A DNA stretch of 52,425 nucleotides, taken from assembly GCA_004431415.1 (NCBI GenBank), contig QPMI01000547.1, forward strand, positions 1 through 52,425. Reading direction: 5' to 3'. The DNA comes from Cyanophora paradoxa CCMP329 (Eukaryota > Plantae > Glaucophyta). Below the pieces are notes generated by a model. It saw only the letters and a list, made by a program, of their open reading frames with translations, had not been told where the DNA came from and did no database searches. Of the stretch, positions 1 through 52,425 are shown one piece after another; within the stretch, counting starts at the first letter, position 1, and each line of letters opens with the position of its first letter. The translations under genes were made by a program, and so were the position numbers.

Positions 1-642
1 TGGCCGGCGGGCATAGTGAACATAGTGCCAAAATGTCGCCCCGAAATCACGGTTTTTAGAAGGATCGGAAGAAAGCGCGCCCAAGCAGGACCGAGGGCGG
101 TTCCGGCACGTACCTACTGACTCAGAGCTGCTTGCGCTGGGCCCGCCGGCCGACGCCATGAGACCCGGTTGAGAGCTCGAATCCCTGCGCGCCGCCTTAC
201 AGCGGCGAGGATGGGGCGAAGGCTGCAGAATTCGATGATGTGCACCTCGGACAAGCGAAAGCGCGTAGCTAGCGCGCCGCCGGCGCCGCGGGTGAGCCGA
301 TGAAGCCAGCGATGTGTACTCCTCGCGTGCGCGGCGCGGCGACGTCGCCTGCCGGGCGGGCGTGGCGCCGCGGGGCTGAGCACGGCGCGCGCACGGCAGT
401 GCACATGCGCATCGGGCGGTGTTGACGTTCGCGCGCTGCAGCTGCATGCATGGCGCCGGCCGGGCGCGCGGAAGTTGGTTTTTTTTGCTATTCGTCCCCC
501 TGCGCTTCTCCCCCCCTTCATTCCCCCGAAGTTAGCCACCGGTGGCTAACTTGCGATCGAAGGGTACAGGGATCACCCTCCTGAAATTGATCTCTTACAA
601 AACCAACGCTGTCGTAGAACCCTACACTATCTGCAAGCGGAA

Positions 643-3600
643 TCAGGCAATCTGCAGTCCTACGAAAGCCTTGCACCGCTGCAGGAGCCCTTTTGCCTGC
701 TCTTCGTTCGCGAAGATGTCAGGATGCCCCGCGCGGGTGCGCGCGGAACCACTCTGTGGAGGCGGCCACAAATGGTGCGCATGCTGTGGATCGCGCAGGT
801 GTGGCCACTGCACACCACCCGGCCCCAGCGCGGGGAAAACAGGACCTCCAGGACAGCGGTCGACCGGCACTTCGCTTTGAAAGTAGACCCAGCGGTCGTG
901 CGCGCGTTCATCTGGTATGTGGATCAGAGAGCTCGACGATCGCATGCACCACCCCTGCAACCAGTGTCATGATCGGCACGCTGCGCAACGACACCGTTAC
1001 AGATAGAAAAAGAAAGGAAAGAAGAGAAAGTAAGAAAGAGAAGGGGGAAGAAAGACAGAATGAAAGAAAGAAGGAAGGACGCACGGCCAGTGGTCCCACT
1101 CCAGGTTCTTGAAGCTCTTCAGGATGTGCTGATCGCCTCCGGCGTAACGTTCACGTCGTCGAGCCGTCGGACTTCGCATGCGACGGTGCATGCACCTAGG
1201 CCTTGCCGGGCCGTGCACGCCAGGTCTCCGTCGTTGGGTGGAGTCGGGCAAGAACCTCCACGTATGCGCGCACTGCAGGCTCGAGGCTCTCGCCCCGCGC
1301 ACCGCAGTTGCGATTTCCGCAACGCTGTCGCGCACTGAACGATAGCCGTTCTCTCCCGCGTCATTGCGGGAAACATGTGCAGCTTCGCCTTCAGGGTGGT
1401 GCTCATCTGGTTAAGGAAGCGGTTCTCGGTGTTCGCGACTCTGCGACGAGAAATCAGAAAAGACCGCTGACAGAGGACATGACGGCGGGGGTACACATAC
1501 CGTCTGTAGAGCAAGGAGAGGAGGGGTATTGGAATGGGGCGCTCGGCTGTTCCCATCCACACGGCCTTGTTCCGTCGCGTGTACGGTGGGCGGACGTACA
1601 GCTCGACCTCTTGCTCCACCTCCTCCATAATCCCCTGCGCATTTGGCTGCGAATTGCGTGAGCCGCCGCGACGACGATGGCGCAGGAACGTGCTCACCTC
1701 CTGTACTTTGTCGACCCTCACCTTGAACGCGGTCGCCCCCAGTTCGTCCACCTCCGGATACTCCTCTCCGGAGCTGTGGGATCGGTCCCCGCGGTTCAAG
1801 AGGCGGTGATTGGGGACGTCCGACTTTGCACCGATCTGCTCCAGCGCCGCTGTGACTTGCTTCAGCGCTGGCATGCTGTTGTGTGATACACGGCTGTCCC
1901 GTACTTCTCCTGCGTCGAAGTTCAGTTCATGTACGTACCCCCCCACGCTCCCTTACCCCCGGGCGCACCACTATCTCGGGCTTGGAGCGTATCCTTGTGA
2001 AGGCCTCGTTCTCCGGGTCCTCGCGATAGACAGCCGCCGGATTCGCGAGCGCCTCGTGGCACGCCTGCCAAGAGACCGAAAGGCAGGCACGGTTCGGTTG
2101 TGGGTTAATCGCTAGGGGGTATCGAAGATTCTGTACCTTCAGCGGCCTCGGTGCTGGGTGGGGGCTGCTCCGGGGTCCTCCCGGCATCCCGCCTTGCCTC
2201 CCACTGAGCTCGGGCCCTCCTTGCATCTCCGTGTTCATCCTCGTCGATTGCCAGTGCGAGATCGACGAGGCCCTTGAAGATGAGCTGGTTGATGGTTGTT
2301 GCCCACCGTCGAATCGAGCGATGCGGACAAGGCTTGAGAAGAAGATGCCAATGGAGATGCTGCTCGCTGGCCCGGCAAGCAGGCGCAGGACCTCCATCCC
2401 ACTCGTGCGGATGCGCTGCAAAGCCTTTTCGTCGATTGGTCTGCCGGCGCCGCTGTTGACGTTCTTGTTTCCTGTTCCCGACTGGCACTTCTCCACCAGC
2501 CTCTTGACTTCTTCGAACTCCGAGAGACCCGCCCGCGCCTTTCTCTTACGCCCCTTCTCTCTTGGCATCTCTTGCGCCAACATGTCCTCCACAGCCGCTG
2601 CCGTAAGCTCGATACATGCATGCAACCTGTGACAGGAAGATCAGATCAGAAACGATGGCGTACCCCCCCCCCCCCGCGGCCCCCCGCGCACCAAAGTTGG
2701 AGTGACTCGCCTTCGCTTGTCTGCTGTTGCGCTGACTGAAGTAAGCGGATCAGACTTCGGAGCTGCTCCTTTGCTTCTTCTGTTGTGCCTAGATTTAAAG
2801 CTTGCTGGCTGAGCCCGAGAGTTGCCTGCATGCGTGGCAGATTGACTTGGGCCTGACCATTCTTAACCTGAGCGTGAAGTTGAGCTCGACGAAGTACAAG
2901 ATTTAGATGAAGAATGTCACCTCCAGGAATGCATCAGCAAGAGACTGAGCTCGAGCTGGCTCGCGCTCCATATCTGCCTCTGCAGGTCGCCAGGCAAGAA
3001 GTTGTGTGAGCACCGCTGCAGCTGACCGGATATCGCCATCGACAGGAGCTGCAATGCAGTTAGACCACAACGAAGCGCCACTTAGCAGTCATTCAAATGC
3101 AACTCACAGTAGAAATCAAGCGACTCGCCGCCTGACTGACCAAAGAAGTACAGCTCGATCCATTGGGAGAGGTACAGCTTCGATTGTACAGCATACGAGC
3201 GGCTATCTGCACGAGGCGCTGCGGGTTCCTGGAACTCCAGAGCCAAGATTACCTGCACACAAAGACACAATCAGCAGATGCAGCAAGCAGCAAGCATGTC
3301 AAACTTGCCAGGTCTATTTCACGCAATCTCCTCTCACGGGCGTAGATCTTGTTCTTGTAGAACCACTTGGCTCGCTCCTTTAGCCAATCGTGATGCTTGT
3401 CTCGCATTTCCTTGTCCACTTCGAATTGCCCGTGCTCGCCTACAGAACCAAGGCCAAGAAATGCGCACTGCATCGGCATTCAGTACATTCACACGATGGA
3501 AGAACAATAGAAGCTCACATCAATGTCAATGAGTTCCTCGTAATGCGAAGAACTCTTTGTCTCGTCACCGTTGCCGTCGTTTACATTGCGTGCAGCCTCT

Positions 3601-4522
3601 TGCTGGCGTGTCGACTCGAGCGCCACCTAAGATCATATTCAGAACAGAATCGCAAGATAAGTTGCAGTAAGAACTGCACCGAGCTCAAGAATTGCTTCAG
3701 AGCATTGAGCTCGTCCAGGGTCCGGTCCCGGGCCGGTTCGCCGCGAAACCGCACTCGGCAAGACCTAGCCTGAGCTTGAGCCGCCTGTGCTGTTATCTAC
3801 ACGAGCATGAGCTGACATCATAGGTACTCTGACAAATCCGTGCACCAGATCGAGCCAATCAACACAACTTTGAAATATGTCGCCTCGCTGTTCTCCATTC
3901 GTTTCCACGAACAAGTCCCGCAGCGCTTGCAAGGCTTGAGGTGGGGGCAAGTTGATGAGAACGCCCTCTACGTAGTGCAGCATGGGGTCCAAAGCTGCAC
4001 AACATATGAGAGATGCAGCAGTTAGGCCTCCGGGCTCGTGCACCAACATCGTGGCGGCGGTGTACACTGGGTCCGGGGCCGGGGGAGGGGCAGGGCCGGG
4101 GGAGGGGCAGGGCCGGGGGGAGGGGCAGGCCGGGGGAGGGGCGGGGTCGGGGGAGATGGAGGGGCGGGCCCGGGGGATGGCGGGGTCGGGGGAGGGGCGG
4201 GCCGGGGGAGGGGCGGGGTCGGGGGAGATGGAGGGGCGGGGCCCGGGGGATGGGCGGGGTCGGGGGAGGGCGGGGCCGGGGGAGGGGCGGGCAGTACCCT
4301 CTCCCCGCGTCGCACCGGCCCCGCCGCGCCGGTCAGCGTGGGGACAAGCTCAAGGCTGGAGCGAGCGCCGCCGCTTGCCGTGCTGCCCCGAGGCCGCCCC
4401 CGAGGCCACCACCCGCCGTGCGGCCCGCCAGAAGGGGATTGGGAGATGAGCTGGAGGTCCACTCCATCTCTTCCTCCCCAAAGAGAGTGCTCCTGGGGTC
4501 GACATGCTGCGGAGTCGGGCAT
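643..4522 (-). CDS. ORF3: spliced ~1,000 aa protein of unknown function (Pro-rich N-terminus, KGRKRKAR NLS-like motif), copy 1; start codon uncertain
   Basis: Exons join in phase across 11-12 short introns: DWLDL|ITAQAAQ, FLSS|VALEST, IDID|CAFLG, EIDL|VILAL (GC-AG), DFY|SPVDG, FLE|VKNGQ, QLW|LHACIE, PEIV|EKYGT, VQE|GIMEE, YRR|VANTE, HWP|VPIMT, ending KAFVGLQIA* at 643. This copy has several 1-bp indels relative to other copies. Confidence 0.75.
4073..4291. repeat. G-rich minisatellite (~19-20 bp units such as GGGGCGGGGCCGGGGGGAG); reads as Pro-rich PGPAPPP repeats in ORF3 exon 1. Also at ~10080-10304, 19381-19611, 28688-28903, 33841-34046, 42078-42286
   Basis: Directly visible runs of G4-G6 in tandem units; minus-strand ORFs read PPGPAPPSPPDPAPP. 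Confidence 0.9.
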
Positions 4523-4674
4523 AAGACACCGAAAAGCAGCGATCGCTTGGCCAATGAGAAGGCGGTGGACGTCAAGCCCGCGGCGACCGTTAGAACTGAG
4601 AACCCAGAAGCGATCGCCGGCCCAGCAGCTCTTTGTTAGAGGTCGGACTCGCTGGGTATGGCGCCGAACACAAA

Positions 4675-4700
4675 GCGATCGCCGAGCAATGAGAAGGCTC
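4675..4700 (-). repeat. Right terminal inverted repeat (26 bp); also 10692-10717, 19995-20020, 29287-29312, 34430-34455 and ~42667-42690 (2 bp short)
   Basis: Its reverse complement GAGCCTTCTCATTGCTCGGCGATCGC aligns with left TIR GAGCCTTCTCATCGCTTCGGCGACCGC; the first 12 bp are identical. Confidence 0.9.
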
Positions 4701-5002
4701 TATGCGCGGGGCAGATCTAGCGATCCAATTGAATAGGGAATCTCTATGCGAGCAAGCTCGCAGCGCTACGGGAGGCGGGCACGCACTGCAGGCGTTGGCG
4801 TTGGCTGGTGCGACGAACTTGAAGCAGCTCCTGTGCAAGCGATCGCCGGTCTATGCGCGGGGCAGATCTAGCGATCCAATTGAATAGGGAATCTCTATGC
4901 GAGCAAGCTCGCAGCGCTACGGGAGGCGGGCACGCACTGCAGGCGTTGGCGTTGGCTGGTGCGACGAACTTGAAGCAGCTCCTGTGCAAGCGATCGCCGG
5001 TC
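4701..5002. repeat. Two tandem copies of the 151-bp spacer R (TATGCGCGGGGCAGATC...AAGCGATCGCCGGTC), followed by AGA and the next left TIR
   Basis: Units 4701-4851 and 4852-5002 are identical and lie outside the TIR pair. Confidence 0.95.
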
Positions 5003-5005
5003 AGA

Positions 5006-5032
5006 GAGCCTTCTCATCGCTTCGGCGACCGC
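5006..5032 (+). repeat. Left terminal inverted repeat (27 bp); also at 11023, 15155, 20326, 24462, 29617
   Basis: Inverted match to the right TIR; always preceded by ...GCGATCGCCGGTC-AGA. Confidence 0.9.
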
Positions 5033-5536
5033 CAGGCCCTGGTACCGAGTACTCCGGGGCAATCGCTAGCGCGAACCGTCGGACGACGGACGCGGCGCCG
5101 GCGATCGCTTAAAAAAGGCCCGGCCCGATCCGAGCCCATGGCCGGCGGCATAGTGAACATAGTGCCAAAATGTCGCCCCGAAATCACGGTTTTTAGAAGG
5201 ATCGGAAGAAAGCGCGCCCAAGCAGGACCGAGGGGCGGTTCCGGCACGTACCTACTGACTCAGAGCTGCTTGCGCTGGGCCCGCCGGCCGACGCCATGAG
5301 ACCCGGTTGAGAGCTCGAATCCCTGCGCGCCGCCTTACAGCGGCCGAGGATGGGGCGAAGGCTGCAGAATTCGATGATGTGCACCTCGGACAAGCGAAAG
5401 CGCGTAGCTAGCGCGCCGCCGGCGCCGCGGGTGAGCCGATGAAGCCAGCGATGTGTACTCCTCGCGTGCGCGGGCGCGGCGACGTCGCCTGCCGGGCGGG
5501 CGTGGCGCCGCGGGGCTGAGCACGGCGCGCGCACGG
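5006..5536 (+). repeat. Shared left arm S (~530 bp) common to X and Y; also 11023-11555, 15155-15686, 20326-20858, 24462-24993, 29617-30149
   Basis: Identical up to ...GCGCGCACGG, then branches to ACAGAGTCGG (Y) or CAGTGCACAT (X). Confidence 0.95.
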
Positions 5537-5927
5537 ACAGAGTCGGGCCCCAGCGCAGCCCGCGCACCGCAGACACTTCAGATGCGCGGAAGAGACGATG
5601 CTGTCGAGCTCGCCTCCGTGAAAGTCTGACGGCAGATGAGCTGGCCGTGCAGGAAGAATGCGCGGCGGTTGGCTGCGTGAGAGCAGACCGGATGGGATGC
5701 GACGCGACCCGCGCCGTTATAGTCTGAACAAACAACGAAACGAGGCGTCCCGCGTCCAGCGAAGCCTCCCGAACAGCGCGCGCCGCACACACGCGGCGGC
5801 CCACCGCCAGCGAAGCCGTCGTCGTCTCGGAACTCTGAGGTCGTACGGAGAGGTAAGTGAGGGCGCGAAGAACGACAGCGAAGACCGAGGAGCCCACCGC
5901 GAGGGATACCAGATCTCTTCTGACGCG

Positions 5928-7457
5928 ATGGCGCACGCCCGCTAAACGCCGATCTGGACGCGCTTCTAGAGCTGGCGAAAGCGGAACTCGACGATGACGA
6001 TGATGATGGCGATGCTATGGAGCTCGAGGAGGAGGCCGCGGCTGTAGTCGCTGCAGCAGCAGCTAAGGCGGCGGAGCTTCTGGCGCAGGCGAGGCTCCCC
6101 CGCAAGCCGCGAATGTACACATGGTGAATGAGATGATCGAACGCATCGTGGATGGTTCGCCTGCTTGCTGCAGCCGCGCGTCGCGCTGTTTGATTGCGAT
6201 TCTCCCCCCCCCCCACACACCCAGCTGAGACCGACTTCGTTCGCAGGCGACTTCGACGCGAAGTTCTTCTGGGCATTTCGCATGACGCCAACGACTTTCA
6301 CGTTCATTCACGATCGTATCCAACACAGCGAGGTGTACATCACCACTGGGAATGTCCACAGCTACCTGTAGAACTGCAGCTTGCAATTACATTGAGGAGA
6401 CTTGGCAGAGGACAGGCTATGAAGCTCTCCAAGAGATTTCCCTGTATCACAGGGCTTCATTTCGGAAGGTCTCTCTTTAGTTCAGTGGCGTTGTTTTCAT
6501 AATGAGTTCTGATGCGGTTCCACAGCTATCTCCCGCACACAGGCAGCCATATGTGAATATTTTCGAAAGACACATATGCAAGATCTGTTTCCCCGTACCC
6601 CGGAGCAGAAGGCAAGGGCACGGGCAGGATTTGAGCGCCTCGCAAAGCATTGGAACAAAAGGAATTTTACGCAACGGGGTTCACCAAGTGTGTCGGCGCA
6701 GTTGTACACACAGGCGTGACAGTTGAAGCAAGCAGTTTTGAACTGATCTCTATATTGCGCAGATGAAGCATGTTCATTATCGAGAACCCTCCGCAAGAGC
6801 ATCGATCCAAGTACTTCAGTCGTAAAGGAAGGAAGTCATTGAACGTCCAAGCAGCTTGCAATGCTAATGGTCTTTTCAACGACGTTAGTTCTTGTTATAT
6901 ATATATATGATCATGATAACTCAGCACACGTGATCATGTTGGGTCACTGATTACGTATACGTGAACAGGTGAGCATTAAATACCCTGGCAGCGTGCATGA
7001 TCAGAGAGTGTATGACAATTCAAGGCTGCACAAGCAGCGGAACACCATCTACAGTGACGGCGATTACAGGCTTGTCGACAGAGGGTACCGCATTGAGAAG
7101 GGTGCCTCCCCCACACAGCATACACGGTGCGTACATGTGCTCATGTTCAGATCTGATCTGACATTGACGAGCGCACATGCACATGTACAGATCTCGATGA
7201 TCTTGCAGCCGGCATACTGCAGGCAAAGTTAAACTATGACTTTGTGCATTCCATGTGCAGGAAGGTCATCGAGCGTGCATTTGGAAGGCTGAAGATGCGA
7301 TGGCTTGAGCTAGGCATCGGGATCAATCGCAAGCACCTTGGGCGCTCTTGTCAAACCATCTACGTAAGTACCCCCCTGGAACAAGATATTGAAACCTGAC
7401 ATACAATGGCGCAGGTGTGCTTCCTTCTACACAACATTTGCGAGCTCGGCGATTATC
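5928..7457 (+). pseudogene. Harbinger DDE transposase, C-terminally truncated copy
   Basis: Same exons as 11950-13638, broken after VCFLLHNICELGDY by the chimeric junction; several 1-bp deletions. Confidence 0.85.
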
Positions 7458-10400
7458 AGAAAAGACCGCTGACAGAGGACATGACGGGCGGGGGTACACA
7501 TACCGTCTGTAGAGCAAGGAGAGGAGGGGTATTGGAATGGGGCGCTCGGCTGTTCCCATCCACACGGCCTTGTTCCGTCGCGTGTACGGTGGGCGGACGT
7601 ACAGCTCGACCTCTTGCTCCACCTCCTCCATAATCCCCTGCGCATTTGGCTGCGAATTGCGTGAGCCGCCGCGACGACGATGGCGCCAGGAACGTGCTCA
7701 CCTCCTGTACTTTGTCGACCCTCACCTTGAACGCGGTCGCCCCCAGTTCGTCCACCTCCGGATACTCCTCTCCGGAGCTGTGGGATCGGTCCCCGCGGTT
7801 CAAGAGGCGGTGATTGGGGACGTCCGACTTTGCACCGATCTGCTCCAGCGCCGCTGTGACTTGCTTCAGCGCTGGCATGCTGTTGTGTGATACACGGCCT
7901 GTCCCGTACTTCTCCTGCGTCGAAGTTCAGTTCATGTACGTACCCCCCCCACGCTCCCTTACCCCCCGGGCGCACCACTATCTCGGGCTTGGAGCGTATC
8001 CTTGTGAAGGCCTCGTTCTCCGGGTCCTCGCGATAGACAGCCGCCGGATTCGCGAGCGCCTCGTGGCACGCCTGCCAAGAGACCGAAAGGCAGGCACGGT
8101 TCGGTTGTGGGTTAATCGCTAGGGGGTATCGAAGATTCTGTACCTTCAGCGGCCTCGGTGCTGGGTGGGGGGCTGCTCCGGGGTCCTCCCGGCATCCCGC
8201 CTTGCCTCCCACTGAGCTCGGGCCCTCCTTGCATCTCCGTGTTCATCCTCGTCGATTGCCAGTGCGAGATCGACGAGGCCCTTGAAGATGAGCTGGTTGA
8301 TGGTTGTTGCCCACCGTCGGAATCGAGCGATGCGGACAAGGCTTGAGAAGAAGATGCCAATGGAGATGCTGCTCGCTGGCCGGCAAGCAGGCGCAGGACC
8401 TCCATCCCACTCGTGCGGATGCGCTGCAAAGCCTTTTCGTCGATTGGTCTGCCGGCGCCGCTGTTGACGTTCTTGTTTCCTGTTCCCGACTGGCACTTCT
8501 CCACCAGCCTCTTGACTTCTTCGAACTCCGAGAGACCCGCCCGCGCCTTTCTCTTACGCCCCTTCTCTCTTGGCATCTCTTGCGCCAACATGTCCTCCAC
8601 AGCCGCTGCCGTAAGCTCGATACATGCATGCAACCTGTGACAGGAAGATCAGATCAGAAACGATGGCGTACCCCCCCCCCCCCGCCCCCCCCGCGCACCA
8701 AAGTTGGAGTGACTCGCCTTCGCTTGTCTGCTGTTGCGCTGACTGAAGTAAGCGGATCAGACTTCGGAGCTGCTCCTTTGCTTCTTCTGTTGTGCCTAGA
8801 TTTAAAGCTTGCTGGCTGAGCCCGAGAGTTGCCTGCATGCGTGGCAGATTGACTTGGGCCTGACCATTCTTAACCTGAGCGTGAAGTTGAGCTCGACGAA
8901 GTACAAGATTTAGATGAAGAATGTCACCTCCAGGAATGCATCAGCAAGAGACTGAGCTCGAGCTGGCTCGCGCTCCATATCTGCCTCTGCAGGTCGCCAG
9001 GCAAGAAGTTGTGTGAGCACCGCTGCAGCTGACCGGATATCGCCATCGACAGGAGCTGCAATGCAGTTAGACCACAACGAAGCGCCACTTAGCAGTCATT
9101 CAAATGCAACTCACAGTAGAAATCAAGCGACTCGCCGCCTGACTGACCAAAGAAGTACAGCTCGATCCATTGGGAGAGGTACAGCTTCGATTGTACAGCA
9201 TACGAGCGGCTATCTGCACGAGGCGCTGCGGGTTCCTGGAACTCCAGAGCCAAGATTACCTGCACACAAAGACACAATCAGCAGATGCAGCAAGCAGCAA
9301 GCATGTCAAACTTGCCAGGTCTATTTCACGCAATCTCCTCTCACGGGCGTAGATCTTGTTCTTGTAGAACCACTTGGCTCGCTCCTTTAGCCAATCGTGA
9401 TGCTTGTCTCGCATTTCCTTGTCCACTTCGAATTGCCCGTGCTCGCCTACAGAACCAAGGCCAAGAAATGCGCACTGCATCGGCATTCAGTACATTCACA
9501 CGATGGAAGAACAATAGAAGCTCACATCAATGTCAATGAGTTCCTCGTAATGCGAAGAACTCTTTGTCTCGTCACCGTTGCCGTCGTTTACATTGCGTGC
9601 AGCCTCTTGCTGGCGTGTCGACTCGAGCGCCACCTAAGATCATATTCAGAACAGAATCGCAAGATAAGTTGCAGTAAGAACTGCACCGAGCTCAAGAATT
9701 GCTTCAGAGCATTGAGCTCGTCCAGGGTCCGGTCCCGGGCCGGTTCGCCGCGAAACCGCACTCGGCAAGACCTAGCCTGAGCTTGAGCCGCCTGTGCTGT
9801 TATCTACACGAGCATGAGCTGACATCATAGGTACTCTGACAAATCCGTGCACCAGATCGAGCCAATCAACACAACTTTGAAATATGTCGCCTCGCTGTTC
9901 TCCATTCGTTTCCACGAACAAGTCCCGCAGCGCTTGCAAGGCTTGAGGTGGGGCAAGTTGATGAGAACGCCCTCTACGTAGTGCAGCATGGGGTCCAAAG
10001 CTGCACAACATATGAGAGATGCAGCAGTTAGGCCTCCGGGCTCGTGCACCAACATCGTGGCGGCGGTGTACACTGGGTCCGGGGCCGGGGGAGGGCAGGG
10101 CCGGGGGAGGGGCAGGGCCGGGGGAGGGGCAGGGCCGGGGGAGGGCGGGGTCGGGGGAGATGGAGGGGCGGGGCCCGGGGGATGGGCGGGGTCGGGGGGA
10201 GGGGCGGGGCCGGGGGGAGGGGCGGGGTCGGGGGGAGATGGAGGGGCGGGGCCCGGGGGATGGGCGGGGTCGGGGGGAGGGGCGGGGCCGGGGGGAGGGG
10301 CGGGCAGTACCCCTCTCCCCCGCGTCGCACCGGCCCCCGCCGCGCCGGTCAGCGTGGGGACAAGCTCAAGGCTGGAGCGAGCGCCGCCGCTTGCCGTGCT

Positions 10401-10539
10401 GCCCCCGAGGCCGCCCCCGAGGCCACCACCCGCCGTGCGGCCCGCCAGAAGGGGATTGGGAGATGAGCTGGAGGTCCACTCCATCTCTTCCTCCCCAAAG
10501 AGAGTGCTCCTGGGGTCGACATGCTGCGGAGTCGGGCAT
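7455..10539 (-). pseudogene. ORF3 copy lacking its last two exons
   Basis: Matches 1453-4522; the junction falls in the intron between the ...LLYRR and VANTE... exons. Confidence 0.75.
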
Positions 10540-10717
10540 AAGACACCGAAAAGCAGCGATCGCTTGGCCAATGAGAAGGCGGTGGACGTCAAGCCCGCGG
10601 CGACCGTTAGAACTGAGAACCCAGAAGCGATCGCCGGCCCAGCAGCTCTTTGTTAGAGGTCGGACTCGCTGGGTATGGCGCCGAACACAAAGCGATCGCC
10701 GAGCAATGAGAAGGCTC

Positions 10718-11019
10718 TATGCGCGGGGCAGATCTAGCGATCCAATTGAATAGGGAATCTCTATGCGAGCAAGCTCGCAGCGCTACGGGAGGCGGGCACG
10801 CACTGCAGGCGTTGGCGTTGGCTGGTGCGACGAACTTGAAGCAGCTCCTGTGCAAGCGATCGCCGGTCTATGCGCGGGGCAGATCTAGCGATCCAATTGA
10901 ATAGGGAATCTCTATGCGAGCAAGCTCGCAGCGCTACGGGAGGCGGGCACGCACTGCAGGCGTTGGCGTTGGCTGGTGCGACGAACTTGAAGCAGCTCCT
11001 GTGCAAGCGATCGCCGGTC
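10718..11019. repeat. Two copies of 151-bp spacer R
   Basis: Identical to 4701-5002. Confidence 0.95.
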
Positions 11020-11949
11020 AGAGAGCCTTCTCATCGCTTCGGCGACCGCCAGGCCCTGGTACCGAGTACTCCGGGGCAATCGCTAGCGCGAACCGTCGGA
11101 CGACGGACGCGGCGCCGGCGATCGCTTAAAAAAGGCCCCGGCCCGATCCGAGCCCATGGCCGGCGGGCATAGTGAACATAGTGCCAAAATGTCGCCCCGA
11201 AATCACGGTTTTTAGAAGGATCGGAAGAAAGCGCGCCCAAGCAGGACCGAGGGGCGGTTCCGGCACGTACCTACTGACTCAGAGCTGCTTGCGCTGGGCC
11301 CGCCGGCCGACGCCATGAGACCCGGTTGAGAGCTCGAATCCCTGCGCGCCGCCTTACAGCGGCCGAGGATGGGGCGAAGGCTGCAGAATTCGATGATGTG
11401 CACCTCGGACAAGCGAAAGCGCGTAGCTAGCGCGCCGCCGGCGCCGCGGGTGAGCCGATGAAGCCAGCGATGTGTACTCCTCGCGTGCGCGGGCGCGGCG
11501 ACGTCGCCTGCCGGGCGGGCGTGGCGCCGCGGGGCTGAGCACGGCGCGCGCACGGACAGAGTCGGGCCCCAGCGCAGCCCGCGCACCGCAGACACTTCAG
11601 ATGCGCGGAAGAGACGATGCTGTCGAGCTCGCCTCCGTGAAAGTCTGACGGCAGATGAGCTGGCCGTGCAGGAAAGAATGCGCGGCGGTTGGCTGCGTGA
11701 GAGCAGACCGGATGGGATGCGACGCGACCCGCGCCGTTATAGTCTGAACAAACAACGAAACGAGGGCGTCCCGCGTCCAGCGAAGCCTCCCGAACAGCGC
11801 GCGCCGCACACACGCGGCGGCCCACCGCCAGCGAAGCCGTCGTCGTCTCGGAACTCTGAGGTCGTACGGAGAGGTAAGTGAGGGCGCGAAGAACGACAGC
11901 GAAGACCGAGGAGCCCACCGCGAGGGATACCAGATCTCTTCTGACGGCG

Positions 11950-13638
11950 ATGGCGCACGCCCCGCTAAACGCCGATCTGGACGCGCTTCTAGAGCTGGCG
12001 AAAGCGGAACTCGACGATGACGATGATGATGGCGATGCTATGGAGCTCGAGGAGGAGGCCGCGGCTGTAGTCGCTGCAGCAGCAGCTAAGGCGGCGGAGC
12101 TTCTGGCGCAGGCGAGGCTCCCCCGCAAGCCGCGAATGTACACATGGTGGAATGAGATGATCGAACGCATCGTGGATGGTTCGCCTGCTTGCTGCAGCCG
12201 CGCGTCGCGCTGTTTGATTGCGATTCTCCCCCCCCCCCCACACACACCCAGCTGAGACCGACTTCGTTCGCAGGCGACTTCGACGCGAAGTTCTTCTGGG
12301 CATTTCGCATGACGCCAACGACTTTCACGTTCATTCACGATCGTATCCAACACAGCGAGGTGTACATCACCACTGGGAATGTCCCACAGCTACCTGTAGA
12401 ACTGCAGCTTGCAATTACATTGAGGAGACTTGGGCAGAGGACAGGCTATGAAGCTCTCCAAGGAGATTTCCCTGTATCACAGGGCTTCATTTCGGAAGGT
12501 CTCTCTTTAGTTCAGTGGCGTTGTTTTCATAATGAGTTCTGATGCGGTTCCACAGCTATCTCCCGCACACAGGCAGCCATATGTGAATATTTTCGAAAGA
12601 CACATATGCAAGATCTGTTTCCCCGTACCCCGGAGCAGAAGGCAAGGGCACGGGCAGGATTTGAGCGCCTCGCAAAGCATTGGAACAAAAGGAATTTTTA
12701 CGCAACGGGGTTCACCAAGTGTGTCGGCGCAGTTGGTACACACAGGCGTGACAGTTGAAGCAAGCAGTTTTGAACTGATCTCTATATTGCGCAGATGGAA
12801 GCATGTTCATTATCGAGAACCCTCCGCAAGAGCATCGATCCAAGTACTTCAGTCGTAAAGGAAGGAAGTCATTGAACGTCCAAGCAGCTTGCAATGCTAA
12901 TGGTCTTTTCAACGACGTTAGTTCTTGTTATATATATATATGATCATGATAACTCAGCACACGTGATCATGTTGGGTCACTGATTACGTATACGTGAACA
13001 GGTGAGCATTAAATACCCTGGCAGCGTGCATGATCAGAGAGTGTATGACAATTCAAGGCTGCACAAGCAGCGGAACACCATCTACAGTGACGGCGATTAC
13101 AGGCTTGTCGACAGAGGGTACCGCATTGAGAAGGGGTGCCTCCCCCCACACAGCATACACGGTGCGTACATGTGCTCATGTTCAGATCTGATCTGACATT
13201 GACGAGCGCACATGCACATGTACAGATCTCGATGATCTTGCAGCCGGCATACTGCAGGCAAAGTTAAACTATGACTTTGTGCATTCCATGTGCAGGAAGG
13301 TCATCGAGCGTGCATTTGGAAGGCTGAAGATGCGATGGCTTGAGCTAGGCATCGGGATCAATCGCAAGCACCTTGGGCGCTCTTGTCAAACCATCTACGT
13401 AAGTACCCCCCTGGAACAAGATATTGAAACCTGACATACAATGGCGCAGGTGTGCTTCCTTCTACACAACATTTGCGAGCTCGGCGATTATCCCTGGCCG
13501 GAGGAAGAGGCCCCGGAGGCAGACGCTCCGGGCGACGTTGAGGGTGCACCTGCGGAAGGACCCCCGAACATCCTTGAGCAGGGTGGGGCACGTGCCGAGC
13601 GGCTATGGCAGGCGGATCACCTGTACGGCATCCAGTAG
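11950..13638 (+). CDS. PIF/Harbinger (HARBI1-like, DDE_Tnp_4-type) transposase, 7 exons, ~425 aa, apparently intact
   Basis: Six in-phase GT-AG introns. Spliced product contains AFRMTPTTF, PVELQLAITLRRLG, KCVGAVDG (D1, split by intron 12736-12794), YFSRKGRKSLNVQA, YPGSVHD, LVDRGY (D2), HSMCRKVIERAFGRLKMRW (E) and CFLLHNIC, all hallmark Harbinger motifs. Confidence 0.95.
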
Positions 13639-13646
13639 CTAAGTAG

Positions 13647-15095
13647 CTAGCTTGAAGCCCATCTGCATCCGCATCGGGCTCGAAGGGCCTCTTGCGGCGC
13701 TTCTCCTTCTCCTCCTTCTCTTTCTTCTCCTTCTCCTTCTTCTCCTTCTCCTTCTGTTCTTTGATCTCGTTCATCTGTGTTCTCGAAATTGACATGAGCA
13801 CGAGTGTATGTGATGCAGCGTGCACCAAAACCGACGGTACTCTGCCTTGTCCGCGGCTTCCTGTTCACGAATGTCATTGCTGCGGCTGAGCTGGTCTCGT
13901 ACCCCTCGACGCTGCTGGAGAGCATAGACATCCCTCAGCTGCCACCTCGGTCGGATTGCGCCTGTTGATCTGATGCTTCGTAATCCCTCGCCAGGCCTAG
14001 GCGGGCGGCCGGGCAGAGCAGGGCTTGACAAGCATGAAGTAAGTATGTGCAAGGCAGTGCTGAAAAGGAAGCAATGCATACCCTGAGCTCGATCCTGGAC
14101 TCCCCTGCCTTGGAACTGGATGGATGTCCTGGGGAAAAAGATGAGAGGGGTACACAGTCAAGGAGGGTGGGCATGTACCCGTCCCCATCTGATTCCATAG
14201 AGAAGGGCGGGTTCAGCTCTGGTGAGTTGCCGAGCCACGGCTTGATTTTCTGCTGAATTCATGAGAACTCGGGCAGAGCTCAATCTTTGAAACACGCACC
14301 ATGTAGTCGCCCTGGGAAAGGAAGTAGTGCCAGGGGAAGTCAGGGTCCGTGAGCTTCTTGCCGCTTGTCTCGGCAGCAAGGTAGATTTTGAACTTGTCGT
14401 GGGCCTTGTTCCAACGGTCCAAGAACTTCACACGCCCGGCCGTAACATCAGCACGTGCAGCCTCGACGAAGGATTTGATGTTCGGCCGCTGGGGAGATTG
14501 TCAGGCAAATAAGCAGAGATGAAGCACCACCGAACACATGTACCAGAGAGCCCTGTCTGAGCCATTCGTCGAAGGCCGAACTGATCACGGCGGGCCTGAG
14601 CTTCTGCTTGCTGCCCGGCTTTTTATTGTCGGCCATTCCCTTGGCGACAATGATACCGACGGCCAGAGTCCATGCCTCTGGATTGTTCTTCCATTCGAAC
14701 CTGCAAACACTTGCCCATGTAAGGTCACCCATGTTAGAAAAAGTCGGGGCTTGGTGCAAAAGCACCGCGCAGTACGCGAAGGGGAAGGTACTGGTGGCAA
14801 GACCATCGTGCCGGGCGATGGCGACCTGCGAGTGAAAGCGTGAGCGCGAGCTCCAGACTAAAGATGAGCATGAGAAGAGCCCACTTAGCAGGCGATGTCC
14901 CGTGCGGCCGAGACGAAGCAGAGCGGCTGCAGAACATCAATTTAAGCGGGGCAAATCGAACGTAAAGCATGCGGAAAGCGCACGGTGCTCCGTTTGGGAA
15001 GTTCTCCGAGGCAGAGGAGATGAGCACCTCCGTCATCGGCGGTTCAACGGGAATCCTGCGGGCGCAATTGAGCATGGCAGAGAGTAGTTCAGTCA
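13647..15095 (-). CDS. Myb/SANT(trihelix)-like DNA-binding partner protein of the Harbinger element; probably 5'-truncated
   Basis: Spliced exons FEWKNNPEAWTLAVG...FDEWLRQGSL | RPNIK...KFLDRWNKAHDKFK...TSG...FPWHYF...YM | KIKPWLGNSPELNPP with spaced Trp residues; KE-rich coiled-coil tail with KRRKR. The assignment rests on this pattern plus the established two-gene Harbinger organisation. Confidence 0.65.
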
Positions 15096-15154
15096 TGGCG
15101 TTGGCTGGTGCGACGAACTTGAAGCAGCTCCTGTGCAAGCGATCGCCGGTCAGA

Positions 15155-18100
15155 GAGCCTTCTCATCGCTTCGGCGACCGCCAGGCCCTGGTACCGAGTA
15201 CTCCGGGGCAATCGCTAGCGCGAACCGTCGGACGACGGACGCGGCGCCGGCGATCGCTTAAAAAAGGCCCCGGCCCGATCCGAGCCCATGGCCGGCGGGC
15301 ATAGTGAACATAGTGCCAAAATGTCGCCCCGAAATCACGGTTTTTAGAAGGATCGGAAGAAAGCGCGCCCAAGCAGGACCGAGGGGCGGTTCCGGCACGT
15401 ACCTACTGACTCAGAGCTGCTTGCGCTGGGCCGCCGGCCGACGCCATGAGACCCGGTTGAGAGCTCGAATCCCTGCGCGCCGCCTTACAGCGGCCGAGGA
15501 TGGGGCGAAGGCTGCAGAATTCGATGATGTGCACCTCGGACAAGCGAAAGCGCGTAGCTAGCGCGCCGCCGGCGCCGCGGGTGAGCCGATGAAGCCAGCG
15601 ATGTGTACTCCTCGCGTGCGCGGGCGCGGCGACGTCGCCTGCCGGGCGGGCGTGGCGCCGCGGGGCTGAGCACGGCGCGCGCACGGCAGTGCACATGCGC
15701 ATCGGGCGGTGTTGACGTTCGCGCGCTGCAGCTGCATGCATGGCGCCGGCCGGGCGCGCGGAAGTTGGTTTTTTTTGCTATTCGTCCCCCTGCGCTTCTC
15801 CCCCCCCTTCATTCCCCCCGAAGTTAGCCACCGGTGGCTAACTTGCGATCGAAGGGTACAGGGATCACCCTCCTGAAATTGATCTCTTACAAAACCAACG
15901 CTGTCGTAGAACCCTACACTATCTGCAAGCGGAATCAGGCAATCTGCAGTCCTACGAAAGCCTTGCACCGCTGCAGGAGCCCTTTTGCCTGCTCTTCGTT
16001 CGCGAAGATGTCAGGATGCCCCGCGCGGGGCGCGCGGAACCACTCTGTGGAGGCGGCCACAAATGGTGCGCATGCTGTGGGATCGCGCAGGTGGTGGCCA
16101 CTGCACACCACCCGGCCCAGCGCGGGGAAAACAGGACCTCCAGGACGCGGTCGACCCGGCACTTCGCTTTGAAAGTAGACCCAGCGGTCGTGCGCGCGTT
16201 CATCTGGTATGCTGGATCAGAGAGCTCGACGATCGCATGCACCACCCTGCAACCAGTGTCATGATCGGCACGCTGCGCAACGACACCGTTACAGATAGAA
16301 AAAGGAAAGGAAAGGAAGAGAAAGTAAGAAAGAGAAGGGGGAAGAAAGACAGAATGAAAGAAAAGAAAGGAAAGGACGCACGGCCAGTGGTCCCACTCCA
16401 GGTTCTTGAAGCTCTTCAGGATGTGCATGATCGCCTCCGGCGTAACGTTCACGTCGTCGAGCCGTCGGACTTCGCATGCGACGGTGCATGCACCTAGGCC
16501 TTGCCGGGCCGTGCACGCCAGGTCTCCGTCGTTGGGTGGGAGTCGGGCAAGAACCTCCACGTATGCGCGCACTGCAGGGCTCGAGGCTCTCGCCCCGCGC
16601 ACCGCAGTTGCGATTTCCGCAACGCTGTCGCGCACTGAACGATAGCCGTTCTCCTCCCGCGTCATTGCGGGAAACATGTGCAGCTTCGCCTTCAGGGTGG
16701 TGCTCATCTGGTTAAGGAAGCGGTTCTCGGTGTTCGCGACTCTGCGACGAGAAATCAGAAAAGACCGCTGACAGAGGACATGACGGGCGGGGTACACATA
16801 CCGTCTGTAGAGCAAGGAGAGGAGGGGTATTGGAATGGGGCGCTCGGCTGTTCCCATCCACACGGCCTTGTTCCGTCGCGTGTACGGTGGGCGGACGTAC
16901 AGCTCGACCTCTTGCTCCACCTCCTCCATAATCCCCTGCGCATTTGGCTGCGAATTGCGTGAGCCGCCGCGACGACGATGGCGCCAGGAACGTGCTCACC
17001 TCCTGTACTTTGTCGACCCTCACCTTGAACGCGGTCGCCCCCAGTTCGTCCACCTCCGGATACTCCTCTCCGGAGCTGTGGGATCGGTCCCGCGGTTCAA
17101 GAGGCGGTGATTGGGGACGTCCGACTTTGCACCGATCTGCTCCAGCGCCGCTGTGACTTGCTTCAGCGCTGGCATGCTGTTGTGTGATACACGGCCTGTC
17201 CCGTACTTCTCCTGCGTCGAAGTTCAGTTCATGTACGTACCCCCCCCACGCTCCCTTACCCCCCGGGCGCACCACTATCTCGGGCTTGGAGCGTATCCTT
17301 GTGAAGGCCTCGTTCTCCGGGTCCTCGCGATAGACAGCCGCCGGATTCGCGAGCGCCTCGTGGCACGCCTGCCAAGAGACCGAAAGGCAGGCACGGTTCG
17401 GTTGTGGGTTAATCGCTAGGGGGTATCGAAGATTCTGTACCTTCAGCGGCCTCGGTGCTGGGTGGGGGGCTGCTCCGGGGTCCTCCCCGGCATCCCGCCT
17501 TGCCTCCCACTGAGCTCGGGCCCTCCTTGCATCTCCGTGTTCATCCTCGTCGATTGCCAGTGCGAGATCGACGAGGCCCTTGAAGATGAGCTGGTTGATG
17601 GTTGTTGCCCACCGTCGGAATCGAGCGATGCGGACAAGGCTTGAGAAGAAGATGCCAATGGAGATGCTGCTCGCTGGCCCGGCAAGCAGGCGCAGGACCT
17701 CCATCCCACTCGTGCGGATGCGCTGCAAAGCCTTTTCGTCGATTGGTCTGCCGGCGCCGCTGTTGACGTTCTTGTTTCCTGTTCCCGACTGGCACTTCTC
17801 CACCAGCCTCTTGACTTCTTCGAACTCCGAGAGACCCGCCCGCGCCTTTCTCTTACGCCCCTTCTCTCTTGGCATCTCTTGCGCCAACATGTCCTCCACA
17901 GCCGCTGCCGTAAGCTCGATACATGCATGCAACCTGTGACAGGAAGATCAGATCAGAAACGATGGCGTACCCCCCCCCCCCCGCGGCCCCCCGCGCACCA
18001 AAGTTGGAGTGACTCGCCTTCGCTTGTCTGCTGTTGCGCTGACTGAAGTAAGCGGATCAGACTTCGGAGCTGCTCCTTTGCTTCTTCTGTTGTGCCTAGA

Positions 18101-20020
18101 TTTAAAGCTTGCTGGCTGAGCCCGAGAGTTGCCTGCATGCGTGGCAGATTGACTTGGGCCTGACCATTCTTAACCTGAGCGTGAAGTTGAGCTCGACGAA
18201 GTACAAGATTTAGATGAAGAATGTCACCTCCAGGAATGCATCAGCAAGAGACTGAGCTCGAGCTGGCTCGCGCTCCATATCTGCCTCTGCAGGTCGCCAG
18301 GCAAGAAGTTGTGTGAGCACCGCTGCAGCTGACCGGATATCGCCATCGACAGGAGCTGCAATGCAGTTAGACCACAACGAAGCGCCACTTAGCAGTCATT
18401 CAAATGCAACTCACAGTAGAAATCAAGCGACTCGCCGCCTGACTGACCAAAGAAGTACAGCTCGATCCATTGGGAGAGGTACAGCTTCGATTGTACAGCA
18501 TACGAGCGGCTATCTGCACGAGGCGCTGCGGGTTCCTGGAACTCCAGAGCCAAGATTACCTGCACACAAAGACACAATCAGCAGATGCAGCAAGCAGCAA
18601 GCATGTCAAACTTGCCAGGTCTATTTCACGCAATCTCCTCTCACGGGCGTAGATCTTGTTCTTGTAGAACCACTTGGCTCGCTCCTTTAGCCAATCGTGA
18701 TGCTTGTCTCGCATTTCCTTGTCCACTTCGAATTGCCCGTGCTCGCCTACAGAACCAAGGCCAAGAAATGCGCACTGCATCGGCATTCAGTACATTCACA
18801 CGATGGAAGAACAATAGAAGCTCACATCAATGTCAATGAGTTCCTCGTAATGCGAAGAACTCTTTGTCTCGTCACCGTTGCCGTCGTTTACATTGCGTGC
18901 AGCCTCTTGCTGGCGTGTCGACTCGAGCGCCACCTAAGATCATATTCAGAACAGAATCGCAAGATAAGTTGCAGTAAGAACTGCACCGAGCTCAAGAATT
19001 GCTTCAGAGCATTGAGCTCGTCCAGGGTCCGGTCCCGGGCCGGTTCGCCGCGAAACCGCACTCGGCAAGACCTAGCCTGAGCTTGAGCCGCCTGTGCTGT
19101 TATCTACACGAGCATGAGCTGACATCATAGGTACTCTGACAAATCCGTGCACCAGATCGAGCCAATCAACACAACTTTGAAATATGTCGCCTCGCTGTTC
19201 TCCATTCGTTTCCACGAACAAGTCCCGCAGCGCTTGCAAGGCTTGAGGTGGGGGCAAGTTGATGAGAACGCCCTCTACGTAGTGCAGCATGGGGTCCAAA
19301 GCTGCACAACATATGAGAGATGCAGCAGTTAGGCCTCCGGGCTCGTGCACCAACATCGTGGCGGCGGTGTACACTGGGTCCGGGGCCGGGGGGAGGGGCA
19401 GGGCCGGGGGGAGGGGCAGGGCCGGGGGGAGGGGCAGGGCCGGGGGGAGGGGCGGGGTCGGGGGGAGATGGAGGGGCGGGGCCCGGGGGATGGGCGGGGT
19501 CGGGGGGAGGGGCGGGGCCGGGGGGAGGGGCGGGGTCGGGGGGAGATGGAGGGGCGGGGCCCGGGGATGGGCGGGGTCGGGGGGAGGGGCGGGGCCGGGG
19601 GGAGGGGCGGGCAGTACCCCTCTCCCCGCGTCGCACCGGCCCCGCCGCGCCGGTCAGCGTGGGGACAAGCTCAAGGCTGGAGCGAGCGCCGCCGCTTGCC
19701 GTGCTGCCCCGAGGCCGCCCCGAGGCCACCACCCGCCGTGCGGCCCGCCAGAAGGGGATTGGGAGATGAGCTGGAGGTCCACTCCATCTCTTCCTCCCCA
19801 AAGAGAGTGCTCCTGGGGTCGACATGCTGCGGAGTCGGGCATAAGACACCGAAAAGCAGCGATCGCTTGGCCAATGAGAAGGCGGTGGACGTCAAGCCCG
19901 CGGCGACCGTTAGAACTGAGAACCCAGAAGCGATCGCCGGCCCAGCAGCTCTTTGTTAGAGGTCGGACTCGCTGGGTATGGCGCCGAACACAAAGCGATC
20001 GCCGAGCAATGAGAAGGCTC
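15155..20020 (+). mobile_element. Form X element (complete, TIR to TIR, ~4.87 kb)
   Basis: Left TIR at 15155, X branch at 15687, right TIR 19995-20020. Confidence 0.9.
15935..19842 (-). CDS. ORF3, spliced unknown protein (start uncertain)
   Basis: Same exon chain as copy 1; long ORFs 16712-17932 and 15952-16929 carry the central exons. Confidence 0.78.
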
Positions 20021-20322
20021 TATGCGCGGGGCAGATCTAGCGATCCAATTGAATAGGGAATCTCTATGCGAGCAAGCTCGCAGCGCTACGGGAGGCGGGC
20101 ACGCACTGCAGGCGTTGGCGTTGGCTGGTGCGACGAACTTGAAGCAGCTCCTGTGCAAGCGATCGCCGGTCTATGCGCGGGGCAGATCTAGCGATCCAAT
20201 TGAATAGGGAATCTCTATGCGAGCAAGCTCGCAGCGCTACGGGAGGCGGGCACGCACTGCAGGCGTTGGCGTTGGCTGGTGCGACGAACTTGAAGCAGCT
20301 CCTGTGCAAGCGATCGCCGGTC
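20021..20322. repeat. Two copies of 151-bp spacer R
   Basis: Identical to 4701-5002. Confidence 0.95.
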
Positions 20323-21252
20323 AGAGAGCCTTCTCATCGCTTCGGCGACCGCCAGGCCCTGGTACCGAGTACTCCGGGGCAATCGCTAGCGCGAACCGTC
20401 GGACGACGGACGCGGCGCCGGCGATCGCTTAAAAAAGGCCCCGGCCCGATCCGAGCCCATGGCCGGCGGGCATAGTGAACATAGTGCCAAAATGTCGCCC
20501 CGAAATCACGGTTTTTAGAAGGATCGGAAGAAAGCGCGCCCAAGCAGGACCGAGGGGCGGTTCCGGCACGTACCTACTGACTCAGAGCTGCTTGCGCTGG
20601 GCCCGCCGGCCGACGCCATGAGACCCGGTTGAGAGCTCGAATCCCTGCGCGCCGCCTTACAGCGGCCGAGGATGGGGCGAAGGCTGCAGAATTCGATGAT
20701 GTGCACCTCGGACAAGCGAAAGCGCGTAGCTAGCGCGCCGCCGGCGCCGCGGGTGAGCCGATGAAGCCAGCGATGTGTACTCCTCGCGTGCGCGGGCGCG
20801 GCGACGTCGCCTGCCGGGCGGGCGTGGCGCCGCGGGGCTGAGCACGGCGCGCGCACGGACAGAGTCGGGCCCCAGCGCAGCCCGCGCACCGCAGACACTT
20901 CAGATGCGCGGAAGAGACGATGCTGTCGAGCTCGCCTCCGTGAAAGTCTGACGGCAGATGAGCTGGCCGTGCAGGAAAGAATGCGCGGCGGTTGGCTGCG
21001 TGAGAGCAGACCGGATGGGATGCGACGCGACCCGCGCCGTTATAGTCTGAACAAACAACGAAACGAGGGCGTCCCGCGTCCAGCGAAGCCTCCCGAACAG
21101 CGCGCGCCGCACACACGCGGCGGCCCACCGCCAGCGAAGCCGTCGTCGTCTCGGAACTCTGAGGTCGTACGGAGAGGTAAGTGAGGGCGCGAAGAACGAC
21201 AGCGAAGACCGAGGAGCCCACCGCGAGGGATACCAGATCTCTTCTGACGGCG

Positions 21253-22939
21253 ATGGCGCACGCCCCGCTAAACGCCGATCTGGACGCGCTTCTAGAGCTG
21301 GCGAAAGCGGAACTCGACGATGACGATGATGATGGCGATGCTATGGAGCTCGAGGAGGAGGCCGCGGCTGTAGTCGCTGCAGCAGCAGCTAAGGCGGCGG
21401 AGCTTCTGGCGCAGGCGAGGCTCCCCCGCAAGCCGCGAATGTACACATGGTGGAATGAGATGATCGAACGCATCGTGGATGGTTCGCCTGCTTGCTGCAG
21501 CCGCGCGTCGCGCTGTTTGATTGCGATTCTCCCCCCCCCCCCCACACACCCAGCTGAGACCGACTTCGTTCGCAGGCGACTTCGACGCGAAGTTCTTCTG
21601 GGCATTTCGCATGACGCCAACGACTTTCACGTTCATTCACGATCGTATCCAACACAGCGAGGTGTACATCACCACTGGGAATGTCCCACAGCTACCTGTA
21701 GAACTGCAGCTTGCAATTACATTGAGGAGACTTGGGCAGAGGACAGGCTATGAAGCTCTCCAAGGAGATTTCCCTGTATCACAGGGCTTCATTTCGGAAG
21801 GTCTCTCTTTAGTTCAGTGGCGTTGTTTTCATAATGAGTTCTGATGCGGTTCCACAGCTATCTCCCGCACACAGGCAGCCATATGTGAATATTTTCGAAA
21901 GACACATATGCAAGATCTGTTTCCCCGTACCCCGGAGCAGAAGGCAAGGGCACGGGCAGGATTTGAGCGCCTCGCAAAGCATTGGAACAAAAGGAATTTT
22001 TACGCAACGGGGTTCACCAAGTGTGTCGGCGCAGTTGGTACACACAGGCGTGACAGTTGAAGCAAGCAGTTTTGAACTGATCTCTATATTGCGCAGATGG
22101 AAGCATGTTCATTATCGAGAACCCTCCGCAAGAGCATCGATCCAAGTACTTCAGTCGTAAAGGAAGGAAGTCATTGAACGTCCAAGCAGCTTGCAATGCT
22201 AATGGTCTTTTCAACGACGTTAGTTCTTGTTATATATATATATGATCATGATAACTCAGCACACGTGATCATGTTGGGTCACTGATTACGTATACGTGAA
22301 CAGGTGAGCATTAAATACCCTGGCAGCGTGCATGATCAGAGAGTGTATGACAATTCAAGGCTGCACAAGCAGCGGAACACCATCTACAGTGACGGCGATT
22401 ACAGGCTTGTCGACAGAGGGTACCGCATTGAGAAGGGGTGCCTCCCCCACACAGCATACACGGTGCGTACATGTGCTCATGTTCAGATCTGATCTGACAT
22501 TGACGAGCGCACATGCACATGTACAGATCTCGATGATCTTGCAGCCGGCATACTGCAGGCAAAGTTAAACTATGACTTTGTGCATTCCATGTGCAGGAAG
22601 GTCATCGAGCGTGCATTTGGAAGGCTGAAGATGCGATGGCTTGAGCTAGGCATCGGGATCAATCGCAAGCACCTTGGGCGCTCTTGTCAAACCATCTACG
22701 TAAGTACCCCCCTGGAACAAGATATTGAAACCTGACATACAATGGCGCAGGTGTGCTTCCTTCTACACAACATTTGCGAGCTCGGCGATTATCCCTGGCC
22801 GGAGGAAGAGGCCCCGGAGGCAGACGCTCCGGGCGACGTTGAGGGTGCACCTGCGGAAGGACCCCCGAACATCCTTGAGCAGGGTGGGGCACGTGCCGAG
22901 CGGCTATGGCAGGCGGATCACCTGTACGGCATCCAGTAG
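21253..22939 (+). CDS. PIF/Harbinger DDE transposase (one C-run 1-bp deletion near 22445, probably a sequencing error)
   Basis: Same 7 exons and DDE motifs as 11950-13638. Confidence 0.9.
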
Positions 22940-22947
22940 CTAAGTAG

Positions 22948-24402
22948 CTAGCTTGAAGCCCCATCTGCATCCGCATCGGGCTCGAAGGGCCTCTTGCGGC
23001 GCTTCTCCTTCTCCTCCTTCTCTTTCTTCTCCTTCTCCTTCTTCTCCTTCTCCTTCTGTTCTTTGATCTCGTTCATCTGTGTTCTCGAAATTGACATGAG
23101 CACGAGTGTATGTGATGCAGCGTGCACCAAAAACCGACGGTACTCTGCCTTGTCCGCGGCTTCCTGTTCACGAATGTCATTGCTGCGGCTGAGCTGGTCT
23201 CGTACCCCCTCGACGCTGCTGGAGAGCATAGACATCCCCTCAGCTGCCACCTCGGTCGGATTGCGCCTGTTGATCTGATGCTTCGTAATCCCCTCGCCAG
23301 GCCTAGGCGGGCGGCCGGGCAGAGCAGGGCTTGACAAGCATGAAGTAAGTATGTGCAAGGCAGTGCTGAAAAGGAAGCAATGCATACCCTGAGCTCGATC
23401 CTGGACTCCCCTGCCTTGGAACTGGATGGATGTCCTGGGGAAAAAGATGAGAGGGGTACACAGTCAAGGAGGGTGGGCATGTACCCCGTCCCCATCTGAT
23501 TCCATAGAGAAGGGCGGGTTCAGCTCTGGTGAGTTGCCGAGCCACGGCTTGATTTTCTGCTGAATTCATGAGAACTCGGGCAGAGCTCAATCTTTGAAAC
23601 ACGCACCATGTAGTCGCCCTGGGAAAGGAAGTAGTGCCAGGGGAAGTCAGGGTCCGTGAGCTTCTTGCCGCTTGTCTCGGCAGCAAGGTAGATTTTGAAC
23701 TTGTCGTGGGCCTTGTTCCAACGGTCCAAGAACTTCACACGCCCGGCCGTAACATCAGCACGTGCAGCCTCGACGAAGGATTTGATGTTCGGCCGCTGGG
23801 GAGATTGTCAGGCAAATAAGCAGAGATGAAGCACCACCGAACACATGTACCAGAGAGCCCTGTCTGAGCCATTCGTCGAAGGCCGAACTGATCACGGCGG
23901 GCCTGAGCTTCTGCTTGCTGCCCGGCTTTTTATTGTCGGCCATTCCCTTGGCGACAATGATACCGACGGCCAGAGTCCATGCCTCTGGATTGTTCTTCCA
24001 TTCGAACCTGCAAACACTTGCCCATGTAAGGTCACCCATGTTAGAAAAAGTCGGGGCTTGGTGCAAAAGCACCGCGCAGTACGCGAAGGGGAAGGTACTG
24101 GTGGCAAGACCATCGTGCCGGGCGATGGCGACCTGCGAGTGAAAGCGTGAGCGCGAGCTCCAGACTAAAGATGAGCATGAGAAGAGCCCACTTAGCAGGC
24201 GATGTCCCGTGCGGCCGAGACGAAGCAGAGCGGCTGCAGAACATCAATTTAAGCGGGGCAAATCGAACGTAAAGCATGCGGAAAGCGCACGGTGCTCCGT
24301 TTGGGAAGTTCTCCGAGGCAGAGGAGATGAGCACCTCCGTCATCGGCGGTTCAACGGGAATCCTGCGGGCGCAATTGAGCATGGCAGAGAGTAGTTCAGT
24401 CA
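22948..24402 (-). CDS. Myb/SANT-like partner protein, probably 5'-truncated
   Basis: Copy of 13647-15095; last exon QMNEIKEQKEKEKK...DADGASS* is in frame here. Confidence 0.65.
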
Positions 24403-24461
24403 TGGCGTTGGCTGGTGCGACGAACTTGAAGCAGCTCCTGTGCAAGCGATCGCCGGTCAGA

Positions 24462-27400
24462 GAGCCTTCTCATCGCTTCGGCGACCGCCAGGCCCTGGTA
24501 CCGAGTACTCCGGGGCAATCGCTAGCGCGAACCGTCGGACGACGGACGCGGCGCCGGCGATCGCTTAAAAAAGGCCCCGGCCCGATCCGAGCCCATGGCC
24601 GGCGGGCATAGTGAACATAGTGCCAAAATGTCGCCCCGAAATCACGGTTTTTAGAAGGATCGGAAGAAAGCGCGCCCAAGCAGGACCGAGGGCGGTTCCG
24701 GCACGTACCTACTGACTCAGAGCTGCTTGCGCTGGGCCCGCCGGCCGACGCCATGAGACCCGGTTGAGAGCTCGAATCCCTGCGCGCCGCCTTACAGCGG
24801 CCGAGGATGGGGCGAAGGCTGCAGAATTCGATGATGTGCACCTCGGACAAGCGAAAGCGCGTAGCTAGCGCGCCGCCGGCGCCGCGGGTGAGCCGATGAA
24901 GCCAGCGATGTGTACTCCTCGCGTGCGCGGGCGCGGCGACGTCGCCTGCCGGGCGGGCGTGGCGCCGCGGGGCTGAGCACGGCGCGCGCACGGCAGTGCA
25001 CATGCGCATCGGGCGGTGTTGACGTTCGCGCGCTGCAGCTGCATGCATGGCGCCGGCCGGGCGCGCGGAAGTTGGTTTTTTTTGCTATTCGTCCCCCCTG
25101 CGCTTCTCCCCCCCTTCATTCCCCCGAAGTTAGCCACCGGTGGCTAACTTGCGATCGAAGGGTACAGGGATCACCCTCCTGAAATTGATCTCTTACAAAA
25201 CCAACGCTGTCGTAGAACCCTACACTATCTGCAAGCGGAATCAGGCAATCTGCAGTCCTACGAAAGCCTTGCACCGCTGCAGGAGCCCTTTTGCCTGCTC
25301 TTCGTTCGCGAAGATGTCAGGATGCCCCGCGCGGGGCGCGCGGAACCACTCTGTGGAGGCGGCCACAAATGGTGCGCATGCTGTGGGATCGCGCAGGTGG
25401 TGGCCACTGCACACCACCCGGCCCCAGCGCGGGGAAAACAGGACCTCCAGGACGCGGTCGACCCGGCACTTCGCTTTGAAAGTAGACCCAGCGGTCGTGC
25501 GCGCGTTCATCTGGTATGCTGGATCAGAGAGCTCGACGATCGCATGCACCACCCCTGCAACCAGTGTCATGATCGGCACGCTGCGCAACGACACCGTTAC
25601 AGATAGAAAAAGGAAAGGAAAGGAAGAGAAAGTAAGAAAGAGAAGGGGGGAAGAAAGACAGAATGAAAGAAAAGAAAGGAAAGGACGCACGGCCAGTGGT
25701 CCCACTCCAGGTTCTTGAAGCTCTTCAGGATGTGCATGATCGCCTCCGGCGTAACGTTCACGTCGTCGAGCCGTCGGACTTCGCATGCGACGGTGCATGC
25801 ACCTAGGCCTTGCCGGGCCGTGCACGCCAGGTCTCCGTCGTTGGGTGGGAGTCGGGCAAGAACCTCCACGTATGCGCGCACTGCAGGGCTCGAGGCTCTC
25901 GCCCCGCGCACCGCAGTTGCGATTTCCGCAACGCTGTCGCGCACTGAACGATAGCCGTTCTCCTCCCGCGTCATTGCGGGAAACATGTGCAGCTTCGCCT
26001 TCAGGGTGGTGCTCATCTGGTTAAGGAAGCGGTTCTCGGTGTTCGCGACTCTGCGACGAGAAATCAGAAAAGACCGCTGACAGAGGACATGACGGGCGGG
26101 GGTACACATACCGTCTGTAGAGCAAGGAGAGGAGGGGTATTGGAATGGGGCGCTCGGCTGTTCCCATCCACACGGCCTTGTTCCGTCGCGTGTACGGTGG
26201 GCGGACGTACAGCTCGACCTCTTGCTCCACCTCCTCCATAATCCCCTGCGCATTTGGCTGCGAATTGCGTGAGCCGCCGCGACGACGATGGCGCCAGGAA
26301 CGTGCTCACCTCCTGTACTTTGTCGACCCTCACCTTGAACGCGGTCGCCCCCAGTTCGTCCACCTCCGGATACTCCTCTCCGGAGCTGTGGGATCGGTCC
26401 CCGCGGTTCAAGAGGCGGTGATTGGGGACGTCCGACTTTGCACCGATCTGCTCCAGCGCCGCTGTGACTTGCTTCAGCGCTGGCATGCTGTTGTGTGATA
26501 CACGGCCTGTCCCGTACTTCTCCTGCGTCGAAGTTCAGTTCATGTACGTACCCCCCCCACGCTCCCTTACCCCCCGGGCGCACCACTATCTCGGGCTTGG
26601 AGCGTATCCTTGTGAAGGCCTCGTTCTCCGGGTCCTCGCGATAGACAGCCGCCGGATTCGCGAGCGCCTCGTGGCACGCCTGCCAAGAGACCGAAAGGCA
26701 GGCACGGTTCGGTTGTGGGTTAATCGCTAGGGGGTATCGAAGATTCTGTACCTTCAGCGGCCTCGGTGCTGGGTGGGGGCTGCTCCGGGGTCCTCCCGGC
26801 ATCCCGCCTTGCCTCCCACTGAGCTCGGGCCCTCCTTGCATCTCCGTGTTCATCCTCGTCGATTGCCAGTGCGAGATCGACGAGGCCCTTGAAGATGAGC
26901 TGGTTGATGGTTGTTGCCCACCGTCGGAATCGAGCGATGCGGACAAGGCTTGAGAAGAAGATGCCAATGGAGATGCTGCTCGCTGGCCCGGCAAGCAGGC
27001 GCAGGACCTCCATCCCACTCGTGCGGATGCGCTGCAAAGCCTTTTCGTCGATTGGTCTGCCGGCGCCGCTGTTGACGTTCTTGTTTCCTGTTCCCGACTG
27101 GCACTTCTCCACCAGCCTCTTGACTTCTTCGAACTCCGAGAGACCCGCCCGCGCCTTTCTCTTACGCCCCTTCTCTCTTGGCATCTCTTGCGCCAACATG
27201 TCCTCCACAGCCGCTGCCGTAAGCTCGATACATGCATGCAACCTGTGACAGGAAGATCAGATCAGAAACGATGGCGTACCCCCCCCCCCCCCCCCCCCCC
27301 GCGCACCAAAGTTGGAGTGACTCGCCTTCGCTTGTCTGCTGTTGCGCTGACTGAAGTAAGCGGATCAGACTTCGGAGCTGCTCCTTTGCTTCTTCTGTTG

Positions 27401-29312
27401 TGCCTAGATTTAAAGCTTGCTGGCTGAGCCCGAGAGTTGCCTGCATGCGTGGCAGATTGACTTGGGCCTGACCATTCTTAACCTGAGCGTGAAGTTGAGC
27501 TCGACGAAGTACAAGATTTAGATGAAGAATGTCACCTCCAGGAATGCATCAGCAAGAGACTGAGCTCGAGCTGGCTCGCGCTCCATATCTGCCTCTGCAG
27601 GTCGCCAGGCAAGAAGTTGTGTGAGCACCGCTGCAGCTGACCGGATATCGCCATCGACAGGAGCTGCAATGCAGTTAGACCACAACGAAGCGCCACTTAG
27701 CAGTCATTCAAATGCAACTCACAGTAGAAATCAAGCGACTCGCCGCCTGACTGACCAAAGAAGTACAGCTCGATCCATTGGGAGAGGTACAGCTTCGATT
27801 GTACAGCATACGAGCGGCTATCTGCACGAGGCGCTGCGGGTTCCTGGAACTCCAGAGCCAAGATTACCTGCACACAAAGACACAATCAGCAGATGCAGCA
27901 AGCAGCAAGCATGTCAAACTTGCCAGGTCTATTTCACGCAATCTCCTCTCACGGGCGTAGATCTTGTTCTTGTAGAACCACTTGGCTCGCTCCTTTAGCC
28001 AATCGTGATGCTTGTCTCGCATTTCCTTGTCCACTTCGAATTGCCCGTGCTCGCCTACAGAACCAAGGCCAAGAAATGCGCACTGCATCGGCATTCAGTA
28101 CATTCACACGATGGAAGAACAATAGAAGCTCACATCAATGTCAATGAGTTCCTCGTAATGCGAAGAACTCTTTGTCTCGTCACCGTTGCCGTCGTTTACA
28201 TTGCGTGCAGCCTCTTGCTGGCGTGTCGACTCGAGCGCCACCTAAGATCATATTCAGAACAGAATCGCAAGATAAGTTGCAGTAAGAACTGCACCGAGCT
28301 CAAGAATTGCTTCAGAGCATTGAGCTCGTCCAGGGTCCGGTCCCGGGCCGGTTCGCCGCGAAACCGCACTCGGCAAGACCTAGCCTGAGCTTGAGCCGCC
28401 TGTGCTGTTATCTACACGAGCATGAGCTGACATCATAGGTACTCTGACAAATCCGTGCACCAGATCGAGCCAATCAACACAACTTTGAAATATGTCGCCT
28501 CGCTGTTCTCCATTCGTTTCCACGAACAAGTCCCGCAGCGCTTGCAAGGCTTGAGGTGGGGCAAGTTGATGAGAACGCCCTCTACGTAGTGCAGCATGGG
28601 GTCCAAAGCTGCACAACATATGAGAGATGCAGCAGTTAGGCCTCCGGGCTCGTGCACCAACATCGTGGCGGCGGTGTACACTGGGTCCGGGGCCGGGGGA
28701 GGGCAGGGCCGGGGGAGGGGCAGGGCCGGGGGAGGGGCAGGGCCGGGGGAGGGCGGGGTCGGGGGGAGATGGAGGGGCGGGGCCCGGGGATGGGCGGGGT
28801 CGGGGGAGGGGCGGGGCCGGGGGAGGGCGGGTCGGGGGAGATGGAGGGCGGGGCCCGGGGATGGGCGGGGTCGGGGGAGGGGCGGGCCGGGGGGAGGGGC
28901 GGGCAGTACCCCTCTCCCCGCGTCGCACCGGCCCCCGCCGCGCCGGTCAGCGTGGGGACAAGCTCAAGGCTGGAGCGAGCGCCGCCGCTTGCCGTGCTGC
29001 CCCGAGGCCGCCCCCGAGGCCACCACCCGCCGTGCGGCCCGCCAGAAGGGATTGGGAGATGAGCTGGAGGTCCACTCCATCTCTTCCTCCCAAAGAGAGT
29101 GCTCCTGGGGTCGACATGCTGCGGAGTCGGGCATAAGACACCGAAAAGCAGCGATCGCTTGGCCAATGAGAAGGCGGTGGACGTCAAGCCCGCGGCGACC
29201 GTTAGAACTGAGAACCCAGAAGCGATCGCCGGCCCAGCAGCTCTTTGTTAGAGGTCGGACTCGCTGGGTATGGCGCCGAACACAAAGCGATCGCCGAGCA
29301 ATGAGAAGGCTC
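24462..29312 (+). mobile_element. Form X element (complete)
   Basis: Left TIR at 24462, X branch at 24994, right TIR 29287-29312. Confidence 0.9.
25241..29134 (-). CDS. ORF3, spliced unknown protein (start uncertain)
   Basis: Last exon VPIMTLVAG...GLQIA* is uninterrupted within ORF 25241-25825. Confidence 0.78.
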
Positions 29313-29613
29313 TATGCGCGGGCAGATCTAGCGATCCAATTGAATAGGGAATCTCTATGCGAGCAAGCTCGCAGCGCTACGGGAGGCGGGCACGCACTGC
29401 AGGCGTTGGCGTTGGCTGGTGCGACGAACTTGAAGCAGCTCCTGTGCAAGCGATCGCCGGTCTATGCGCGGGGCAGATCTAGCGATCCAATTGAATAGGG
29501 AATCTCTATGCGAGCAAGCTCGCAGCGCTACGGGAGGCGGGCACGCACTGCAGGCGTTGGCGTTGGCTGGTGCGACGAACTTGAAGCAGCTCCTGTGCAA
29601 GCGATCGCCGGTC
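29313..29613. repeat. Two copies of spacer R (150+151 bp)
   Basis: As above; one G is missing in the first unit. Confidence 0.95.
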
Positions 29614-29616
29614 AGA

Positions 29617-32600
29617 GAGCCTTCTCATCGCTTCGGCGACCGCCAGGCCCTGGTACCGAGTACTCCGGGGCAATCGCTAGCGCGAACCGTCGGACGACGG
29701 ACGCGGCGCCGGCGATCGCTTAAAAAAGGCCCCGGCCCGATCCGAGCCCATGGCCGGCGGGCATAGTGAACATAGTGCCAAAATGTCGCCCCGAAATCAC
29801 GGTTTTTAGAAGGATCGGAAGAAAGCGCGCCCAAGCAGGACCGAGGGGCGGTTCCGGCACGTACCTACTGACTCAGAGCTGCTTGCGCTGGGCCCGCCGG
29901 CCGACGCCATGAGACCCGGTTGAGAGCTCGAATCCCTGCGCGCCGCCTTACAGCGGCCGAGGATGGGGCGAAGGCTGCAGAATTCGATGATGTGCACCTC
30001 GGACAAGCGAAAGCGCGTAGCTAGCGCGCCGCCGGCGCCGCGGGTGAGCCGATGAAGCCAGCGATGTGTACTCCTCGCGTGCGCGGGCGCGGCGACGTCG
30101 CCTGCCGGGCGGGCGTGGCGCCGCGGGGCTGAGCACGGCGCGCGCACGGCAGTGCACATGCGCATCGGGCGGTGTTGACGTTCGCGCGCTGCAGCTGCAT
30201 GCATGGCGCCGGCCGGGCGCGCGGAAGTTGGTTTTTTTTGCTATTCGTCCCCCTGCGCTTCTCCCCCCCTTCATTCCCCCGAAGTTAGCCACCGGTGGCT
30301 AACTTGCGATCGAAGGGTACAGGGATCACCCTCCTGAAATTGATCTCTTACAAAACCAACGCTGTCGTAGAACCCTACACTATCTGCAAGCGGAATCAGG
30401 CAATCTGCAGTCCTACGAAAGCCTTGCACCGCTGCAGGAGCCCTTTTGCCTGCTCTTCGTTCGCGAAGATGTCAGGATGCCCCGCGCGGGGCGCGCGGAA
30501 CCACTCTGTGGAGGCGGCCACAAATGGTGCGCATGCTGTGGGATCGCGCAGGTGGTGGCCACTGCACACCACCCGGCCCCAGCGCGGGGAAAACAGGACC
30601 TCCAGGACGCGGTCGACCCGGCACTTCGCTTTGAAAGTAGACCCAGCGGTCGTGCGCGCGTTCATCTGGTATGCTGGATCAGAGAGCTCGACGATCGCAT
30701 GCACCACCCTGCAACCAGTGTCATGATCGGCACGCTGCGCAACGACACCGTTACAGATAGAAAAAGGAAAGGAAAGGAAGAGAAAGTAAGAAAGAGAAGG
30801 GGGGAAGAAAGACAGAATGAAAGAAAAGAAAGGAAAGGACGCACGGCCAGTGGTCCCACTCCAGGTTCTTGAAGCTCTTCAGGATGTGCATGATCGCCTC
30901 CGGCGTAACGTTCACGTCGTCGAGCCGTCGGACTTCGCATGCGACGGTGCATGCACCTAGGCCTTGCCGGGCCGTGCACGCCAGGTCTCCGTCGTTGGGT
31001 GGGAGTCGGGCAAGAACCTCCACGTATGCGCGCACTGCAGGGCTCGAGGCTCTCGCCCCGCGCACCGCAGTTGCGATTTCCGCAACGCTGTCGCGCACTG
31101 AACGATAGCCGTTCTCCTCCCGCGTCATTGCGGGAAACATGTGCAGCTTCGCCTTCAGGGTGGTGCTCATCTGGTTAAGGAAGCGGTTCTCGGTGTTCGC
31201 GACTCTGCGACGAGAAATCAGAAAAGACCGCTGACAGAGGACATGACGGGCGGGGGTACACATACCGTCTGTAGAGCAAGGAGAGGAGGGGTATTGGAAT
31301 GGGGCGCTCGGCTGTTCCCATCCACACGGCCTTGTTCCGTCGCGTGTACGGTGGGCGGACGTACAGCTCGACCTCTTGCTCCACCTCCTCCATAATCCCC
31401 TGCGCATTTGGCTGCGAATTGCGTGAGCCGCCGCGACGACGATGGCGCCAGGAACGTGCTCACCTCCTGTACTTTGTCGACCCTCACCTTGAACGCGGTC
31501 GCCCCCAGTTCGTCCACCTCCGGATACTCCTCTCCGGAGCTGTGGGATCGGTCCCGCGGTTCAAGAGGCGGTGATTGGGGACGTCCGACTTTGCACCGAT
31601 CTGCTCCAGCGCCGCTGTGACTTGCTTCAGCGCTGGCATGCTGTTGTGTGATACACGGCCTGTCCCGTACTTCTCCTGCGTCGAAGTTCAGTTCATGTAC
31701 GTACCCCCCCCACGCTCCCTTACCCCCCGGGCGCACCACTATCTCGGGCTTGGAGCGTATCCTTGTGAAGGCCTCGTTCTCCGGGTCCTCGCGATAGACA
31801 GCCGCCGGATTCGCGAGCGCCTCGTGGCACGCCTGCCAAGAGACCGAAAGGCAGGCACGGTTCGGTTGTGGGTTAATCGCTAGGGGGTATCGAAGATTCT
31901 GTACCTTCAGCGGCCTCGGTGCTGGGTGGGGGCTGCTCCGGGGTCCTCCCGGCATCCCGCCTTGCCTCCCACTGAGCTCGGGCCCTCCTTGCATCTCCGT
32001 GTTCATCCTCGTCGATTGCCAGTGCGAGATCGACGAGGCCCTTGAAGATGAGCTGGTTGATGGTTGTTGCCCACCGTCGGAATCGAGCGATGCGGACAAG
32101 GCTTGAGAAGAAGATGCCAATGGAGATGCTGCTCGCTGGCCCGGCAAGCAGGCGCAGGACCTCCATCCCACTCGTGCGGATGCGCTGCAAAGCCTTTTCG
32201 TCGATTGGTCTGCCGGCGCCGCTGTTGACGTTCTTGTTTCCTGTTCCCGACTGGCACTTCTCCACCAGCCTCTTGACTTCTTCGAACTCCGAGAGACCCG
32301 CCCGCGCCTTTCTCTTACGCCCCTTCTCTCTTGGCATCTCTTGCGCCAACATGTCCTCCACAGCCGCTGCCGTAAGCTCGATACATGCATGCAACCTGTG
32401 ACAGGAAGATCAGATCAGAAACGATGGCGTACCCCCCCCCCCCGCGGCCCCCCGCGCACCAAAGTTGGAGTGACTCGCCTTCGCTTGTCTGCTGTTGCGC
32501 TGACTGAAGTAAGCGGATCAGACTTCGGAGCTGCTCCTTTGCTTCTTCTGTTGTGCCTAGATTTAAAGCTTGCTGGCTGAGCCCGAGAGTTGCCTGCATG

Positions 32601-34455
32601 CGTGGCAGATTGACTTGGGCCTGACCATTCTTAACCTGAGCGTGAAGTTGAGCTCGACGAAGTACAAGATTTAGATGAAGAATGTCACCTCCAGGAATGC
32701 ATCAGCAAGAGACTGAGCTCGAGCTGGCTCGCGCTCCATATCTGCCTCTGCAGGTCGCCAGGCAAGAAGTTGTGTGAGCACCGCTGCAGCTGACCGGATA
32801 TCGCCATCGACAGGAGCTGCAATGCAGTTAGACCACAACGAAGCGCCACTTAGCAGTCATTCAAATGCAACTCACAGTAGAAATCAAGCGACTCGCCGCC
32901 TGACTGACCAAAGAAGTACAGCTCGATCCATTGGGAGAGGTACAGCTTCGATTGTACAGCATACGAGCGGCTATCTGCACGAGGCGCTGCGGGTTCCTGG
33001 AACTCCAGAGCCAAGATTACCTGCACACAAAGACACAATCAGCAGATGCAGCAAGCAGCAAGCATGTCAAACTTGCCAGGTCTATTTCACGCAATCTCCT
33101 CTCACGGGCGTAGATCTTGTTCTTGTAGAACCACTTGGCTCGCTCCTTTAGCCAATCGTGATGCTTGTCTCGCATTTCCTTGTCCACTTCGAATTGCCCG
33201 TGCTCGCCTACAGAACCAAGGCCAAGAAATGCGCACTGCATCGGCATTCAGTACATTCACACGATGGAAGAACAATAGAAGCTCACATCAATGTCAATGA
33301 GTTCCTCGTAATGCGAAGAACTCTTTGTCTCGTCACCGTTGCCGTCGTTTACATTGCGTGCAGCCTCTTGCTGGCGTGTCGACTCGAGCGCCACCTAAGA
33401 TCATATTCAGAACAGAATCGCAAGATAAGTTGCAGTAAGAACTGCACCGAGCTCAAGAATTGCTTCAGAGCATTGAGCTCGTCCAGGGTCCGGTCCCGGG
33501 CCGGTTCGCCGCGAAACCGCACTCGGCAAGACCTAGCCTGAGCTTGAGCCGCCTGTGCTGTTATCTACACGAGCATGAGCTGACATCATAGGTACTCTGA
33601 CAAATCCGTGCACCAGATCGAGCCAATCAACACAACTTTGAAATATGTCGCCTCGCTGTTCTCCATTCGTTTCCACGAACAAGTCCCGCAGCGCTTGCAA
33701 GGCTTGAGGTGGGGCAAGTTGATGAGAACGCCCTCTACGTAGTGCAGCATGGGGTCCAAAGCTGCACAACATATGAGAGATGCAGCAGTTAGGCCTCCGG
33801 GCTCGTGCACCAACATCGTGGCGGCGGTGTACACTGGGTCCGGGGCCGGGGGAGGGCAGGCCGGGGAGGGCAGGGCCGGGGGAGGGCAGGGCCGGGGGAG
33901 GGGCGGGTCGGGGGGAGATGGAGGGCGGGCCCGGGGATGGGCGGGGTCGGGGGAGGGCGGGCCGGGGGGAGGGCGGGGTCGGGGGGAGATGGAGGGGCGG
34001 GCCGGGGATGGCGGGTCGGGGGAGGGCGGGCCGGGGGAGGGGCGGGCAGTACCCCTCTCCCCCGCGTCGCACCGGCCCCCGCCGCGCCGGTCAGCGTGGG
34101 ACAAGCTCAAGGCTGGAGCGAGCGCCGCCGCTTGCCGTGCTGCCCCGAGGCCGCCCCGAGGCCACCACCCGCCGTGCGGCCCGCCAGAAGGGATTGGGAG
34201 ATGAGCTGGAGGTCCACTCCATCTCTTCCTCCCCAAAGAGAGTGCTCCTGGGGTCGACATGCTGCGGAGTCGGGCATAAGACACCGAAAAGCAGCGATCG
34301 CTTGGCCAATGAGAAGGCGGTGGACGTCAAGCCCGCGGCGACCGTTAGAACTGAGAACCCAGAAGCGATCGCCGGCCCAGCAGCTCTTTGTTAGAGGTCG
34401 GACTCGCTGGGTATGGCGCCGAACACAAAGCGATCGCCGAGCAATGAGAAGGCTC
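29617..34455 (+). mobile_element. Form X element (complete), last unit of the array
   Basis: Left TIR at 29617, X branch at 30150, right TIR 34430-34455. Confidence 0.9.
30396..34277 (-). CDS. ORF3, spliced unknown protein (start uncertain)
   Basis: Same exon chain as the other copies. Confidence 0.78.
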
Positions 34456-35059
34456 TATGCGCGGGGCAGATCTAGCGATCCAATTGAATAGGGAATCTCT
34501 ATGCGAGCAAGCTCGCAGCGCTACGGGAGGCGGGCACGCACTGCAGGCGTTGGCGTTGGCTGGTGCGACGAACTTGAAGCAGCTCCTGTGCAAGCGATCG
34601 CCGGTCTATGCGCGGGGCAGATCTAGCGATCCAATTGAATAGGGAATCTCTATGCGAGCAAGCTCGCAGCGCTACGGGAGGCGGGCACGCACTGCAGGCG
34701 TTGGCGTTGGCTGGTGCGACGAACTTGAAGCAGCTCCTGTGCAAGCGATCGCCGGTCTATGCGCGGGGCAGATCTAGCGATCCAATTGAATAGGGAATCT
34801 CTATGCGAGCAAGCTCGCAGCGCTACGGGAGGCGGGCACGCACTGCAGGCGTTGGCGTTGGCTGGTGCGACGAACTTGAAGCAGCTCCTGTGCAAGCGAT
34901 CGCCGGTCTATGCGCGGGGCAGATCTAGCGATCCAATTGAATAGGGAATCTCTATGCGAGCAAGCTCGCAGCGCTACGGGAGGCGGGCACGCACTGCAGG
35001 CGTTGGCGTTGGCTGGTGCGACGAACTTGAAGCAGCTCCTGTGCAAGCGATCGCCGGTC
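34456..35059. repeat. Four tandem copies of 151-bp spacer R, then AGA and host DNA (TTCATTTGG...)
   Basis: 604 bp = 4 x 151, identical units. Confidence 0.95.
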
Positions 35060-35069
35060 AGATTCATTT

Positions 35070-36260
35070 GGGGCTAGCACATGTACATGTACAGGACAAT
35101 TCAAGTGGCTCGAATTCAGTGATTCATGACTATTTCGCCACCAAGTCGATTTTTTTATTTGGACCGGCCGGGTCGCTGGCGCCAATGGCAAGCCGCCGGC
35201 CCGGCGCCGGGCCGGCGCCGGCCTGGCGCCAAGCCGTTGAAGCCGTCCGGGGGCTCCGGGCCCGCGGCCGCGGGCCCCGGCCCCCGGGGGCGATCGCTAT
35301 CCGCGGCCGGCGCCGCTAGTACTAGTGGCCGCGCGCCGCGGCGCGGCCGCATGGCATGAAAAAATTTGCTCGGATCATCGGATAGGTCCGGCCGCGGCCA
35401 GCTGCAGGCAGGGAGGGGTTAACGTTGCCCTCCTCCCCGGCCACGCGCTGGCGCGGCCGCATGGCATGTTAGCCGGCGCATGTTACATTGCGCAGGCAAG
35501 ATTAAGCAAGACCACAAGACTAATTATAAGCAAGACTAAGCCGGGCCGGCATGCGCAGCCGGCGAGGGCCGCATGCGCAGCTGCGCATGCAGGGGCGGCC
35601 GGCCGCGGGCTACTAGTACGTATACTAGTACTACGTATACCTAGCTATAGCCTGGCAGGGCTACCGGTAGTGCCTAGCTATAACAAAGTACCGGTATACG
35701 TATAGCCTGGCCGCGCGCGCGGCCAGATGTAAGCTATTGCTTAATCAAGCGCTAGCCCGGCGGCCGGGCGGCGGGCGCCAAGCCATTCATGTCACTTGAC
35801 ATTTCAAGCTAGGGGCTCGTGCTGAAAAACAAGTTTTTTCGATTCATGAATTTGTAACGCTCGCGATTATCAAATCAATCCGAGTCAATCGCACTGCCGC
35901 AGTAGTACGCGGCAGCCTCAGCCGGCAGGCGCCGGCAGCACGGCTGCAGGCTGCAGCCTGCAGGGCCAGTGTGCAGGCACTGCCGCAGTGCAGGGCCTGC
36001 AGCTGCAGGCTGCAGGCTGCAGCGGCAGTACATTACTGTACATGCAGCCTGCAGCCTGCATGCGCAATGCGCATATGATGTACATAACTCTGCGGCGTAC
36101 GCGTGAGGCTCAGCTTGGCAGTGCAATGCTCTGCAAGTTTGCAACCAGGCTCAACGGCTCGGGCCGCTCGCCGAGTCGGCTCAGAAATTTTGTTTCGCAT
36201 TGCAGGAGTCGGCGCAGCTTAGCGGCAGCCCCTAGTACGTACTAGTACTTGTAGCTGCAT
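35070..36260. repeat. Palindrome-dense non-coding region (CTAGTACTAG, GCGGCCGC, GCATGC, CTGCAG runs); second copy ~42991-44175
   Basis: Very high density of short self-complementary words; no credible spliced ORF. Confidence 0.6.
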
Positions 36261-36466
36261 CCGCGCAGGGGCCGATCGCGACCTTCGGCAAGTCGACGGC
36301 AACCTTAAGTTTCGGATTCGCACCGGCGCAGCGACACGGACATTCGAGCTTCGGAAGTGCGCTCCGCGATCCGCAGATCCGGTGCCCCGCATCCCCTCCG
36401 CAAGGCTTGCGAGTCGGAACGCGCGAAGCAGCAGCTTGCGGTTGCAGCCTGAGCTTGGAACTAAGC

Positions 36467-38900
36467 ATGCGGGCCCATCTTCTTCCTCGGTCGGGGGCGG
36501 GGATGCCCGCGGCAGCCCTCGGGGCGCTCCTCCTCCTGCTCGGCCTCGCCGCGCGCATGTCCGGCCACGTCGCCCTCGCCGACTCCTTCACTGTCACGTG
36601 CGCAAGCGCCTGCCGCCTGCGCGGTCACATATACTGCGAAAGGCTACATGCACACGCGGCGCGTATAACCGGTTGAAGCGGATGCGTCGAGTTCGTCGAG
36701 AGAGTCAGAATGCATATGCAAATGGCTTAGATCCAGGTCTGATTCCTTGATGCGCAGCCTCTACAGGCACGAAGGTAATGCGAGCAACTGCGACGCGGCC
36801 AAGGCGGTCACTCCGGCCGACGCATCTTCGCTTGGGCTCTCCACGGGGGTGAGCTCCATGGCCAGCGTCTCAAAATTCACTTGCCCCTCATGCGGATATC
36901 CGATGATCGAATTCGAGCGCAGCCCTATACCGTCGACGTTACGGCACTCTCGTGCTACAAGCTCACAGACTCGGCTCACGCGAAGTCAATCCTGGTGCGT
37001 TTCGGAGCCTTCAGATTCGAATTCGGCTTGATTATATATATGCGAGCTCTCCATGCAATGATAATTTATGCACTCAAGCTTCAAATTCCACAAAACAGAT
37101 CAAAGACGCCAGCGGGGCCAAAGTGAACCAGAAGACTTATGACACCGTCACGAAACTTTTCTTCGGTGAATACGGGGAGGATTCAGGGGTCGGCGCGAAG
37201 GCGATCAAGGCGCGCTTCTGCTATTCTTCTGTGCCCGTGCACGTGTTTACGCCACTGAGCCACACATTGCTTTGCATTATTGTTGCAGGGCTTTTGCTAT
37301 GGAGACCAGCTGTTCGCCGTCGGATATTACGGCGACTTCGGAGAAGGGAAAGAGTGCTCGTCTGTCAGCTCGGTGCTCACCGTAGGGGTTCTTTCAGGCG
37401 ACGAAGACCCGCTCTTAAGGTGCGGAGACTGCAGTTATAAACTTTTGATAAAGAGAGCCGTAGCTGCCCTCTGCTCAGATACGGGGCTCCTCCCATTGTG
37501 AGCGCCTGAACAAGGCCGAGCTGTACGGTGGACAGGCGCTGAGTTACAAGCTGGCGTGCACAACCGCCACTCTGAAGACGTCCCCGGGGGCTTCCGGATC
37601 CGTCGAGTACACGTGCGAATAATTTAAATGATTCGCAGTTGGTATACGTAGGTCTGAAGCTTTTTATCTGCTTCTGTACATGTGCAGAGTGACTCGAAGA
37701 AAGAGCGGGGAGACCGGGAGCGGTTGTTCCGACACTTCAATTGTCATGCCGCCTGAAGACGCAAGCAAGTTTGGCGTCCCTCTCTCTGTGCGCCCCATGT
37801 ACAGCTTTAGGAAACTTGCACTAACGCAAACATTGTTTTTAGCCGTGGTATCTTCCGTTTACCTCGGACACTTGTGTCAAGCAGCCGCGACCTCGGCAAA
37901 AGCGGTACGCGCATTTTTTTCGTGATCAAAATTAAATCACTTCAACGTCATCTGTAAACTTGCAATTGCGCTCGCCCAGGTCCGGACTCGACTGGCGCCG
38001 TGCACGATCTGACAACTGTCCTCTTCCCTACCATAAGGCCCGAGTCGGAGGTCCCGGATTCTTATCAAAAGGTGCAATGCGGCGCCGGCGCATTATTAAT
38101 GTCCTGTGTCGCTCTAGATCTAGATCTAGATTTGTTTAATTTCGAATTCCTTGTTCGCGCAGAGTTTCTGCGCCGGCGATGCCTACATCACTATGACTTT
38201 CACAGACGCGGCCTGCACTGATATTTCACGTGGACCTGCTCCGTATGGTAGAGCCGCACCCTGGCCGATGGCTGGCATGTGAGTCGAATCGTCGCAATCG
38301 CAACGTTTCATCGATATACCGTATGTATAATTCGATTTTGTGCTTAGGTCGGGCGGCCCGGGCGACTGTCGTCCCCTAGGGTTCAGGGCCAAAGAATTCA
38401 CGGATGCAACCGACGGGAAGAGCGTGGCGCTGCACGGCAAGGCCGTCTGCAAGATCGTGGGCGCCGGCCCGGGTCCGCGGCCGGGCCCTCGGGCTCCTCG
38501 AACTCGACCGAGAGCTCCTCGAGCTCCGGCCTCTCCGACTCCGCCAAGCTCGGCATCGGCCTGGGCGTCGGCCTGGGCGGGTGCGCCCTGGGCCCGCCCT
38601 CTAATATACATGAACGCGCTTGCACGAAATATGAAGATCTAAATTTCATCTCGAGCCTGTCGCGCATCCTTTAATTTGGCGGGACGCAGGGGCGCTCTCC
38701 TCATCCTCGCCGGCGTCGGGGCCTACTGCCTGGCCAAAAAGAAGCGCGAGCCGCGCCTCAGCTCCAAGCCCCACGGCGGCTCCGCCGTCCCCCGCCCACT
38801 TCCCCACCCTGTAGGCCTAGCTTCAGATCCCGCCGCGGCAAGCTTAAGGTACCGGTGCTATAGCCGTATACGTGCAGTATACGTAGGTGCCACGCCCTGA
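36467..38900 (+). CDS. Multi-exon type I single-pass membrane / cell-surface protein of unknown family
   Basis: Signal-peptide-like MPAAALGALLLLLGLAA; Cys-containing exons bounded by GT-AG; Ser-rich stalk SGSSNSTESSSSSGLSDSAK; TM segment LGIGLGVGLG|GALLILAGVGAYCLA then KKKR stop-transfer. Exact exon set and ends are approximate. Confidence 0.7.
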
Positions 38901-39284
38901 CCCTGCCAACGCTAGCTAAGGTTGGAAATTAAAAGCAGATGCTAGAGCAGCCTATCGCTATAAATATTGTTCGAATTCGATCCGATGATCAGCGAGGAGC
39001 AGCTCCTCGGCCCCCATTGACTCAGTGATATCGGTCACGCATATGCATATAAACGTTGATGTGTGCAATGTTTCATCGATGGACAGATCTAGAATTGTCA
39101 TCTATGGGTTCTCACTAAGCCGCTGAGCAAGAATTACACTGTGACACGACTATACACTGAGAAGATTTAGACTCCGAGTAAGAAAGAAAGATAAACAAGA
39201 ATAAATTACGCATACGCATCCAAATACAACAATGAACGATGCCGAGCGGTGCCACGACAGCTGCGGATCTATTCTATAGTACAA

Positions 39285-41759
39285 TTAATTAGAAGCCTCC
39301 CGCGCGGACAGACCGGCGCGGGCAGCGGCGCACGCCGCGTGCGCGTGCCACGGGCGCGCGCACGCGTGCACGCGCGGCTGGCCATGGCCTGCGTTCGGGC
39401 CGGCCCGCGGGGCGCGAAGGGCGGGCGGCGGGGTTGAGGGGCCGGCGCGCTGCGGCGCTGGCGCGGCGGCGTGCTGCCGCAGGGCCGCTGCAATCGCCTC
39501 TGAAGAGAAGGGCACCTGCGGGGCGGAGTCAGGCGGGCCAGAAAGGGGTACGGCGGGATTCAGGGGGCGCGCCTTGAGCTTCTTGGGGCGCGGGGAGCGC
39601 GGGGCGCGGGGGCCGGCGGGCGGCGGCGGCGGCGGCGGCGTCGGCTTGGGCGGCGGCGGCCCTCGCTTCGAGCCCGAAGGCCTCGCAGAGGCCGGCGAGC
39701 GCCCCGGCCGCGAGCGCCCCGGCGGCCTCCGCCGGCGTCGGGAAGACCAGCAGCGCCCTGCGAACGAAGGGCGAGGCGAGGGTGAGGGGCGCACAGCTCC
39801 GAGGGGTCCGAGGGGAGGCCGGGGGCACCTCGAGGACTCGAGGACGAAGCGGCGGATGCCGGGCGGGGCAGCTGCGCCAGCGCCGCGCCAGCGCCGCCGC
39901 CTCCACGCCGCCGCCGCCGCCGGCCCCGGCCCGGCCCCGGCCCCGGCCCGCGCCTCGAGAAGCACGCCGCACGCGCCCGCCTCGCCACCGCCTCCTGCCG
40001 CGCCGCGCGCCCCGTCAGCTCGGCCCCGCCGCTCGGCCAGCGCCCCGCGCGCGCCGAGGAAGGAGCGCACTTCGAAGTCGCAGGGCCCGGCGCGCTGCTC
40101 CGCGCGGCGGGCGCCGCGGCGCCGGCGGCTCCGCGGCCGCCTCCGCGGCGGCCTCCTCCCGCCGGGGCCGGGGGCGTGCCCGGCGGCCCCGGGGCTGCTT
40201 GGCGGGGTACAGGGCGGAGAGGGGCACGCCGGCGGCGACGCAGGCCGCCTCCACGTCGCCCCGCGCCTCGGCCCCCGCCTCCAGCGCCTGGTGGGCGGGC
40301 GGGTGGCGGTTCTCGTCAGCGCGGGGGGCGGGCGGCTCGGTCGGGCCGGCGCGCACGCACCGCGCGTGCAAGCTCGAGGAGACGCCTGCGGCAGGCGGCG
40401 GCCTCGGCGGCCGCCGCGGGCACGCTCGAGAGCGGCGCGAGGCCGGCGACGGCCGCCGCGAGGGCCGCGGTCGGCCCCGGCCCGCGCCTCCCGCCCGCGG
40501 GAGAGCAGCGGCTCCAGCGCTCCCGCGAGCGCCTGCGCGAGATCCGTCTCGGCCGAGGGCGAGGCGGGGCACGGGCGCCGTGGCGCGCGCACCCGCTCCG
40601 CCTCTGCCGTGTCGAGCTCCGCGTCGGCGCCGGCGGCGCGGGCGGCGGCGAGGGCGGCCCAGAGGCTGGCGGGGCAGGCGGCGGCGCGCGCCTCGCGCAG
40701 GGCGGCCGCGAGGGCGCAGCGCGCGCGCAGCCGCGCCAGGCGGGCGGGGTCCGGTCCGGCAGGAGCTCCCCCGAAAGCCCCTCGAGCCGGGCGCCGTCCC
40801 CGGCCGCGCCGCCGCCTCCGCCTCCGCCCACGCCCGGGCCTGGCGTGGCCCGGTCAAGCGAGCGCGGGAGGGGGAGGGAAGGGGCCGCGCGCACCGCTTC
40901 GGCGGCCCGCGCTCGCTCCGCGGCGGCCGCCTCGAGCTCAGCTTCTTTGGCCCCCGCCTCCCGCGCCCCGCGCAGCGCCGCCTGAAGCCAAGGGCGCGTT
41001 TGAGAGGACTCGCGAGTGGCGGGGCGGGGCAGGCGGCGCCGGACCTCGAAGCGACGGTCGGCGCCGGGTCGAGAGGCGCCTGGCTCGCGGCCTCGCGACC
41101 GCGCGCAGCGCGGCCTGCAGAGGGGTCGGAGGTGAGGCGAGCGGGCGGCGAGGGGTACGGGGCGGGACCTGGAGCCGCCGGAGGGAGGCGAGGGCGGCCG
41201 GGGCGTCCCCCACGGGGCCCCCGCCTGCGCTCCCCGAAGTCAGCCGCGCGCAGGGCGCGGCCCGGCCCGGCCCGGCGCGGGCGGGGGCGGGCCTGGCGGG
41301 CGGCGGCGAGGGCCGGCTCGACTCGGTCCGGGTCCCCGCTCGCCAGCGCGGCCCGCAGCGCGCGCTCCGCGAGTCCTGCCGGCGCGAGGCTCTGCGGCCG
41401 CGCAGCAACGGGACGGAGCCGCGCGCACCGCCGGCGCTGCGCAAGGGCCCGCTTTCGCTCCTCCCGCTGCTGCTCGGACGCCTCGCGCGCCTGGGCCTGC
41501 CCTCCCCTCGGTCACGTGGGGAGCGGTGGCTGGACGGCGAGGGCGTACCCGGCAGGTCTCGCAGGCCCGGGCGCCTCGGGCACGTGCCGGAGGGTCCCGG
41601 CAGCGGCCCGCACTCCGCGCCGGCGCCGCCGGCTCCACGTCGACGGCCTGTCCGAGGCAAGGCGGGGCGGCACGAGTCAGCCGCTGCGTCTTACACGGGC
41701 CGCTGGGCGCCGGGCGGGCGCACGCGGGGGCCCCAGAGGCGGGCGAGGTCGTCCGCCAG
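39285..41759 (-). pseudogene. 5'-truncated duplicate of the GC-rich host gene at ~47184-50632
   Basis: Matches 47184-49680 and is cut at the duplication junction within the ...AALADDLARLW exon. Confidence 0.55.
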
Positions 41760-42690
41760 CGCACTCGGCAAGACCTAGCTGAGCTTGAGCGCCTGTGCTG
41801 TTATCTACACGAGCATGAGCTGACATCATAGGTACTCTGACAATCCGTGCACCAGATCGAGCAATCAACACAACTTTGAAATATGTCGCCTCGCTGTTCT
41901 CCATTCGTTTCCACGAACAAGTCCCGCAGCGCTTGCAAGGCTTGAGGTGGGGGCAAGTTGATGAGAACGCCCTCTACGTAGTGCAGCATGGGGTCCAAAG
42001 CTGCACAACATATGAGAGATGCAGCAGTTAGGCCTCCGGCTCGTGCACCAACATCGTGGCGGCGGTGTACACTGGGTCCGGGGCCGGGGAGGGGCAGGGC
42101 CGGGGGGAGGGCAGGGCCGGGGGAGGGCAGGGCCGGGGGAGGGGCGGGGTCGGGGGAGATGGAGGGGCGGGGCCCGGGGATGGGCGGGTCGGGGAGGGGC
42201 GGGGCGGGGAGGGCGGGTCGGGGGAGATGGAGGGCGGGGCCGGGGATGGGCGGGTCGGGGGAGGGCGGGGCCGGGGGAGGGGCGGGCAGTACCCCTCTCC
42301 CCGCGTCGCACCGGCCCCGCCGCGCCGGTCAGCGTGGGGACAAGCTCAAGGCTGGAGCGAGCGCCGCCGCTTGCCGTGCTGCCCCGAGGCCGCCCCCGAG
42401 GCCACCACCCGCCGTGCGGCCCGCCAGAAGGGGATTGGGAGATGAGCTGGAGGTCCACTCATCTCTTCCTCCCCAAAGAGAGTGCTCCTGGGTCGACATG
42501 CTGCGGAGTCGGGCATAAGACACCGAAAAGCAGCGATCGCTTGGCCAATGAGAAGGCGGTGGACGTCAAGCCCGCGGCGACCGTTAGAACTGAGACCCAG
42601 AAGCGATCGCCGGCCCAGCAGCTCTTTGTTAGAGGTCGGACTCGCTGGTATGGCGCCGAACACAAAGCGATCGCCGAGCAATGAGAAGGC
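41760..42690 (+). mobile_element. Solo right end of form X (ORF3 5' part plus right TIR) created by the duplication
   Basis: Matches 33518-34455 with multiple 1-2 bp deletions. Confidence 0.85.
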
Positions 42691-42990
42691 TATGCGCGGG
42701 GCAGATCTAGCGATCCAATTGAATAGGGAATCTCTATGCGAGCAAGCTCGCAGCGCTACGGGAGGCGGGCACGCACTGCAGGCGTTGGCGTTGGCTGGTG
42801 CGACGAACTTGAAGCAGCTCCTGTGCAAGCGATCGCCGGTCTATGCGCGGGCAGATCTAGCGATCCAATTGAATAGGGAATCTCTATGCGAGCAAGCTCG
42901 CAGCGCTACGGGAGGCGGGCACGCACTGCAGGCGTTGGCGTGGCTGGTGCGACGAACTTGAAGCAGCTCCTGTGCAAGCGATCGCCGGTC
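42691..42990. repeat. Two copies of spacer R
   Basis: As above with small deletions; followed directly by TTCAT, without AGA. Confidence 0.9.
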
Positions 42991-44379
42991 TTCATTTGGG
43001 GCTAGCACATGTACATGTACAGGACAATCAAGTGGCTCGAATTCAGTGATTCATGACTATTTCGCCACCAAGTCGATTTTTTTATTTGGACCGGCCGGGT
43101 CGCGCGCCAATGGCAAGCCGCCGGCCCGCGCCGGGCCGGCGCCGGCCTGGCGCCAAGCCGTTGAAGCCGTCGGGGCTCCGGCCCGCGGCCGCGGCCCCGG
43201 CCCCGGGGCGATCGCTATCCGCGGCCGGCGCCGCTAGTACTAGTGGCCGCGCGCCGCGGCGCGGCCGCATGGCATGAAAAAATTTGCTCGGATCATCGGA
43301 TAGGTCCGGCCGCGGCCAGCTGCAGGCAGGGAGGGGGTTAACGTTGCCCTCCTCCCCGGCCCACGCGCTGGCGCGGCCGCATGGCATGTTAGCCGGCGCA
43401 TGTTACATTGCGCAGGCAAGATTAAGCAAGACCACAAGACTAATTATAAGCAAGACTAAGCCGGGCCGGCATGCGCAGCCGGCGAGGGCCGCATGCGCAG
43501 CTGCGCATGCAGGGGCGGCCGGCCGCGGGCTACTAGTACGTATACTAGTACTACGTATACCTAGCTATAGCCTGGCAGGGCTACCGGTAGTGCCTAGCTA
43601 TAACAAAGTACCGGTATACGTATAGCCTGGCCGCGCGCGCGGCAGATGTAAGCTATTGCTTAATCAAGCGCTAGCCCGGCGGCCGGGCGGCGGGCGCCAA
43701 GCCATTCATGTCACTTGACATTTCAAGCTAGGGCTCGTGCTGAAAAACAAGTTTTTTCGATTCATGAATTTGTAACGCTCGCGATTATCAAATCAATCCG
43801 AGTCAATCGCACTGCCGCAGTAGTACGCGCAGCCTCAGCCGGCAGGCGCCGCAGCACGGCTGCAGGCTGCAGCCTGCAGGGCCAGTGTGCAGGCACTGCC
43901 GCAGTGCAGGGCCTGCAGCTGCAGCTGCAGGCTGCAGCGGCAGTACATTACTGTACATGCAGCCTGCAGCCTGCATGCGCAATGCGCATATGATGTACAT
44001 AACTCTGCGGCGTACGCGTGAGGCTCAGCTTGGCAGTGCAATGCTCTGCAAGTTTGCACCAGGCTCAACGGCTCGGGCCGCTCGCCGAGTCGGCTCAGAA
44101 ATTTTGTTTCGCATTGCAGGAGTCGGCGCAGCTTAGCGGCAGCCCCTAGTACGTACTAGTACTTGTAGCTGCATCCGCGCAGGGGCCGATCGCGACCTTC
44201 GGCAAGTCGACGGCAACTTAAGTTTCGGATTCGCACCGGCGCAGCGACAACGGACATTCGAGCTTCGGAAGTGCGCTCCGCGATCCGCAGATCCGGTGCC
44301 CCGCATCCCCTCCGCAAGGCTTGCGAGTCGAACGCGCGAAGCAGCAGCTTGCGGTTGCAGCCTGAGCTTGGAACTAAGC

Positions 44380-46798
44380 ATGCGGCCCATCTTCTTCCTC
44401 GATCGGGGGCGGGATGCCCGCGGCAGCCCTCGGGGCGCTCCTCCTCCTGCTCGGCCTCGCCGCGCGCATGTCCGGCACGTCGCCCTCGCCGACTCCTTCA
44501 CTGTCACGTGCGCAAGCGCCTGCCGCCTGCGCGGTCACATATACGCGAAAGGCTACATGCACACGCGGCGCGTATAACCGGTTGAAGCGGATGCGTCGAG
44601 TTCGTCGAGAGAGTCAGAATGCATATGCAAATGGCTTAGATCCAGGTCTGATTCCTTGATGCGCAGCCTCTACAGGCACGAAGGTAATGCGAGCAACTGC
44701 GACGCGGCCAAGGCGGTCACTCCGCCGACGCATCTTCGCTTGGGCTCTCCACGGGGTGAGCTCCATGGCCAGCGTCTCAAAAATTCACTTGCCCTCATTG
44801 CGGATATCCGATGATCGAATTCGAGCGCAGCCCTATACCGTCGACGTTACGGCACTCTCGTGCTACAAGCTCACAGACTCGGCTCACGCGAAGTCAATCC
44901 TGGTGCGTTTCGGAGCCTTCAGATTCGAATTCGGCTTGATTATATATATGCGAGCTCTCCATGCAATGATAATTTATGCACTCAAGCTTCAAATCCACAA
45001 AACAGATCAAAGACGCCAGCGGGCCAAAGTGAACCAGAAGACTTATGACACCGTCACGAAACTTTTCTTCGGTGAATACGGGAGGATTCAGGGGTCGGCG
45101 CGAAGGCGATCAAGGCGCGCTTCTGCTATTCTTCTGTGCCCGGCACGTGTTTACGCCACTGAGCCACACATTGCTTTGCATTATTGTTGCAGGGCTTTTG
45201 CTATGGAGACCAGCTGTTCGCCGTCGATATTACGCGACTTCGGAGAAGGGAAAGAGTGCTCGTCTGTCAGCTCGGTGCTCACCGTAGGGTTCTTTCAGGC
45301 GACGAAGACCCGCTCTTAAGGTGCGGAGACTGCAGTTATAACTTTTGATAAAGAGAGCCGTAGCTGCCCTCTGCTCAGATACGGGGGCTCCTCCCATTGT
45401 GAGCGCCTGAACAAGGCCGACTGTACGGTGGACAGGCGCTGAGTTACAACTGGCGTGCACAACCGCCACTCTGAAGACGTCCCCGGGCTTCCGGATCCGT
45501 CGAGTACACGTGCGAATAATTTAAATGATTCGCAGTTGGTATACGTAGGTCTGAAGCTTTTTATCTGCTTCTGTACATGTGCAGAGTGACTCGAAGAAAG
45601 AGCGGGGAGACCGGGAGCGGTTGTTCCGACACTTCAATTGTCATGCCGCCTGAAGACGCAAGCAAGTTTGGCGTCCCTCTCTCTGTGCGCCCCATGTACA
45701 GCTTTAGGAAACTTGCACTAACGCAAACATTGTTTTTAGCCGTGGTATCTTCCGTTTACCTCGGACACTTGTGTCAAGCAGCCGCGGACCTCGGCAAAAG
45801 CGGTACGCGCATTTTTTTCGTGATCAAAATTAAATCACTTCAACGTCATCTGTAAACTTGCAATTGCGCTCGCCCAGGTCCGGGACTCGACTGGCGCCGT
45901 GCACGATCTGACAACTGTCCTCTTCCCTACCATAAGGCCCGAGTCGGAGGTCCCGGATTCTTATCAAAAGGTGCAATGCGGCGCCGGCGCATTATTAATG
46001 TCCTGTGTCGCTCTAGATCTAGATCTAGATTTGTTTAATTTCGAATTCCTTGTTCGCGCAGAGTTTCTGCGCCGGCGATGCCTACATCACTATGACTTTC
46101 ACAGACGCGGCCTGCACTGATATTTCACGTGGACCTGCTCCGTATGGTAGAGCCGCACCCTGGCCGATGGCTGGCATGTGAGTCGAATCGTCGCAATCGC
46201 AACGTTTCATCGATATACCGTATGTATAATTCGATTTTGTGCTTAGGTCGGGCGGCCCGGGCGACTGTCGTCCCCTAGGGTTCAGGGCCAAAGAATTCAC
46301 GGATGCAACCGACGGGAAGAGCGTGGCGCTGCACGGCAAGGCCGTCTGCAAGATCGTGGGCGCCGGCCCCGGGTCCGCGGCCGGGCCCTCGGGCTCCTCG
46401 AACTCGACCGAGAGCTCCTCGAGCTCCGGCCTCTCCGACTCCGCCAAGCTCGGCATCGGCCTGGGCGTCGGCCTGGGCGGGTGCGCCCTGGGCCCGCCCT
46501 CTAATATACATGAACGCGCTTGCACGAAATATGAAGATCTAAATTTCATCTCGAGCCTGTCGCGCATCCTTTAATTTGGCGGGACGCAGGGGCGCTCTCC
46601 TCATCCTCGCCGGCGTCGGGGCCTACTGCCTGGCCAAAGAAGCGCGAGCCGCGCCTCAGCTCCAAGCCAACGGCGGCTCCGCCGTCCCCCGCCCACTTCC
46701 CCCACCCTGTAGGCCTAGCTTCAGATCCCGCCGCGGCAAGCTTAAGGTACCGGTGCTATAGCCGTATACGTGCAGTATACGTAGGTGCCACGCCCTGA
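44380..46798 (+). CDS. Duplicate of the type I membrane protein gene (many 1-bp indels, possibly errors)
   Basis: Near-identical to 36467-38900. Confidence 0.62.
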
Positions 46799-47183
46799 CC
46801 CTGCCAACGCTAGCTAAGGTTGGAAATTAAAAGCAGATGCTAGAGCAGCCTATCGCTATAAATATTGTTCGAATTCGATCCGATGATCAGCGAGGAGCAG
46901 CTCCTCGGCCCCATTGACTCAGTGATATCGGTCACGCATATGCATATAAACGTTGATGTGTGCAATGTTTCATCGATGGACAGATCTAGAATTGTCATCT
47001 ATGGGTTCTCACTAAGCCGCTGAGCAAGAATTACACTGTGACACGACTATACACTGAGAAGATTTAGACTCCCGAGTAAGAAAGAAAGATAAACAAGAAT
47101 AAATTACGCATACGCATCCAAATACAACAATGAACGATGCCGAGCGGTGCCACGACCAGCTGCGGATCTATTCTATAGTACAA

Positions 47184-50100
47184 TTAATTAGAAGCCTCCC
47201 GCGCGGACAGACCGGCGCGGGCAGCGGCGCACGCCGCGTGCGCGTGCCACGGGCGCGCGCACGCGTGCACGCGCGGCTGGCCATGGCCTGCGTTCGGGCC
47301 GGCCCCGCGGGGCGCGAAGGGCGGGGCGGCGGGGTTGAGGGGCCGGCGCGCTGCGGCGCTGGCGGCGGCGGCGTGCTGCCGCAGGGCCGCTGCAATCGCC
47401 TCTGAAGAGAAGGGCACCTGCGGGGCGGAGTCAGGCGGGCCAGAAAGGGGTACGGCGGGATTCAGGGGGGCGCGCCTTGAGCTTCTTGGGGCGCGGGGAG
47501 CGCGGGGCGCGGGGGCCGGCGGGGCGGCGGCGGCGGCGGCGGCGTCGGCTTGGGCGGCGGCGGCCCTCGCTTCGAGCCCGAAGGCCTCGCAGAGGCCGGC
47601 GAGCGCCCCGGCCGCGAGCGCCCCGGCGCCTCCGCCGGCGTCGGGAAGACCAGCAGCGCCCTGCGAACGAAGGGCGAGGCGAGGGTGAGGGCGCACAGCT
47701 CGAGGGTCCGAGGGGGAGGCCGGGGCACTCGAGGACTCGAGGACGAAGCGGCGGATGCCGGCGGGGGCAGCTGCGCCAGCGGCGCGCCAGCGCCGCCGCC
47801 TCCACGACCGCCGCCGCCGCCGGCCCCGGCCCGGCCCGGCCCCGGCCGCGCCTCGAGAAGCACGCCGCACGCGCCCGCCTCGCCACCGCCTCCTGCCGCG
47901 CCGCGCGCCCGTCAGCTCGGCCCCGCGCTCGGCCAGCGCCCCCGCGCGCGCCGAGGAAGGAGCGCACTTCGAAGTCGCAGGGCCGGCGCGCTGCTCCCGC
48001 GCGGCGGGCGCGGCGGCGCCGGCGGCTCCGCGGCGCCTCCGCGGCGGCCTCCTCCGCCGGGCCGGGGGGCGTGCCCGGCGGCCCCGGGGCTGCTTGGCGG
48101 GGTACAGGGCGGAGAGGGGCACGCCGGCGGCGACGCAGGCCGCCTCCACGTCGCCCCGCGCCTCGGCCCCCGCCTCCAGCGCCTGGTGGGCGGGCGGGCG
48201 GCGGGTTCTCGTCAGCGCGGGGGGCGGGGCGGCTCGGTCGGGCCGGCGCGCACGCACCGCGCGTGCAAGCTCGAGGAGACGCCTGCGGCAGGCGGCGGCC
48301 TCGGCGGCCGCCGCGGGCACGCTCGAGAGCGGCGCGAGGCCGGCGACGGCCGCCGCGAGGGCCCCGCGGTCGGCCCCGGCCCGCGCCTCCCGCCCGCGGG
48401 AGAGCAGCGGCTCCAGCGCTCCCGCGAGCGCCTGCGCGAGATCCGTCTCGGCCGAGGGCGAGGCGGGGCACGGGCGCCGTGGCGCGCGCACCCGCTCCGC
48501 CTCTGCCGTGTCGAGCTCCGCGTCGGCGCCGGCGGCGCGGGCGGCGGCGAGGGCGGCCCAGAGGCTGGCGGGGCAGGCGGCGGCGCGCGCCTCGCGCAGG
48601 GCGGCCGCGAGGGCGCAGCGCGCGCGCAGCCGCGCCAGGCGGGCGGGGTCCGGGTCCGGCAGGAGCTCCCCGAAAGCCCCTCGAGCCGGGCGCCGTCCCC
48701 GGCCCGCGCCGCCGCCTCCGCCTCCGCCCACGCCCGGGCCTGGCGTGGCCCGGTCAAGCGAGCGCGGGGAGGGGGAGGGAAGGGGCCGCGGCGCACCGCT
48801 TCGGCGGCCCGCGCTCGCTCCGCGGCGGCCGCCTCGAGCTCAGCTTCTTTGGCCCCCGCCTCCCGCGCCCCGCGCAGCGCCGCCTGAAGCCAAGGGCGCG
48901 TTTGAGAGGACTCGCGAGTGGCGGGGCGGGGCAGGCGGCGCCGGACCTCGAAGCGACGGTCGGCGGCCGGGTCGAGAGGCGCCTGGCTCGCGGCCTCGCG
49001 GACGCGCGCAGCGCGGCCTGCAGAGGGGTCGGAGGTGAGGCGAGCGGGGCGGCGAGGGGGTACGGGGCGGGACCTGGAGCCGCCGGAGGGAGGCGAGGGC
49101 GGCCGGGGCGTCCCCCACCGGGCCCCCGCCTGCGCTCCCGAAGTCAGCCGCGCGCAGGGCCGCGGGCCCGGCCCGGCCCGGCGCGGGCGGGGGGCGGGCC
49201 TGGCGGGCGGCGGCGAGGGCCGGCTCGACTCGGTCCGGGTCCCCGCTCGCCAGCGCGGCCCGCAGCGCGCGCTCCGCCGAGTCCTGCCGGCGCGAGGCTC
49301 TGCGGCCGGCGCCAGCAACGGGACGGAGCCGCGCGCACCCGCCGGCGCTGCGCAAGGGCCCGCTTTCGCTCCTCCCGCTGCTGCTCGGACGCCTCGCGCG
49401 CCTGGGCCTGCCCCCTCCCCTCGGTCACGTGGGGAGCGGTGGCTGGAACGGCCGAGGGCGTACCCGGCAGGTCTCGCAGGCCCCGGGCGCCTCGGGGCAC
49501 GTGCCGGAGGGTCCCGGCAGCGGCCCGCACTCCGCGCCGGCGCCGGCCGGCTCCACGTCGACGGCCTGTCCGAGGCAAGGCGGGGCGGCACGAGTCAGCC
49601 GCTGCGTCTTACACGGGCCGCTGGGCGCCGGGCGGGCGCACGCGGGGGCCCCAGAGGCGGGCGAGGTCGTCCGCCAGCGCCGCGATCGCCACGCCGTCCC
49701 CGGCTGCCCCCTGCCGCGAGGTCAGCGAGAGGCGGAGGAGGAGGAGGAGGGGGGGAGGAGGGGGAGGGGGCGCACGGAGGCGGCGGCCGCGGAGCGGAGG
49801 CGGCGGAGGCAGAAGTCGAGGACGGGCCTCCGGACCGCGGCGCCGCAGCCGGCCTCCATCGCCAGCCGCTCGCACAGGCCCCGCACGCACCGCACCGCCT
49901 GCCCGGCCGTCAGGAGGCGCGCACGAGGCTGGACGGGTGCAGAGCGGGGCGCGCGTCGCGGGTTTTGCCGTTGAGGGCGTCTCGAGGCAGAGGCGGGGCG
50001 CGTTCGCGAGGGCCAGCTCCGGGAGCGTGCGAGCCGCCCCGTCCATCTGCGGACCCGGGCGGATCGAATCAGGAAAGGTTCAAGGCCTAGGCCCCGGGGG

Positions 50101-50632
50101 GCGCCCGGCGCACGGAGTGGAGCGGGGAGACGGGCCCGGCCTCCGCGCAGAGGCTGCGCGGAGTTCGCGCCCCGCTCAGCGAAGACTGCGGAGGGAGGAA
50201 GCGAGGAGGGGCGCAGGCGCACGAGGCGCCGGCGGCGAGGAGCGCGTCGACGACCTCGAAGCAGGAGCCCCAGCACGCCGCCTGCGCACGCCGCCGGGGC
50301 CCCCAAGTCAGAGGGGCAGGGCCGGTCGGATCTAGAGGTCAGAGAAGCGGGTGCCTGCTGGAGCGGGGTGCAGCCGTAGCCGTTGCGGCGCTCGAGGTCG
50401 GGGCGGCGGGCGAGGAGGGCGGCGAGCGGGCGGGCGTCGCCGTAGGCGTCGCAGAGGCGGCACGCGAGGTCCAGCGCCGAGAGGCCCCCGTCCCTGCCCC
50501 CGCGGAGTCGGATTTCAGAGCCTTGAGAGCGAGCGGCGGCGGCGCGGGGGCCGCAGTAGGCCCCCGTCCCTGCCCCGGCGGGGTTACTAGCTGAAGCAGC
50601 GACATGTTACTAAGAGCCTTCGGCTTGACCAT
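47184..50632 (-). CDS. Very GC-rich multi-exon host gene, Ala/Leu-rich protein of unknown function; both ends approximate
   Basis: Protein-like segments across shifting frames (MVKPKALSNMSLLQ; RCVRGLCERLAMEAGCG; VAIAALADDLARLWGPR|AVDVEP; AACRRRLLELARAVR; ELCALTLASPFVRRALLVF; LAGLCEAFGLEAR) with GTGCGC...CAG introns. Confidence 0.5.
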
Positions 50633-50640
50633 TTAGAGCC

Positions 50641-52246
50641 TTAAGAACGAGCGGCGGTAAGGACGAGGGTTGGGAGCCTTGAGAGCGAGCGGGGGCGGCG
50701 CGGGGGCCGGGCGCACGGGTCGGCGAGGACGGGGTCGATGCCGGCGTCCAGCGCCGCCTCGACCGCCTCCAGCGCCCGCCGCGAGGCCGGCCCCCGCGCG
50801 TGCTCCGGGATGAGCTGGCGGTGCGCGTTCGTTCGCCGAGGGTTCGAGGGGAGGGGTACGCGGCGCACGTGGACGGAGGCCTCGAAGACGCCGAGGAGCT
50901 GGGAGAGGGGCGGGACACGGCGCCCGCAGCCGCAGGCGAGGCCGCAGGTGCAGACGGGGCCGCTCCAGTCGGCGGGGCCGGCGGCGTACGACGAGGCGTA
51001 GGCGGCCAGGGTCGCCCGCACGAGCGCCGGCGAGCCCGAGGCGATGGCCCCCGCCAGCGGGCCCCCGCTCAGCGGCGACCTGCGCGGCGGGCGCGTAAGG
51101 GGAGCAAAGAGATAGGGGGTACACGGGGGGCGCGCCCGCCGGCGAAGCCGTTGCAGACGGAGAGGCACGTGGTGAGGACGCGGGCGCGGTACAGAGATGG
51201 ACAGGGGCCGCCCCGCGCCGCCCAGGAGGACGGAGACCAGCCGGGCCCGCCGCTCCTCCGACTCGGCCAGCGCGGCCCTGCGGGAGAGGCGGCGCAGGTC
51301 AGGAGGGCGGCGCTGCGGGCGCGGGCTCCGGGGGCCGCGCGATTGCACCAGAAGCTGCGGGGGTGGTCGCGGGCGGCGCCCCAGAAGCCGCGCTCGGTGC
51401 AGTAGGTCGCGGCGACGGGCCCGTGCGCCGAGTAGAAGTACGCGAGCTCGACGGGCTCATCCGCACGCGCCGCCCGCAGCAGGGGCCCACGTCGGGGTCG
51501 ACGGGCGGCCCCGGGCGCGCGGGGTCGGCCCCCGCGGCGAGGAGCAGGGCGACGATGCGGAGGAGCCGGGGCAGGTCCCGGTCCAGCGAGGCGGCGTCAA
51601 GGCCGCAGTACGCCGGCGCGTGCTGCTTCACCAGCGACGGCGCGCCGGCCGCCGCCGCCTGCCGCGCGCGGCCGGGCGTCAGAGGTGCCGGCTCGGAGCC
51701 GCGGGCGGGCCGGGCCCGCGCGCGCGGGCACCTGCCGGCGGGCGGAGGCCTTGCGGGGGGCGCCCTCCGCGTTCGCCGCGAGGCTGGCCCAGAGGCCGCC
51801 GTACGCCTGGTCCACGAAGCGACGGACCGCGAGCCTGCGCGTGCGCAGCGAACGGCGGGCGCTGAGCGCGCGCGGCCGCCGGATCCGGCCCCATTCGAAT
51901 CCGCGCACCAGAGAGCGGCGTGCAAGTGTAGCGGTCCGCGGAGGGATCGCCGAGCGCGGGGCCGTAGAGCGAGAGCCCCGTGTACGGCTTTCACGTCGTG
52001 CACCTCGTCGGCGAGCTGCGGGCTCGTGCGGAGGAACTTCCTCGACGTACGCGTCGTCGGCCCGGAGGATGGCGGCGAGGAGCGAGGAGCGCGTCCATGT
52101 CTTCGAGCAGGCCGGCTCACACGCGCCGCCCAGGCGCTGCGGCCGCGCGGCGGCCGCATGGCAGCAGCTCGAGCACGCGGGAGGCGGGCGCCATCGAGCG
52201 GTGCGAATGCGCTCGCTGGAGCGGAGGCGATGGCTGGGTATCGCAC
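50641..52246 (-). CDS. Probable ankyrin-repeat-like protein (possible degenerate F-box at the N-terminus), frameshifted in this assembly
   Basis: Ankyrin-like segments LLAAILRADDAYVEE(F)LRTSPQL, LLRIVALLLAAGADP, PLAGAIASGSPALVRATL, VEAALDAGIDP. Confidence 0.45.
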
Positions 52247-52425
52247 GCATGATGGGCTGCGGTCCTGCGGATCGTCGATCCTTTCCGAAGCGGCTGTACC
52301 CCCGCCAGCGCGGGTGCTTCTGCGAAGCCTGCGCAGCTGCAGCTCTAGCTAAGCTCGAGCTCGGGGCATCTTCTCGGCTAGCTTCATGCACGCCTCTGCA
52401 GCTGACTTGCCTGCCCCAGAGCCGA

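Follow-up and report, generated by a model that had tools for sequence, protein, structure and literature searches.

Eukaryotic cut-and-paste elements are usually viewed as self-contained and dispersed, and tandem copies are regarded as by-products. Neither Harbingers with three genes nor tandem arrays of transposons are new. Three-protein Harbingers have been described as HarbingerS, with a SET domain, and TET+ PHISTA (PMC12730594), while the tandems that P element, hobo and Bari1 form by double insertion are head-to-tail, have identical junctions, expand by unequal exchange and undergo internal deletions across junctions (10.1101/158386). In bacteria, the minicircle and tandem-dimer junction promoters of IS2, IS911, IS30 and IS21 require joined right and left ends for element gene expression (PMC3219604). 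The array on Cyanophora paradoxa tig00021096 shares features with all of these, and probably (at about 0.6) represents an array-living Harbinger family, in which a fixed end–spacer–end junction would supply an outward promoter and the members share their ends and differ inside. It has the order, junctions, exchange and deletions of double-insertion tandems; unlike them, it has a family-wide 151-bp spacer instead of a TSD, mixed units, and splicing over the junction. From the IS junctions it differs in being eukaryotic, in its transposase family, in a spacer of 150–300 bp and in a promoter placed within the arm rather than formed by abutted tips.

The window, that is, the whole stretch of 52,425 nt analysed, contains six left TIR starts (5005, 11022, 15154, 20325, 24461 and 29616) and five right TIR ends (4701, 10718, 20021, 29313 and 34456). 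The units run X, a Y′/X′ deletion hybrid (5005..10718, + strand, by self-comparison and TIR positions), Y, X, Y, X, X, and then host DNA, which contains a 7.9-kb duplication. Self-comparison of the window placed a Y unit at 11022-15095 and an X unit at 15154-20021 (both +); a second block of Y, spacer part B and X follows at 20325..29313 (+), and then an X copy that stands after another X (29616..34456, +; 29558-34757 matches 15096-20322). The right border consists of four spacer units, CAG and host DNA (34454..35062, +). In the hybrid, a deletion with a 3-bp microhomology at its junction joins the last transposase exon (Y 13492) to ORF3 (X ~16757), and this junction was also found in RNA run X15 (loose end at 16754). 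The preliminary description had Y and X share a left TIR and an arm of ~530 bp before diverging, gave X both TIRs and ORF3 as its sole gene, and had X follow every Y; all of this was borne out, with 533 bp shared and both full Y copies (2/2) followed by X. The strict alternation of Y and X was not: one X stands directly after another, and the unit at 29616, which had been counted as the third period, is an X. The period starts given as 11023, 20326 and 29617 actually lie one base earlier, the first two being Y as claimed and the third X.

Among the array copies the differences are essentially in homopolymer length alone, so their exact number and arrangement depend on the long-read assembly. 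An assembly artefact, in which one Y and a few X were duplicated or mis-ordered and no functional pairing exists, would account for part of the Y+X repetition; copies identical except for homopolymers, a whole unit spanned by no contig, and a third period that is X are all in keeping with it. However, the hybrid junction and the splice from Y to B occur in independent RNA runs, and the ORF3/partner depth ratio of 4.6-6 fits ~15 ORF3 models vs. 2-3 partner copies, so that such an artefact is very improbable.

The left TIR of Y (11022..11049, +) has a 17-bp core, reaches ~28 bp including a palindromic motif, and has CAG before it; 16 of the 17 terminal bases are identical between left and right TIRs. 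The left arm common to Y and X (533 bp; 11022..11555, +) contains minus-strand 5′-UTR exons, and the inner left TIR and left arm of X lie at 15154..15686 (+). The right arm (19743..20021, +) comprises three subterminal motifs, a splice acceptor at 19827, and the right TIR, then ATG. A spacer of ~300 bp, made of two 151-bp units (A, 94-95 bp, plus B, 56 bp) and then CAG (20020..20324, +), separates the right TIR from the next left TIR. Y and X do not abut directly, as B, with one subterminal motif and a 12-bp mini-exon, intervenes with CAG (15096..15153, +). The palindromic motif is present in 8 copies per Y+X unit vs. 0.5 expected, and 6/6 left tips are preceded by motif, 4 bp and CAG. Since its depth equals that of the TIRs and it carries its own alleles, the spacer was rejected as local host flank; the arm–spacer–arm module was rejected as a MITE, as its borders vary.

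These junctions also bear on a reading in which Y is a complete two-gene element with B as its right end. All units would then end at B and have one common 3-bp target duplication (CAG, or AGA in a shifted register), as in double-insertion tandems, with X a passenger and the promoter link an incidental read-through. Consistent with this, the same triplet bounds Y on both sides, the array finishes with B, CAG and host DNA, three DNA contigs exit the reference exactly at 15151 into different sequence, and tandems with one common TSD and later expansion are documented (10.1101/158386). However, B is without the 15 terminal TIR bases, its motif lies 4 bp from the tip vs. 19-20 in the TIR, and the contigs exiting at 15151 do not continue with CWG; a single TSD between abutted TIRs, the mark of double insertion, appears only when B is counted as an end. 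With the splicing described below, B as the right end of Y is therefore quite unlikely.

Y carries a Harbinger-type transposase gene of 7 exons and 425 aa (11950..13638, +), with Pfam DDE_Tnp_4 matches on three exons (E 8e-9, 6e-6 and 1e-3). Judged from the sequence, both its reading frame and its D-D-E triad are intact, and Y is the sole transposase source seen; a viral sequence scan with a transposase exon gave no match. A DDE_Tnp_4-type transposase and short TIRs with a repeated subterminal motif place the family in PIF/Harbinger in the broad sense. Similar to canonical PIF/Harbinger and NuwaI (Harbinger3_DR type), it has a 425-aa DDE_Tnp_4 transposase, a second gene of ~300 aa and short TIRs, and its repeated subterminal palindrome resembles the one to which the Myb-like protein of Harbinger3_DR binds (PMC4482050, PMC9710019). 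In contrast to them, it forms arrays with a fixed spacer, takes the partner 5′ exons from a neighbour and keeps an extra gene in separate units. Neither a Myb/SANT domain nor a TSD pair was seen in the window. The flanking triplets in the window are CAG at every left tip and ATG, rather than CWG, at the right TIRs; like NuwaI, the left junctions show CWG, as does a single host break with CTG, but the TIR begins AGA, where that of NuwaI is usually GGG (PMC4482050). The TWA target of the PIF/Harbinger group of Han et al. is absent at the array tips, and neither register gives the ANT target duplication of Pangu/Harbinger2 on both sides, although the latter also has a TIR that begins with AG and a second ORF lacking known motifs. 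Spy, a single ORF with an AAATTT target and no TSD, is unlike this family, which has a second gene and other flanks.

The second gene of Y, the partner gene, is convergent with the transposase (13647..15036, − strand, by RNA joints and gene models) and encodes ~300-320 aa, its 3′ exons being uncertain. It is Myb/SANT-like by eye only: searches of Pfam, PDB and Atlas gave no family match, those of Pfam and databases having used single exons or existing database models for the spliced genes, and three fold searches with a single-sequence structure model (pLDDT 55) returned generic helical bundles alone. Thus, of the gene content proposed for Y, the transposase, a convergent second gene and the lack of a canonical right TIR stood, while the Myb-like label was not confirmed.

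The partner mRNA was found to cross the junction. A 63-bp GT-AG intron (15056..15118, −; joint 15054-15118, RNA runs X15 and X20) spans the Y/spacer-B boundary at 15095/15096, a 272-bp intron (15131..15402, −; joint 15129-15402, both RNA runs) spans the inner left TIR, and the left-arm exons 15640-15535 and 15472-15403 (−) are linked by RNA joint 15471-15534. These joints, all GT-AG on the minus strand, are present in two RNA runs and 0 DNA runs. The RNA contigs of the two runs place the 5′ exons of the partner mRNA in the left arm of the following unit, with splicing across its left TIR, with junction splicing at a depth similar to the partner coding exons. Such clean splicing in two runs, at coding-exon-like depth, is more than stray and argues against incidental read-through. 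An ATG at 15096 was rejected as the partner start, as it falls within the intron, and a fused ORF3–partner model, g18127, was rejected because it is ab initio and no listed RNA joint supports the fusion.

The outward transcript has a Y-type first exon at 11587..11707 (−; loose end at 15639, RNA run X20), followed by a 79-bp GT-AG intron (11586-11508). This exon lies on the opposite strand, 240-360 bp upstream of the transposase start, and we infer a divergent promoter between the two, the RNA evidence being assembled contigs in which start sites are not readable and alleles of different copies can be joined. The RNA differs at 2 bases from the exon at 11587..11707 and may thus derive from a sister copy. 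The Y-type exon is the only first exon seen, the partner gene in the window is followed by X-type arms, and an RNA contig with the partner gene has arm alleles that do not occur in the window; these suggest that the expressed partner copy may lie at another locus. Further RNA contigs contained a spacer-to-spacer joint and a spacer-to-right-arm joint at 19826, the latter with sister-arm alleles and not those of X.

Relative to the partner gene, DNA depth was 4.6 and 6.0 for ORF3, 38 and 107 for the arm, and 75-162 for TIR tips and spacer; the window alleles make up 7-11% of the arms, and loose ends at 15682, 15686, 15886, 19503, 19743 and 19857 join other interiors to the arms. Arms and spacer ~40-160 times deeper than the partner gene, together with several interiors, indicate that Y and X belong, as two of its members, to a large family with common ends. 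The notion of two complementary halves was thus too narrow: the arms outnumber Y and X and join other interiors, X follows X, and an ORF3 subfamily b has the same arm. A helper/cargo pair fits in that Y is the only transposase source, X is non-autonomous with both TIRs, and ORF3, old and multi-copy, stands beside the arms; the coupling of units exceeds that proposal, since it is the left arm downstream that contains the partner 5′ exons.

In the array-living family proposed above, Y would be the enzyme-bearing member, with transposase and partner but without a normal right arm, and X one among several non-autonomous members, carrying ORF3. Head-to-tail members would be linked by a fixed module of right arm, 151-bp spacer, CAG and left arm. 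Transcription of the left arm would proceed outward across its own TIR, and the exons of the arm would be spliced onto the gene in the unit to the left, as observed for the partner gene and, from spacer to right arm, in a sister arm, and as may apply to ORF3. With its 5′ exons in the adjacent left arm, Y would be unable to make the partner protein without an adjoining left arm, and its mobility would require the neighbour's right TIR. The array copies of this Harbinger family may therefore depend on standing in a row.

ORF3 (15935..19787, −) has 12-13 introns, one of them GC-AG (18615-18560), and encodes 868 aa from the ATG at 19290 or 923 aa from that at 19787, in a model for which reads were used to correct four 1-bp errors of the assembly. 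It is expressed; RNA joint 19302-19640 skips a G-rich minisatellite (19381..19611, +). HMMER over 1.84 billion proteins and two word searches found a single relative outside Cyanophora, L001, which is 42% identical over 895 columns, keeps 12/12 introns at the same position and phase, and is 27% identical at four-fold sites; the retention of introns in so distant a relative indicates, at the sequence level, that ORF3 is under purifying selection. At least 11 contigs carry ORF3 gene models, frequently as tandem copies, with adjacent model numbers on three contigs, and those of subfamily b (55-68% identical) continue into the same left arm. ORF3 is thus an old, resident, multi-copy gene of the family rather than an ordinary single-copy host gene. 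Exons and database models, which covered the N-terminal third in part, gave no Pfam domain and no PDB sequence match, including to SET or TET/JBP enzymes; Atlas features gave weak hits only (<0.9), an AlphaFold model from 8 rows had pLDDT 37, and a JGI metagenome scan returned nothing. Our guess is that ORF3 is most likely a nuclear accessory factor, e.g., for anti-silencing or regulation, and as a conserved, expressed protein of 870-920 aa it may have a new type of accessory function for transposons. VANDAL/VANC anti-silencing, as cited in PMC12730594, likewise pairs a transposon-borne accessory gene with a family rich in short repeated motifs, but it belongs to MuDR, and no similarity to ORF3 was found.

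HarbingerS and TET+ PHISTA also have a long-resident third gene in a Harbinger-related family; however, in both of them a single element houses all the genes and the third protein is an established chromatin enzyme, whereas ORF3 lies in separate non-autonomous units. They make conceivable an ancestral three-gene element within one TIR pair, from which X lost transposase and partner, and Y lost ORF3 and the right arm, to become complementary (PMC12730594). The gene order of Y+X is compatible with this ancestor, as is an old ORF3 that diversified beside the same arms. Nevertheless it is unlikely: the window contains no unit with transposase, partner and ORF3 within a single TIR pair without an inner end, the upstream side of the partner gene in DNA contigs continues as spacer B (X10 record 1, to 15125), none of the loose ends listed suggests a longer form, and the partner 5′ intron and exons are drawn from B and the left arm, not from DNA on the ORF3 side.

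The array-living family could extend, tentatively and at less than even odds, to an array-obligate eukaryotic DNA transposon, whose transposase inserts new left ends beside the family's own motif, whose junction is a reusable promoter and 5′-UTR for the upstream gene, and whose transposase, partner and ancient third gene occupy individual cassettes, functional only when lined up and mobile as composite blocks. No literature report of such a coupling between junction and expression was found. An essential element gene that apparently draws its 5′ exons from a neighbour copy would select for array life and for insertion beside kin, which offers a way, open to testing, for a transposon to become a functional gene-cassette array, in parallel to the bacterial IS junction promoters. 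In the array-living family as proposed above, blocks would move by their outer ends, and unequal exchange and microhomology deletions would expand and erode the array. New left ends would join at CWG 4 bp beyond the palindromic motif, with the partner protein probably acting as guide; if so, this would be a simple model of sequence-directed targeting in Harbinger. An X right end with two spacer units is fused to host DNA (41760..42990, +), and the host break at 41760 lies ≤4 bp from a motif copy in the host DNA (at 49682 in the intact duplicate), reading motif, 4 bp, CTG, with a chance of ~0.006 for nearness and 0.04 for the triplet in this one case.

In the window, a scan for ends combined with self-comparison located left TIRs at six places and intact right TIRs at five. 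The order within the window opens with an X unit (the type with both TIRs and ORF3 as its only gene) at 1–4701 and two spacer units, followed by a Y'/X' hybrid at 5005–10718 and spacer, a Y unit (transposase and partner gene) at 11022–15095 with 56 bp of spacer (B) and CAG, and X at 15154–20021 with spacer. It continues with Y from 20325 and B, X from 24461 and spacer, and X at 29616–34456, after which come four spacer units and then host DNA. Y and X have 533 bp in common and diverge beyond that. The 9-kb Y+X block of the preliminary description is confirmed, with two copies present and a third, later deleted, implied by the hybrid; the alternation of Y and X is not strict, because the unit at 29616 is an X, so that X also follows X. 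Copies of the units differ essentially in homopolymer length only, which means either very recent amplification or assembly smoothing. The same gene order as in the window was found in the EukProt Cyanophora paradoxa models g18120–g18128 on tig00021096.

The transposase comprises seven exons and 425 aa with an intact D-D-E triad, and DDE_Tnp_4 matches were obtained on three of the exons. The convergent partner gene (about 300–320 aa) is spliced in two RNA runs, and its protein resembles trihelix Myb/SANT when judged by eye, but Pfam, PDB, Atlas and fold searches did not confirm a Myb/SANT domain. The two genes, on opposite strands, have stop codons separated by about 10 bp (13638–13647); their 3′ UTRs must therefore overlap, with double-stranded RNA as a possible product.

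Of most interest is a transcriptional link across the junction of units. Three minus-strand GT-AG joints, 15054–15118, 15129–15402 and 15471–15534, were present in both RNA runs and in neither DNA run. The first spans the Y/B junction and the second the inner left TIR; therefore, B supplies a 12-bp exon of the partner mRNA and a left arm (the subterminal DNA inside the TIR) supplies additional ones, that is, the partner gene uses an arm outside its own unit. In X20, one of the RNA runs, the arm exon was joined upstream to Y-type sequence located 240–360 bp ahead of where the transposase starts on the opposite strand, an arrangement that suggests a divergent promoter. Spacer-to-spacer joints, and joints leading out of the spacer into the right arm (19826), show that the same transcript enters upstream units, and joint 19302–19640 connects a right-arm exon with ORF3. 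All these joints were read from contigs, from which start sites and phase cannot be taken. Sister-arm alleles were present in the contig that passes through 19826, and majority arm alleles in the one holding the partner gene. Since the latter are absent from the window, expression may come from a partner copy at a different locus, next to another arm, and this would argue against an exclusive Y–X pair. For this array, we infer that X drives the partner gene and Y drives ORF3. RNA contigs also carried a G-to-C variant at 20016, within the right TIR, that derives from a transcribed sister arm.

The ORF3 frame stays open over 868 aa starting at 19290, or 923 aa starting at 19787, when four 1-bp errors are corrected from read data and one GC-AG intron (18560–18615) is used. 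Seven of its introns are listed RNA joints, and the remaining ones rest on the reading frame and on L001, a relative on a contig from run SRR31724264. L001 is 42% identical to ORF3 from end to end, shares the place and phase of 12 of 12 introns (with GT-AG where ORF3 uses GC-AG), and is saturated at four-fold sites. This comparison shows that ORF3 has long been under strong purifying selection. In two runs L001 stops 20 bp past its stop codon, suggesting a repeat border. ORF3 models were found on at least 11 Cyanophora contigs, three of which carry models with adjacent gene numbers, and another subfamily, at 55–68% identity, continues into the same left arm; therefore, ORF3 is not an ordinary single-copy host gene. 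A HMMER protein search, word searches and a JGI metagenome scan detected no relatives beyond Cyanophora and L001, and no domain match was obtained with Pfam (exons and database models) or PDB sequences. ORF3 has a basic stretch as a candidate nuclear signal, its predicted model has a pLDDT of 37, and we guess that it might act as an accessory nuclear factor.

In X, a donor at 19350 would turn the G-rich minisatellite (19381–19611) into a proline-rich exon, and the RNA joint skips this repeat; L001 has a short C-rich stretch at the same place (1–40). Both RNA runs contained an X form that skips 2.7 kb of ORF3 (16195–18913) and has 21 filler letters instead; it probably stems from a further expressed deletion derivative at a different place in the genome. 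Over the ORF3 3′ end (15862–16079), DNA contigs with many substitutions and a depth above that of ORF3 itself represent diverged sister units keeping this end.

Y and X make up only part of the family. Relative to the partner gene, the depths in two DNA runs were 4.6 and 6.0 times for ORF3, 38 and 107 times for the left arm, and 75–162 times for tips and spacer, as summed contig depth, a rough measure set against a large gap. The window's arm alleles were 7–11% of all arms, and in loose contig ends the left arm was followed, and the right arm preceded, by other interiors. The spacer matches the TIRs in depth and shows variants of its own; therefore, it is family-wide and not of this locus.

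Each Y+X unit contains 8 copies of an 8-bp palindrome versus 0.5 expected, all of them near ends and in B; the palindrome resembles the subterminal motif to which the Harbinger3_DR Myb-like protein binds (PMC9710019). Each left tip is preceded by the motif, 4 bp and CAG, and the right border of the array is the motif, 4 bp and CAG, then host DNA. A host break at 41760 falls at one of two host palindrome copies, with the motif, 4 bp and CTG on the other strand. This supports cutting at CWG beside the motif, as a single case whose exact break is blurred by 3-bp microhomology. Right TIRs are followed by ATG; therefore, no TSD pair was seen in the window. B may be a derived right end, since three DNA contigs depart at its end (15151) into other sequence; the TIR's 15 terminal bases are missing from B. 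At the junction of spacer units, the sequence can be read as excision repaired through 2-bp microhomology or as simple slippage.

Two proteins are encoded by typical Harbingers (PMC4482050, PMC9710019), three-protein groups exist in HarbingerS and TET+ PHISTA (PMC12730594), and double insertion and unequal exchange give rise to tandem DNA-transposon arrays (10.1101/158386). In bacterial IS circles and dimers, expression depends on the junction (PMC3219604). Our literature search, with Repbase Reports and most subscription journals outside its scope, returned no account of Cyanophora Harbingers, and within the same scope no eukaryotic element with a gene spliced from its neighbour's end. The array is a real, unusual variant of a known superfamily, in which the proposed third gene and helper/cargo pair are supported in part and the strict bipartite alternation is not. 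Its family combines common ends, mixed interiors, a fixed spacer, intact spliced genes, splicing over the left TIR and an old multi-copy ORF3. Insertion would occur beside the motif, the tandem state would be selected because Y has neither a right TIR nor a partner promoter of its own, and composite blocks would move by their outer ends.

Beyond the array lies a 7.9-kb host duplication, which contains the right end of X together with two spacer units. In this duplication (34757–41762 and 42690–49680), the break truncates a very GC-rich gene beside a host copy of the motif. An intron-rich host gene at 36470–38800 (duplicate from about 44370) lies wholly within the duplication and has a likely signal peptide and a C-terminal membrane helix; one of its exons had no Pfam match. 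The DNA right of the array (35063–36200) is non-coding and repeat-like, with an imperfect inverted repeat at 35945–36060 and a palindrome copy at 35290, and is possibly another mobile element.

Follow-up and report, generated by a model that had tools for sequence, protein, structure and literature searches.

The textbook PIF/Harbinger transposon has two genes: a DDE_Tnp_4 transposase is accompanied by a Myb/SANT-like ORF1, and non-autonomous partners such as mPing are non-coding. In the window (the whole 52,425-nt stretch of Cyanophora paradoxa CCMP329 contig QPMI01000547.1 that was analysed), units with the ends of such an element hold a long, intron-rich reading frame, ORF3, which raises the question of whether ORF3 is a gene at all and, if so, whether it belongs to the transposon that surrounds it.

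The first-pass annotation of this DNA had proposed that 11-12 short introns splice in phase into one protein of about 1,000 residues. Our curated model, on the minus strand, divides the gene into 13 exons, with 12 introns 51-110 nt long (11 GT-AG and one GC-AG). It ends at a stop at 15935, and its intron sizes fit the figures reported for the host (9.2 introns per gene on average, with a mean intron length of 86 bp; PMC6704402). The conserved core of exon 1 (19135..19356) is followed by exons 2 (18987..19076), 3 (18826..18933), 4 (18616..18774), 5 (18415..18559, with the invariant IELYF.G motif), 6 (18228..18355) and 7 (17999..18174), which are separated by introns 1 to 6 at 19134-19077 (58 nt), 18986-18934 (53 nt), 18825-18775 (51 nt), 18615-18560 (56 nt, the GC-AG intron), 18414-18356 (59 nt) and 18227-18175 (53 nt). 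Intron 7 (17998-17934) leads into exon 8 (17441..17933), the largest, which encodes both a KGRKRKAR motif (17863-17840) and the LRLLAGP...F.SL motif. Beyond intron 8 (17440-17369, 72 nt) lie exon 9 (17273..17368), intron 9 (17272-17212), exon 10 (17000..17211), intron 10 (16999-16948, 52 nt), exon 11 (16802..16947), intron 11 (16801-16742) and exon 12 (16382..16741), whose 3' end is the conserved EWDHWP motif (16398-16382); intron 12 (16381-16273, about 110 nt and CT-rich) precedes exon 13 with the stop (15935..16272), which includes a conserved LFSP.WG...C-x2-H-H-x7-C cluster (16105-16070). Intron 8 is stop-free and in frame, and is spliced out in the C. paradoxa gene models P0001 and P0002; these two models and P0028 give the same introns 8-12.

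The architecture thus held up, but in-phase splicing as proof of coding did not: the same splice finder returned "proteins" of 813-1,067 aa with 11-19 introns from shuffled DNA and, on the opposite strand, one of 1,070 aa, so that the phase agreement is not above chance. Because these controls scored nearly as high as ORF3, we dropped the naive spliced-ORF search as evidence; what counts is comparison with homologues. The predicted length also depends on the start. Translation from the Met at 19356, which is the safe start and opens the exon 1 core in which both the homology to L001 and the alignment to the paralogue P0026 (see below) begin, gives 891 aa, and only translation of a Pro-rich leader from ATG 19842 brings the product to about 1,050 aa (the readings together span approximately 900-1,050 residues). 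This candidate 5' extension of exon 1 (19357..19842) runs through an 18-bp G/C repeat (19381-19611) free of stops in each of the three frames, which differs in length among copies by non-multiples of three, and a TGA at 19656-19654 breaks the ATG-19842 frame in the copy at 19842..15935. The Pro-rich N-terminus that had been claimed lies in this repeat, and is only a candidate part of the protein.

Four full and two partial copies of ORF3, the number first proposed, are located in the window, all on the minus strand. The full copies run from ATG to stop at 4522..643, 19842..15935 (the curated one), 29134..25241 (with the best-preserved 3' half within the window) and 34277..30396 (in a stand-alone unit at 29616-34456); one partial copy (10539..7455) lacks the C-terminus, being cut within exon 12 and fused to the 5' part of a transposase unit, and the other (42516..41760) retains only the first exon, with a right terminal inverted repeat (TIR) at 42693. 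ORF3-type gene models occur on at least 16 contigs. As assembled, the copy at 19842..15935 is not intact, since single Gs are missing at 17092 (shifting the frame of exon 10), 16248 and 16119, each of which is present in two to three other copies in the window. The exons of the window copies are otherwise identical, with almost no differences beyond 1-nt homopolymer indels and the 18-bp repeat. Because such 1-nt gaps vary between otherwise identical copies, the three are probably long-read assembly errors. The same uniformity makes dN/dS among the window copies impossible to compute. A majority consensus of the copies was rejected as the true sequence, as it is unreliable at 17488/17469 and in the Pro-rich repeat.

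Evidence for coding comes instead from a diverged homologue, L001, a 3.3-kb genomic contig (SRR31724264/5); the link of ORF3 to Harbinger is known from the C. paradoxa genome alone. L001 is collinear with exons 1-13 at 45-47% amino acid identity (47% over 760 codons), and at least 7 of the 12 introns fall at the same aligned residue and in the same phase in two independent predictions. Differences between the two at first, second and third codon positions (0.39/0.34/0.65) show a third-position excess, and over the 760 codons pS is 0.71 and pN 0.375, giving a dN/dS of about 0.24. This check among diverged members is not neutral, and the codon comparison shows ORF3 to have evolved under purifying selection. 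The junction of exons 7 and 8 is kept in L001 in the same phase and runs on without a break in P0026, a paralogue of 821 aa, so ORF3 is one gene rather than two. By these comparative criteria, and not by its in-phase splicing, ORF3 is a genuine protein-coding gene. The view that it is not a passively captured fragment is likewise borne out by the collinearity of both halves in L001, the low dN/dS, the shared introns and the position of the gene between the element's own TIRs.

The label "orphan" needs qualification. Searches of Pfam, of PDB and of a set of 1.84 billion representative proteins found no relatives of ORF3 outside Cyanophora-type data, and neither a two-sequence alignment nor the degenerate pattern LRLLAGP...GI.F.SL had a match in JGI metagenomes. 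C. paradoxa itself, however, holds two further branches. One is a diverged, transposon-borne subfamily (52-66% identity) attached to the same left-end segment as the ORF3 family, and the other is P0026 (tig00000881_g5231), a single-copy paralogue that is collinear with both halves of ORF3 at 22% identity; P0026 and P0016 are two predicted isoforms of one locus and have the key motifs in common with ORF3. No relatives of P0026 were found beyond the C. paradoxa genome. Motifs invariant across three lineages include acidic, His and Cys residues. Given P0026 and the second transposon-borne subfamily, a host origin or a domestication may lie in the history of this family. The close matches to ORF3 are all EukProt gene models, none of them a transcript-derived protein, and the ORF3 gene ids are absent from the supplements of the genome paper.

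The transposon context is defined by TIRs of about 28 bp that are imperfect. Their core, AGAGCCTTCTCAT, is found 12 times where 0.12 occurrences are expected, and delimits both a 4.87-kb unit X (15154-20021) and a composite of a second unit, Y, with X (11022-20021). Unit X has a TIR at either end (left, 15151..15181 on the plus strand, core at 15154-15166; right, 19995..20024 on the minus strand, core at 20021-20009) and holds ORF3 but no transposase. That gene lies in Y, of which there are copies at 20325-24460 and 11022-15153: three collinear exons (22081..22732, plus strand) match DDE_Tnp_4 (PF13359) with E values of 5.6e-6, 1e-8 and 1.2e-3 over profile positions 2-153, identifying a PIF/Harbinger transposase. 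The stop-free pieces of 22951-24243 that were searched gave no Myb/SANT match. The 5' end of ORF3 had been placed within about 180 bp of the right TIR; ATG 19842 is 179 bp inside its outer edge (20021), with copies of end motifs between the two at 19872-19883 and 19928-19939. X units occur alone between two TIRs or in head-to-tail trains spaced by whole 151-bp monomers. As first noted, the ORF3 unit has been amplified further than its partner: ORF3 is present in 4+2 copies and the transposase unit in 2+1. No 3-bp (TWA) target-site duplication is visible, every copy having ...GGTCAG ahead of the left core and ATGCGC behind the right core; because all insertions sit in one 151-bp repeat, there is no empty site for comparison. 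As a non-autonomous PIF/Harbinger member, unit X shares TIRs with a transposase-encoding partner and has a DDE_Tnp_4 gene in its family, but shows no TWA duplication.

This arrangement recalls PIF/Harbinger systems of the Ping/Pong-mPing type, in which short imperfect TIRs are likewise common to the transposase unit and to shorter enzyme-less units, DDE_Tnp_4 adjoins and the end motifs are repeated subterminally. It departs from them in that the partner unit X carries a conserved 3.9-kb, 13-exon gene, the transposase unit of the window lacks a separate right TIR, and no 3-bp target-site duplication is visible. Non-transposase coding sequence that lies between TIRs and is amplified with the element is also a feature of Pack-MULE and other Pack-type elements, whose cargo is usually fragmentary, chimeric and recently copied from a host gene that can be recognised. 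In contrast, ORF3 is full length and constrained (dN/dS about 0.24), and its nearest non-repeated paralogue, P0026, is only 22% identical and no closely similar host parent, and we therefore rejected a Pack-type transduplicated fragment.

None of the searches revealed a homologue that would point to a function. With E cut-offs of 1-5, hmmscan detected neither a DDE/RNase H or HUH domain in ORF3 nor one of a tyrosine or serine recombinase, an RT or a nuclease. There was no Pfam family on any exon piece, the spliced models, the paralogue or any L001 piece, and no match in PDB sequence or profile searches (the latter, run to E 10, listed no chain), in agreement with the initial reading that no DDE-, RT- or HUH-type motif is recognisable. 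Database searches used exon pieces and the database proteins P0001 and P0026. By eye, a P-A-S-S-x5-6-F-S stretch after LRLLAG resembles the hAT C-terminal signature; unlike that of PF05699, it lies mid-protein and is without the conserved Glu-Arg, and hmmscan, with E cut-offs of 5 for P0001 and of 1 for P0012, P0016 and P0026, detected neither the hAT dimerisation domain nor DUF6532 (PF20149). The hAT-like reading of PASS...FS, which had neither Pfam nor PDB profile support, was rejected. In the ESM Atlas, fungal DUF6532 clusters topped the list for P0001 at 0.87-0.88, below the lead threshold of 0.9 set for the Atlas itself, and DUF6698 was also sub-threshold; P0026 had no match. Like the hAT reading, the DUF6532 lead is unsupported. 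The KGRKRKAR motif reported earlier is present, with KGRKR retained in L001, and this conserved basic patch could act as a nuclear import signal, just as the C-terminal WDH...C-x2-H-H-x7-C cluster could bind metal. AlphaFold2 models of P0001 and P0026 (mean pLDDT 42 and 46, from alignments of 8 and 9 rows) are all-helical, and the protein is probably mostly helical; at such pLDDT values, fold, helical content and metal site are guesses, and matches to these models would be meaningless, so a fold search was omitted.

Cumulatively, we favour, at a probability of roughly 55%, the reading that ORF3 is one 13-exon gene, the conserved third gene of a C. paradoxa PIF/Harbinger lineage, and that it encodes a dedicated trans-acting nuclear accessory factor. 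The gene sits between the family's inverted ends, is oriented inward from the right end, and can occupy the two-ended 4.87-kb unit alone; without a transposase, X must then depend on the DDE_Tnp_4 enzyme of the neighbouring Y. The product could act at the element ends, as an aid to the transposase/Myb complex or as its regulator, or could shield copies from the 5mC-based silencing of the host, in which DNA transposons carry 5mC (PMC12344493). We infer that ORF3 would be expressed and that its product may be nuclear, may bind metal and may act in transposition or silencing.

A precedent by analogy is VANC, an extra, family-specific and fast-diverging accessory gene of Arabidopsis VANDAL (Mutator-like) elements. 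Both would be accessory genes inside a DNA transposon whose host methylates transposons (for C. paradoxa, PMC12344493), but the transposon superfamilies differ, and our searches, in which ORF3 matched no Pfam family, gave no link in sequence or fold to any known accessory protein. By this analogy, ORF3 may serve in target selection or in VANC-like anti-silencing. A bolder version, which we regard as quite unlikely, is that ORF3 founds a new family of nuclear proteins that steer insertion beside resident copies or shield them from 5mC, with P0026 as a domesticated descendant, and so would lend a Harbinger lineage an ability that is not known from this superfamily; insertion steering next to resident copies would account for the head-to-tail trains at whole 151-bp monomers.

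Other explanations draw on the same observations. A Harbinger element might have acquired a P0026-type host ancestor and carry it as a passenger that plays no part in transposition, but perhaps still does its host task or serves as a decoy; the single P0026/P0016 locus, collinear over both halves and with the key motifs in common, would suit such a capture, as would the lack of any further gene in X. However, P0026 is just 22% identical to ORF3 whereas the transposon-borne lineages are 45-66% alike, so any capture was ancient and was followed by constrained evolution inside the elements, and P0026, lacking relatives outside the C. paradoxa genome, may equally be a domesticated copy; we consider capture unlikely. 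ORF3 could also be a mobility enzyme in its own right, an unrecognised recombinase or nuclease that moves X units or places them head to tail, so that X would be a novel kind of autonomous element which merely shares ends with Harbinger. The stand-alone and regularly spaced X units, their excess over transposase units and the invariant acidic, His and Cys residues would fit an enzyme, but no known recombinase or nuclease family was detected even with E cut-offs of 1-5, and the models, of low confidence, show helices only. Moreover, a genuine DDE_Tnp_4 gene is flanked by that very TIR core and suffices to account for mobility, which leaves this alternative very unlikely.

The remaining alternative is that ORF3 is non-functional, a decaying or artefactual frame in GC-rich repeat DNA of the sort that a gene finder or a reader will always manage to splice. 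Shuffled and opposite-strand frames of about 1,000 aa, the three frameshifts and in-frame leader stop of the copy at 19842..15935, and public models that cover the 3' half only and differ between copies all speak for it. Yet 760 collinear codons with a third-position excess and a dN/dS of about 0.24, shared introns and a full-length distant paralogue are hard to reconcile with decay, and the frameshifts are 1-nt homopolymer gaps that vary among otherwise identical copies. On this sequence evidence, the non-functional reading appears already largely refuted, and we consider it extremely improbable.

If the accessory-factor reading is true, a third large gene kept by selection would widen what the PIF/Harbinger superfamily encodes, and its occurrence alone in a two-ended partner unit that outnumbers the transposase would be more notable still. 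To our knowledge, glaucophyte mobile elements are almost undescribed, and X and Y are potentially a tractable system of a helper and a gene-carrying passenger in this group. In practice, the locus also bears on indel errors in repeat copies: in the public gene set of C. paradoxa, ORF3 is represented by its 3' half alone, in models that begin at an internal Met within exon 8 and in a version that varies from copy to copy, because the repeat copies retain long-read indel errors.

Because shuffled and opposite-strand sequence also yields spliced frames of around 1,000 aa, in-phase splicing, from which the first-pass annotation assembled ORF3, is no evidence for a gene in this DNA. A simple dynamic-programming splice finder reproduced the minus-strand coordinates (ATG 19842, stop 15935, ~1,010 aa), but the opposite strand gave 1,070 aa, and ten shuffles gave 813-1,067 aa with 11-19 introns each. 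The window, GC-rich eukaryotic DNA built from near-identical repeat units, does hold four full and two partial ORF3 copies, as claimed. Outside an 18-bp repeat, a few G-runs and CT tracts, these copies (538-34454) differ only by single-base homopolymer indels; we found no clean exon substitutions among them, and comparing them gave no evolutionary signal. Protein matches assign the window to the glaucophyte alga Cyanophora paradoxa, whose genome is a PacBio assembly (712 contigs, 67.6% GC) with genes predicted by BRAKER1/Augustus (PMC6704402). The indel pattern is what long-read errors would leave in repeats beyond the reach of short-read polishing, and residual errors of this kind probably explain the truncated, copy-variable public gene models of the ORF3 repeat.

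Our curated model has 13 exons and encodes 891 aa from a Met at 19356. Its 12 introns (51-110 nt) agree with the 11-12 short introns originally proposed; eleven are GT-AG and one, intron 4 (18615-18560, GCAAGT donor), is GC-AG. C. paradoxa genes carry 9.2 introns on average, with a mean intron length of 86 bp (PMC6704402), so numerous short introns are normal for this host. In the copy at 15935-19842 a single G has to be put back at three positions (17092, 16248 and 16119), and two or three other copies in the window have each missing G; two introns of the first automatic model were discarded as artefacts skirting these gaps. Database and fold queries used exon pieces and the gene models P0001 and P0026, the joined 891-aa model being used in scripts only.

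With the longest stop-free piece as query, a word search led to C. paradoxa gene models (EukProt EP00741, ids tig000.._g..) of this element from other contigs, among them P0001 (499 aa), and the splice junctions of such models match introns 8-12. In every public ORF3 model the start is a Met within exon 8, and the models vary among copies; the 5' half is missing from public annotation. Against 1.84 billion representatives, HMMER with P0001 returned only 11 hits: further fragments from C. paradoxa, a second subfamily from this alga (52-66% identity), three pieces (46-48% identity) all belonging to L001, a genomic contig of 3.3 kb (SRR31724264, with a shorter version in SRR31724265), a single-locus C. 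paradoxa protein of 799/821 aa (P0016/P0026) and one repeat artefact. L001 matches each ORF3 exon in turn, from the first through to the stop, and the introns fail to align. Differences by codon position are 0.39/0.34/0.65 over 580 aligned codons, and over 760 codons pS is 0.71 and pN 0.375 (dN/dS ~0.24, with dS near saturation). At least 7 of the 12 introns share both aligned residue and phase between gene models predicted independently for a window copy and for L001. The paralogue P0026 is collinear with ORF3 over both halves at 22% identity, with IELYF.G, LRLLAGP...GI.F.SL.R, WDH and a C-terminal L[FY]SP..G...C...H.R.P..C cluster in common, and it runs unbroken through the exon 7/8 junction, which makes the two halves one gene. 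Together, the data show that ORF3 is a full-length gene under selective constraint, kept between Harbinger ends.

An intron is also predicted in L001 near the GC-AG intron 4, at a position not confirmed as shared, the splice finder being limited to GT donors. ORF3 (15935-19356) has 52% GC in its 5' half and 61% in its 3' half, much below the genome average of 67.6%, and L001 (1-3338) has the same gradient (55% and 62%).

A Pro-rich N-terminus, part of the original description, is possible but unproven: the frame is indeed open upstream of Met 19356 through the 18-bp repeat (19381-19611), but this repeat is stop-free in all three frames of this strand and varies in length by 6, 14, 15, 23 and 25 nt between copies, an in-frame TGA (19656-19654) separates ATG 19842 from the repeat in this copy, and P0026, starting at the position of Met 19356, lacks the leader. 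The reported closeness of the 5' end to the right TIR held, ATG 19842 being 179 bp from the outer TIR edge. Between them, just upstream of the ATG, the right subterminal region (19855-20021) repeats the TIR tip internally at 19872-19883 and contains three copies of a motif with the palindrome GCGATCGC.

Consistent with the earlier failure to recognise a domain, no Pfam family passes on any ORF3 piece or model, and the PDB gave no match to the family by sequence or by profile. Two JGI metagenome scans returned nothing, and an Atlas search gave no more than fungal DUF6532 leads below threshold; to date the family is confined to Cyanophora-type data. No transcript-derived ORF3 protein appeared among the database matches, and ORF3 gene ids are absent from the supplements of the C. 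paradoxa genome paper. AlphaFold2 models of P0001 (pLDDT 42) and P0026 (pLDDT 46) are helical and of low confidence. KGRKRKAR lies at 17863-17840, and KGRKR is retained in L001; a nuclear role would fit this conserved basic patch, as a metal site would fit the Cys/His cluster.

The core of the imperfect, ~28-bp TIR, AGAGCCTTCTCAT, occurs 12 times in the window (0.12 expected), left-end copies starting at 5005, 11022, 15154, 20325, 24461 and 29616 and right-end copies ending at 4701, 10718, 20021, 29313, 34456 and 42693. Because it stands at both edges (15154 and 20021), the 4.87-kb unit X (15154-20021), whose sole gene is ORF3, is two-ended; a stand-alone X lies at 29616-34456. Unit Y, which precedes X (11022-15153, repeated at 20325-24460), carries the PIF/Harbinger transposase, DDE_Tnp_4 being matched by three collinear exons (22081-22732). 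Y has a left TIR only; on its right come 58 bp of the 151-bp spacer (15096-15153), followed directly by X's left TIR, and both ends are present in the window only for Y+X or for X by itself. For the expected Myb/SANT-like second Harbinger gene, the stop-free pieces tested from 22951-24243 (minus strand) gave no Pfam match. A two-ended 5.7-kb deletion derivative (5005-10718) joins the 5' part of Y at 7455-7457 to ORF3 within exon 12, the deletion having removed the 3' part of the transposase along with the inner left TIR and the C-terminus of ORF3.

Spacers between units begin exactly at the right TIR and are whole 151-bp monomers, exactly two at 4699-5002, 10716-11019, 20019-20322, 29311-29613 and 42690-42991 and four after the last unit (34454-35059), an arrangement compatible both with site-specific insertion into a satellite and with duplication of a unit together with its spacer. 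A 7-kb unit duplicated at 98% identity (34757-41762 and 42690-49680), with stretches of up to 84% GC and long open frames on both strands, gave no Pfam match.

A constrained, full-length ORF3 between Harbinger ends, with ORF3-type gene models on at least 16 contigs and in two subfamilies, speaks against passive capture of a fragment and in favour of a protein dedicated to the element, as the first-pass annotation had suggested. Since the host methylates DNA transposons (PMC12344493), a putative anti-silencing role is conceivable, and recognition of the ends or choice of target would be an equally conceivable one. The single-copy paralogue P0026 may reflect either ancient capture from the host or domestication. 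In the diverged subfamily ORF3 is truncated and fused to the same left-end segment: models P0009, P0017 and P0032 terminate in a peptide that part of this 596-bp segment encodes (15582-15719; other copies 5432-5527, 11451-11546, 20754-20849, 24889-25026 and 30045-30182). Identity is 67-84% in this peptide versus ~55% in the ORF3 part, so it seems that either the element ends are better conserved than the cargo or these models read across a deletion or joint.
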